This document shows, piece after piece, positions 1 to 64,000 of a DNA stretch of 64,000 nt. Source of the stretch: Oikopleura dioica. Lineage: Eukaryota > Animalia > Chordata. Below the pieces are notes generated by a model that saw only the letters and a program-made list of their open reading frames with translations, was not told the DNA's origin and did not search any database. Made by a program: the position numbers and the translations under genes. The stretch lies in NCBI GenBank assembly GCA_907165135.1, contig OU015570.1, forward strand, positions 2,625,929 to 2,689,928. Direction: 5' to 3'. Numbering within the stretch: the stretch's first letter is position 1; each line of letters opens with the position of its first letter.

Positions 1-3000
1 GATTTACAGTCCATCAACAACGTAAATGCTTGATGCACAGAATCCCGGAAATCGCAAGGGCAAAAACCTGCGCAGGTAATTGCTAATTCTGAGTGATGAA
101 AATAACACTTTGATTCGAAAAGCGGTGGACACTGGAACACGGGATGTTCGGAATCAACAACCTTGGGTGCGGAAGAAAAAGCAATGTCGATCTCGATGGG
201 AAAGCCGAGGAAAATTAACCCAAATCAACTGACGTAAACACGACAGAATTAGCAACGTTAATCGACAGAAAAAGGTTACGGTGTCCAAAACAATTCCTAT
301 ACTTCAGCTCGGAGACGGGATTTTCCAAAGAAAAAGCTTGAAGTAATTTCAATGGCAGAAAGAAAAAAGGAATGAGCAAGCAGAAAAGATTCGACATTGA
401 TCTAAGATGAAACGTTTTGAGCGCAAACTGCCTGAGAAATCGCAACACAGTTGAGCTTGCGACGTGCTACGAAACGATCTCATCATAACGACATAACAAC
501 GACGAAAAAAGATGGAAAAAATGAAGGAAGGCCCCAACGCGAAAACGACTCCTTCAAAAACTCGAACGAAAACAACATAAAAGGTATGTAAAGGGTTACT
601 TACAAACAACAAAGACAGTAGTATAGAAATTATCGTGACATTATGGAAAGATTTTATCAAGCGCAAACTGATGCAATTAAATTTGGGATAAAAACGAATA
701 ATGATCAAGAATCATGAAAAACTCAAAATCTAAGCTGAACTAACCTCTGAAAGTTTTGCGATGGAAAAATATTCTCGGCATTAGCCTTATTTTTATGTTT
801 TCGCTGGTAAACTGTAGACCGGTGACAGATGTACTAATCACCTTGCAGAGGGATTGGCAAAGAAAAAGATAACTTAGCCATACGCATGGATCATGCATGT
901 GGTCTCACGCTTAGTAAAGGCATTTAACATAATAGGGATTCCATACGGAGGGCAGTTGGTCTCCGTATACTGCCAGGGAGCCTGAGGCACCCCGTAAATG
1001 ACGTTTGGCCATTTCACTACACGAAAGTGGGCCCATGGAGATTCACTTTGAAAAATCTCTGAACGTCTGTGGGAAGGAATAACCCCACCGATTTCTTTTC
1101 GCGTTAGAAATCAGTAAGTTAATAAACCACAAAGCGTGAGCAAATCAGCTCAAATTATAAGTTCAAACGGAAACTTAACTATTTTTAATTGAAATTTGAT
1201 AGAACGAAAATCAAAGTCGGCGCTTGATAAAAACAAATATTTTGAAGAATCAAAGTATTCTGGGTGAAAAACTGACAGTTAAAAGTAAATGATCTCAAGG
1301 AAATATTTTCGACTTCAAGTCACATGAAAGACTTGACTTGGTTAAGAAGCTATTTTTCTTTTGGTCGTTTTCCGGGGACCGGAATCTGAACACGACCGGA
1401 ATATGTTATTTTTGAAAAGCGCAGCTTTTAACCAGCGCTTATGTCCTCTTACAGTTCTCTCGAGACTAAAAGCTAATAGATCGTGCCTTATAATTGTCCA
1501 AATTAGCAATGGTAAATAACTTTTGACCCACCCAAATCAAGCCAAGAAAAAGTTCGCATTAATGGTAACATAAATCTTAACTAGTGCCAAGTATTTCTGC
1601 TCATTCCAGGTTTTAGGGATTATCAAGCGATTCTATTTATTTAAAATGATACTCGTGAAGCTCACATGACCCGGAGAATTTTGATGCAACCATGCTTTTG
1701 AGTGCTTATCCCCTGCTGATATTCTAGAACCGAATCTTTGAAATGAGGATTCGAATTGAGATTCGTAGTTCAATGGAAAATTGTTGGGGGTATCCTTAAA
1801 GATAGAGGCTTACTTTTACTATGAGCGCAAAACCCTTTGGAACCTCAAAAATTTTGAACCTCAAAATTATGGAGTAAAGTTGGCCATTTTAGAGTCGTCC
1901 CTTTTAGTTTGAATAAAACTAAAGGTTAGAGTTAGATCATTTGTAATCTTTAATTCGTGAAAATTAAATTTTTCGGAAAATGCCAAATCCGGAAAATCTA
2001 AATGGAATGTAAACCCTTAAGTTTTACTAAGTCCAAAAATGCGCTTAAATAGAATTGCTCCCGACTTACTTTTAATGTTTTCAAAAATTCGTTTTCCATC
2101 TTATTCTTTCTTTGCTTTTCTTCTTTAAACCTCTTGTTTTGAAAAAATCATTTTCCCGGCCTTTCTTTTTGACCGATTTTTCAAAATGAGAAATTCTGAA
2201 ATTCAGAAACTCGGTTGAAGCGCTCAAGCAGAAACCATAAAAATAAAGAGGTCAAGGCGGAAAAGGAGAAGTTCAAAATATTACGGCCAATTAAATAATT
2301 TGGAGCGAACAGTAGTGAAGAACACCACCGTAACGCTCGAATATTGATGAAAGTCATGTTCAATAATTAAAATTTTTGCGTTAAGGATCCCCGACCCGCT
2401 TTTGATTCAAACGACTCCCACAGATCATTTGATTTAATAAAAAAATAGCCTTTATACAGATTTCTCCAAAATTTTGGTCCGTACGAGACTACGTCACCCA
2501 AAAACTCAAGAAAGCCCCTCGAATTTAGGAAATAACAAAGTATTTTCAACAATCAGAATAAGCCCCTTTCAAAATCGATAGCCGTACCCATAAGATAAAT
2601 ATTCATTTAAATAGTTCTTTTAGTCATTCCCTTTTTCTTCCTCTTTGAAAAAAACTATCCCCATTGGAGAGCCAAAACCTCCATTTCTCCAATTGAAACG
2701 ATTCAAAGTAGAAAATATTAAGCTGACGTCTGTCTTTATCAAAAATCTCATGGAAATCAGCAAGTATGGACAAAAGAATCATGGACTCTCATGAAAGACT
2801 GATTCATAAAAAACATGAGTCCGATTACAGAAAAACTGAGCCATTAAGGATTCCACTTATCATTCTGTAGTTTAACACTGATTAACTGTTAATACAATTC
2901 AATGGGCTCAAAAAAGCGATATCATGATCGATGAGCTTTTAAAAAAAGGGATATTCTCAAATACCGTTTCAACATCAATTCCAGCATCTAAAAACGGATT

Positions 3001-3182
3001 CCGAAAAACGCAAGTTCTTTACGGAAAGTGAACTTCATTTTTACTGTTACAGTTCTTTTTAATACAGTTCTTGCTAAAAGCTCTTCTTTTGAAGAAACAT
3101 AGCTAAAACGATGAAATTTTTAGCTGTTCAAGACATTCATTATTGTTAGCTGACAGAAACAATTCGAACTCTGATTCAGATC

Positions 3183-3710
3183 ATGAGTCACAGAAACGAT
3201 TTTTCGAGTGGTCGCCTTGAAAGAGCCGGTAGAACGAGCTCTGTCAATAGAAAAGCCGAAGAAACACCCATCAATTGGCTCGTTACAACAACTAACATGT
3301 TCGTTTTCGTCGAAGGATGCCGAGTAGTAACGCCAAACCCTGACGAAGTCTGCGTTATTTGTTCAACGCGAGACAGTGAATTAAGTATGAAGATGGGTAT
3401 CAAAGCAAAATGTGGGCACTTTCTACACATAAACTGCTTCTTTGAGCGATGCCAAAAATATGATCATTGTCCTGCTTGCTGGGACTCGATGAGACTTCGT
3501 CTCTTTACCGCACACATGGAGAATCATACAAACGGCCGTTTATGCCCGATTTGTCGAAAGGGTAACCCCACAGTAACACTGCGCTGTCTTCTCTCCTTTC
3601 ATCCTGAGTGCGCCGTACAATTCGCTCGCCTTACACGAAAATGCATACTTTGCCGATGCTCAAGGATGGCATTTCTTACGATGGCTTTGCAGCATAACAA
3701 CTTCAAGTAA
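3183..3710 (+). CDS. Intronless protein with two RING-like zinc fingers (putative E3 ligase), 175 aa
   Basis: First finger CVIC..CGHFLHINC..CPAC is RING-H2-like. A second degenerate finger CPIC..C..FHPEC..CILC follows. ATG start, intact ORF. Confidence 0.7.
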   Translation: MSHRNDFSSGRLERAGRTSSVNRKAEETPINWLVTTTNMFVFVEGCRVVTPNPDEVCVICSTRDSELSMKMGIKAKCGHFLHINCFFERCQKYDHCPACWDSMRLRLFTAHMENHTNGRLCPICRKGNPTVTLRCLLSFHPECAVQFARLTRKCILCRCSRMAFLTMALQHNNFK

Positions 3711-3847
3711 GAAACTAGTGTTTTTACATCCTGACACAAACGTAGCTCAACGACACTGGCTGAAGGAGGGGAAGAATAGGTGGGAAGAAGACCTCACACA
3801 GCAGCAACAGCCCTTCAAATTTTTCGACTAAGAACTTTATCTCTTCT

Positions 3848-4020
3848 CTGTAGCTCAACGAAAAACTTCACTGTAGCTCAACGTCTAATTTTACTGTAGC
3901 TCAACGTTAAACCTTACTGTAGCTCAACGTAAATCTTCTCTGTAGCTCAACGTTAAACCTTACTGTAGCTCAACGTTAATCTTTACTGAAGCTCATCGTT
4001 AAACTTTACTGTAGCTGTAA
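3848..4020 (+). repeat. 23-bp tandem repeat, ~7.5 copies
   Basis: Unit ctgtagctcaacgttaaacctta with variants starts at 3848, 3871, 3894, 3917, 3940, 3963, 3986. Confidence 0.9.
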
Positions 4021-4046
4021 CCTGAACTCAATTTTATTTTGCCAGC

Positions 4047-4357
4047 AAGGGGGGAAAAGTGTTATGGTCCATAACTTATGATTACAAAAACGAAAGTCGA
4101 GTCTCGAGCCAAGCTCACAGAATCCGAAGCTGAGGGGTGAGCGCGAGCACCAACTGCGAAGCGCGAGCTCATCACTCAACTCGGAACTGCAGCTCAGAAA
4201 TAAAGTCGAACTTGAAGTGAGACTTGTGAGCGAGCGCTCCTATAAAAATGCCTGACCATGCCCATTTTCCCTCATTCTGGCCTTGCCCCAGAATCACAAA
4301 TAAACACCGAATTACCGTCAATACAATAGTAGTATGCTTACTTAGCAGGAAGTTAGC
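4047..4357 (+). mobile_element. Polypurine tract plus LTR (3' LTR of an otherwise unrecognised LTR element)
   Basis: AAGGGGGGAAAAG is immediately followed by TGTTATGG at 4060; internal TATAAAA and AATAAA. A second, inverted copy lies at 19761-20071. The 3' end of the LTR is not resolved. Confidence 0.65.
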
Positions 4358-4544
4358 TTAGTATATAGTAGTCATAAATGAGGAAGCATATTACAACAGA
4401 GTATATCAAAGTTGCCAGTGATTTTGGGTCTTTTCCATTCTTGTAACGGCATATTTCACATGTAATCGTATGTATAATTGTATGAATGTTTCCTGGGGTT
4501 TTCGTTTTATTTTAAGTATCTCCTCAAATGCAGTTGTTCTACCT

Positions 4545-5290
4545 TATAGGAAGATTCTGAAGGGTAGTCAGAACTATTCTAGAAGATCTTGAGGCTCTAG
4601 AATATCTTATAGGAAGATTCTGAAGGGTAGTCATAACTATTCTAGAAGATCTTGAGGCTCTAGAATATCTTACAGGAAGTTCTGTAGGGTAGTCAGAACT
4701 ATTCTTGAAGATCTTGAGGCTCTAGAATCTTCCTATAAGACATAAAGATCTTCTAGAATAGTTCTGACTACCATTAAGAATCTTCCTATAAGATATTCAA
4801 GAGCCTCAAGATCTTCTAGAATAGTTATGACTACCCTTCAGAATCTTCCTATAAGATATTCTAGAGCGTCAAGATCTTCTAGAATAGTTCTGACTACCCT
4901 TCAGAATCTTCCTGTAAGATATTCTAGTGCCTCTAGATCTTCTAGAATAGTTCTGACTACCCTTCAGAATCTTCCTATAAGATATTCTAGAGCGTCAAGA
5001 TCTTCTAGAATAGTTCTGACTACCCTTCAGAATCTTCCTTTAAGGTATTCTAGAGCGTCAAGATCTTCTAGAATAGTTCTGACTACCCTTCAGAATCTTC
5101 CTATAAGATATTCTAGAGCCTCAAGATCTTCTAGAATAGTTCTGACCACCCTTCAGAATCTTCCTGTAAGATATTCTAGAGCCTCTAGATCTTCTGGAAT
5201 AGTTCTGACTACCCTTCAGAATCTTCCTGTAAGATATTCTAGGACCTCAAGATCTTTTGAATTAGTTCTGACAACGCTTAAGAATTTATC
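4545..5290. repeat. 63-bp satellite array with an orientation switch (~3 reverse then ~8 forward copies)
   Basis: Unit actacccttcagaatcttcctataagatattctagagcctcaagatcttctagaatagttctg; reverse-complement copies at 4545-4720, switch near 4725-4750. Confidence 0.9.
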
Positions 5291-5882
5291 TGATGTTTCC
5301 TTAGCCATGGGAGTCTCCTGTCGAGAGATGGTTGAAACGTCCAATATGCATTTCAAGAAAGATGCATGTCCCTTGTTGTCGGTTATCAGCTACGGCGTCG
5401 ATGTCAACAACAATCCCAAGAAGGTCTACAACCATCTTCTCAGCGAAATACGCGTGGCCAAAGATATCCAGTTCAGCCTTGCTGGAATAAAAGTCGCACT
5501 TGAAAATGCCGTCGCTGCTGTCGGCCCCTAAAAATGTCTGTGGATACAATCAGACGGATCCGGTTTAATCAAACGTAATTACGCTTCTTCATTAATTTCT
5601 ATAATCTCAATTCTGGTCAAAAGAAATGTTCTACTGCCTGCCACGATTCATGAATAGCCTCCCTGCCTATGATTTTGATTCCGTTGTATGGTTCAAGACA
5701 GTATCTGGGCACGGAAAAGGTTGAAAAATGTATTAATAGACTCTTAAAATCTAATAGGCGAAATCGATTCCTCCCACGGGTGTGTAAAACAAGATATTGT
5801 CCGACAATACAATCATCTTGGCGGCTGTGGGTTCGATGGCGAGCAATTGGAGAACATCGGAGTTGTGGATTCTGCATCACAA

Positions 5883-6793
5883 TGTAGAGGTTTTGCTACT
5901 GCAAGTTCCCGGTTGGTTGCTGGTAAATGCTGGTTGGTTGCTGCTAGTTGCTGGTTGGTTGCTGCTAGTTGCTGGTTGTTGCTGGTTGTTGTTGCTGGAT
6001 AAAAAGAGAAGTTTTTGTTGTTTTGTTGGTTCTGGTTAGAATGATTTTATTGTGGCAGAAGTCGCCTTTATATACAGTGAAAAGGGAAAATAAGAATGTT
6101 CGAGAAGCTTCTTAGAACAGTAATAGAATATTCAAGTAGCTTCTTAGACAGTAGAAGAACAATCGTGTATATTCTCCAAGGTGCTGTAATTGGTGAGTCA
6201 ATGTGACTCATGCTGGATGGAATGTTCTAGCGGCTTATGCCAGGTGATGTAATGATGACTCATATCCAGGGTTGTCTCCCGCACGAGAGTCACCCGTAAA
6301 GTTGTCTCCCACACATCAAGGTAACCATTTATGACTCAATGCGTTGGAATGCAAGGTTTAGTGCTCACCATAGATGGCGCTGTTGTGTGGCCACTAGAGG
6401 GCAGTAGAGAGCTATACCTGAGTGTCCACTAGGTGGCACTAGAGAGCTGACACCAGGTGGGGCGCGAGAGCCAACACTAGATGGGGCGCGAGAGCCCTCG
6501 CTAGGTGGCGCTGTATTAAGTGAGCACTTACTCCGTAACGCTCTTGAGAGGTCTTGCGGTTGATCAGACCTTATAGAAGTGATCTGGAGGTGAACCGGAA
6601 GTGAACCGGAAGTGACCGGAAGTGAACCGGAAGTAATCGGAACATTACCGGAAGTGACCGGAAGTTATCGGAAGTCACCGGAAGTGATCTGTATTGGTTC
6701 CCTGAGGTGCTAGGATGATTATGTAATGCGAAAAATAGGCTCCTGAGATTGTAAATAGCGTATTTGGGAGCATACAGTAGGAAAACCACTACA
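5883..6793 (-). repeat. 3' LTR (911 bp)
   Basis: Looks identical by eye to 17205-18115; TG...CA ends. Confidence 0.97.
6046..6686 (-). promoter_or_regulatory. LTR promoter/enhancer: ETS array, CTCF-like cluster, AP-1 sites, TATA box, polyA signal
   Basis: 7x CCGGAAGT (6594-6686); ~6 CTCF-like motifs (6366-6513); TGA(C/G)TCA at 6194, 6204, 6256, 6332; TATATAAA on minus at 6067-6074; AATAAA on minus at 6046-6051. Confidence 0.7.
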
Positions 6794-6809
6794 TATTCTT
6801 CCCCCTTTT
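6794..6809 (-). other. Polypurine tract
   Basis: Minus strand reads AAAAGGGGGAAGAATA directly before the 3' LTR. Confidence 0.9.
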
Positions 6810-7434
6810 AAAAAAGGAAGTTTTCTTTAGATTAAATGTCGAACTATGTTCGTAAGAAACCAAAGAGAAATGGTCTCTAAGAAGTTTGACCAAGATCCAT
6901 TTGAAAAAGTATCTCTTCAGTGTAAGGAGGTAATCACCGATGGGTAATAATTTCTATGGTCTTAAAAGTGGCTTGTCAAATCAAAGTAAACTGAGTACAA
7001 TGAAGCGACAAACCTTCTTTGACTTATTGCTATGTTGCTACGATGTTAACAAGCAGGGCCGTTGTTGGGTCTATGTTGGATGACTCTGAACAGACTACGG
7101 AGGGAGCCATGCTATCCGTGTTAACAAATCTTGACAATTTGCCCATTCCATGATGGGAGGGTCTGCTCACATTTAAGTCGTTACATCGTTAAGGTTATTT
7201 TTTCGCAAAAGTCGTATGCGCAATTGACTTAAGCGTCAAAATTGTTATAACTCAATAACTTATTAAAAGGCCTGCGGGGTGATTGACGATGGCCAATCGA
7301 GTTGCTCAATTTCCAGCCAAAGGGACCGGAATACCCGGGTCTTAGCAGGACTTTGAACTCCAACATCTCGCTTTGTCGGGGAGCTGCCGCTTGAAGCAAG
7401 GGTTTATGGAAGCCCACTCCATAGATGAGTATAG

Positions 7435-7790
7435 GATGTCCTATATTAACTGATCCGATGTCCTATCAGTATTTTCTACTGATGTCCTATCATTTATATG
7501 GATCGTATGTCCATCCTTGTTAAAATAAGTCAAAGAAAATAAAAGTTCAGATAAAGATGTCCTATATTAACTGATCCGATGTCCTATCAGTATTTTCTAC
7601 TGATGTCCTATCTTTTCTATGGATCGTGTGTCCTATCCTATCTGAAAATTCGTCAAAGGAAATAAAAGTTCGGATAAAGATGTCCTATATTAACTGATCC
7701 GATGTCCTATCAGTATTTTCTACTGATGTCCTATCATTTCCGTGGATCTTATGTCCTATCTTTTCCGAGAAATTTGTCCAAGATAATGAG
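7435..7790. repeat. ~122-bp tandem repeat x3 in the 3' non-coding region of the gypsy element
   Basis: gatgtcctatattaactgatccgatgtcctatcag starts at 7435, 7556 and 7679; the sub-motif gatgtcctat recurs inside each unit. Confidence 0.9.
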
Positions 7791-7940
7791 GGTGGGATGA
7801 TGGCCCCCTTCCCCCAAAGTAAATGTCGAGGTACGATGGCACCTAGTTAAAAGGACTTAGTTGGGATGCGATGGCATCTCTGAAAATTGAATATATTTGT
7901 CGAGAAGAATAAACTAGTACGATGGCACTAGTTTGTTTTG

Positions 7941-9395
7941 TTATAAGCGTCGTGGTCGAAGTCGATTTTTCCAGCCCCCTTGAGGATCAGTAGTATCAAT
8001 CTTATTCTCTATGAAGTCACGCATCGGTTTTTGAGCCGGCTTTGAAACTTCATCTTTATTTCCTGACTGGGAGTTTTCTTCTTGTTCTTTGAGAACTTCT
8101 CGACTTCTCAGTCTCAATGGTCGTATGAGGCTGACATGACGACGATATTCTCGGAGTGTTGTTTCACACTTCACAATATAAGAATCTTTTGATATTCTTT
8201 TATGCACTACGAAAGGTCCTGATCAGTTGCAACCTAATTTTCCAGATAAGATATCTGGTTTCCAAACAAGAACTCTTGTGCCTAACTCGAATATTGGACA
8301 ATTATTTTTGTCCTTTTCCAAAAGCGTTTGATATCCTGATTGTTGGAACGCTAGCAATTTAGGGTGTAGTTCTTGTAGATATTGGTTAAGGCCGTTGATG
8401 AAAGGCTCTTTAGGTCGGTCGTTAATATCCGCCTTAGCAAAGGGGATGTGAAATTGCCTTCCGAATAATGCTTCATTTGCTGATAATCCGTCGAGTGTAG
8501 CCTTTGGAAGATTGTTGATGTAATAGCATGCTTCCGGCCATTTTCTCGACCAATTTCGGTCATTTGCATTTAACGTTTTGAGTTGGACATGAATTTCTCT
8601 ATGAAGTCGTTCTACTTTACCATTAGAACAGTTTCTATAGGCAGTTGTTGTTACATGTCGGATTTCGAATTTTTCGAAAATCTCTTTGCAAAGAGGTCCA
8701 AACTCTTTTCTGTTGTCAGAAACGACTACTCCAGATATACCATGACGTAAGATGATAGTGAGAAGGCTTTTTGGCACAAGTTTGTCTGATTTTGCTGACA
8801 ATGGCTCACCATCGAGGTAACCTGTCAAGCTATCGCAAAACGTTAAGAGATATCGTTTGCCATTTGCGTCCAGTCGTCCATAGTCGACAAGGTCGATGAA
8901 AGATTTTTCGAATGGAAAAGATTCAAAATAACGAGTCGCTATAAGCGATGGTTTGAGCTTTTTGCATGGTTTTATGCGAATGCATGTTGTGCAAGCTTGG
9001 GTGATAGATTTTACACGATCTTGCACTTTAGGAATATAAAACTCTCTAAGCATTCGCAGGAGTTGTTTTGATCCTGCATGACCAGTGATAATATGGAGGT
9101 AATTGATAAATTCGTCAGCAAGTTTTGATGGCAGGACAAGTCTTGAACCATCATAAAGAACGTTATCCACCATGTGGAATTTGGATACTTTATGCAATTT
9201 TGTCTTTTCGACAAGATTTTTGCATATGTTGCAATCGTTTTGAAGCGCGGATAGTTCAGCAGACGTGAAATTGCGATGTTCAAACGTAAAAATTGACTTT
9301 TGTGAACTATCTTTAGTATGGAACATAAAAACTGTTTCTGAAATGTCTGTGAACTTTGATGCTTCTTCGTCGAGTGAGCTGCTAAGGGTGTAAGG
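7941..9395 (-). pseudogene. pol: Integrase part of pol, with a premature TGA in the GPF motif
   Basis: HHCC (HIITGH..CTTC), DDE core (FIDLVD, SDNRKEF, NGKVER), then GCN*SGPFVV: an in-frame TGA at 8223-8225 where Trp is expected; the frame continues to 7941. Confidence 0.92.
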
Positions 9396-12300
9396 TAGGG
9401 TCGGCAAAAAAAAATTTGACCAATTGTTTTATCGACGATTTATACCTCGTTAGAAAGAGCTCGACGAGCTTATTCTCATGGTATGCTTAGTTTTTCTCTC
9501 CGATGTGGGAAACTTTTTTATTGTTATTTGAAAATCAGCTAAAGCTTTTCCAAATGGGGGGCTAAAAACGTGGTTTCTAAAGACCATCACCAGGCTCTAC
9601 GCGGCTTAAATCAAAATCTACATCCTTGAGTCATTTTTCACCAAATTCTTAGATCCTATAGACAATAATAAGCAATGAAAAATATCACTAAAAATTTGCC
9701 GTAATAATTTTGTCTTCGCCCTTTTTTTCGTCGATTTTTGATGAGAAAAAATGCACTTATGTCAGTCAAGTCGACTTTTAGTAGCATTCCTACATATCGA
9801 TTTTGCTCAAACTTCATTATATGATAGTTGAGTGTCAATTCTTTTCACAACTGAAAAAAATTTATGATCCGGGGATTCTCTGAGATTTTCTGGCGCCTCA
9901 AAGTTGACTGAAACTACCAGATACGAAAATTCCAGAATTTCTACTTTTGAACTAGGCGTGCTATGATTACGATCTATAGCTTTTCTTGAAGCTTATGAAT
10001 CACTGAATTAATCGAGGAGCTATTTTATGAACCAGCTGGTCACTCTGGCGGTTTGTCGCGGTGCAAGCCTTTAGAAGGGCCGAGATCCGGCAATATGTAT
10101 ATCAAAATGCATATTTTTCCATAAATAATTGTTCAAACATATTTTCGAACCAAACCGCTTGGTTGACCGCGCGGTTCACAGCAGTTAAAGGCGGTTCACG
10201 CTCTTTATATCTACAAAATGTTGAAATATGTACATCAAAATGCTTCTCTACTCATAAATAATCATTTCAACGGGTTTTCAAACCGAACCGCTTGGTTAAC
10301 CGCCCGGTTCGAAGCGGTTCAGGGCGGTCTATGCTCTAAATATTAACGAAATGCTGAAATATGTATATCAAAACGCTTCTGTACTCATAAGAAATCATTT
10401 CAACAGGTTTTCGAACGAAACCGTTTGGTAAACCGTCCGGTTCACAGCGGTTAAGGGCGGTTCACGCTCTAAATATTATTATTATTATTTAAAATGCTGA
10501 AATATGTACATCAAAATGCTTCTCTACTCATAAGGAATCATTTCAACGTTTAAACAATCCGACAACACGTTATACAACGTTTTAACAAGCCGACCCGAAG
10601 GGGAGGCCAGGCCCGTTTATACAAATCAATCTGAGACGGGGCCCAGCTGACCCGAAGGGGAGGCCAGGCCCGTTTATACAATTCAGTCTGCGACGGGACC
10701 AAGCCGACCCGAAGGGGAGGCCAGGCCCTTTTGCACAATTCAGTCTGAGACGGGGCCAAGCCGACCCGAAGGGGAGGCCAGGCCCCTTTGTATAATTCAG
10801 TCTCAGACGGGGCCAAGCCGACCCGAAGGGCAGACCAGGCCCGTTCATGCAATTAAGTCTGAGACGGGGCCAACCCGACCCGAAGAGCAGACCAGGCCCT
10901 TTTGCACAATTCAGTCTGCGACGGGGCCAAGCCGACCAGAAGGGGAGGCCAGGCCCGTTTGTACAATTTAGTCTGAGACGGGGCAAAGCCGACCCGAAGG
11001 GGAGGCCAGGCCCGTTTATACAATTCAGTCTGCGACGGGACAAAGCCGACCCGAAGGGGAGGCCCAGGCCCGTTTGTATAATTCAGTCTGAGACGGGGCC
11101 AAGCCGGCCCGAAGTTTATGTTTTTCCTAACACCGATATTGATGACGAAAATTGTCTCCTTCAAATCAGTAAAAACCTTATATAATCTTTTGTTTTCCCC
11201 ATATAATCAACCATTTGACAAAATCTTAGACAGAAACAGGAAAAGGGTCGGCTTGGCCCCGTCGCAGACTGAATTATACAAACGGGCCTGGGCCTCCCCT
11301 TCGGGTCGGCTTTGTCCCGTCGCAGACTGAATTGTATAAACGGGCCTGGCCTCCCCTTCGGGTCGGCTTGGCCCCGTCGCAGACTGACTTATTTTCGAGC
11401 CGAACCATTTGGCAACCCGCCCGGTTCACAGCGGTCCAGAGTGGTTCACGCTCGAAGTATCAATAAATTGCTGAAATATGTATATCAAAATGCTTCTCTA
11501 CTCATGAGCAGTCTTTTTTCAAAATTTTTCGAACCGAATTATTTGGCTTTTCAACCGGTTCACACCAGTTCAGAGCGGTAAACGCTCTTAATATCCGCAA
11601 AATGCTGAAATATGCGTATTTTAATGCCTTAATAGTGGTAAGGAGTCTTTTCAATAGATTTTTGAATCAAACTACTAGGCTCACTGACTGGTTCGTCATA
11701 TTTCAGCATTTTGTGTAAACTTCGAGCGTGAACCACTCTGAACCGCTGTGAAACGGGCGGTTTGCTTAGTGGTTCGGTTCGAAATTGTGTTTTAAAGAGT
11801 CTTATTGAGTTGAGAGGCATTTTGATATACCTATTGTTGCTCTTTCGATTTTTGTAAGATTGAACCGTCCTTAACCGACATTTACCGCGAGATTTACCGC
11901 GTGGTCAATCTGATCATCTGATTTTCTTCTTCATTTTTTGAACGGAATCAGTTTGATATACATATTACTGCTCTTTGGACTATTTTTGAGCTTTAAACGT
12001 CATGAACCGTAATGAACCACCATGAACCGCGAGGTTAACAGAGCAGTTGGGTGTTATGATGTGTTTTTAGACCTTGTTATCAAATAACAATTCATTTGAT
12101 ATACATATTACCCCACATTCACGACTTTCTGGGAATGAACCGCGACGAACCGCACTAGAATAACCGGTTTGTTCAAAAAAAAATCATGTCATAAAATTCT
12201 CTGATTCATAGGCGTTAATAATAGCTATTGATCGTCATTATAGGATGCAAATATCTCCATTATTTCTATCTTAATATATTTAAACAGCAATTAAAAAAGA

Positions 12301-12762
12301 TTCCCAAGGTCAATCAAAATTCTGGAAGTGCAAAAATCTTGTCAAGTGTCTGTGTTAACTACACATAGCGACATTTGGAATAAAACAACAAGTTTGAAGG
12401 AGATATTTTGAACCGAAGGCAACATCTAAGTACAATCTAATGAGCATGTGACAAGATAAGCCTACGGAATGGACGGTTAATTCTGATCAAATATATTTTC
12501 CTTTTTCTGATATATATTTTTGACCCTGTTCTTTCATATTTTGATATCAGATTGAAAATAGAAGACTGTTTTATAGTGAATTTGAATTTTTGAAGTGTCT
12601 TCCCCCTGAAGAAGTCCCAACTTTTGAAAATTTCGACCTCACTGGCGACGATGATGTCGGATATGAGTGATTTTTGGCTAAGAGAGGTTTTTGATCATCG
12701 CAAATCAGATGGTGATACTTTCAGAGCGATTCGAGGGAAAAAAATTTTTTTTGCCGACCCTA
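9396..12762. mobile_element. Non-autonomous hAT-type transposon (3.37 kb) inserted between RNase H and integrase
   Basis: TIR TAGGGTCGGCAAAAAAAAATTT; 8-bp TSD GTGTAAGG at 9388-9395 and 12763-12770. Removing it restores DFFSRLPYT-LSSSLDEE. Confidence 0.95.
10587..11385. repeat. 57-bp GC-rich array (~9 direct plus ~2.5 inverted copies) inside the hAT element
   Basis: Unit aagccgacccgaaggggaggccaggcccgtttatacaattcagtctgagacggggcc; inverted copies at 11243-11385; flanked by ~120-bp aaccgc..ggttc repeats. Confidence 0.92.
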
Positions 12763-14746
12763 GTGTAAGGGAGTCTGGAGAAAAAATCTGCAGACGTCAT
12801 AATTGGGTCATTTTCAGGCTTATGGAGGATTCTAAACTCGAATTGCATCAAATAATTATGGACATTTGTCAACTTTATATCAAGTCTTGACTGTTGTTGT
12901 TCTCTGAACAAATAGATCAATGACTTGTGGTCAACATATGCATCGAATTCTGTACCAATAAGGTAGAATTCGAAGTGCTTGATTGGCAATCAATGATTGC
13001 CCATGTTAATGCGAAAAGTTCTTTTATTCTCATCGGTCTTTTGAGATCGGGTCCTTGAAGGGCCTTCGAAAAATAACCAATGATTTTTAATTCTTCATTT
13101 TGATACTGATATAGAGTTGCGCCAGCAGTCTTCCCTGAGCTTTCAGTCGTTAGTAGGAGTTTTGATCCCAATTGGAAATGCGCTAAGGTTGGTTCCTTAA
13201 GCAGTTCTTCGTTCATCTTTTGAAATGCCTCTTGGTGTTTGTCTGTCCAAACGTAGTCAACTTTGTGACTCGTCAAATTGTATAGAGGTGCTAGGATTGC
13301 AGAGCCAGATTTGACGAATTTTATGTTGAAATTCACCATACCAAGATATCTTTTTAGTTCATTTCTGTTTCTTGGTGGCTCAAGCTTTTTTATAACCTCT
13401 AAGTGTTTGTTTGTCGGCGAAATTCCGTTGGCTGATATTTTATGGCCTAGAAAGTCGGTTTCGCTCATACAGAGATTGCATTTCTTCGCAGACAAAAGAA
13501 GACCATAGTCGAAACAGGTTTTTAAAATAAACTCGAGTGTCTTAAGGTGGTCTTCAAAGGAAGAATCAATGCAAATCAAATCATCTAAATAAATTATAAT
13601 TGATGGATGAGTCATTATTTTGGCCATGACTCTCGAAAAGGCACTAGGGGCAGTCGCTGTACCGTAAAGCATTCTATTTGCCTGATAGTGTCTATTGTTG
13701 TGTGAGAACGCTAGCTTGTGGGCGTCCTCCTCGAGAATCCTAACTTGCCAATATCCTCTGTGAAAATCAACAGAGGAAATAAAACATGAAGATCCGGATG
13801 TCAGTTTGCTTCCGATGCGATTGAACACAGTCGTCATGTGTGGAAGGGGAAACCGGTCTTTCACAAGAAGTTTATTAAGTCCTCTCGCATCAAGTGAAAT
13901 TCTTATTGATTTGTCAGGTTTCTTAAGAATGATAAGCGGAATGTTATTAGAACTTTGAGTCTCACTTATAATTTTAAGTTCCTTCCAATTAGTAATTTCA
14001 TTTTGAACTTGTTCCCTAGAGCGAATAGGGATTGGGCGAGGAGGCTGATGAGTTGTCTCTGTCTCATCATGAAAAGGCAAACTAAATCTGAAACCAAATA
14101 GTTGCCCAAGATCTTTATCACCCATTGAAAAAGACAATCTGTATGTGAATACAAGACTTTTTAAGAGTTGTTGTTGATGAGTACTTGCATCGCCAAAGGA
14201 TCCAATAATTGGATGAAAATTAATTTTGAGAGCAGTTTGTTGTCGAGATGACTGAAATAACCTTAATGATTTTTGTTCATTATCAATTTCGACAATTGCT
14301 GAAATTTTGAATAACGAGCAAGAGAAGTCTGGTGTGGTTGTTTGGATTGTCTGATTATTAATGATTACATATGGCGATGATTCATCTATTGATATGTTTT
14401 TGAGCACATCAAGACCAAGAATAATGGGAACAGATAGGTTTTCAGTAACGAGTGGTCTTATTGTTAGTTTCAATTGTCCAGTATTAGATTTTGCGATCAT
14501 AACAATCTCTTTCCACAAAACTCGTGTGCAAATGGATTCATTATTTGCGCAAGTAAGTTTTATATTAGATTCAGCTGTTTTTGTTATAAATGGTAAGTCG
14601 GATCTTATACATGTTCTGGAACAGCCAGTGTCTAGCATGGCAGGGTAAACAAGATCATTAATGCTTACATTTATAAATCTGAGAGAAATAGGAGCTGAGG
14701 AAAAATTTGGACAAGAGAAAATTTGGTGGCTATCCTTCCCTAGAAG
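12763..14746 (-). pseudogene. pol: pol: aspartic protease, reverse transcriptase, RNase H (frameshifted)
   Basis: PAMLDTGCSRT (protease), SVDFHRGYWQ and YLDD (RT), LTTESS..ELFALTWAI..DHKSL..ADFFSR (RNase H); 14-bp insertion near 12981-12994. Confidence 0.95.
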
Positions 14747-16042
14747 TCAAAGGGATTTAACGTAGTCAACAACTCGTTTTGGAGGTGAGTCGGAGTGAAG
14801 GTATTTGCAAGGTTGGCCTCTTGGGCATTTCTGTCTCCTGACATAGGAAATGCAATGACCTTCCATTTTGGATTTGTCAAGAATTTGTCTCGGTCGCAAG
14901 TTGCGCTTTTCCGAGTCTCGTTTTTCTTGCTTTCTTTTCATATGTTCTTTCATAAGAGCACAAAGCTCGTCAATTTTATCGTTGCTTTCTGTCTTAACTT
15001 CAGCCATGAATAGTTTTTCTGACTTCGGCAAAGATCGTTCGAGCTCATGAGCTCGATCTGCAATCTTTTCGATTGACAGCATCGATTTTTCACGTAAGAG
15101 GAGCTCTTTCAGTCTTGGGTTCTGGCAATCGATGAATCTTTCAAGAATGATTTCCTCATCGGAAGGAGTGATGGTGGTTTTGTTGTAACCTTTCTTGAAG
15201 TATGCTTTTAAATTTGCCATACAGACTCCGAATGAATCTGCACCTCTTTGATACTTAGTAAACTCATGCTTGTAGAACTCTTTAGTTCGTCCCATTATGC
15301 TTATGAGTTTGCATTTGAATAAGCTCCAGTCATTCAGTTCTTTGTCATCAAGGCTCTCAATGATATTTGCACCTGCATCGCCACTCAGTAAATGAGAAAT
15401 AGCGGTCGTGATGAGCTTCGTTTTTGAGACATTTGAACAGGCTGAAAAAATTTCCATATTGCGCAGCCAAGTCTCAATAGGAACTGATGATTGGTATTTT
15501 GGTGCTTTGATTTTGTAATCAGAGCTTAAAGAGTCCTTTTTGTATTTCGGTTCAGCAAAGCGGACTTTCTTGTCTTCTCTTGGCTTGCTTTCCAGTTTGG
15601 GAGTCTCTTCTTTTGGTTTATTCTCAGTTTCTGTTTTAGGACTTTGTGGAGGTCTAATTGTCTCATCAAGGTTATCATCTTCATTGTCACTTTCACTCGG
15701 GAAAAAATGAGTTGCAAGAAGCTCGTTCATGCTCTTTGCTGAGACAAGTGCATAGATCTCATGCGGTTTTATTTTGAAACGATCCTGCGCAACTTTTTGT
15801 TCGCAGATTTCCGCATAGTCCTTATGATATTTTATATCCCCGATGTCACTTTTCTTGAAACAGTATAGTTTTTCGCTGATTTTCAGAAAATCTTTGTCAA
15901 GTGACAGGATATTTAAGATAAGTGATGCCTTGTCCGTTGTCGGATGCTCAGTTGGGTAAGTACGACCAGGAAGTGAGTCGTAAATACACAAAAGCTCCTT
16001 TTTGGAGAGATCTAATGTCGATTTTGAATAAAAAGTCGACAT
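14747..16042 (-). CDS. gag: Gag-like protein (431 aa) with a C-terminal CCCH zinc finger
   Basis: Located after the PBS and in frame with pol; capsid-like helical region; C-x8-C-x5-C-x3-H at aa 397-416. Confidence 0.88.
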   Translation of the reverse strand: MSTFYSKSTLDLSKKELLCIYDSLPGRTYPTEHPTTDKASLILNILSLDKDFLKISEKLYCFKKSDIGDIKYHKDYAEICEQKVAQDRFKIKPHEIYALVSAKSMNELLATHFFPSESDNEDDNLDETIRPPQSPKTETENKPKEETPKLESKPREDKKVRFAEPKYKKDSLSSDYKIKAPKYQSSVPIETWLRNMEIFSACSNVSKTKLITTAISHLLSGDAGANIIESLDDKELNDWSLFKCKLISIMGRTKEFYKHEFTKYQRGADSFGVCMANLKAYFKKGYNKTTITPSDEEIILERFIDCQNPRLKELLLREKSMLSIEKIADRAHELERSLPKSEKLFMAEVKTESNDKIDELCALMKEHMKRKQEKRDSEKRNLRPRQILDKSKMEGHCISYVRRQKCPRGQPCKYLHSDSPPKRVVDYVKSL

Positions 16043-16490
16043 ATTCTAGGGCCTAGCTAAAAAAGAAAAGTGTTAGTAAACTGCTTATGCTGTTGCTTAT
16101 GCTAACTGCTAATGCGTCAACAAAACCTTCTCCAGGTATTACAGGGGAATGTGAACGTTGTCACAGGGAATCGCCTATACGCTAGGCTGCGTTCGGGTAG
16201 TTTTTCGTCTATACGCCGTAGACAGATCTTTTTATTCCCCGCTAGGTCGAAAAAAACCCTTACGCCGAGAATCGAATCAAAAAAGATTCTTAAAGAGTCC
16301 GATATAGATCAGGGCAGACCTTGACAGAGTCACTCCAGGGTGAGGACAACGCAAGTTTTGTGTTAGCTACCGTGTCCAATCTATTATCGTGGAACCGATA
16401 ACTTCACTCACCGAATAGACTGTACTAAGTACAATGATTCAGTCTCGTGAAGAAAGTCAAATTCCTGCTCTGGTTTTTTATACTTGGGTC

Positions 16491-16985
16491 CAGGGCTGGA
16501 TATTTTGAAATCAACAAAAATCTCAAACCCCGAAAATAACATGAATCATCATCTCATCCATTTCAAAAATGCAATCTCAGAAAATTTTCTGTCTGAGATC
16601 TCAATTTTCGATTTTGCAAAAAAATGATATTTGAAATGCTGAGATCTCAATTATCTCAGAAAACTGCACGAGTTGTATACGCGCGTTGCAATGAAATGAA
16701 ATTTGAAATTCTGAGATCTCAAGCATTTCAGGTCCATCTGAACCAATCACAAGTCTTGCTCTAAGCCCGCGACGTTTGTCCGCGGCCCTTGCGCGGTTTG
16801 CAAAATTTTGAGATTTGAGATCTTGAGATCTCAGCCATCTCAAGAACGGAAAAAATTATCACGAGGGTGTTGCAATAATTTGAGATTTGAAATTTGTTGA
16901 GATGGTGCAAAATTTTGAGATAGAAATGAGATTTCACACTAAAATTGATTTGAAATTTTTGCTGATTTCAAAATATCCAGCCCTG
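16491..16985. mobile_element. hAT MITE (495 bp) in the gypsy 5' leader
   Basis: ~38-bp TIR CAGGGCTGGATATTTTGAAATCA; 8-bp TSD CTTGGGTC at 16483-16490 and 16986-16993. Confidence 0.95.
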
Positions 16986-17188
16986 CTTGGGTCTATGCGT
17001 GTACGACTAAATAGACAATACACTGCGACTACAAGATTCAAGATTCAAAACAGCTCTACTAAAGCGCAGAACTGAGTTCGTAAGTACCCCCGAGAGAGTA
17101 CTTGTTACCACTGATTTCTCAGCAGCCAATAAGGTTTGGAAGAACCGCGCCTTATTATGGGAGCTAAAAGTAGAAAAATATACCGTTT

Positions 17189-17201
17189 GGTTCAGTCACC
17201 A
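17189..17201 (-). other. Primer-binding site, probably tRNA-Trp
   Basis: Minus strand TGGTGACTGAACC, 3 nt after the 5' LTR. TGGTGAC is complementary to the 3' end of eukaryotic tRNA-Trp. Confidence 0.7.
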
Positions 17202-17204
17202 ATT

Positions 17205-18115
17205 TGTAGAGGTTTTGCTACTGCAAGTTCCCGGTTGGTTGCTGGTAAATGCTGGTTGGTTGCTGCTAGTTGCTGGTTGGTTGCTGCTAGTTGCTGGTTG
17301 TTGCTGGTTGTTGTTGCTGGATAAAAAGAGAAGTTTTTGTTGTTTTGTTGGTTCTGGTTAGAATGATTTTATTGTGGCAGAAGTCGCCTTTATATACAGT
17401 GAAAAGGGAAAATAAGAATGTTCGAGAAGCTTCTTAGAACAGTAATAGAATATTCAAGTAGCTTCTTAGACAGTAGAAGAACAATCGTGTATATTCTCCA
17501 AGGTGCTGTAATTGGTGAGTCAATGTGACTCATGCTGGATGGAATGTTCTAGCGGCTTATGCCAGGTGATGTAATGATGACTCATATCCAGGGTTGTCTC
17601 CCGCACGAGAGTCACCCGTAAAGTTGTCTCCCACACATCAAGGTAACCATTTATGACTCAATGCGTTGGAATGCAAGGTTTAGTGCTCACCATAGATGGC
17701 GCTGTTGTGTGGCCACTAGAGGGCAGTAGAGAGCTATACCTGAGTGTCCACTAGGTGGCACTAGAGAGCTGACACCAGGTGGGGCGCGAGAGCCAACACT
17801 AGATGGGGCGCGAGAGCCCTCGCTAGGTGGCGCTGTATTAAGTGAGCACTTACTCCGTAACGCTCTTGAGAGGTCTTGCGGTTGATCAGACCTTATAGAA
17901 GTGATCTGGAGGTGAACCGGAAGTGAACCGGAAGTGACCGGAAGTGAACCGGAAGTAATCGGAACATTACCGGAAGTGACCGGAAGTTATCGGAAGTCAC
18001 CGGAAGTGATCTGTATTGGTTCCCTGAGGTGCTAGGATGATTATGTAATGCGAAAAATAGGCTCCTGAGATTGTAAATAGCGTATTTGGGAGCATACAGT
18101 AGGAAAACCACTACA
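17205..18115 (-). repeat. 5' LTR (911 bp)
   Basis: Same length and sequence as 5883-6793; followed on the minus strand by the PBS. Confidence 0.97.
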
Positions 18116-18629
18116 ACAACTCGTTAATTTTCTTCAATTTCAACGAAAAGATCATTTTGGAACCCTAGAAAACAGAAAAGAAGACAGCGCTGGATACACA
18201 CTTGCCGGTCGATACATTTCAGAATATGTCACAGACCCAGAGTTTGTCAAAGACTCTGAAAAAGTCACTGGCTCCAGAGCTTACCATCTTGTGAAGCTTC
18301 TCAAAGACGAAAACAATCAATGGGATGAACGCAAGCTTCTTTTCAAAAAAAAGACCGACTGTCGATGTTTGTTCCAGGATATTAAAAAAGAAAGAAGAGA
18401 AGAACCCATGTCCAACATGTAAACTCAACGCGTCCCTTCATTAGATACACCACGACCTTCAATAATTTATATTTTGTTCAAGTTTTATTTTCACTGAAAA
18501 AACACTACCTCTTTTATCTTCGCAAATCGAAGAATAACTCGTTATTTAGTAAAATTGACAGTTCAATACATCCCTTTCTGCCAAATTAAGATAAAAATCG
18601 CATCAGTTATTTAAATATTTTGATTTTAA

Positions 18630-19333
18630 GGGTAGGGTCCCCGTACAGGCCCAAAGCAGCGAGACTCTCCTCCAAACCTATCAATGCTAGGAAGGCGTGT
18701 AATGGCTCAAATGAAAGTTCAATCTTAGATCTTCTGATTGACACGAGCTTTTTTCGGAAATCCAAGAGAAAAGTCACGTGCGGTTCGCTCAAAGTTGTCG
18801 TCTAAGCGAAAAATCGCGAAAATACCCAATATTCAGTGCGACTCTCCTCCAAAGTGAGCAAATTGCTTATGAAAATTGCATTATGAAAACCCCCTCGATT
18901 CTTCTGTAGGGTAAAGTTTGGACCCTAATCTTAAAAATGACACGAGCTTTTTTCAATTGGTCAAAATTTTCTATGTTAAAAATTTTAAAGTACGAAGGTA
19001 CCCATTTTCCGTCCCTTAGGCTCCGTGAATTGCCTTGCGGGCATAGCCCAAAAGGCGCCGTTCTTATCGCAAATAGATGTCCTGAACGTGGGCTTTCCAA
19101 AAAGGTATCAGATGACACCCTAACATAACGACCGAAAATTGTAAAAATTTTAAAATTTCCGCTTTTTAGTCAAAATGCACTAATTTTCGCCATTTTCAAT
19201 TGCAATTTGTGCGAAAATGGGTTGAGATAGAGAATATACTCATATGGAGTTTTCTGCTCAGAATTTAATGGAGATTCAGAAAAAGTGGTCAAAAACCGAT
19301 TCTGAGACTTGACCCTGTACGGGGACCCTACCC
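18630..19333. mobile_element. TTAA-target MITE (Kolobok-like GG..CC termini), 704 bp
   Basis: 20-bp TIR GGGTAGGGTCCCCGTACAGG, flanked by TTAA at 18626-18629 and 19334-19337. Confidence 0.9.
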
Positions 19334-19760
19334 TTAAGATGTAGGTCTTCAAAGAAGGGCCTAAAAATGGGTTGGCCAAATGGGCCACCGACTAAAAAGC
19401 GTCTTTCCGCTGGAAAGCGCTTGTCACAGCGTCCAAAGAAGGTAGGATTTTTTATTCTTCAAAAATGATTCAATTTGCCCTCAAAACCGATAATTTTGTT
19501 CTTAACCGGTTTTTAAACCGGCAACTACCGGACAAAGTACGTTGGATTGAACTTGAATTGATTTCAATTCAATTTTGGGAGAATAATTTTCTTATAAAAC
19601 CGATAAAAAACCGATAAAAGTCCGAAATTCGAAAATCGGGCTCGATAAAAGAAAAGATCAGCTCAAGACGATTCTAAAAAGGTATGATACATCACAGGTC
19701 TAATGGAAACTTTTCCCGGAAAACGAAAAGCAAATCTGGCACATTAAATTGAAACTCCAC

Positions 19761-20071
19761 CTAAGTTCCTGCTAAGTAAGCATACTACTTTTGGTTTTGA
19801 CGTAAAAAAGTGTTTATTTGTGATTCTGGGGCAAGGCCAGAATGAGGGAAAATGGGCATGGTCAGGCACTTTTATAGGAGCGCTCGCTCACAAGTCTCAC
19901 TTCGAGTTCGACTTTATTTCTAAGCTGCAGTTCCGAGTTGAGTGATGAGCTCGCGCTTCGCAGTTGGTGCTCGCGCTCACCCCTCAGCTTCGGATTCTGT
20001 GAGCTTGGCTCGACTCGAGCCGCTCGAGACTGGACTTTCGTTTTAGTAATCATAAGTTATGGACCATAACA
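19761..20071 (-). mobile_element. Solo or partial LTR of the family at 4060
   Basis: About 300 bp of high identity to 4060-4357 in inverted orientation; no PPT in front; TSD not found. Confidence 0.75.
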
Positions 20072-20403
20072 CAAGTTCGATTTTCTTCATTTCTGGCGAA
20101 GTTTCCCGAGAAAATCTTGAGAGGGGAGGGGGGTGAAGATTTTTGTTTATTCAAGTTGACTATCAACATTTGCTTTTCAAAATTTTTTTATTGGCAAAAA
20201 AGACATTTAAACCCATTTCGGCATTTAAACTCATCAAGAAATTTAAACCACTTTTGAATCAAAAATTTTTGACATTTAAACCCGTTGACCATTTAAACCC
20301 AAACTTATTAATTGCGTTTAAATGTCTTATGGGTTTAAATGTCTAATGGGTATAAATGTCCCCCACTCCTCTTCGCGCGCCAGGTGCAAGCTAGGGAGGG
20401 GTA

Positions 20404-21241
20404 GTCCGCATTGCCAAGGATCCAATATGGTCCATATTCACGGCAGGTGAAGGCGCCAAGCCGAGGCAGGGAGATGCAACGTGACCACCGCCATGTGCTA
20501 ACTCCCGCAGAGGCAGCACCTCGGCCCAACTCGACGGGTGTGAGGCCACTCAGCATGTGATGGCTGAGCTGATGTGCAAACATAATGAGCGAGTTGAGCT
20601 CATTAATCAGATCAAGCTCAACCCCCGGATGAGCTGCAAATTTGGAGATATGGAGGAAAAAAAAATTGAATTTTCTGAAAGTTTCCCCAGTAGGGTTTTT
20701 TGATGCGAGGAATCCGAATCTGAAGTCAAAAAAGACTTTTAATGTCTAGTTTTCACAGGGCAGTAATGTTCGCGAAATTTCCTGCCCAAAGTAAAAAAGC
20801 CCTCCAGGATCCAGAAAATACCTTCACGGGCAGGAAATTTCGCTAAAATTCCTGCCCGATGGAAGAATGCCCATCAAAATCCAATTAATACCTTCACGGG
20901 CAGTAATTCTCGCGAAATTTCCTGCCCTTATAAAGGTATTTCCTAGATCCTGAGTGGCTTTTCTCTTTTGGGCAGGAAATCTCGCTAAGATTACTGCCCT
21001 TTGATAGATTGATACTTTGATCTCTTATCTTAATAACTTTCTATTGATGATTACAGACAGTCGCTTCAAATTACTTCCGCTAAAAGACAGATGGTTCAGC
21101 TGTCTGCCTCTTATAAAATCTATTCTTCTTTTTGATTTCTTCAAAAATTTTCAAAAATGTCTCAATATCAACGACTTATGGATTTACTTCCTGACGACCT
21201 GCCGTGAATATGGACCATATTGGATCCTTGGCAATGCGGAC
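20404..21241. mobile_element. Segment bounded by a perfect ~44-bp inverted repeat, with an internal palindrome array
   Basis: gtccgcattgccaaggatccaatatggtccatattcacggcagg at 20404-20447 and its reverse complement at 21198-21241; no TSD seen. Confidence 0.6.
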
Positions 21242-21555
21242 CCAGCCGCTAGGGACCGAACGCAAATCGGGGGTCAAAATTTTAAAATTGCTTGAAATGA
21301 AAATTCACAATAGTAAATTGACTACGATTTTTTATCATTTTCCCCAAAAAATCGAAAGATAAAAAAATACTATTTCTAAAAATGAAAAATTTGTATAGGT
21401 TTGCAGGGGTCCCTGGGTGCGCAAGCCTTTTAAAGGTTTCAAGAGCGAAAATGACTCATCATCATGGCGCGAGAAAAAATAACGAGACGGCGAGTATCGA
21501 TCCCGGAGCGCCAGCATGCCGGTTCATGACGCTACCAATGCGCCATAGATATCGT

Positions 21556-22444
21556 TAGGGTCCGGCATGATTAGGACCAAAAATTTAATTTCAATGAAAC
21601 TTCAGGATTCCACTAATTCGACCCTAAGGAATTCAATTCCGTTCACTGATTCTCCCAAAAAACCCCCATTCAGCCCTTTTCAGGGCTTTAATGAAATTTT
21701 AAACGGAGAGCCAAGTGCGCTCTGATTGGTCAGCTCCGCCGAGCGATTTTAATTACTGCCCGAATGATTCCCTTGGTGGCTCAAATGTTAGCGCTCTCGC
21801 TTGACAAGCAAGAGGTGGTGAGATCGAGTCACCTAAAATCAAATTTTTTTTCAGCGAATTTTCCTTCAATGAGAAGACCATTAAATGCACAGACACATTT
21901 GTTTGAGCAGAAATACAAGTTATTGAATAAATTTCGTTATTTGAAAAAAAACTTAATTGAAAGTTTTGTACTTACTGGACTTCAGTCACGTGTCATCTTC
22001 GGAAATTTCATCCTTTTCCGGGCGAATACAGTACCCTCACCTAAGTTTAAGTGAGCGTGCTCCAGTTTTCTTTCGAGAGCAAGCTTGGAAAGCGTCCTCC
22101 GTGTCAGCCAATCAGAGCGCCCCGCTCTTTTCCCAGGAAAATCAAAATAAAGAGTAGGACTTTAAAATCAATTCACAAAAAAAGTCCAGTGAGTTAGAAG
22201 AAGCTAAAAAAGCAAAAATTATTATTTTTTTATAGTCTTTCTAAAATGACTAGGCCTGGATTTGTGAGCGACCTAGAACTCCAAAAAACCGAGAGAAATC
22301 GGCGATTTAGAAGATCTACCGGGCTTTAAGCGCCGGCATATTTTTCGCCGTATTCGAAAACCTAGGTAATCTTATGATATTATTGGGTTTTGTTGTTTAT
22401 TTTGCCCTTTGAAAAATTGAGTCCTCCGATCGTGCCGGACCCTA
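21556..22444. mobile_element. hAT MITE (889 bp)
   Basis: TIR TAGGGTCCGGCA(T/C)GAT; 8-bp TSD GATATCGT at 21548-21555 and 22445-22452. Confidence 0.93.
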
Positions 22445-22604
22445 GATATCGTTCTGGGGCCTGAGAAACCTTATTGATAAACTAATATGGGAGTCTCTTT
22501 GTTACTCGATAAATCCCTGGTACTTCCGAGTCAGTAACTCGATGGTACGATTTGATCGGTAAAATGACGGCACCCCTGTAAACCTAAGCCGGCAAGGGTG
22601 CATC

Positions 22605-22900
22605 CAGGGATGTGGATCCGCAGCGCAAAATCCGCAAAACAGCGCAAAATGCGGGATTTTTCATTCTGCAGCGCAAAACAGCGCAAAATTAGTCCCAAAA
22701 ATTTCCGCAATTTTTCCGCAAAATTGCGCGCAAAAGCGCATTTTGCGCGAAAATTCCACAAAATCTCAATACATTTGCAGTCCGCAAAATGCAATTTTGC
22801 GGGATTTAGCGGAGAATTTCTACATTTTTTTGATGTTAATTGTGAAGATTTCCGAATCCTCATTCATCATCGCATTCACAACTTCGGCGATAATTTGCGG
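22605..22900. repeat. Truncated CAGGG-start MITE rich in gcgcaaaa/ccgcaaaa motifs
   Basis: Repeated short motifs in both orientations; only one candidate terminus is visible. Confidence 0.5.
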
Positions 22901-23080
22901 AAAAAGTCAATTTATTTGGTCAGTGGCTAATTTGGAAAAATAGCTGCTCGTGGACTAGTGACAGCCGGTTATATAGTGAGCTCAAGTGCTCTTGAAAAGC
23001 GCCGCGCCCAGCTCGGGCGACTTCCTTCAAGTGCCAACTTGATTCATCGGGAAAATAAAGACAGTAAATCCCTATACTAT

Positions 23081-24790
23081 TGTTGTGGTTCACGAAAAAG
23101 CCGATCCTGATTCTATCTTGTTTTTATATTTTTCTCGCGCAACGTATTTATGCGGAGCGCGCTGCATTTTGACTCACTTCGTTCTCGCCCGCTCTACGGA
23201 GCACTACAAAATATACCAGTTTTTACCTACGCTAGAACCTTGTTCAGTTTTTGCAGCTTATTCGAGAGCCAACATAAATGGTACCAGGACTACTAGAACC
23301 CTCCCCCTTCATCTAAAAAACTTCGATTTTTTATTGTTGGAATCTCGTCTACTCTTCGCTGGTAGAGAACGAACGTCACCTGGCCACCTCTGGACATCCC
23401 CGCCGTTGTTTCCTTGCGCTCAACGTTGGCTACGACAGCAACCTCTCTCTAGCTGGTTTACTGTTAGCTGGCGCATAAATCAAACCGCGTACGCGCGTCA
23501 CTCTTTACTCGTGTCGAGTTTTCGGCACATAAAGAGTGCCCTAAAAGGTAGTTCAACCGTCTGAGCCACTTACCTCGATTTTCTCGTGCTCAACGCCGTC
23601 AACGTCAGTTTCAACGCGTTCGACCTCCCTCAACTCCTTTCTCCGTTGACACATGGCAATCTCCCGCTAAAACCTCACATCTCCAACGGCACTCTGCATC
23701 AAAATCGCCAACGTCGATCTCACGAGCGATCTTCTCTCCATCTTCGAGTCTTGATCACACCGCCGCTAAAGTTCAACTCTAATCTCGCGAGAGATCTTCC
23801 CGCCATCTTCAACTTAACAATTTGACCTCTGCTCACTCCACCGACATGATTTTGATCGCCAAAACTCCAAAACAACTTCAATCTTTTCACCTCTTCCCCA
23901 ATTCATATCAACGCTCTCAACTTCATATACTACTCATCTCTTCTCAACTCAACTCTCTGCTCGTCATCAGCTCGGGGGTACGATGCATCCTTCGCTCGCT
24001 TCTCCTGTCTCTCATCTCTACCCTGCGCTCGACTCAAGACGCACGAAACTCAGCTGATCGACTTCGCAGACTCTCAACTACAACTCCGACAATTACTACG
24101 TCAACTACTTTGACAACTACAATCTCAACTTCTAAGCCCAGTTTTCGTCCTGGCACACCTCTCCTTCAAGCCCAGCACTCGCCCTGGCAACCAACTCAAC
24201 CTCAACCAACTCTCACAAAGCCCAGCTCAAGCCCTGGCACTACTCAAACCTACCAAGACCAGCCCTAGTCCTGGCAACCCTCACTACTCTTCAAACCCAG
24301 CTCTAGCCCTGGTACTACTCGCTACTCTCCCTCCTACATTTACAAGCCCAGCTACCGTCCTGGCAGTCCACACTTCTCTCAATCTCGCCGCTACCTGGCT
24401 TCTCTCTTCAACTCCAAATCCAGCTCTCGCCCTGGTAAATCTACACTTTCAACTCATCTTTAGTTCTTTTCTTCTACAATTTCACCCTGATCGCCTGCTT
24501 CTTCTCTTCCGAATCTCCGTGCTCGCGCTCAAAACCTGCGAAGCGCGTCCAGTCAACTCTACTCATCACCCTAGAATCATCATCGTCTGGGGGCTGTTGT
24601 GGTTCACGAAAAAGCCGATCCTGATTCTATCTTGTTTTCATGTTTTTCTCGCGCAACGTATTTATGCGGAGCGCGCTGCCACTTTTACTCACTTCGTTCT
24701 CGCCCGCTCTACGGAGCACTACAAAATATACCAGTTCTTTTTCCTACGCAAGACCGTGTTCAGTTTTTGCAGCTTATTCGAGAGCCAACA
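23081..24790 (+). mobile_element. Small non-autonomous LTR element (TRIM-like, 1.71 kb)
   Basis: LTRs 23081-23274 and 24595-24790 (TGTTG...CAACA), 4-bp TSD CTAT, PBS TGGTACCAGGA at 23279, short G-rich PPT before 24595; no RT or IN recognised. Confidence 0.92.
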
Positions 24791-26739
24791 CTATCTCCCT
24801 CCTTCGTCAGAAAATAGCAGATTTGGGAGGAAGTGTTGTAGGATAAGGCCAGAGCGGCTTTGAACAGGCGAAAATCGAAACAGAAACGAAGGTATTAGGA
24901 GCTGGTTGAAGCCGAGCAATTGGCTCTTGACGCCAGGTCAATCAAAGTCAGGCCGAATTCGAGATAGAGCAACGCAGTAAGTGTCCAGTTGGGTTGGATT
25001 TGGTCGCATCGAGGCGATTTCCGCTCGATTGATTTCAAAATTTTCTTGGTTCTGGTGAAATGTTCTTGGTGGCATGTTATCCTTGCTTGCCAAAGCAATG
25101 TCGGATTATTTTCAACCCTTTATTTCCCTCTCCTCTGGGGTTTTCTATTTTACGTCGTATGAATTCACGACTTCTCCTTCGATCAAAGTTAGTCTCGTGG
25201 CGGTCCGAGCTGATTATGTATTACGAGGTTTCGCCGTTGATCTAAACGCATTTTTGTTCTTTTATTCGAGTTCTTTTCGCTCGTGAATTTTTTTTTTCAA
25301 AAACATATTATGGTCAACTCAGCCTTTCGTTGCCGACAATTTTCGTCATAAAATCAAATATAAATTTCGTGGAATCTGTCAATCAATTTAACATTACTCC
25401 TTGTTATAACGATGGAGCCTTGTTAAGTTCGACCATGGTAGAGTTGGTGTTTCAAACGCAGCTCAACCAAAGTTCGCATTTCATTTACCGGTTATGCTCA
25501 TTTTTCTGTGGAAGTCGTCAACTGCCAGTTGATGAGTGTCGGAAGCATTGAATGTTCCGCACCTGAATGCTCCAGTCTTTTCCGTGTCGACTGTATTTTT
25601 TTTTTCTTAATTTCGGGTTCAATTGTGCCAGGACCCTAAGGAGTGAAGCAAACCGTTGTATTTGCTCGGTGACTTGCAGGTTATTCTAGGGTCATTATCG
25701 ATCTTTATCGCTTGCCAGGTGAGCCTATTGTTTCTCGGCGGGAGCCTGTTGGTAGGCAATATTTGAACTTGGCTGGCCCCTGGAGGCGCAGATTTCGGGT
25801 TTTCACTGTATATAAGGGTGGTGTCATGGGATGTGAAGGAAACTTGATTTACTCGCGGTTTTGGCAAGCAATTCGAAAAGGCGATATTTCTGAAAAGTTT
25901 TTAGACGAGCTAAAATTTTGAGCCGGCAGGGGCGGCCTCGAGCAACTTGTTGTTGAGTTTTGGAATAACTTGACAAGTCGGAAATTGAAATTCAGAAAGG
26001 GAGCTGCTCTCGTTTCGGAGACACGATTTTATTTCAAAAATTTATCAAGGGGCTTTTTAAAATTGAATTGATTTTCGCAAATCAGATATCTTGTACTTAT
26101 TTTAGTACCCTGAAGTGGTCGTGAATTTTTTTTTAAGAGAATGAGGCTCTGCCAAGATTTTGCCCGTATTTTCATCGCCGGGTCTCCTTTTGCTGAGCCG
26201 GAAGAACTTTAAGCTGCACTTCTTGCTTTTGACGGCAGCAGTAGCAAATCATATGCGCAAATTTCTGAGCGATTGCTGCGTAACAGTCCGAGGCTCAAGC
26301 CGAGGATAAGGATTCCGAGAAGGAATATTACAAAGAGCCATTTCATCATGGCGAATTGGCCCATCAGGGATTGCTGGTGGTTCAACACCAGCCGTTCCAA
26401 AATATCTTTAGGTCCGAATCTCATCTTGAAATAATTTTGTTTTCGAGGAACGGAACGGTTTTGCTTATCTACTTAAGGGGCGATATTTCAATAGTTTCAG
26501 TGTGTATTTTTTTCAGTTGTTCTCTTTCAGGGCGTTTATTCCCTAAATAGATGTCAATACGTTTTCCAATGCGAATACCGTCGGTGCGCTCTTTCCCCAA
26601 AGAGATGCATTGGATCTTACCTATAGACTATAGGCTATAGTTGATGCGTTTTCTCTCACGAAGGCTTGACCGCCGGTTCTGGCGTGGTTTCTCTGCCTGT
26701 CGTGCCGGTAATTTTACGTTTCATTCCGTTTAAGTGAAT

Positions 26740-27815
26740 TTAACGTACCTCGGATGCGCATCCTTCCTTTTCTTCGACGATTTGGGGAGTTGCGACAGGC
26801 CGAATGTTGCTCCTGTGCGCAATAAATTGTCGTCTTGGGTAGAGATCAGACGCAAGAAGGTAAGTGTAAACGTCTAAACGCTTCGAGACTGTGAGCCGCC
26901 CTTTCCAGTTTCGAAAGAGCTTTGACTCCCCGGGGTCCCTTTGGCGTTTCATCAGCACAGTTGTCCGAGGACGGAGAACAGTTTTGTCTTCGGGTCGTAC
27001 GTCCCGCGTCTCCTCCGCTGTCTGGGCTGTCTGAAGTGACAGCGCGCGGATCATCGCCCGACCTGCCTTGGCTATGAAAACAGCGTTGTTTTCAGGTACA
27101 TCTTTCGTATCCTTGAGTACGCTTCTGACTTCGAAAATTCCAGTGGACAACCTGGCCGGGATAGTCCTAGGAACTTTTTCCAAGGCAAGTGGGAGAGGCA
27201 TGGTAAATCGGTTGCAGCTTTCAACTCACTGCGGTTGTTTAGCCATACAAAGACGTCCAGGGGACCGGAAGCTGTGGGGACAGTAAAGGTAAGCTGCTCC
27301 CGTAACGCTCGGTCCTCCGTCTTGTCGACTGGTGCCTGGACTTCTAATATTGTCCCGTCCATTACTCGTTCAGCTTTCTTTACTTCGAATAGTCTGGTTA
27401 ATTTCTTACGGAGGAGCATAATGCTTTCTCCGTCGATTTGTATCTTTCTCTGCGAGATTTTGATCGTTCTGTTCGTTAATGCCGGCAGCCCGATGAGAAA
27501 AGGTGTTTTGCATTGGTACTACTGTTTCCGTTGGTAGCGCGATTATAGTTTGTGGGTATCTTTGGCAAAGACGAGACTTCTGCGTCAGTGCGGACTTCTT
27601 TTCCTGCGCAATAGAGACGGACCCCTGAGGGTAAGGCAACTTCCTCTTTTTTCAGGTTTTCGAGAGCGAGTTTGCCAATTATTTTTGCCCGTAGTGTAAC
27701 TGCTGTTTCCTCTGGACCCGTGTGTTTATTGACGACTTTTTCGTTGGGTAGCTTAACTCGGAGCGAATCGCTTCTCTCTTTTCTTTTTTAAGATTTGACG
27801 TCTTCTGTTTCCATT
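26740..27815 (-). pseudogene. Broken ORF (gag/ORF1-like position), unknown product
   Basis: ATG near 27813 with an early stop and several frameshifts linking the ORFs at 27406-27639, 27072-27419 and 26740-27201. Confidence 0.4.
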
Positions 27816-27899
27816 TTTAGTTAAAAATCCTTGATATTTGTTATTTGTTCAACTTTGATATTCTTATTTCAGTCGTTCAATATTTTCCAGTTCTTTTCA

Positions 27900-28690
27900 C
27901 GGACTAACACATGTTCGCATTTCGCTTCATTTTGGGCGGAGATTTTCTTTTTAACGCATCTGTGGTTCATTGTTGTTTGTATGGTTTGAGTGTCAGTTTC
28001 AAAGACTTAACTCTCGCACTAATATCGGCATAATAGTGCGCTTGCTCAGCATTTGGCTGGTCGTTGGGTGATCACGACAATGCGGACTAGTTGGTTTCCG
28101 TGCCAGTCTTGCTTATGCTGGTCTTTTCTTTCGATTTTGTTTTTAATCGGGCACCTATGTGCTCACCTGTCTGCGTCGTTTGTGCGCAGCAGTTTATAGA
28201 GTCGCTATTGTTGTTTCAACGGTTTGAGTGTCAGTTTCAAAGACTTAACTCTCGCACCGATATCGGCATAATAATGCGCTTGCTCAGCATTTGGCTGGTC
28301 GTTGGGTGATCGCGACAATGCGGACTAGTTGGTTTCCGTGCCAATCTTGTTTATGCTGGTCATTTCTTTCGATTTTGTTATTAATCGGGCACCTATTGTG
28401 CTCACCTGTCTGCGTCGGTTTGTGCGCAGCAGTGTATAGAGTCGCTGTTGTTGTTTCTACGGTTTCAGTGTCAGTTGCAAAGACTTAACTCTCGCACCGA
28501 TATCGGCATATTAATGCGCTTGCTCAGCATTTGGCTGGTCGTTAGGTGATCACGACAATGCGGACTAGTTGGTTTCCGTGCCAGTCTTGCTTGTGCTGGT
28601 CGTTTCTTTCGATTTTTAATCGGGCACCTATTGTGCTTACCTGTCTGCGTCGTTTATGCGCAGCAGTTTTTAGAGTCGCTGTTCTTAAAC
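27900..28690. repeat. ~240-bp tandem repeat x3 plus a partial copy
   Basis: ggttt(g/c)agtgtcagtt..caaagacttaactctcgcac starts at 27983, 28221 and 28461. Confidence 0.92.
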
Positions 28691-29699
28691 ACTTCTGACA
28701 CCATTGTAGAGGTTTACTCTCTATATAATAAACTATCAAACTTTCATAGTATTGTAATTTATTTGGTCAGTGGCTAATTTGGAAAAATAGCTGCTCGTGG
28801 ACTAGTGACAGCCGGTTATATAGTGAGCTCAAGTGCTCTTGAAAAGCGCCGCGCCAAGCTCGGGCGACTTCCTTCAAGTGCCAACTTGATTCATCGGGAA
28901 AATAAAGACAGTAAATCCCTATAAACGATCAAGTGTTTCACGCCGTGAAAACAGGTTTCTGATGTTGGCGGAAATTCACCTTCGGCAATCTTCAAACGAC
29001 GGCGCTAAAATAGCAATTAACCTTTGTTTGCATATTGATCTTACATAAGTTTCACACCATTTGGAAGATTTGAAAATTTCCGGCACATCAATCATCTGGC
29101 GTAGAACGAATTTGGTCAACTTGTCGTTTCTCTAACCATTGTTTGATTAAACCTCTTTGATATCTCACCTCAGATTCAAGTTTTATCATTCGGCGATCGT
29201 GTCTCTCAATGGCGAGTCTCTGAAAATATTTTTTAAGTTTTATTTAACTTATTTGACTCACCAGTTGTTTTGCGCAAAATCCGAGTGGAAAATCGTCCCA
29301 GCAAAGTGGATTCACTATGATGCAAATATCGTCCACCAGACAAGAAGAGTTGTCATCGTCAACACTCTCGCATAATTTCAAAATCGGCATTTTTGAGTAC
29401 TACATCCACAAAGTAAAATCCTCTTCACAACTAGAACAGTTGGAGTTTCCACACAAACATAGTGTGAACTCAATTTTTCAATCTAAAAATTCCAAATTAT
29501 TTTTTTAATAATTGATCGAATAATTCGAATAATTATTTTTTCGAATTATTCAATTAAATTATTTAAAATTCAGAGGCAAAGCAGGTAGTAGCAGTACTTC
29601 GGATAATTATTTGAATTATTTGACTGAATAATTCAAAATATTCTGTGGCGAAGCGGAGCAGTAGCAAATTTTTTCTAATTGATCTCTTCTTATCTAAAT

Positions 29700-31480
29700 A
29701 TAATCAATCCTTTTTTCTTGGATGTTATCATACCTTCTTTTAAAATTGAATGATTATTTTGCGCCAATCATCATTTTCTTCCCCATCACTTTCTTTAGCA
29801 CTTTTTTGACCGCTTTCTTGACCACTTCCATCCGATCCACTTTCTTGACCGCTTCCATCGCTCTCCTGATCGCTTGCATCGCTCTCCTGGCCGCTTCCAT
29901 CGCTCTCCTGCACTCCATCTTGCACATATGGATTCTCGAACTCATCTTTATCTTGTTAAATTGGCTTTCTAACGCATCATACCTTGCTCGAAAGAATCAG
30001 TCGAAGAGGAGGAGGAAGACATGAAACTCGAATAGTCGTAATCTTCTTCATCCCATTCTTATAAAAATCAACAAGGAGTAATTTTCCAAAACTTACCGTA
30101 TCGAAGAGATCGAGCATGACGAGCGAGATCAGGTTCAGTGTGGGGTGGTTGAAATGTATCACGGAGACAGTTCTGGAACATTGAATAAATCACAATTCCA
30201 GCGGCACCGAGCACGATTCCAATGAGAAGAGTGATCGAGTAGGTGCAGATGTTTGCACACTTTAATATTTTTATTTTTTCTCTTATTGCTTTCTTACCTT
30301 GGGACCCTCACTTCGAACCTGGCAACGAATCTTGCCCTCCAAATTCTCACTGAGAAAGTTCGCCATCGCCTCAAGATCCTGATCGCTCAAATTTTCGGCC
30401 TCGTCCATGCTACGAATTATCTATCAAATTTGAAAAATTTTCTTACTTTTGAGACTTTTTGAATTTGGCCTTAAAAATTGGCGAGTTTTGAATACGGTCA
30501 CTAACGGTCTGCCGCCCTCCTTCAAGCATATCTGAATCAAATTCTCTTAGTTTGAAAAACCGACTGTAATCAAAAATTATCAGGATTAACGCGAAGCAGT
30601 GGCGCCGGGAAGGAATTCTCTGCTTTCCCACAACCTGCTGACCTTCCTCAACCAATCCGAAACCTTGAACTTCTTTTACCAGTCGAACATACTTTCCAGA
30701 ATTGAAATGAGTCATTCCAAATTTCGAAATTTGTTTTTATTTTGATTTATTCGAATTTTTCAATTTATTCAAATTTATTTGAATTATTCAAATTTTTTCG
30801 AATTATTCGATTTATTGAACAGTTAAAATGAAAAATAATCTTCAATTTCTTCGTCGGTCTTGACGAGTTTTCCACCGCAAATGGCAACGCTGACGCCACT
30901 TTCTCCAAAGATGCCAACACAGAACCTTCCGTCTTTCAAAGCCTGTGTTGAAGCCCTCATGTTATCCTCAACAAGTTCAACCCAGCCACGACCATGAGCC
31001 ATGGCGAGATTGTATGTCGATTCGTTTCGATCGGCTGAATAAAATTAATTTCAATTTGAAAACCATGGACATACCGTGCAGTTGCAAACGCCACAAGTTG
31101 GCAATCTTGCTGCCAAACGGAAGCTTCTTGGATGCAAGAAGTCTTCCTCCCTTACTCACATACTGTAAATAAGTATGTTCGACAAACAATTGGCGACGAA
31201 CGCAAGGCGAGAAGGGTGGTGGAGACTCGCCTTGAACAACGTCTTCGTAGTGATAGACGCATTCAGGCGAAAATTGAGGAGGGGAAGTTCGTTGACCTCT
31301 GAGCGGTCGTGGCGAGTAAGCTGGTGGTGGCTCGTTTCCAACAGGATGAGCGGAGGCAACAACCGAGTGTAGAATGTAGGAGAAAATGCACTAAAGCCTA
31401 AACCAACTGGTACGACTTGTGGAAGTGCCCTTTTGGATTCTATTAAAGTATCCAGTACTTAAGTTTCTCTGATTTTTGTT
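29700..31480 (-). pseudogene. Decayed multi-exon orphan gene(s) with a PPxY motif and a TM segment
   Basis: Exon-like frames include EPPPAYSPRP, ADRNESTYNLAMAHGRGW, THFNSGKYVRLVKE and SITLLIGIVLGAAGIVIYSMF, separated by short AT-rich introns. Confidence 0.45.
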
Positions 31481-31634
31481 TCCTGCAAATAAAAAGCGTA
31501 ACAGAGTAATTTGGGTTAGTTGTTTCTAGTTGTCGCTAGAATTGTCTCTAAAGAGTCTCGTTTATTCTGAAAGATTCACAGTTTATATTATATACTAAAG
31601 ATATTTATGAAATGCACAATGATAGTTTTTTTAA

Positions 31635-32045
31635 AGGGGCCCGGAGAATTTTTTGAAAAAAAATTTCTTCCCATGATCGTGGAGGGATGAATGAGGGCTT
31701 GACTGAAAGAGCAGCCCGAGTTCTATTTAAAAAAAATTCAGCGAAGATTTTGAAAAAGTAGTTTCGCTGTAAATGCCTGTTGAAAATGCACTAAATAACA
31801 ATAGATTTGGAAAAGCGGCGCGCTGATTGGCTGAGGCGCTGCTATTGTTGGAAAATGGGCGCCGTGGCGGCGTGCAAGGACCGACTCGCCGACAGAAAGC
31901 CGGCTGATATAGCACTCCTGCTGATCCAATATTTTCGTCGAATTTTTTTTAAACAGTTCGATAAATGGGCTTTCAGATGAGCCTTTATTCATCCCCGTAC
32001 GATGTCGGGGAAAACCTTTTTTTTTTTAAAGTCCTCCGGGCCCCC
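31635..32045. mobile_element. TTAA-target MITE (~411 bp)
   Basis: TIR (A/G)GGGGCCCGGAG with TTAA at 31631-31634 and 32046-32049; the flanks are also weakly palindromic. Confidence 0.7.
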
Positions 32046-33500
32046 TTAAAAATAACTGTCAATGCAAATTTTGAATTTTCGGAGCCAATTTTTGTAAAAA
32101 TTTTCTATGGGAGCAAAATAATTTTCTGAGTAATAGTTCTTCGCTGTGATCTAATCTACCCAAAAAGGCTGAAAAATTATGAAAATTTTGACTCTTTTTA
32201 TCTTGTTGAAAATCAATCAATCATTTAACGTGTAAGAAGTCGATATTGAGGTCGAATAACCCGAAATTGACATTGCAGAAGTCATGGTTGAAATCGGTGA
32301 AGCCAGGATTAAACTAAATTTATACCAATGCAAAAATGGAGTCAAGTTCAAGAACCATGGTAGAAGTCTCCAATTGTGGCAGGTCGAAAAAAATTTTTTT
32401 TTTTCTGATTGGCTCATCTGAAAGAGCTTCTCAAACTGTATAAAAAACGTTTTTAGAGTCTGCTCAAATCTTCGAAATTTTCGACATTTGGACTTGATAA
32501 AGGTTGAAATTCCGAAATTTTAACTGCTCATAGAGCAAAATTTTTCCATAACAAAATTTTTTTTTTATTTTTTTTTGGAATCTCTATAGTCGAATCTATG
32601 TGCTTGCGAAAATTGAAGCAAATCGGGCAACATTTGGGCTGTAAAAATTTTTTTTTGAGGATTAGTTTTGCACTAATTTCGCAAATACAAAGCATATACT
32701 TTTATTAAATTACAAACTACAAAAAAGTAATCAAATAGTGCTCTGAGGTCACTTGAGGTCATTTGAGGTCATCTGAGGTCATCTGAGGTCATTTGAGAAC
32801 AATTTTTTTTGCCGTTAAATTACATTTTTTTATTTTTTTTAATTTTGAAAATAATAATTTTGAGCAAAAATATTGCTCATTTGATTTTGAAAATTTTTTG
32901 TTTCAATATCGATCGACGGTGAAGTGTACACATGCGCTCGCGATTCCGGAACTACCTCGCTCATTAATGATTATTTAATGGATGCATCAATCAAAATCAC
33001 AGTATGAAAAAAAAATTTCCAAACTAATTTCTGGCTGGCAGTTCACTTCGAGAAAGTTAATTCTGTGAAACACACAAAATTGAAAGAGAAGAAGAGAAAG
33101 CTAAGAGAAAGATTGTTAATAATTTTCGATACCAGTGACAGGTATACTAAATATATATATTTATTCTTAAAATTATATAAGACGCTTGTTAATTGCAGAA
33201 AAATCAAAAACAGAAGAAATCCTGCCAACGACTGACTCCAAAGAAAGTAGAATTCAAACGAAGACAGAAGGTATGCTTTAAAGACTTCCCCACGGTTTTG
33301 GCCTAGATGGGCCTCGCGCAGAAAAAAATTCTGAAAAAACAGTATGTTCGGTGGTCCTTCTTATACTTATTTATTATTATTATCGTTTGACTTATTTTTT
33401 AAACAGATATATCTATTACAAGTCTAAAATTATAAAAGGGAATTTAGGCCATTATAATTCCCTCATTTTACATTTTTCCGTAAATCGGAATAGCGCGGAC

Positions 33501-34716
33501 CAGAGTTACAAATTTTGTGAGCTAGCTGAGGTGAGCTATATGAGCTAGATGAGCTACAGCTCAGCTCAGCTCAGCTCAGCGATTTCGAGGTGAGGGTCAG
33601 CTCAGCTCAGCTCAGCTTAATTTTTCTGAAGAAAGCAAGCTCAACTCAGCTCAATGGTTCTTCGAGAAAAGTCAGCTCAGCTCAGCTAGCTCAATTTTAA
33701 CCTCGACTTAGCTAGCCCAGCTCAGCTCAGCTTGAAAAATTGTCAGCTCAGCTCAGCAAGCTCAGATTGAAAAATCATCAGCTCAGCTCAGCTCAAGAAC
33801 TAACAGATAAACCCCAGCTTAGCTCAGCTCAATTTTTCGACAAAATCCAGCTCAGCTCAGCTCAGCTCAGTTGTTTTCAAAGGGGTCAGCTCAGCTCAGT
33901 TCAGCTTAAAAAATTGTCAGCTCAGCTCAGCTCAAAAATTTTCAGATAAGCCCAAGCTCAGCTCAGCTCAGATGCTTTACAAGGGGGCCAGCTCAGCTCA
34001 GCTCAGCTCAATGGTTCTTCGAGAAAAGTCAGATCAGCTCAGCTAGCTCAATTTTAACCTCAACTCAGCTAGCTCAGCTCAGCTCAGCTTGAAAAAATTG
34101 TAAGCTCAGCTCAGCTAGCTCAGTTTGAAAAATCATCAGCTCAGCTCAAAAACTAACAGATAAACCTCAGCTCAGCTCAGCTCAAATTTTTCGAAATAAT
34201 CCAGCTCAGCTCAGCTCAGCTCAGTTGTTTTCAAAGGGGTCAGCTCAGCTCAGTTCAGCTTAAAAAAATTGTCAGCTCAGCTCAGCTCAAAAATTTTCAA
34301 ATTAGCCCAAGCTCAGCTCAGCTCAGCTCATTTTTTTCGAAAAAATCCAGCTCAGCTCAGTTGCTTTTCAAGGGGCCAGCTCAGCTCAGCTCAGCTTAAA
34401 AAAATTGTCAGCTCAGCTCAGCTCAAAAATTTTCAAATTAGCCCAAGCTCAGCTCAGCTCAGCTCATTTTTTTCGAAAAATTCAGCTCAGCTCAGTTGCT
34501 TTTCAAGGGGCCAGCTCAGCTCAGTTCAGCTTAAAAAAATTGTCAGCTCAGCTTAGCTCAAAAATTTTCAAATTAGCCCAAGCTCAGCTCAGCTCAGTTC
34601 ATTTTTTCGAAAAATCCAGCTCAGCTCAGTTGCTTTTCAAGGGGCCAGCTCAGCTCAATTTCGACCACAGCTCAGCTAGCTCAGCTCACAAAAATTTTCA
34701 AAAATCTGCAACTCTG
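33501..34716. mobile_element. hAT MITE filled with AGCTC pentamer arrays
   Basis: TIR CAGAGTT(A/G)CA; 8-bp flanks GCGCGGAC and GCTCGGAC (1 mismatch); interior (agctc)n with higher-order repeats. Confidence 0.8.
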
Positions 34717-36348
34717 GCTCGGACCGAGAATTAAGATCACTTACGTTCGTTACACCTTTAATAGGGATGAACCTGAAATTGTCAACAAGGCAATCAAGGC
34801 CATCACGGCCAGCATGGCCATCAAGGCCATCGACCCGACCAAAAACTCGACCTAGTCGGAAATGGTGGGGTTTATATTGGCACCGAACGATCCTACCATG
34901 GATTTTTTTGATTTGATCGGTGGTGGGGTTTGGTCGGTGGGTGGTCGGCTTAAGTCGGTTTCTTTGTGTTTTTCGTTTTGACCGATTTTTTTCATTTCTC
35001 TCTGGCGATAAAAGAAAAAGAGATTGTCGACAAGGCCATCAAGGACATCATGGCCATCGAGGCTATAAAGACCATTTTAGAAATCAGCAAAAGTCCCTAT
35101 AACCTGAATTCAACAACGCCCTCAAGGCCATCAATTCTAGAAAGTTGCGGGTTTCCTTTAAGACAGGCGCGGAGCGCACACCCGCTTTTTCTGCTTTCTG
35201 ATCGTTGATTATTGCTTCAAAAGTATAAAAATTGATCTGCTTAGTTAAAACCATGGATGCTCGAAAACAATACCTTGGAAAAATCCCACGATTCCTTAAT
35301 TCCTTCGAAGTGTCAAATGATGGCTCGGGGACCATGGCGAATCTTACCTTTATGATGTCTCGTGTCGTGCAAAGCCAACTCCCTGAGTTTGCTCCAAAGC
35401 AAATGTACAGGGCATTAGAAGATATATTGGAAAGAACCGAAGCCACTATGACTGTCGAGTCGTTTTTCGTTTTCCATTTTCAGGGCGGGCCTGTCATAAA
35501 TTGCTCTTTTGAATGTGCGGTACCGCTTATCATATGAATTTTCGATTATAATCGGGATCATGGCTGTCGAATTCGCGTCCTATGATCTGTCAAAAAATTT
35601 TAGTGTGCGAATTAATATTTACGCGTCGTTTTTCTATCTTTCGCGTTCGTCTCGTTCAATCATCTTCAGAAAGCTTTAGAAAAAGATAATAGAAGTAAGC
35701 GCTTTAAAAGTCTCCAAAATTTCTCTAAAAATTAATTCTTTTTCTTTTCGAGTGACGACAGTTATCAAATAACCAGCTCTGATCTAGACGATCGAGAAAT
35801 TGCAAAATTTATGGTTAAGAGGCCTCTTGAGCTTGCTGTTATATTTAAGACGATCTCTTCGAAAGAATGGCTCAGATTAAAAGCTGAACGATTGGTTAAA
35901 AGTTTTTCTTCCAAAAACTTGACAAGCCTTCAAATTGGAATCAAATATCTAAAGAAACAATAGATGTTTTGGAAATGACGAGGTGTTTAGACTACAGAAT
36001 ATATCAACTTCATCGTGCATATGATGAGCTACGTCTCCAACAAAGAATAAGACGATCTTACAATCAAGGTGGACGACATCAGGGTTATTACGAATTACTG
36101 TGTGGAAAATTTGTCTCTCTCACATCGTTGTTTCCAAAAAACTTGTGGTAAAATCGAATTATATGATGTGGAGTTCATTTTACCTTTTTAAGTCGTCGTC
36201 GTGGATGAGAAGTTCTGTTATGATGTCAATGTTCTACGATGTTTATCCTTTTCTTTCACTCTTTCCTTATTTTTTACGTGATTGTTACCCTTAAGCAATT
36301 TGTTCGATAAAATCTTGGATAAGGATTAATTGTTAAAGTATTTAGACG

Positions 36349-37863
36349 ATGTCCGAGTTTGGCGTCTCTATGATGCCTGTTGAACCACCACCAGATGATT
36401 TATGCGCACTTGGTCCAGCGCCAAGCGTCATGAATATCGATTCTATTGATGCTGTGTCTAACTATGACTTTGACCCCAATGAAGCTCCTGTTAATCTTCT
36501 TCAAGTACCAAGGTTTTTATTCGTTCAAGATTGATTGAATTAAAGTTAATTTTGCATTTCAGTGTTCTTGATCTCGAGAGACTTGATAATCTAAATGAAC
36601 CGCTTGGCACAGCTCCGTCAATTCTTAATATTGACACCATTTCTGTTTATTCCCACGATGAGGTTCAGGCGAATAACTCTGAACTGACTGATTTAACGGA
36701 GGTTTTTATGGTCGAGTTCCAAGTGTGATGAATCTTGACCAGGGTTTCGAAAAATTGGCAGCCATGCGGCGGCGAGGATTTATTCATACTCCGCGCGCCC
36801 TTCGCTTACGGCCTCCATTCATTTTTCGAATCCACGCTCTGGCGGCAAAGCCAGCCGCTGGCCGCTGGATTCCACTGGAGACCGAATTTCAGCCTCGGAT
36901 AATGTAAAATTCGGACTGGGTCGCGTTAACGCAAGATGAATCACCAAGTGGCCGCTGAACCCTGGCGGCCAGCGGAGGTGGGTCTCTAAGAGGTGGAAAC
37001 CAAAAGAGTATGAGTGGGTTGTGGCTGCCGCCTGGCCTCGTATTTTTCGAGACCCTGATCTTGACCATATAAACACAATGAACGAATGCGTTCCAAGTGT
37101 ACCGTCTTCATCAGATTTCGACATAATGAACGGATGCGTTCCAAGTGTACCATCTTCATCAGATTTCGACATAATGAACGAACGAGCGCCTTCTGTGCCA
37201 GATATAAGTTCTCTTACGATTGATGAGGATTCAGAAATTCAATTATCGACGTCTTCAGTGAATGAATTAGGAGCGGAAGCAGATTGCTCTTCGCACCTGC
37301 AAAGTTATGGTCATGAAAATGTGAGTGAGGATATACAAGATTCCGACTACACTTACAATCATGTCAACGGGACAGAAATTCAAAATTCGATGGACACACC
37401 GGAGAATCAATATCTGCAAGATCACGAAGAAACGATGGAAATGATAAAACAATCGCAAAATGGTCACCTTGAGGCGCTTACGAAAACTGAAAATGTCACA
37501 CGATCACGCTTCCAAAAAATCGCACGCAAACCAAGCACTCATAGACCAAGTCTTCTTGAGTGCAGTCGGACGAAGAATTTTCCATTAACCAGAACAAATT
37601 CTTCAACTCGTTCCCTAAGAAACGCGTTCAAGAAAGAATCAAAAGCAAAAACAACAGGCTTAAGGCAAGCTCTGGCAAGAAGTAGGCTCCGCGAGATCGC
37701 CGCATCGGTCGAAATCACCGATCAACGGTCTGCAGACTCTCTAAGAGAGCTTAGTTTTCTATCAATGACTGATAAACTTGCCACGAAAATAATCAATGAT
37801 GTGACAAAGATAATATCGTCAAAGAAAAAGTCAAAATTAGGTGATATTCTCTCAAAGGTATAA
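36349..37863 (+). pseudogene. Acidic low-complexity multi-exon ORF of the large transposon, interrupted by a MITE
   Basis: Repeated motif PS(V/I)(M/L)N(I/L)D x3 and VPSVPSSSDFDIMNE repeats; excising 36740-37057 restores GRVPSVMNLDHINTM. Confidence 0.6.
36740..37057. mobile_element. hAT MITE (318 bp)
   Basis: TIR CAGGGT(T/C)TCGAAAAAT; 8-bp TSD ATCTTGAC at 36732-36739 and 37058-37065. Confidence 0.93.
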
Positions 37864-38204
37864 TCGTTTTTTAAGAATTTTCTAACATTCTTAAGCTGAA
37901 ATCTTCTCCCGCTTTTACGGCGAAAGAAGCAGAAAAACTTTTTGCAAAGTTTTTAGTTAAAGAGCTTAATACAAAAAGGGTGGTAGGCGGCCTTTTGAAC
38001 AGACCTTCAAAGAATGAAAAATATTTTACCTAAAAATTTTTCTATCTTTACTTGTCTGCCCAAACGACCGCTTACAACCCAATAGATACAATGGACCGAC
38101 GTCTCGTCCATCGATTAAATTGTCCAATTATAAAGGTGATGGGTCCTAGCAGCGCTCAGGCCCGACCGTTCAGAGTATCATTTCAAAATCTCGATAGAGA
38201 TCTC

Positions 38205-38274
38205 GGCGAGTTGATCCAGTGGTAGCACACCCCGGCCGGACGCGGGAAACCGTTGTTCAATCCCAGGACTTGTC
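38205..38274 (+). ncRNA. tRNA-like pseudogene or SINE head (Asp/Gly-like)
   Basis: 7-bp acceptor stem GGCGAGT/ACTTGTC; A-box-like TGATCCAGTGG; CCCG..GCGGG arm resembling tRNA-Asp; B-box GTTCAATCC; TTTTT just downstream; D and anticodon arms imperfect. Confidence 0.5.
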
Positions 38275-38493
38275 TAGCTTTTTAGCTTGAGCGCTGTTAA
38301 AATCCATCAAAGGATACTCTTGTTGTCGTAAATGTGGAAATAATTTTCCAACATCTTCTACTGCCTCAGCATTTCATGATCATGTTAAAATATGCTCTGG
38401 TCGAGTCTGCACAGGAAAGATAATAATTATCAGGATTGTCTAAGTATGCTGTGTTCTTATCAAAAATAAGATTGCAAAAAGCACTTTTCTTCT

Positions 38494-41400
38494 TTGGATT
38501 TATACAATAATCACCTTGGTAACTGTACGGCTTCCGTCACAAGCAAAGACTATGATGTGAAGCTATTGAAGAGAAAAGATGCCTACAAATGCTGTGGAAG
38601 TCGTCCAACAAAACAGAATGGCCGGGTAAAACGACAGCATGAGATCAGACAATGCGTTTTGCCAACCTGCTTTATATGCTGCCAGAGGATCCCATTAGAG
38701 CATATTGAAGACCACGTGAGTAATCACAAAGATGACTTCGGCTCCGGTCTAGTTCAAGCTGTTAGAGAAGAACCTGTCAGGGTGCAAAAATCATCTGAAG
38801 AGCCTTATCTTCTTGAAAATCAAGAGGCACCGCATTCATCAAAAAATTTGCCTACAGTGTTAACGAAAAATGTCGAGGCAAGTGAGCAGATGCTTTTTAT
38901 GCCTCAAGAAGTCGGGATTCTATCAAAATCAACGATAGAGCATTTGGATGCTGACGTTCGTCTCGAAAAAATATCACGCGCCTCTAGAGAAGAGGAAGGA
39001 AGTGTTGAACAGAACCAAGAGCAGGAACTAAACATTCAGCCTCGCTCTATTCTTAAAAAGAATAAAACGACGAATTCTGAGGAAGATGACTCTGATCCTG
39101 ATTGGATAGATGAAAATCCCGCTGAGCGGCTTGAACTTGAAAAAGAAAACTTGATAGGTGCACTTGAAGAAATTGCCAGTACATCTTCCGTTCCAAGTAT
39201 TTTGGAAGCTCTGTCAACTTTGAAAACAACCGAGGAAATTAAAAGTGAAATGCAAAACCTGAGTGAGCAGAATCAAAATACTCTCATCAAAATGCAGCTT
39301 TTACCAAGGTTTGTGAAGAGAAAATTTTATAAAAGAATAGAACAATTTATAAAAGATTATAATTCTAGTGAAATAATGAAAAATATGCTTGACAAATCAA
39401 CTTGGAAAAATGAGAACGTGATTTTAAAAGCGGTATTAAAAGAAAATAATTCGCAAGAAAGAATTCATGTTCTTTCCTCGACATTTGGAATTAAGGACCG
39501 GTCAAAAAGTCCAAAACAATATTGATAGAGTAAATGGAAAAACACCCTATTATAAATATCGGAAAGTTGAGCGACCTCGCTTTAGAAAAAGAAACTGAAG
39601 AAGCTTGCAGATGAAAAAGAATCTGGGGAAAATTATGCCAATTTCAATCAGATCAAATCCGCGAATATTTCATTAGATTGGATTATAAAATTAATGAATT
39701 TTACGATCTCCATCATGTCTATAATCCTATATTTGTTTCGGCAATAGACGCATTTCTTGACGAGAGAGCTTTCATTGATCCGAGTCAAAAGAAAGCAACT
39801 CTAAGGGAATCCTTAATTCTTGACCGCACTGTCTTGAAATATCTTCGTGAAAAATGTGATACGCGAACCCATAAAATTGACTTGCTACGACCAACGACTC
39901 AGTCTCTGACCACTTCGAGAAGAATACTGAAAAAAACTCTTGAAGAACTTCACGCTGAATTTATTAGTGAATATCCACAGCTTACACACCTAACTTTGAA
40001 GGAGTTCAAAAGTATGACTCCATTTTACTACATTCCGCCCTCACGTACAACGCAAGTTGTATGCGCCTGCGAGATAGGGTCTTAAATCGTGAATTATTAT
40101 AAATTTATTGTCACTGTAATGGAAATCACACCATGATATGATTAAGACCATTTATTAGTCCTGCCTTAACAAGGGAACTTATGAGAAGGCTGCGCAGAGC
40201 CTTGGAAAGAAATTAGGACAGGAGACTCTTTTCTTAGATATCACAGTTCATCGCAGAATCCGTTAACAGGTCCTAACAAGATCTTGAGGATAAAAAAGCC
40301 CCCCTCCATAAGACGTTCCCGCATTGGCAGGCTTCAATTTCAAAGAAATCTTGGAAAGGAGCACCTGTGCAACAACGGACAAACAATATTGTGTCACTGA
40401 TCGTAAAAAGAAGACAAGTTGCTTTGTTCACCCAAAAAAATTCAACATCCTGCAGCGACTGCACTCACAAGAGTTGCGTTGGTCCGGATGAATTTATGGA
40501 AGACTTTGATCGAGAAATATTCGAAAAAGTCGTACAAATGCATCCTGACGAGACCGTTGCCTTTGACAGATTCGAACTCCTCAAAGCTGGAGTTAAAGCT
40601 GAGACAGCTTTTGTTTCTGGTAGCGAAACTCGCGGTAAAATGCCAATACGGCAATTCTTCGATCAGCTTAAAAGTATGACGAGAGAAACACTTGCCCATA
40701 GCATCGACAAGAGCAGAAATAAAGAAGATCTTAAAGTATATGAACATGGAGATGTTAAGCCAGGGAGTCTTCATCTTGAGCCGAGGGTCTTAAATTGTAT
40801 CGAATGAATACGTCAAGTGTGTCTATAAGCAAGAACTTTCTGAGACCCGTGGAAAGCTTGACTACGCCTCGACGTTTGTTCTTCAAAATAATACTGCGTC
40901 ACAGTTCGGGATCAGAAAATTCATTAATTTCGCTTGGCTTGTTTACATGAACCCTAAAAATAGCATGAATATCTTCAAGCCGGGCGCCTTGGATTGAATT
41001 GTAACGTTTTAACGGCGGTCGCTCGATGGAATGAAAACGAAATACAAAAAATGCAATACTTTCATTTTCTTATGGAGAAGAAATTTGCCGGAGCGCCGAT
41101 TGAGGCGGAAAAAATGATTGTTGAAAATTTTAAAAATCGAAACATAAATTTCACAGTCATTAACAGGATTTCTGAAAGGGTTCGAAAGGGTTAAAATTTG
41201 CATTTTAATGTTGACGATAATTCCATTATGGCTCGTCGGTAGGTAATGGTCTATTTCGATCTTGCGGATTTATAAGATCTTTGAATTTCCCGAACCCTGT
41301 TTTACATAATGCGAGCTCTGAATTCAAATCGAGGGAACATTTTCACCATGCCATTTCAAATAACGATGGCCTGCGGAGAACTTATATTTTCAAAACCAGC

Positions 41401-41991
41401 CGCCATGGAAAAGGTATTTTTTCCGCGAAACTAATTCTAGAATTCTGAGGCCTCGTCGATGGCGCCCATAGTCACTGCGCTACCACGATAAAAAATGCGA
41501 AACTTGTAAATCGCTGTGGTACTCTTGATGAATGCCTCGGATTCTTGAAGGAAAATGAGCAGAAGCTGCGGACAGAAGAAAAAGAAAAACGCGCAAAACA
41601 AAATTTTGCTGGGCGAGAATATGCCATTCTCAAGAATAAAAATGAAGAGACCACGAAATCTTCCGTAAATCTCAACATACCGTCAATTAAATCGATTCGT
41701 ATGATAAACTTCGACGCAGCAAGAGGAGCTCTTTATGCAAAAGACATAGTCTGCAGCTGCGATCTCTGTTCCAGTGGAAAAATTAGTCTCTGTGTTCGAA
41801 ATTCTGGAAACACATTTTCCAGAAAAATCGGACAGAAAGACGGAACAATAATTATTGATAATAAAAATCAGCCTCAAAGAAGACCCGTCAATCTTCGAGA
41901 ATTATCAAACAAACAAACAATCAGCGATTACGTCTACTCTGCAACAGATATTCAAGCTCAGTTAAGGGTTTTAACGACCGAACGTCATTAA
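38494..41991 (+). pseudogene. Intron-containing DDE/D-type transposase (tentatively Sola2-like), with lesions
   Basis: FKSMTPFYY..TTQVVCAC (39678 ORF); EYVKCVYKQELS near 40810; NASSEFKSR at 41307; RHGKG|LVDGAHS across a 36-bp GT-AG intron at 41414-41449; N-terminal Cys/His finger. Confidence 0.68.
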
Positions 41992-42205
41992 CTAAAACAG
42001 GGCTATATGCTCTAGAGAACCCTGATTAAGATTGCGCTCTTAAGATTAGAAAATACAAATAAAACAGTCAGTATCCTCTACCCTGTGGCCCGCCAAAGGT
42101 GTGACTCTAGAGCTTTAAAACCTAATTTTCTGTTTTTCTTAAGCGAAATATCAAAATCTTCTCTGAAAGCGGAAATTTCCAAAGTCCGGGGTCAAAATCG
42201 TTATC

Positions 42206-42667
42206 TTGTCCGAATTTAAAATTCGAGAAACAGATTTTTGCTCATATCCTACATCTTCCGTCGGAAACATGACTCAAGGCACTTATAATGACCCAAGCCT
42301 TAAGAAACGAAAAAAAATTTGTGCACCATTATTGCTGTCATCAAAAGATGAAAACCACGCGGCACTCTTGATCGTTAATGTCAAATCTCGCTCAGTTACT
42401 GTCTATGATACAAATGGGGCTATTGGAAATTATCAAAACGCCATTGATAGTTCGAAAAAAAAACTTCTTGATACTATTGGAAAAATTCTGAATGATCAGG
42501 GCCCTTGGAAGAAAAAACGCGAAAATGTTCCGCAAACGAATCGTGATTGCGCGGTCTATGTGCTCAACAGGTTAAAAAAAATCTTTAAAATTATTTGTTG
42601 CTTAAAATTATTTATAAAAATTATTAAAGAATTGAGCAAGAATTCAAAGCTGGAACACCAGAAATAA
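42206..42667 (+). CDS. Ulp1/SENP-like (C48) cysteine protease domain exon
   Basis: NHAALLIVNVKSRSVTVYDTNG ... PQTNRDCAVYV gives the His-Asp-(Gln)-Cys order and spacing of Ulp1 peptidases. Confidence 0.75.
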   Translation: MSEFKIRETDFCSYPTSSVGNMTQGTYNDPSLKKRKKICAPLLLSSKDENHAALLIVNVKSRSVTVYDTNGAIGNYQNAIDSSKKKLLDTIGKILNDQGPWKKKRENVPQTNRDCAVYVLNRLKKIFKIICCLKLFIKIIKELSKNSKLEHQK

Positions 42668-43235
42668 CATCGTCGAATATTCTTGAGATCAAGGAAAATC
42701 AACTCAAAAAAATTAAGTATGGCAATATTAATAAATACAGTTCATAAATTTAAGTCATTGGGTGTGCAATAAAACAACTCCATCAAAAAGAGTCGCACAG
42801 CATTCAAGTGAAGTCAATGCTGAATCGAAAAGAGTCCGTTTTTCCTGATCTGGAAATATCACGATTACATTTTTTTTCCTCGTTGTTAAATACAAATATT
42901 CCTAATTGTTAATTCTTGTTTTTGAAATTCTCTTTTCTGTGAGTAAAAGAAAGGCAAAAGAAAGAAGAAATCAAATCATTGAATTCAGAATGCTTATAAT
43001 TTTTTTTATTGCCCGTGTGACTATAAAATAAAACAGCCATTCTTCAATCAAATCCTGAAACACAGAAGATATTTAATATTTATCATCGATTCAAACTGTC
43101 TGTATGTTCTCATAACGGAACATGGGTGATGCCTCGACACAGGTCAGAAAAATGAGCGCAATATCTATGTTAGAAAAATGGAAAACTAGTTAATTGAAAA
43201 ATTGTTTTCTCCATCTTAAGCGTAAAATATAAGAT

Positions 43236-43608
43236 CGGCTGCCCGTTTAGCGCCCCGTCGTTATCTATTTTTCAGAGACCCGTCTAATCTGAACGATGAA
43301 TTATATTCTTCGATTTTGTAGAGCTCCGACTTCTTCACTTTTAGTCTTCTATTTCACTTCTACTTTCCTTTTATTTCTAGTCTGAGTTTCAAAATAAATC
43401 TTTAGATTTTTATAGAGGGCTTTGAAAGAGTCGCTCTCATTCCGAGACTTTGACCAAGTTATCCCATTTTGATATTTTCAAATTGTTTGTATAAAAGAAT
43501 AGGCTTTGATGATCATAAAGCAAAAATAATAAAGATAAAATCATTTACCGTTCAGATTTGACGGGTCTCTGAAAAAACGGTCATGGCGGGGCGCTAAACG
43601 GGCAGCCG
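43236..43608. mobile_element. MITE with ~60-bp TIRs
   Basis: cggctgcccgtttagcgcccc..ttttcagagacccgtc..aatctgaacg and its reverse complement at 43549-43608; TSD unresolved. Confidence 0.7.
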
Positions 43609-44244
43609 CGCTCAGCCGATGTTCTATCCATAATATCCATGTTCTATCCTTAATATCATACATTAGTTATGGAGTCTTTATGGTTCAAAGGGCATGAACG
43701 AGAGTGCTGGCGCCGACCATGTTTCTTCGGATACGAAAAAACAAATTTCCTTCTCGGAGATTCACAGGACTGTTTGAATATAAAAAGATGATAGAACAGT
43801 TAGGTCTACGCGGAAAAAATACTTTAATGGGGGCGTCCTTATGGAGAGATAATTTTGAACACATTTTCTTAAAGCTCTTGATATGCCTGTTCAGAATCGC
43901 GAATAAACATCATATCGGGGGTATTGGGAATTCGAGAAAAATTCGATTTTATGGTTTGTGGGCCTCTTTTCGGCGGCCATCATATCTATATCCCGATGCC
44001 CCCGATACAATTTTTAATCGCGATTCTGAATGAGCATCTTGAGATCTTTAAGTAGACGCGTAAAAATTTTCAAAATATGAGGGTGCGACCTGCTTTTGGT
44101 TTTCCGCGGAGTCCCCTTATATATGTGTTTCATTAGCTAAAGTAAGAAATTATTCAAACACCACTTTAGATAAAATATTTCGGAAAACACAAATTAAAGA
44201 AAAAAAACTGGATTATTACGTCATATTCTGGTGCCTGTTTAACT

Positions 44245-44918
44245 GAATTAGCAGTCCTGATGAAAGTAGGACAAATCTGCGATGAGGAAAGAAGACCAAT
44301 TCTTCAAATCAAGAGCCGGAATGCCTGGAACTATGGTGAAAATCTACCGGAGAGATTTTTATGCGAAAATTGCCATACAAATTGTCATTCGCGCGTCTCC
44401 GGAACAGTTCTAGTCTATGCTGGACACAACAATATTCTGAAGGCATCAACACTGGCATTCCAAGATGTTGACCTAGATAAAGCAATTCAGGATAGTTCTT
44501 TCTCTATCTAAATCGTCGCAAGAACATTTTTTTTATCTATGTCCGATTATAAAGATAATTAACAAAATAAAAATAAAAGAACTTTTCAAAGGTTTTACAT
44601 AGAACCCTTACATCGCTGTTTACGAATGCAAGAAAAATCCTCTTTGTTCAACCTTTTCCACTTGCTAAGCCGCTTAGAACAATTGAAGAATCAACACAAA
44701 AATGGCTCAAGAAGATATTAAGTGCAAAAGTACCTAGCTTAGCTAACTATTATCGAGTAAAACAGGAAGAGGTTTTCATTTAATTGGAAATAGAACTAAA
44801 AAATTGAATGTTTTTGAGTACCGATTCTTCAGAAGCCTCAAACAGCATTTTTTTTCGCCAGATAAAGTTCATCTGAAAGACAATTATGCTCGTCAATTAA
44901 TCGTCTCAATTATTCAGG
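44245..44918 (+). CDS. SGNH/GDSL-hydrolase-like multi-exon gene
   Basis: VLVYAGHNNIL (block III-like), ARKILFVQPFP, FFSPDKVHLKDNYARQL (DxxH block V); a possible block I (IFIIDSN) lies near 43075. Confidence 0.55.
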
Positions 44919-47779
44919 TAAAATTGAGGATACTCATAGAAGCTTAGATTTAAGGACCCTGCCCCCGGCATCATTCTTTTCGAAAAATGGATATTAAGCA
45001 AACAAGTCCTTAAATAAAGAATATTTTACAGTAACTTCAAATATCTTACTATCTGAAATCTTTGCCTTTTAAATTATTTTTAATAGAGCGTCGAAAAACA
45101 AATTTTAACAGCGAATGACAGTTATCCAGAACCACGGAGTCTTCCTAAACGAAAGAAAGGTATTTATAAACATGAAAAATATGGTCGAAATCCTCAGTGT
45201 TAAAGTTTCAGATCGTCAAACAATCTTCTTTGACTGCTCTAAACTCTCTCTTATGCCGTCGAGAAAAAAAAGTAATTGCTTGTATCTTTATTTTTTAAAT
45301 TTTAAAAATATTAAGGAAATTTTCATCGCAGAATGCCTGGATTTTCTGACTGAGAAGATTTTTAAAAGAAGAACAAAACGAGAAGGAACAAACACAACAT
45401 GCCTCATTCTTTTTAGTTTAAAGTGCTTTTTTATTTGCATCTTACACATATGCACGGTATAAAAATTATTTTTTGTTTTTAAAATTGATAAAATAATCGT
45501 TTTCATGTTTCAAATAAATAAAAATATGTAATTTACCGGCAAAAAAAAGTTGACCTCAAATGACCTCAGATGACCTCAAATGACCTCAAGTGACTTTAGA
45601 GCATTATTTGATTAATTTTTTGTAGTTTGTAATTAAATAAAAGTATATGCTTTATATTTGCAAAATTAATGCAAAACTAATCCTCAAAAAAAAATTTTTG
45701 CAGCCCAAATGTTGCCCGATCTGCTTCAATTTTCGCGAGCACATAGATTCGACTATAGAGTTTCCGAAAAAAAATAGAAAAAAAAATTTGTTATGGAAAA
45801 ATTTTGCTCTACGAGCAGTTAAAATTTCGGAATTTCCACCTCTGACAAGTCCAAATCTCGAAAATTTCAAAGATTTGGGCAGACTGTAAAAACGTTTTTT
45901 ATACAGTTTGAGAAGCTCTTTCAGATGAGCCATTCAGAAAAAAAAATTTTTTTTTCACCCTGCCACAATTGGAGACTTCTACCCATGTCCTAGTTAGTAT
46001 CGGATAGGGTCGGGTAACATTGCCAATACATTGGTAGAGTGGGATCGAATCCTGCCTGGACACTGTTATTTTTATTTTCTATTGGTGGAACCGCGGGCTC
46101 GCTCGCAGTGAAAACTCGAAACGCGTCGCGGCAAAAGCTTCTCGCCCCGGAGCGTCACCATCAGAGTACGACTGCGCGCTTGAAAGTGGTTCGTTCCTGA
46201 AATTTTAATTCTTCCGAAGGTCATTATCTCGGAAACGGAAGGGATTGGAAAAAAATTAAGAACACAATTACAATACCCCTTTTTTCATTCATAACTCTCA
46301 GAACTAAATTTTGGTCCGATTTGCGTTCGGTCCCTAGGGCAAGCTCGATTTAAGAATGAGGCTGCAAAAGTCATACAATAGAATAAAGCACTACATCTCT
46401 CCACTCCGATCTTTAGAATTTTCATATCGTGCCTACGAGCTGAATTATTAACACTCGAGAATTCCATTTGAACCATTCGAAGAATCCCGATATGGTTCGG
46501 GCATATCTCGAATGGTTCGGGAAAATTCCGCCGCCGTGCAAAAAGAAATTTGAAAATGACTCAAGTGTAGAATAAAAAACGCGCGCGTAAAGTAGCACCA
46601 CCGAACCGGGCGGCAAAGGGCGGCGCAAGGCTGTGCTATTCAATAGCCCCCATTTCAAGTGTACATAAGTAATACTCGGATTGGCACTATGAAAACAAGT
46701 CCACTAAAAAGGTCAAGGTCTCTACGACATACAGTTTTTGATGGAATTTTTGGACATCAACTTTTGGACATTTTTCTAATTTGAACTAGTTTCCTCGGGA
46801 CTTTTTTTAAGTGATTCTATGAAATTTATGGACAATTTTGTTCACCAAAATTCTCTTTTTTTTCTGTCAGTTAGTTTTAGTTTCTGATCAAAAATATAAA
46901 TTTTCTATAAAAAGATAAAATTAAAGGTTGATTCCGTGCCCTAGAAATTTTATTTGTCTTTCGAAGGAAGATTAAAAGGTTACGATCGAGTTCTTCCTCA
47001 AAAAAAATTTTTATAGGCGATTTTGGTGGGACATTTCTAGGGAGCGTGTATCAATTTTTTGGAGAAAACCTAGCAACGAAAAATGATTTCTTTTTTTGAA
47101 AAGACCACGGGCTTATCAATGAACTAGGGCTGAAACTGTCAATCCGAATATTTAAGGTACTTATGTATACTTGAATTCTAGCTTATGTTTTTCGATCAAA
47201 ACTTAGAAAGAAAATAAAAACTTTGGTTCGTATGCCAAATTTTATCTAATTTGAATAAGAAATTCAGGCCTCCTACAAAAGTGACAAAATAGCGCGTGGC
47301 GCTCACTCGGCCTTGTCCCTTAAATCGAGTAAGTCATTGATATCGGTTTATTAAAAAAAATATCAATAAAGAAAATGCGATCATTATTCTCTGAAATTAA
47401 AACAAAATAGTTCAATTTAAAAATAACTTGATCAAATACAGTGAGTTTTTCCTCTTTGTAAAAATGAGTTTTCGCGGGGCACGTTTTTTCATGTAAATAA
47501 GCATATACTGTATATATAATATACAAAGTTGATAAATGAAGTAAAGGAGTTTATTTGCAGATCGATTTCGGTCAAAGGACCATCTTCAGTGCAGAGAACT
47601 AAACTATCTGAAAAAGTAACCCAAACATAACTACCTACCGTCTCGGAGTTGAGGACGAACTAGTATTCGTTGAGCAAAAAATAACTGATGCTCTCCAGTG
47701 TTCTAGAGATAAACAATAATTTGGAATTTTTAGTGATTTTCAGAGGCACCAAAATGGTTTCGGTACTTTAATTTAATTA

Positions 47780-48105
47780 CTTAAGGCTGTTTTACAAAAA
47801 TATACCGCATTTCGATGTTGCGATAAAGAATACAGACAGCTACAGGGTCTTTCGATGGGCGACTTAGTGTCTCCGAAACTTGCCGATCTGTTTTTAGACT
47901 ATTTAGAACGTAAATCAGTTGATCAGTTCATTCAGTGCGGAATCATTCATTCATACAAAAGGTATCTTGATGATACGTTTTTAGTGTATAAAAAAGGACA
48001 TTTAGATGAAATTTTAAACGTCTTTCAAAATTTAAATGAAAAAATAAAAGTGACAGTCGAATATCCGATCGAAACAAAATTAAAATTTTTGGATTTTGAA
48101 CTCTT
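47780..48105 (+). pseudogene. Penelope-like element reverse transcriptase fragment
   Basis: YRQLQGLSMGDLVSPKLADLFLDYLE..YKRYLDDTF..KVTVEYP..KLKFLDFEL matches the PLE RT motif style. Confidence 0.85.
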
Positions 48106-48106
48106 A

Positions 48107-48330
48107 TTTTTGCTCTAAGCCTTTACTGATAGAACAGAAGGATAGCTTTTCGAGACTTCTCATTTTGCTCTAAGCCTTTACTGATAGAACAGAAGGATAG
48201 CTTTTCGAGACTACTCATTTTGCTCTAAGCCTTTACTGATAGAACAGAAGGATAGCTTTTCGAGACTACTCATTTTTGCTCTAAGCCTTTACTGATAGAA
48301 CAGAAGGATAGCTTTTCGAGACTACTCATT
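48107..48330 (+). repeat. 55-bp tandem repeat x4 abutting the RT fragment
   Basis: tgctctaagcctttactgatagaacagaaggatagcttttcgagactactcattt starts at 48111, 48166, 48221 and 48277. Confidence 0.93.
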
Positions 48331-49299
48331 TTGCAACCGTTAAGCCTGCAATAAAAACGAACTCAAAAATAAAATTGTCATGAAAAGGCTACTCTGAATA
48401 GCAAAAAAGGCGAGCACAATTTCAATAAGATGAGCAAAAACTTTTTTTGGAACGCCCTTGTTATGTTTCCGAATGTCCCAAATGACTGTAAGGATGCTCC
48501 TGCGGTGAACCTTTTCAATTTCTTACGACGCATCCGATAGTTCTGTCGGCTAATTTTCTAAGTTTCCCTCTTCGTTTTTATCAGGCTTTTTTCTTATATA
48601 TTCTGGCCGAAGTTATTGAGTCCGAACGAGTGTGCCGCTAGTACTCGTGTAAAAAAAGAGGAGCGTAAAGGAACAGATGACAAAACGTAAGAGTCAGCGG
48701 GAGTGCAGAGAAAGTGGGGCGTGATGGGGCTTTGATCAAGCTATTAAAAGGCTTTGATTGACAAGCTTAAACTAGGGCTAAAGCTAGAATACTACACCCT
48801 ACCCCCACTTAGGGAAAGAGGACATGTTCCTAAGTTCTATACGATTAAATCTAGACTGTAAATAATGATTTAGAGAGTAGCGCACAAAAACGGAGAAGGT
48901 GAGTTTTGTTGAAATTAAAACAGAAGATGAGTTAAAAGATAGCAAAAAAGAGATGAAGATGTACAGTCGTAGAGAAATCGGATTTGTTGAGCAAATGGGA
49001 GCGGCGTATCAAGGGCGGCGATTGTATCGGCGACGAAGATAGTCCGCAGGAGTTAGTAGTCTGACTGCACAGGGTGCACAGGTGCACTATCACTCTGCGA
49101 AAAATATAAGAAATTGATTTTGAGGAACATACCGATCTGTGCTAATAAGTTCAGTCAAATTCCTGTTTAAGCGGACTTTTGATGTCGCGGTAGGGATTAA
49201 CGGACTACAAAATAAAAATTCCGCCAAATTTATCAGAGAGTTTAGGGTCTTAGCTATTATTTCTATTAAAAAAATATGAAATCAAATATCAGGAAGGTA

Positions 49300-49860
49300 C
49301 CTAAACTGTGGTAATAAAATTGGCAAAATCGTTGTTGACACCCTTAAGATGGGATGGTTGAAGTCGGAATCCAAGCTGTTGTCGGGTAATTGTCTGGAGT
49401 TGAAGTTGCTGAGGAAGGTGGTCGGTATATTGAAAAGGGGAAATCGGCGAAAGAGGAGAGGTTAGTAGTTGTTTGAAGCGGGATTGGCGAAGGCGGTAGC
49501 GGCGATACAGATAACGTTGATGAGGTTGTTGACGGAAAGTACGGCGGGTTTCGGTGTTAAAATGGCAAGGATGAGATACAGGACAGCGGCGGCGTTATGA
49601 GCGGCTAAGTTGACATTGTTGAAGTAGGTGGCGAGGTCGTGGTCGGTAGAATGTTGCTGATTGTGGTCATCGAGATTGTTGTCGGTGAGGTTGCTGTCGT
49701 CGAGGTTGTTGTTGGTGAGGATGTGATTGCTGTTGATGTTGTCGTGTGTTTGTTGGAGTTGTTGTCGTCGGAGTTGTTGTTGGTGGATTTTGTGTCTGTG
49801 GTGCAATCCACGGCGGTGCTGGTCAACTTTGAGCTACTTTTTCAAAGGCTAAGGGTTAAG
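49300..49860 (-). other. Ser/Thr/Asn-rich low-complexity decayed reading frame
   Basis: (ACA/CAA)-rich minus strand; overlapping short ORFs with stops. Confidence 0.3.
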
Positions 49861-51589
49861 TTCTAGGGTGAGGTCTTTCTTAGTAAACTAACGATGTCGT
49901 CAAATGATTCCTGCGGTTTGGCCTCAGAGAATTTCGTAACCAATTTCGAAAAATCGATCGGACTTGACGTATGATTAGGGTTTTTCACGGGAGCGCGCGG
50001 GGCTCGGAACGCCTTCTGACCGCGATTGCCGTTATCACTTTTTCTGATGGGTTTTATATGAAAATTAAGGACAATACTAAATCGAGGATGAGGATAAATA
50101 ATATGCTATCAAATTTTTAGTTTTCTTTGAAAAAAAGGCTAAAAAATGGCAATTTTAGTGAAAAATCCTCACTTTAACACTGAACACACTCAGACACAGT
50201 CTCGATTTTTGAATATGATCAATCTCAAGCATAAAAAATTCACCTCTAAAATTTTTGGATAGCCGAAAATAGCCGGTCACCCAGAAATCCGCATTTAACT
50301 AGAACTTTTTGGCATTGCGCGCGCTGGAGTCGCGCACGGGGTCAGCGCCTGGCCTGAAAACGCGTATATTTACTCACTCCCCCGGAGAGCAGTCCGAACC
50401 TTTCTGTAGAAGGTGACGAAATAAAGTGGTTCGATGCAATTATTGGGGGATTTCCGATTTAAACATGATAATTTCATTGTAAATAATGCGGCTTACCCTC
50501 GAAAATGCCGAAAAATGCTAATTGTCAATTAGTTTCTGAACATGGGTTTGCAGAAATGTTAAAGATTCACAAAAAAAACATATTCCTTCGGCAGAAGGAG
50601 TCCGAACTTTTCCAGAGATTTAAAAAAGAAGTCAAAGCAGACTATTCTTACTTTTTTTCTAGAGAAATCAGAGCCGAAGTACCTTGTATCCCATGAAATA
50701 GTTAATGGATATAATGTTAGATACTGCTGTATAATAATAATTGTTATTTAACAAAAATAACCATTAGTTTCACCATGTTCAAAATCCCATAGAAAACTAT
50801 TTTGGGAAATTTTCACTGAAAAATCTCCCTTGCACCAAGTGCGCCAAGACAGCGCGCGCTGCACCACCAAAACGTCGACCGGCGCCTCTGATTTTTGTAT
50901 TTTTAGAATCAGCGGGTCAAATTAAGCTAACGATGAAATTTTCAGAAAAAAGTGATAAATACCATTTTCCCGTGAGAAACCCTACGTATGATTATTCGTA
51001 AGAAGTAATCGACAGTCACAAGCTGTTACGGAATGCATCATTTGGTATGGTTAGGGGGTTCACAGTGGGAAAATCGGCAAATTTAAAAGTACATGTATCT
51101 ATATTGTAACCTTACAAAAAGATTGGTTTTCATCTAATGATCATTTAATTTCATTAAAAGAAAACCCAAAAAGCACATTTTCACCCCAAAAATCGCGTGA
51201 CAAGGGTAGACAAAACATATTTTTGCCTGTAGAAAACAAGTGCCAAAAGGTTACCTCGTAATTTTCCAGCATATAAAAGAGCAGATCAAGCGCTTTCAAG
51301 TGATAGTCATATGATCTTGTGGTCTCGTGAGGAAAAAATTCTAGAGCCGATTTTCTGTCAAAATCCTTCACTTTTGGCCAAGAGGGGTGTTCGAATCCCG
51401 ACGATGACATTTTTTTTTCAAACCATTTTTTCCAAATAAAATGATCAACACTGATCATGTGATCTAGCGTGAGTCCTTTTTTGTCCTTCGGAGGGCTTTT
51501 CTGGTGGAAGAGTGCTCCTGGAAGAAGAAAATTTTCGACAAATTTTTAATTTTAAGGGGCTTGACGGCTTTTAGAAATGCTAAAAATTT

Positions 51590-53620
51590 ATATCAAAATG
51601 CTTCTCTACTCATAAGGGTGGTATGCGGTTATCTGTGTACCATACCCGTGAATCTCCTATTTTAGTTTCATGGGTACCGGTACCAGTGAATTCTAAATTT
51701 CAGTTTCGTGGGTATCAGGTACTTGCGAACGCTCTCTTTAAGTTTCGTGTGTACCAGGTCCCCGCGAATGCTATTTTCAAAGCTCGTGGGTACCGAAGTC
51801 TTACGAACGCTTTTCAACTTTCATGAGACTCAGAAGATAGAAGACAATGGAAAAGCGCTCATCTTAAAATTAATGATAAGCTCCAACTTATGATTGCCTT
51901 GACTCAAGGTAACTCAAGGTTGACTGAAGGTAACCCTAAGTAACCCTAGACTAGACCCCGGCATCTTAGGCCCGAAGGGGCGGAGCCCCGAGGTAAGGGG
52001 CTTAGATTAAGATAGAAAGGTCGACCTTAATAGGTTGATATTGACTGAGTCAAAACAAGGTCTAGAAAAATTTCTACCAACCGCAGCTGCTTGGTACCCA
52101 GGAAACTTAATAACAATGTTCGCGGGTCATGGGTACCCATGAAAGTCAAAACTAATGTTCGTGGGGACCTGGTACACGCGAACGTTGAGAAAAGCCTTCA
52201 CGGGTACCTGGTACACATGAAACCAAAGTTGAGCATTCACGGGTCCGTGGTACCCACGAAACAAAAAAGAGCATTCACGGGTACAGGTACACAGATAACC
52301 GCGTACAACCCTCATAAGGTGTCCTTTTTATAGATATTTGAACTGAACTACTTGGCTAACCGACCGGTCTACAGCCGACCCGAACAAAAGTTGTTTTTGA
52401 ATCCAATTAGGGAAGGAGCCAAGCCATCCAAAAGGGGAGGCCAGGTCTGTTTTTGAGTCCAGCCAGGGAAGGGGCCAAGCCGACCCAAAGGGGAGACTAG
52501 CCTCGTTTGTTGAATCTAGTTTAGGATGTAGCAAAGCCGACCCTAAGGGAAAGCCAGACCCGTTCGTTAAAGAAGTTTGGGAAGGGGCCAAGCCGACCCA
52601 AAGGGAAAACCAGCCGCGTTTTTTGAATCTTGTTTAAGAAGAGGCCAAGCTGACCCGAAAGTAAGGCCAGCCCCGTTTCTCGAATCAAGTTAGGGTTACG
52701 CCACGCCGACTCTAGGGTTAGGGTTAGGGTAAGGCTGACCCGAAGATGAGACAAGCCCTGTTTTTTGAATCCAGTCAAGGAAGGGGCAAAGCCGAACCCC
52801 TAGACTGGATTCGAAAAACAAGGCTGGCATCGTCTTTGTGTCGGCTTGGCCCTCTCCAAACTGGATTCAAGAAACGGGGCTCAAACAATAAGTCAGTTTT
52901 GAAAGTTTTTCAGTTTTGAAAAATTCTCAGTTTTGACAAATTTCGGTTTTGAAAACTCAAAATTTGCCTACTCTTAATTTGGCCGGTTTTGATCGAAATT
53001 GGCTGAATTTTGAATCTGAAAAAAACTCAAAAATTGGCCGCTTGTTAAAAAATATAAAAATTTGCATCAAAATAGACCCAAATTATGGTCTTTCTGACCA
53101 TTTTGAAGCGTTTAAATTATCTAAAATAACTTTATTTTGATAAAAATGACTTAGAACAAGCAAAAAAATTGAATAAAATTCATCAAAAACGTGAAAATCA
53201 TGCCCGAATTCGAAAATTTCGAAACTTTGGTTTTTTGAAGAGGAAGCTTGGCTACCCGGCAAAAAAAATCAAAATTTGGCCGCTTTTTTCGGAAATTTGG
53301 ATCTGAAAACCGGCCAATTTTTGAGTTTTCACTGTATAATGTATAATAATATGTATATAATATCGTCGATATGCTGCATCGAAAAAGAAGTCGATTGATA
53401 TGTATATTGGTATGTATACTGTGCCTGAGGAAATAAACCGCGGAGAACCACGCGGTTTACCGGGCGCTTGACCATGCGGTTATGTAGTTTAATGCTCAAA
53501 AATGAATCCAGCATCGTAAAAGAAGTCGATTGATATGTATATTGGTATGTATACTATGCCTAAGGAAATGAACCGCGGTGAGCCACGCGGTTAACCGGGC
53601 GGTTTGCCGCGGTTGAGGGG
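51590..53620. repeat. Diverged relative of the 9396-12762 hAT element (57-bp and aaccgc arrays)
   Basis: 25-bp identity atcaaaatgcttctctactcataag (51592 vs 10510); aagccgaccc..ggg repeats at 52410-52860; aaccgcgg..cgcggtt duplication at 53380-53620. Confidence 0.65.
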
Positions 53621-56045
53621 TCTACCAAAAGCTTAAGTCCTGAGAATTCTAATGACGTCAAAAAATAATAAAATATACAGTAAAACCCCAACTTAAGGCC
53701 ACTTTTTGGATGACAGCTAATTTGAAAAGTGGCCTTAAGTTGGGTGAATACAAATTCAGCAATTGTCAAGAGTCCATTGAGATTGTTGAGACGTGGATTC
53801 TCCATAAGAAGTGAATTGATATCAAAGAGGTAATGAGCAAGTTGGAATCGCTCCATTTGATGAAAAGACTTGGACCAAGGCACAACTTGCATAGGGGATC
53901 GTATTCCAACAAGTTTGACATCTTCCAATTCTTGAAGCATTTTCTTCTTTGTCTTGACATCAAGTGAAGAGATTCGATTTGCTGATTTGAAATTGACTGG
54001 AATAACGTAAAAGAGACCAACACCCTTTCATTCGATAAATCAATTGAGAAATGATTTTATCCCTTCGTTCATCCATTTCACCAATTAGCCGCACCCGCCT
54101 AAACATAAATAAAAAGCTTACAAATTGATGTACCTTGCGCCTTGGTGAGAGTTTCGGCTAGCCAGTTGATCACTGTTTGATTGTCGCACGTCTCGAGTAG
54201 TCGCAGTGCTGCTTGCAATTTCAGATTGTTGCTGAATGCCATTGCTGACGTGCAGATGACCATCACCATCAGTGCCAAAATCAACAGAGTGGTGACATGT
54301 TTCTTGAGGAATCTGTCCAACCGGCTCCTCATCACATCCTCGTATCTCGGTTGGTGTCGGCGAAATCGGGGTCGAGGGGATGGAGTCGGTGGTGGTGTCA
54401 GGGAACATGAGTCCGAGTCCGTTATTGATGGCAGCGGCGAGACCATCGGTAACTGCAGAGTCGGACGCGGAACACCACCAGTCGGGCTTCGATTCATTCA
54501 TGCAAACTGAAAAAAATCAACCTCTAATAATTTAAAAGTTAATTGGACAGCATAAGTTTTTCTTGCTGTCGATTCTCCAAAGCGTTCTTGACATAGGCAG
54601 CTGAAGTTGGGCTCAAGTTGGTGAGTGAATTGAACTAAAATCCTTGTCAATATTTCAAATAATTCTAATTATTTCGAATTATTCAAATTATTCATCGAAT
54701 AATTCAAATTATTTGAATTATTCATCAAATAAATCAAATAATTCCAATTATTCGAATAATTTGAATAAGTCAATTTGGCGAACGGGTCGGTACGACCCAA
54801 GGAGCCAAATCGGTCCAAGACTTTGGACCGGGCCCGAAGGGTCGGAGGATCGCAGTGCGCGCGGGACTGTTAAAACTCTCGCTTAAGATTTCTACGAAAT
54901 CTACGCTTGAGTTTGAGTACGCTTACGTGTGCGCGCGAGTTTGCAGATGAAAACTTACGACTGTGAGGTTGTTAACGTTCTGTTGTTGTTGAAGTGATTG
55001 AGTGTTCCAATAATTGGGCAAAAGTGGAGCTCGCTCATCTGTTCGCACTGGTTTTGGCACAGGTGGAATCGCAAGTGGATGTTCAACTTCCATATTGGAT
55101 GTGTTGATCAAAGGATCAGTTTCTGCTTGCTGTTCTTCTTGTTGAGTTTGTTGTGGCGCTTGCTGCTGCTGCTGTGGCTCTTCTTGCTGCGGTGGCTCTT
55201 CTTGCTGCTGTCCGCCTAAAAATGTTTATTTGAAATGGATTTGTTCATACCTTGTTCTTCAAGTGGTATTTCTCGGTCATCCTCAATCTCGCACTTGCAG
55301 CATTTACAGCACTCGTTGAATGCATTGAGCGCGCCCCTCTTGTAACATTTGTAGCAGCACGAGAGCACAAACAGGCAAAGAAGAACAACAAACAGCTTCC
55401 CAAGAGTGATTAGAAATCTTTCAATTAGTTGACTATCTGCACGACTTACCTATTATTTATAATCATAAGCATTGGCTCAGCCGTCGAATTCGTCCCATTT
55501 GATGCCTCGATTGTCTGATTTGTCACGATTGTCTCGATTGTCTGATTTGTCACGATTGTCTCGATTGGTTCGATTGTCTCGATTGCTTCGACTGTAGTTG
55601 GCTCCTCAGTTGTAGTAGTAGTATTGTTGGGCTGAGTCGACTCTACCACAGGTGATACGCGTCTGGTACTCGGCTCAACCGGCTCGACAACAGGAGGTTG
55701 AACTGGTTCTGGCGGAAAATATTTTTGACAAATCCAGTCACCTGGATTTCGTCTACATTTCTTCTTCAATCGCTCGTAGGTGAACTGACATGCAACGATT
55801 CGAATCAAAAAAAGTCCGACTTTCATTCTAAACTCGAATCATCAATAATCGGTTCAGTCGGATTCATTTTCAGTCAGATCGCTGGCTTCGCTTGTGTCGT
55901 CATTCTTTGCGTCATCGTCGGTGTCGTCGTTGGCGTCGTCATCGTTGTCCTCGTCGTCGTGATTGTCTGCCATGTGCAAGGCGTTATGATCGTAGATTTT
56001 ATAAGCTTCGTCGCCGTCCAAAAACTCTAAAAATAGCGTATTTTA

Positions 56046-56283
56046 CGCTATGGTCTAAAAAATGCGCTACCTAAAAAAATGTGTGCTACTAAAAAATGCG
56101 TACACTAAAAAAATGTGCTACCTAAAAAAATGTGCTGGTTTTTTTTTCAGCGGCCAGAAGATAAATTCAAAAAAAGTCGCATTTTTTTAAGGTACGCACA
56201 TTTTTAACGTCCACATTTTTTTAGTGTACGCATTTTTTAGTAGCACACATTTTTTTAGGTAGCGCATTTTTTAGACCATAGCG
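56046..56283. mobile_element. Intronic TA-target MITE with long TIRs
   Basis: CGCTATGGTCTAAAAAATGCGCTACC..GGTAGCGCATTTTTTAGACCATAGCG, flanked by TA at 56044-56045 and 56284-56285. Confidence 0.8.
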
Positions 56284-57899
56284 TAAAAAACAAAATTTTT
56301 ACCTCGGTGGAATCGGACGTAAGCCTTCTTCAACGCTTCGATTTGAGTTTGACCATCTTGCTGAGCTTTTTCAATAGCTTCTTCCGTTTCCTTCGCAGTG
56401 ATTTTTTTCTTCTTTTCAATCGTCTGGCGAATGAGCTCCTTTGCGTATCGGCCTTGAGGAGTCTTCAATCGCTTAAGGTCTTCCCAAGGATAAGAAAACC
56501 AGCACTGCCATCGGCAATTGTCGGCATCTATTCTATTGCTTCCAAACTAAATAATTGTTAGTTTTTTTCCCTTTTAAATTTATTACCATGTACGCGACCG
56601 CAATTTTTTCCGTGAAAGGAACGAGCGCGTTTCCTTCAAGAAACAACAAAATCGCTTCCTGAGATGAGAAGTGGTTGGAATTCTTCTTGAAGACGGATGG
56701 AAGTGACGCCTCGATGGTTTTAAGAGCGTATGACAAATCTGCATTGTTGTGAACCTCTTCAGTGTCGATTTTCGTATCATATGGGCTAGGATGGCTGAAG
56801 ATACCGAGCACGTTCTCGTGGCCCATTTCTTCGTAAAGACTAGCCGGCAAATAATAATTGGCCATTCGTAAGACATTTTCGACGCGTTCTTCTTCTGTTT
56901 TTGGGCAAAAACCGAACATCATCGCAGTTGCAATACGACGATACTCGGTTTGTAGTCGGGGATAGTTTTTCTGTGAGTTTTTCTGTACAATTCGATTGGC
57001 AGCTCGGTCGACAGCGGTTCGATACAGGCAGTTTTCAATGTATGACCCAACCATGTGAACTTGGTGAAGTGAAGGTGGTCGCAGTTGACGCTCGTGACCA
57101 AGTGATTGTTTAACCTTAATTTGTTTATGAGAGCTCGAGTTTTTCTTTTACCTCTTTGCTTTCGAGAATTTCAGCAATTTTTGCATAAGGAGGTGTTACT
57201 GATGAAAGTTTGAATCCGATAGCAAGGAGGAGAGCGCATTTATGTTCGGCGAAATCGTCACGTCCAATTTTCGGCCAAGGCCAAATCGTAGCAGCTTGTT
57301 CGTTCAAAGTCGCCAGCAAAAATCCGGGATTGCCAAGTTGTGGATCTTGCATGCTGACCAGTTTCAACGATTCTGGTTCGAAGTAAACCAAATTTCATTA
57401 AATGATGTAAAATAATTAAATTTACCCAGATTCTTAAATCTTGAATAACAAAATTATCCACAAGATCTTGGGACCAAATGACGGACATGCAGCCAAGTTT
57501 GATCCACGGTTTAGTTGGTCCGCCAAATTCCTCAACGGTGTGGAAGCATATGAAGTTGTGAACAGGTGTGTCGATAAACGTCTCCAGGAAAATCATGTAA
57601 GACGGTGGTGGATAATCGTTTTTGTATTTTAATTCATAAAAAGCCTGGCTGACTCTCTGCATCCAGGCGCCAATGCGTGAATTCCCAAGGCAAGGAGTGA
57701 TCCCGACAACACATTGAGCGCTTTGAGCAAGCAAGTTTCGAAGAGCGTATCGATTCAAATGAATTGTAGCGTCTTCGTTGATGAACCTCTCTTGCAAATC
57801 CCGATTCAATTCATCGTCGTCGTTGTCCTCGTCGTCGCTCAAATCCGGCAACTTGTTCTCACAGACTTTGATCATTTTGCGCATTGTTTCCGAGTCCAA

Positions 57900-58050
57900 C
57901 TAAATTATTATTTCGAATAATTTGAATTATTCGAAATTATTTGAATTATTCGAAATTATTTGAATTTTTCGAATAAATCGAATAATTATTCGAATAATTT
58001 GAATTATTCGAAATTATTTGAATTTTTTGAATAATTCGAAACACTTTTAA
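57900..58050. repeat. AT-rich palindromic repeat family (AATTATTCGAATAATT)
   Basis: Also at ~29505-29650, ~30720-30830 and ~54655-54765, usually in putative introns. Confidence 0.7.
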
Positions 58051-60357
58051 TAAAACGAATAAGTCGAATGAATCCTCACCTTATCAATCTCTTTTTGAGT
58101 TTCAGGATCGATAACTCCTTGGAGGTCCACAACGCGCTCCATTTGGGGAAGATCGTCCAAAGTGTCGAATTAAATGGAAGGACCGGTGCGAACGTTTAGG
58201 ATCGGAGCTTTTCCAGAAGCAGCAATTCGACGAAATTGGAGTGTGTCGTCTGATAAAAAAAGTTTGACTGATTTCTTCGCTTTTGGTCTTTCCTCCGCAG
58301 CTCTCGCAGCTTTTTCCTTCGCAGCTTTTTCCTTCGCAGCTCTTTCTGCAGCTCTTTCTGCAGCTCTTTCTAGAGCTTTTTCCTCAGCTTTTTCCTCAAC
58401 AGCTTTTTTCAAAGCTGCTTTTCTTTCCTCGGCCTTTTTCTTTCGATTCGCACTGTTATAGTTTTTCGGAGCGTTTGGATCTTTGGGCGGACGTCCTCTT
58501 CCTCTCTTTTTCGGTTGAGCTGGTTCATCCGGGCTTCGATCTCTTTTGTCAGGCCTCTTTATCAGTGGAGGAGGTGGTGGAAGTGACGCTGCTGGAACTG
58601 GAGTCGTAACTGGAGTCAAGACTTGACAACCGGGTGTGTTGCCGATTGTTTGTGGCGACGAGCTGGCTTGTGGTTGAGCTGGCGATTAAACAGCTGGTGA
58701 TGGACTCGCTGGCGAGCTGACTACCGCTGGCGATTGATCAGTTTGAGGTTGAACGGTTGGTGAGCTGGCTCTTGGTTGAGCCGCTGGCGATTGAACAGTC
58801 GGTGAAGATGGACTTTGCCGGGGGTGAAACCACTGATGTTTGAGGCGAAAGAGTTGAAGATGAGCTTGATGGAGAAAGAGTCCAGCTCGGCGCTGGACTT
58901 TTGCCTGGTTCAACTTGTACGACAACATCGTTTGAAATATCGGGTTGGAAAAGAAACACAAAGTAGTCAGACGTCAGTGGTAAAATTCGAGACCTTTTTT
59001 CCATGTTCATCATTTCATCGAGGAAGAGCTGCTCATCCCATGGAACTCCCCTTATCGTAAAATCATCGCCGACTTGCATGGCAAAGTTTGTTGCCGCTTG
59101 ACACCGCTCTTCAGATTCGCAAACCTTTTTTCCACAATTTTGCGGAAAATTGTATTGATTGAATTGACGAGTTCTTTTGAGTGCTTGATAGATTGCCGAA
59201 TTTCTACGAAGATGATAATGGAGCACGTCGACTAGGTTTTGATCGTCGATTTTGTTGTGAAAATCCACTATCGATCTTCGCTCGTTCTCAATCAATGGGC
59301 TGAATTTGTCGTTCTGCAAAACAACCGAAGGCGAAAGAATCACTCTGCAAATCTCCTTGTTTTTCGACAACGATTCGATGGATGGAAGTGGATCTACAAA
59401 CATTGATTAACGCCTCAATTTATGTCTACCTTTAACAAGCTCGAGAAAATGCGGTCTCACGGCAACACTTGCAACCTTGTCGTTGTCCATCAAAACGGTT
59501 GGACCTGGATGATGGTTTTCATTCCTTCCTTCATACGTCGACTCAACGAGACAAGCTATCCGATTCAGCGCTTAATATAAAAAAATGGTTTAATTCTCAA
59601 GGGTTAGTAAAAAACGTAAAGGTGCACAACGGAAAAAAAATGAACTAGAAAGTAAAAGCTCTTGGCTTCTCGTTTTCTTTGTTTTCGTCGTTGGTGATGT
59701 TGAATTGACGTCCTATTATTTAATAAATATGCGAATAATTCAATAATTCCTACCCGATTTAAATTTGATCACAACTTGCATGTCGTTGTCGGCTTCAATG
59801 ACAATTGTTTTCTTCTCGATCTCCTCATCACTGCTCTTGTAGTCTTTTTTGAGTTTCGACAATCCGCCCAAACCTCCCAAACCTGTTGAGGCTGGTGGAG
59901 GTCCAAAAAGAGTCTTAGTCGCAGAAGGTGGAGGTATATAACGTTTTCCTTTTTCATCGCCGTGTGGGACTCGACAGACTGTACTTATTCGATCACCACT
60001 TTATTATGTAACTTCCGTGCCTTCACCATTTCCATATTTGGAAATCAATCTTTCTTCTCTCACACCTGCCGCTAAACGTCAGCTCCTCGAGTAAGAGAGC
60101 CGGCATTCTCAACTTACCGACTTAACAATAAAGTCCCAGCTCAGTTCGCTGATCCCACATATTGGTACCAGTTCGTTTCCGATACGAATCCACGTCTGTG
60201 TTCCGATTGGCCGAGAGATTCGTTATCCTGAAAACCACGTAACAAAATCCCGCGAGGGTCACCCTTTCAGAGAAATTAATAAAGGGTGCGAGAGAAAGGT
60301 ACGAGAATCCGTTGTCATTGCCAGAACTAAAATTGATTTCTACTTCGCACCGCTAAC

Positions 60358-61471
60358 ATGGGGAGAGCTCAAGAACAAGCCAAAGAAATTGAAATCTACG
60401 AAAAACTCCTCGATTGTGACGAGGTGAAGTCCGACGCAACAAAAAAAGAAGACATCGAGAAAAAAATAAAATCGCTGCGAGGGAAGTTAATCGAATCAGC
60501 AAAAGACCTCGACGGCGGAGACTTCTCCAGGAAGGACCAGTGCGATTTAAGCTCTATCAGGACGCAGCTGGGCGACGTCCCAATTTTCGAAGGTGGCTCC
60601 TTTGAGAGCACTAATACATTTATCGCGCGCTGCCAGAAGGTATTAGACTTGAGCGTAAAACCCAACATGAAACTCGAAAAAGAATTCATTGTTGACGTCA
60701 AATCGCGATGCTCTTTACATGTGACTCATCGAATGGGAAACGGGCACAAATCTTGGGAGGAGCTCAAGAAGGAAATATTCGCGAATTTCAGTGGAGGAAT
60801 TACGGCGATACAAAGTCTACAGCGGGCACTCAATACGCCTTACGACAAACGTAAAGGTTTCAAGAAACTGGCGACGCAGATCAGCCTTAATCTTGAAGCG
60901 GCGAAGACGACAATCGAAAAAAGCCTTAAGAAACAGGCATTGAAGCAGGAAGCTGGAAACGAGCCTGCTGTTGGGATCGAGATTGTCGAGCCGCTAACTG
61001 TGGACCGCCTCATGGACCACGTTGGAGCGTCGATTATGGCCACTATCATCCAGGTACATCACAATGATTTGTACAACTCGATGGCCCCAGTCTGGAAGAA
61101 GATATCTAATGCCGGGAACCTCGCAGAGCAAGCCGAGTACTACCAGACCCAGAGAGGCGGAGGTGAAATTTCAACTTATTACGGGCGAAGTATGAGAGGT
61201 GGCCGGTATCAAAAAAGAGCCAAAACGACAGCCAAAAAATGACCGAAAAAGCGCATCCAACGCGGACAACAAGAAGTATGGTAGCTCGGGCGGAGGCTCA
61301 ACTAATTCTAGAGGAAATCGCTTTAATAAAAAAGGCGGCTTCAAGAAACAAGCGTATGTAAACAACGAAGAGGAAGAGCACCAGCTGGATGCAAGCGACA
61401 AGGAGATTTCCGAGGACGAGGCGAGAAAGGAGACAATGTTCATCTCAAACCGACGAACGGATTTTTGCTAA
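60358..61471 (+). pseudogene. gag: gag with a 1-bp frameshift in an A6 run at 61211-61216
   Basis: A 294-aa helical ORF continues in another frame as a basic G/N-rich tail ending RRTDFC*; no CCHC knuckle. Confidence 0.8.
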
Positions 61472-64000
61472 GGGCTGACGCCGCGTGCTACGCGTCAGAC
61501 CCTGTTATTACCAACGAAAGCACAAATCAAGCATACACCGGGGCATTTCAACCTCGGGTCAATTTAAAAATAAGCGCGGCGACCGGTAAATCCTTCTCTT
61601 TCAATGCGCTCGTGGACACTGGCAGCTCAATAACAATGATATTAAAACGGGATGTTCCACCGCAGCTGGCAAATAATATAGAGCCATACGAGGGCAAAGT
61701 CGCTGGAATCGGTGCTGGACGTTTGGTTGGCCTCCTCAACTCTCATCTCGATATCGGCGGCCACCGGTTCTCGGACGTCAAAATCTTTATCATCGAAAAC
61801 GAGATTCCCATGCTGCTAGGAAGAGATATAATTTTCGATCACAAGGACGTAAAATGCCTACCTGATATTGACGGGCTTAAAATTTTCAGCAAGTCGTCGA
61901 ACAAACTTATGTCGACGGTTAATTATGCCTTAAGTTCGGCTTTCACCGCCAAGATTGAGCCGAGTGCGCTTTTCCGGAAATTAAAGGAAACTAAAAAACT
62001 GGATATCGAGGCGATAGAACATCTCACCAGCGAAGAAAAAGTTACTTGTGCTCTACTTGTCGACGAATGCGGGAAGGTTTTCTGCGTCGAGGGCGACCCA
62101 GTCGGGATGTTCAAAGAATATGCGCGAAAACCTACGATTCCTGGCAGAACAGCAGCTCGCCGGCAACACCCGATCGCACAGCAGTTTCAAGCTTGCGTAG
62201 ATGACGAGCTCTCGGGCATGCTTAAAGACACGATCATCCAAAGATGCTACGACAGCCGAGGATTTAACAGCCCGATTCTGGCTGTCCCAAAGAAGACGGG
62301 GCAAGCAAGAGTCTGTTGCAATTTCAAGGACACACTCAATAAAATAATAACGGAAGTGGACAGAGAGGTGTGGACCCTACCGCGGCTGGAGCAAATATTC
62401 GCTACTGTTGGGCCACAGACTAAGTACTTCTCTACAATCGATGTCAGTAAGGGATATTGGCACTGTCTCATTCATCCAGATGATCGGCACAAAACCGCGT
62501 TCAAATGGCGCGGGAAATGCTACATGTTCCGACGGCTTCCATTTGGACTTCTCCATGCGGGAGATATCTTCTGCAAATTCCTGCAAAACGCCCTGGACCA
62601 GGTCGAGAGATCGAGCCAGATAGTGTCATATGTTGATGATGTGCTGGTCTTCGACGACTCATTCGAAAAACACATGATGACGCTGCGCCAGGTATTTCAG
62701 GCGCTGCTGCGCTCAGGAGTACGCCTCGGTGCAGCAAAATGTAAGTTTTTCTCGAAATCGACGGTATTTATGGGGAGAAAAATAATACCAGAGGGAATAT
62801 CGCCAGACCCGAAGAACGTTGCCGATATACTGAAGATCGAGCCGCCAACAAATAGAAAGGAGCTACTGTCTTGCCTGGGCATGCTTGGATGGGTCTCAAC
62901 TTGGATATCGGCAAATTTGTCCGAGAACATCGCGGAGTACTGCTTTTCAAACATCACGAGAGAAATGACTAAATTGACAAAAAAGGTAACTTCGAAATCA
63001 TTTACTTGGCCTCCAGAAGCACAAAAGCCTTCGAGGAAGCCAAAAGAAGACTGACTGAGCCGACGGTCATTGCATATCCAGACTTCAGCAAGCCGTTTAT
63101 CCTGGCTACTGATGCAAGCGAATTTTGCATCGGCGCAACTCTGCTGCAGAAACAAAAAGGCGTTATCAGAATGATTGGCGCAGCATCTCTCACTCTCTCA
63201 GATACACAGTCCCGGTGGGCGACTCTAGAACAAGAAGGCTTCGCAATTCTCTGGGGAATGGAGCGCTTCAGATACTATTTAGAAGGGTCGAAGCCGTTCA
63301 TCGTCCTTACAGATCATAAACCTTTCGTCAACATCGACCGGAAGGCGACAAAAAATCGAAAAATTCAAAGGTGGAGAGAGCGCATGAGTCTGTTTAATTT
63401 TGCAGTGCAATATCTGCCGGGTAAAAACACGATCGCGGACTTCCTCTCACGGCCTTACGGTAAAACCGCTTCGTCGCAGACAGTAGATGACAGCGCAGCG
63501 GGTGAGTTCTACACCCAGGAAGGGGCAGGGCTCTAAATTTACGTTCCTTCATGGTCATGTGGCGGCGTTTTTCCAAAAGAAATGCTCCTTACAAAAAGCG
63601 AAGAAGCTCAAGATTGCTCTGCCTTCACCAGTTTTGTTTGCAACTCATCGAACCTGAATCTCCACGAAATGATCGTCATAACACGAGCCCAGGAAGAGGA
63701 TATATCTTTGAGCACGGTTCGTGAGTACATCAAAAGGAAGTAAAGCCGGAGAAGTGGATACTTAACTCCTGCGGCGAGCGAGATGCATTTTTGCGTCACC
63801 GGAAGCGATACAAATTTCACGAAGGCTCGAACGTACTTCTGGTGAATTTGGAAGGGAGAGACCGCATCGTTATTCCGAGCTCATTAAAAACCCGGTTCCT
63901 GAAAAATGTCATGAAGTCGCTCATTTTGGAGTGAAGAAAACAATGGAGCTTCTCGATTGGGCGTGATGGCCAGGAATGCATGAGGACGTCGTGGACTATT
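61465..64000 (+). pseudogene. pol: pol (PR-RT-RH-IN start) with frameshifts and stops
   Basis: 529-aa PR-RT ORF; 1-bp shift near 63030 (EAQK|AFEEAKRRL); stop at 63536 and further breaks before the integrase. Confidence 0.92.

What the first reader, a model, noticed from the sequence alone, without database searches (positions are those of the whole stretch)
32360..45982. 13.6-kb multi-gene DNA transposon with ~480-bp TIRs, GTAG termini and a 5-bp TSD
Seen: long inverted ends, exact CCATG duplication, and a spliced transposase with NASSEFK and HGKGLVDGA motifs, plus several extra spliced genes. Recalled, not verified: this motif style resembles Sola2-type transposases, which I remember as having 4-bp TSDs and GRG termini. 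Inference: the terminus/TSD signature and cargo load fit no superfamily description I know, so this may be an undescribed lineage.
Basis: partly seen in the sequence, partly recalled or inferred. Interest (0 to 1): 0.82.

Follow-up and report, generated by a model that had tools for sequence, protein, structure and literature searches.

The report
Young Sola2-like transposon in Oikopleura
This is a real, very recently mobile 13.6-kb cut-and-paste transposon of the tunicate Oikopleura dioica. Its enzyme resembles the rare Sola2 transposases and is joined to a SUMO-protease-like domain, but the claimed 5-base target duplication does not hold in a second copy (3 bases fits best), and the extra "cargo genes" have no support.

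Summary
The mobile element is confirmed. It spans window 32359-45983 (13,625 bp) and has ~500-bp imperfect terminal inverted repeats (TIRs). The window is the Y-specific region of O. dioica OKI2018_I69. A second full-length copy sits on chr2, differs by only 19 small events in 12.9 kb, and has unrelated flanks, so the whole unit moved very recently.

The GTAG / 5-bp target-site duplication (TSD) reading fails. The chr2 flanks read CTTTG and CTTTC. A 3-bp TSD (CAT here, TTT on chr2) with symmetric GGTAG...CTACC tips is perfect in both copies. A 4-bp TSD with a one-base asymmetric tip cannot be excluded.

Only one gene is recognisable, on the + strand at 38.3-42.7 kb. It encodes zinc-finger-like motifs, a transposase core and a Ulp1/C48 protease domain with its catalytic residues present. 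The core is co-linear with three signature blocks of published dictyostelid Sola2 transposases.

All other ORFs in the ~8 kb of extra DNA lack any family or homologue. That DNA is largely satellite repeats and a nested small inverted-repeat element.

Two oddities concern the transposase. The codon of the second catalytic Asp is interrupted by 131 nt in both copies. The window copy also has a 1-nt homopolymer frameshift that the chr2 copy lacks.

This scan had already noted Sola2-like elements with 3-bp duplications on other pieces of this genome. Verdict: a new variant of a known kind, of moderate interest.

The parts
32356..32358 (.). Left target-site duplication CAT (3-bp reading)
   Evidence: The second copy has TTT at the same positions.
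32359..32861 (+). Left terminal inverted repeat, tip GGTAGAAGTCTCC
   Evidence: 433 nt, 93%; 503 nt, 90%. Homology with the chr2 copy starts here.
32744..32797 (+). Subterminal array of about five 10-bp direct repeats (TGAGGTCAYY), mirrored in the right TIR at about 45545-45598. Probable transposase-binding sites (inference).
   Evidence: period 10, 5.4 copies, 93%.
33552..34702 (.). Satellite-like tandem repeats: (AGCTC)n-rich units of about 35, 71 and 135 bp
35229..38030 (+). Orphan + strand ORFs (35229-35534, 36346-36725, 36940-37860, 37875-38030). They are acidic, Ser-rich and internally repetitive. They could be an untranslated or N-terminal extension, or non-coding filler.
   Evidence: No Pfam match. 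The 307-aa ORF has no homologue. Only ab initio models P0003 and P0004 stitch them together.
38291..39522 (+). N-terminal region with about four C2H2/C2HC-like zinc-finger motifs and an acidic linker
   Evidence: Translations; weak Pfam Zn-C2H2_12 match (E=0.038); 91-92% identical to parts of P0003 and P0004.
39717..40073 (+). Transposase exon A (ends ...PFYYIPPSRTTQVVCACE)
   Evidence: tblastn against L001 ORF1: 45% identity, E=3e-33.
40312..40786 (+). Transposase exon C. The window copy has A7 at 40434-40440, which shifts the frame. The chr2 copy has A6 and reads through.
40857..40907 (+). Sola2 block 1 (LDYASTFVLQNNTASQF, first catalytic Asp). It is reached in frame by a GT-AG intron starting at 40787 (31 or 70 nt).
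   Evidence: compared with DFa-2 and PPa-1 'DFKEN...SQNFYG'.
40964..41175 (+). Transposase exon E (strands beta2-beta4; ends ...FTVINRIS + GA)
   Evidence: tblastn against P0001 residues 13-70: 41% identity, E=1e-7.
41176..41306 (+). 131-nt interruption inside the codon of the second catalytic Asp (GA|...|T). It has 8-bp inverted repeats (AGGGTTCG / CGAACCCT) near its ends and no GT-AG boundaries that would remove it exactly.
   Evidence: Sequence; overlapping alignments. Identical in both copies.
41307..41413 (+). Sola2 blocks 2-3 (NASSEFKS ... FKTSRHGKG)
41414..41449 (+). 36-nt GT-AG intron splitting HGKG|LVDGA
   Evidence: P0001 is continuous across this point.
41450..41949 (+). Transposase C-terminal exon G (LVDGAH..., CxCxxC motif)
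   Evidence: 36% identity to P0001: E=8e-27 and E=2e-42.
42167..42664 (+). Ulp1/SENP (peptidase C48) domain with the His, Asp, Gln and Cys catalytic positions present
   Evidence: Pfam PF02902, E=1.2e-7, above its cut-off. Aligns to SENP1 2iyc. In the relative P0001 it is fused in one ORF with the transposase.
43236..43608 (.). Nested small inverted-repeat (MITE-like) element
   Evidence: pair I2, 72-nt arms, 85%.
45490..45983 (-). Right terminal inverted repeat, tip ...GGAGACTTCTACC
45984..45986 (.). Right target-site duplication CAT

Best explanation
This is a class II cut-and-paste DNA transposon of Oikopleura dioica from a divergent Sola2-like lineage.

Shown: a 13,625-bp unit bounded by ~500-bp imperfect TIRs (tips GGTAG...CTACC) exists in two almost identical copies at unrelated loci (Y-specific region and chr2). 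Each copy is flanked by a perfect 3-bp direct repeat.

Shown: its one recognisable gene encodes zinc-finger-like motifs, a transposase core and a Ulp1/C48 protease domain. The core carries the Sola2 blocks D[FY]..., [D]N/G-A-x-x-FKS and HGK[GS]xxD in the right order and spacing.

Inferred: the transposase binds the subterminal 10-bp repeat arrays, excises the element at the GG/CC tips, and inserts it with a 3-bp staggered cut.

Inferred: the remaining ~8 kb is accumulated non-coding filler rather than captured genes. It consists of satellite repeats, a nested MITE-like element and orphan ORFs.

Open: whether this copy makes its own active enzyme. In both copies the second catalytic Asp codon is interrupted by 131 nt. 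The window copy also has a 1-nt homopolymer frameshift that the chr2 copy lacks.
For: TIRs. The terminal 24-mer is unique to the two ends.

Second copy: L004 4590-18219 differs by 19 events in 12.9 kb, mostly homopolymer indels. Homology starts and stops exactly at the TIR tips, and the flanks differ. The window equals OU015570.1, the Y-specific region (L005, 100% identity including flanks).

TSDs: CAT/CAT and TTT/TTT. Two perfect 3-mers by chance is about 2e-4.

Enzyme: its only relative among 1.84 billion representative proteins is P0001. P0001 lies on metagenome contigs L001 and L002, which have the same exon order and a transposase-Ulp1 fusion.

Sola2 comparison: published sequences Sola2_DFa-2 and Sola2_PPa-1 (PMC3627910, supplementary file 3) show 'LMDFKENI..SQNFYG', 'FW[SC]D[GN]A[KR]HFKS' and 'YHGKSxxDxHF'. 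This element and its relative show 'LDYASTF..TASQFG', '[H/D]N..S/REFKS' and 'RHGKGLVDGAH'. The spacing from the block-2 residue to HGK is 32 residues here and 36-45 in the Sola2 sequences.

Ulp1: PF02902, with catalytic positions aligned to SENP1.

Cargo: no family or homologue for any cargo ORF; no tRNA or Rfam RNA.
Against: Homology to Sola2 rests on motif-level comparison by eye. Pfam has no Sola model (PMC5751038), and the reference sequences exist only as text in a paper, so no E-value against a Sola2 profile was obtained.

Two copies cannot separate a 3-bp TSD from a 4-bp TSD, because the ambiguous base is C in both.

The residue at the second catalytic position reads His (or Glu, with a 26-27-residue insertion) under canonical splicing. 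The encoded enzyme may therefore be inactive.

Confidence: 0.75

Rival explanations
1. It is a canonical Sola2 element with a 4-bp TSD. The element would be GGTAG...CTAC, and the C after CTAC would be the first base of the TSDs CCAT and CTTT, so the tips are offset by one base.
For: CCAT/CCAT and CTTT/CTTT are both perfect. Published Sola2 families have 4-bp TSDs (PMC3627910).
Against: It requires asymmetric tips, although the inverted repeat is perfect through GG/CC. It also requires both TSDs to start with C by chance (about 1 in 16). Other follow-ups of this scan report 3-bp TSDs for Sola2-like elements of this genome, one with an empty site (leads only, not tested here).
Confidence: 0.15
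2. One reading: GTAG...CTAC tips with a 5-bp TSD mark an undescribed superfamily carrying several cargo genes.
For: Exact CCATG on both sides of this copy. A metagenome contig (L003) has the 22-nt tip preceded by A rather than G.
Against: The chr2 copy gives CTTTG against CTTTC, although the two copies differ by only 19 events in 12.9 kb. The L003 match is at chance level: a bacterial MAG gives an equal 20-mer hit, and L003 shares nothing beyond 22 nt. The enzyme carries the Sola2 blocks. The cargo ORFs are unsupported.
Confidence: 0.03
3. It is a non-autonomous, oversized derivative. Its own transposase gene is dead (the catalytic Asp codon is interrupted in both copies, and this copy has a frameshift), and it is moved in trans by a shorter autonomous relative.
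For: The 131-nt interruption at GA|T is shared by both copies and has no exact canonical intron. The window copy has A7 where the chr2 copy has A6. The scan has noted 4.0-4.5-kb elements with zinc fingers, transposase and Ulp1 elsewhere in this genome.
Against: Apart from that site, every exon stays open and co-linear with the relative at 36-45% identity. The Ulp1 catalytic residues are present. A canonical 53-nt GT-AG intron (41190-41242) keeps the frame. The exon-G search found no annotated protein of this family in O. dioica that could act as a helper. The frameshift may be a nanopore homopolymer error.
Confidence: 0.35
4. It is a Mutator-like (MULE) element, as suggested by the long TIRs plus Ulp1 and by MULE-Ulp1 elements noted elsewhere in this genome.
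For: TIRs of hundreds of bp and Ulp1 domains are typical of some MULEs (background knowledge). The scan notes list MULE-Ulp1 elements in O. dioica.
Against: No MULE or Transposase_mut Pfam match on any exon. The TSD is 3 bp, not 8-11. The core carries the Sola2 blocks.
Confidence: 0.02

Closest known systems
Sola2 group of the Sola superfamily (Bao et al. 2009; dictyostelid Sola2 elements DFa-2 and PPa-1 in PMC3627910)
   Same: Three co-linear transposase blocks around the presumed catalytic residues (D-F/Y-x-x-x, D-N/G-A-x-x-FKS, HGK-S/G-x-x-D) with similar spacing. Cut-and-paste element with TIRs and a short TSD. Large elements (10-15 kb) that carry extra DNA are also known in dictyostelid Sola2 (file 1).
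   Different: TSD most likely 3 bp, not 4. TIRs about 500 bp, against 12-22 bp. Tips GGTAG, not GAG. The transposase is fused to a Ulp1/C48 protease and preceded by zinc-finger motifs. Sequence is very remote: the exon-G search reached no annotated Sola2 protein.
Sola2-like elements noted by this scan elsewhere in the O. dioica genome (s1-365277, s1-330352, s1-378127, s1-406171)
   Same: Same host. Spliced Sola2-like transposase. A 3-bp duplication is reported. Some have the zinc-finger + transposase + Ulp1 architecture.
   Different: Those are 3.4-4.5 kb; this one is 13.6 kb, with about 8 kb of extra DNA and ~500-bp TIRs.
Ulp1-bearing MULEs (for example the plant KI-MULE/Kaonashi type; background knowledge)
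   Same: Long TIRs. A C48 protease encoded with or beside the transposase.
   Different: Different transposase superfamily and a different TSD length (8-11 bp).

Membership tests
Sola2 | Transposase core with the Sola2 signature blocks, in order | tested here: met
   Blocks 1-3 were compared by eye with published Sola2_DFa-2 and Sola2_PPa-1, using this element and its relative L001/P0001. Order and spacing match.
Sola2 | Statistically significant match to a Sola2 transposase profile | not testable with these tools
   Pfam has no Sola model. The reference sequences are held only as text in a paper supplement, and I did not type them in.
Sola2 | Intact catalytic triad | tested here: inconclusive
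   The first Asp (LDYAS) and the HGKGLVD block are present. The second Asp codon is split by 131 nt (41176-41306) and reads His or Glu under canonical splicing. P0001 has Asp at this position.
Sola2 | 4-bp target-site duplication | tested here: inconclusive
   Two copies: 3 bp is perfect with symmetric tips; 4 bp is perfect only with a one-base asymmetric tip.
Transib (the classic 5-bp TSD superfamily) | 5-bp TSD and a RAG1-like core | tested here: not met
   The 5-bp reading mismatches in the chr2 copy. No RAG1 Pfam match.
MULE/Mutator | MULE transposase domain and an 8-11-bp TSD | tested here: not met
   No PF10551 or PF00872 match. The TSD is 3 bp.
PIF/Harbinger and CACTA (3-bp TSD superfamilies) | DDE_Tnp_4 or CACTA transposase; TWA target or CACTA tips | tested here: not met
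   No such Pfam match. The TSDs are CAT and TTT. The tips are GGTAG.
Ulp1/SENP peptidase C48 | C48 domain with His-Asp-(Gln)-Cys | tested here: met
   PF02902 scores 32.2 bits, above its 20.7 cut-off. H, D, Q and C align with SENP1 2iyc.

The most novel reading that the evidence does not exclude
An Oikopleura-specific offshoot of Sola2 that has changed its integration geometry (3-bp stagger) and acquired ~500-bp TIRs and a Ulp1 protease fusion. It would still be transposing today, including into the coding exon of a thioredoxin-family gene. Its catalytic Asp codon would be restored only by removing a 131-nt non-GT-AG segment with inverted-repeat ends, that is, a transposon-derived non-canonical intron inside a transposase gene.
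Probability: 0.15. Interest if true: 0.7.

Novelty: new variant of a known kind. Interest (0 to 1): 0.5.

Why it matters
Sola2 is one of the least studied cut-and-paste superfamilies. It has no solved structure, no Pfam model and no demonstrated active element. A family whose two copies differ by only 19 events in 12.9 kb, in a laboratory-cultured chordate, would be a candidate for the first experimentally tractable Sola2-type transposon. One of those copies appears to lie inside a coding exon. A 3-bp TSD would show that TSD length is not fixed within the group. The Ulp1 fusion adds to evidence that SUMO proteases are recurrently recruited by unrelated transposons. For annotation, gene models g5249 and g17185 of OKI2018_I69 are chimeric artefacts of this element.

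Tried and rejected
- Protein Atlas feature search on two exons: nothing usable.
- Exhaustive phmmer search with exon G: one true relative (P0001) and one spurious hit (P0002, an Ig-repeat protein).
- Word search with P0001: it found only itself.
- Word search with the 307-aa ORF: it found only this element's own gene model.
No read evidence on splicing, expression or empty sites was obtained.
- Terminal 20-mer scans. The metagenome hit L003 is a GC-51% eukaryotic contig with PARP, kinase and ETF genes, and it shares only 22 nt. The GTDB hit L006 is a Pirellulaceae MAG. Both are at the expected chance level of about 1. The viral collection gave no hit.
- Look-up of the spurious 93-aa ORF inside the TIR, to fish out other copies: not on record.
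- AlphaFold of the relative's single-exon core (L001:1056-2219): pLDDT 35.7, unusable for fold search. Only the strand/helix order is suggestive of an RNase H-like core.
- MAFFT alignment of the exon fragments to P0001 (A2) was misaligned and not used.
- The Bao 2009 and Yuan & Wessler 2011 papers are not held. The Sola2 alignment PDF is held only as garbled text.
- Steps left out: joining the exons into one protein and searching or folding it; typing the published Sola2 sequences into an alignment tool.
Full report
**Observation.** The repeat finder reports inverted arms at 32359-32791 and 45551-45983 (433 nt, 93%). Gapped BLAST extends them to 32359-32861 and 45490-45983 (503 nt, 90%). The outermost 24 nt are identical at both ends and occur nowhere else in the window, against 0 expected. 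Each TIR carries a subterminal array of about five 10-bp repeats, TGAGGTCAYY. CCATG does flank both ends. However, the inverted repeat includes one more base on each side (GGTAG...CTACC). The same letters can therefore be read as a 3-bp CAT duplication plus the element's own G/C plus one matching flank base on each side.

**Origin and second copy.** A word search with the 351-aa ORF at 38470-39522 returned two Oikopleura dioica OKI2018_I69 gene models, P0003 on chr2 and P0004 on the Y-specific region. Their loci were fetched.

- L005 (OU015570.1, Y-specific region) is 100% identical to the window including both flanks, so the window is that locus.
- L004 (OU015567.1, chr2) holds a second full-length copy at 4590-18219.
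- Homology with the window starts and ends at the TIR tips, and the flanks are unrelated.
- Over 12.9 kb the two copies differ by 19 events, mostly single-base homopolymer indels.

The 13.6-kb unit therefore transposed as a whole and very recently. The 7-10% mismatch between the two TIRs of one copy is a property of the family, not a sign of age.

**Target-site duplication.** The chr2 flanks are ...AAAACCGCTTT|GGTAGAAG and CTTCTACC|TTTCGCGATG.

- The 5-bp/GTAG reading gives CTTTG against CTTTC, a mismatch. That is implausible in so young an insertion.
- A 3-bp TSD (CAT; TTT) with symmetric GG...CC tips is perfect in both copies.
- A 4-bp TSD (CCAT; CTTT) is also perfect, but only if the right tip is one base shorter than the left.
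- Because the ambiguous base is C in both copies, neither these two copies nor empty sites can separate 3 bp from 4 bp.

I favour 3 bp at about 85:15, for two reasons. The tips are symmetric under that reading. Independent follow-ups of this scan also report 3-bp duplications for Sola2-like elements of this genome. Those reports are leads, not evidence tested here.

Exact 20-mer scans for the tip in large collections gave one metagenome hit (L003) and one bacterial MAG hit (L006). Both share nothing beyond about 20-22 nt and are at the expected chance rate.

**The gene.** All convincing coding signal is on the + strand between 38.3 and 42.7 kb. Pfam recognises only a Ulp1/C48 domain at 42167-42664 (PF02902, E=1.2e-7). 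Its His, Asp, Gln and Cys positions align with SENP1.

An exhaustive phmmer search of 1.84 billion representatives with exon G (41449-41988) found a single true relative, P0001 (36% identity, E=8e-27). It comes from two ENA metagenome contigs, L001 and L002. tblastn of the three L001 ORFs onto the window gives co-linear matches:

| Window segment | Identity | E-value |
|---|---|---|
| 39717-40073 | 45% | 3e-33 |
| 40360-40780 | 36-42% | 2e-24 |
| 41009-41176 | 41% | 1e-7 |
| 41299-41949 | 36% | 2e-42 |

In P0001 the transposase C-terminus and the Ulp1 domain form one ORF, so the fusion is ancestral to both relatives. Upstream, 38291-39522 carries about four C2H2/C2HC-like motifs. Pfam support for them is weak.

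Inferred splice sites:

- A 36-nt GT-AG intron at 41414-41449 splits HGKG|LVDGA.
- A GT-AG intron from 40787 to 40817 or 40856 joins ...LHLEPR to (L)DYAST... in frame. L001 has a canonical GTAAGT...TTTTAG intron at the same place.
- Several other junctions need short introns, some with G*-AG boundaries. From background knowledge (Denoeud et al. 2010), O. dioica is known to use such non-canonical boundaries.

No RNA evidence was obtainable.

**Classification.** Pfam has no Sola models (PMC5751038). Authentic Sola2 transposases are printed in supplementary file 3 of PMC3627910. Their conserved blocks have clear counterparts here:

| Block | Sola2_DFa-2 / Sola2_PPa-1 | Relative (L001 / P0001) | This element |
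|---|---|---|---|
| 1 | LMDFKENIALGMGPEELSQNFYG / LCDFKENISLG...SHEFYQ | EMDYASTISITQNVTSQAEF | KLDYASTFVLQNNTASQFG |
| 2 | FFWSDGAKHFKS / TFWCDNARHFKS | CRITDNCAREFKS | ...NASSEFKS |
| 3 | AQYHGKSDVDRHF / APYHGKSECDQHF | TSKHGKGRVDGAH | TSRHGKGLVDGAH |

The spacing from the block-2 residue to HGK is 32 residues here and in P0001, against 36 and 45 in the two Sola2 sequences. This is motif-level evidence, not a statistical test.

Other superfamilies were checked and fail. MULE, Transib, PIF/Harbinger and CACTA fail on both the Pfam domain and the TSD or tips. Published Sola2 elements have 4-bp TSDs and 12-22-bp TIRs.

**Integrity.** In exon C the window copy has A7 at 40434-40440, which breaks the frame. 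The chr2 copy has A6 and reads through, aligning end to end with L001 ORF2. This may be a real mutation or a nanopore homopolymer error.

The more intriguing feature is shared by both copies. The codon of the second catalytic Asp is split as ...ATT TCT GA | 131 nt (41176-41306) | T AAT GCG.... Without those 131 nt the reading would be RISDNASSEFKS, exactly co-linear with P0001's RITDNCAREFKS. With them, BLAST aligns both ...VINRISE and ...PVLHNAS to the same P0001 residues.

The 131-nt segment has 8-bp inverted repeats near its ends: AGGGTTCG at 41177-41184 and CGAACCCT at 41291-41298. It lacks GT-AG or G*-AG boundaries that would remove it exactly. A canonical 53-nt intron (41190-41242) keeps the frame, but it leaves a 26-27-residue insertion with Glu or His at the catalytic position.

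The low-confidence model of the relative's core (pLDDT 35.7) is unusable for fold search. It only shows the strand/helix order expected of an RNase H-like core, with that Asp at the end of the fourth strand. The element is therefore either an enzyme gene with an unrecognised non-canonical intron or a defective copy moved in trans. I cannot decide between these.

**Cargo.** The remaining ~8 kb contains:

- A 1.1-kb (AGCTC)n-rich satellite at 33552-34702.
- A nested 373-bp inverted-repeat element at 43236-43608.
- Orphan ORFs.

Thirty-odd stop-free segments on both strands gave no Pfam family at or near threshold. That includes the region another note calls SGNH-like. The 307-aa ORF has no homologue. 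No tRNA or Rfam RNA is present. The annotated models P0003 and P0004 are ab initio chimeras. They stitch element ORFs to flanking DNA and skip the transposase core. The "multi-gene cargo" is therefore unsupported.

**Context of the chr2 copy.** On the minus strand the reconstructed empty site reads through as MAKTKRERAKKIEKDPIGELKIIA|KAVFVGIFGVFLVFLRAVFPFDVSG.... This lies directly upstream of thioredoxin-domain exons (VEFYAPWCGHCK). The insertion most likely lies in the first coding exon of a PDI/TMX-like gene. That fits a very recent, probably still polymorphic, insertion.

**Verdict.** This is a real, young, large Sola2-like transposon with a Ulp1 fusion, long TIRs and most likely a 3-bp TSD. 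It is a new variant of a known kind, and related elements were already noted by this scan elsewhere in the genome. The 5-bp/GTAG signature and the cargo-gene claim are not supported.

Noticed in passing
L004 4362-4604 and 18157-18414 (chr2 copy flanks): The chr2 copy appears to be inserted in the first coding exon of a thioredoxin/PDI-like gene on the minus strand. A 146-codon open frame (MAKTKRER...IIA|KAVFVGIFG...) reads through the reconstructed empty site, upstream of the VEFYAPWCGHCK exons. The annotated 233-aa model instead borrows sequence from inside the element.
   Followed up: partly
window 41176-41306: A 131-nt segment with 8-bp inverted repeats near its ends splits the GAT codon of the transposase's second catalytic Asp. 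It is present in both copies and has no canonical splice boundaries that remove it exactly. It could be a mini-insertion or a non-canonical intron.
   Followed up: partly
window 32744-32797 and about 45545-45598: The subterminal 10-bp repeats read as AGGTCA half-sites spaced by 4 nt. This is the layout of a nuclear-receptor DR4 response element. It may be coincidental with their likely role as transposase-binding sites.
   Followed up: no
window 40434-40440 against L004: Most differences between the two copies are single-base homopolymer indels, which suggests residual nanopore errors in the OKI2018_I69 assembly. One of them (A7 against A6) decides whether exon C of the transposase is in frame.
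   Followed up: partly
window 43236-43608 and 43851-44069: Two small inverted-repeat structures lie inside the element (72-nt arms at 85%; 79-nt arms at 75%). They are probably nested MITE-like insertions and are present in both copies.
   Followed up: no
L001 / L002 (ENA metagenome contigs ERZ23499026, ERZ27264819): The only detectable relative of this transposase comes from two metagenome assemblies. These contigs show eukaryote-type GT-AG introns, so they are presumably DNA of another, unidentified eukaryote. The contigs are too short to show element ends.
   Followed up: partly
window 5883-6793 and 17205-18115: A pair of 911-bp direct repeats, 100% identical, lies 11.3 kb apart upstream of the element. 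This fits the LTR retrotransposon noted by other readers of this window.
   Followed up: no
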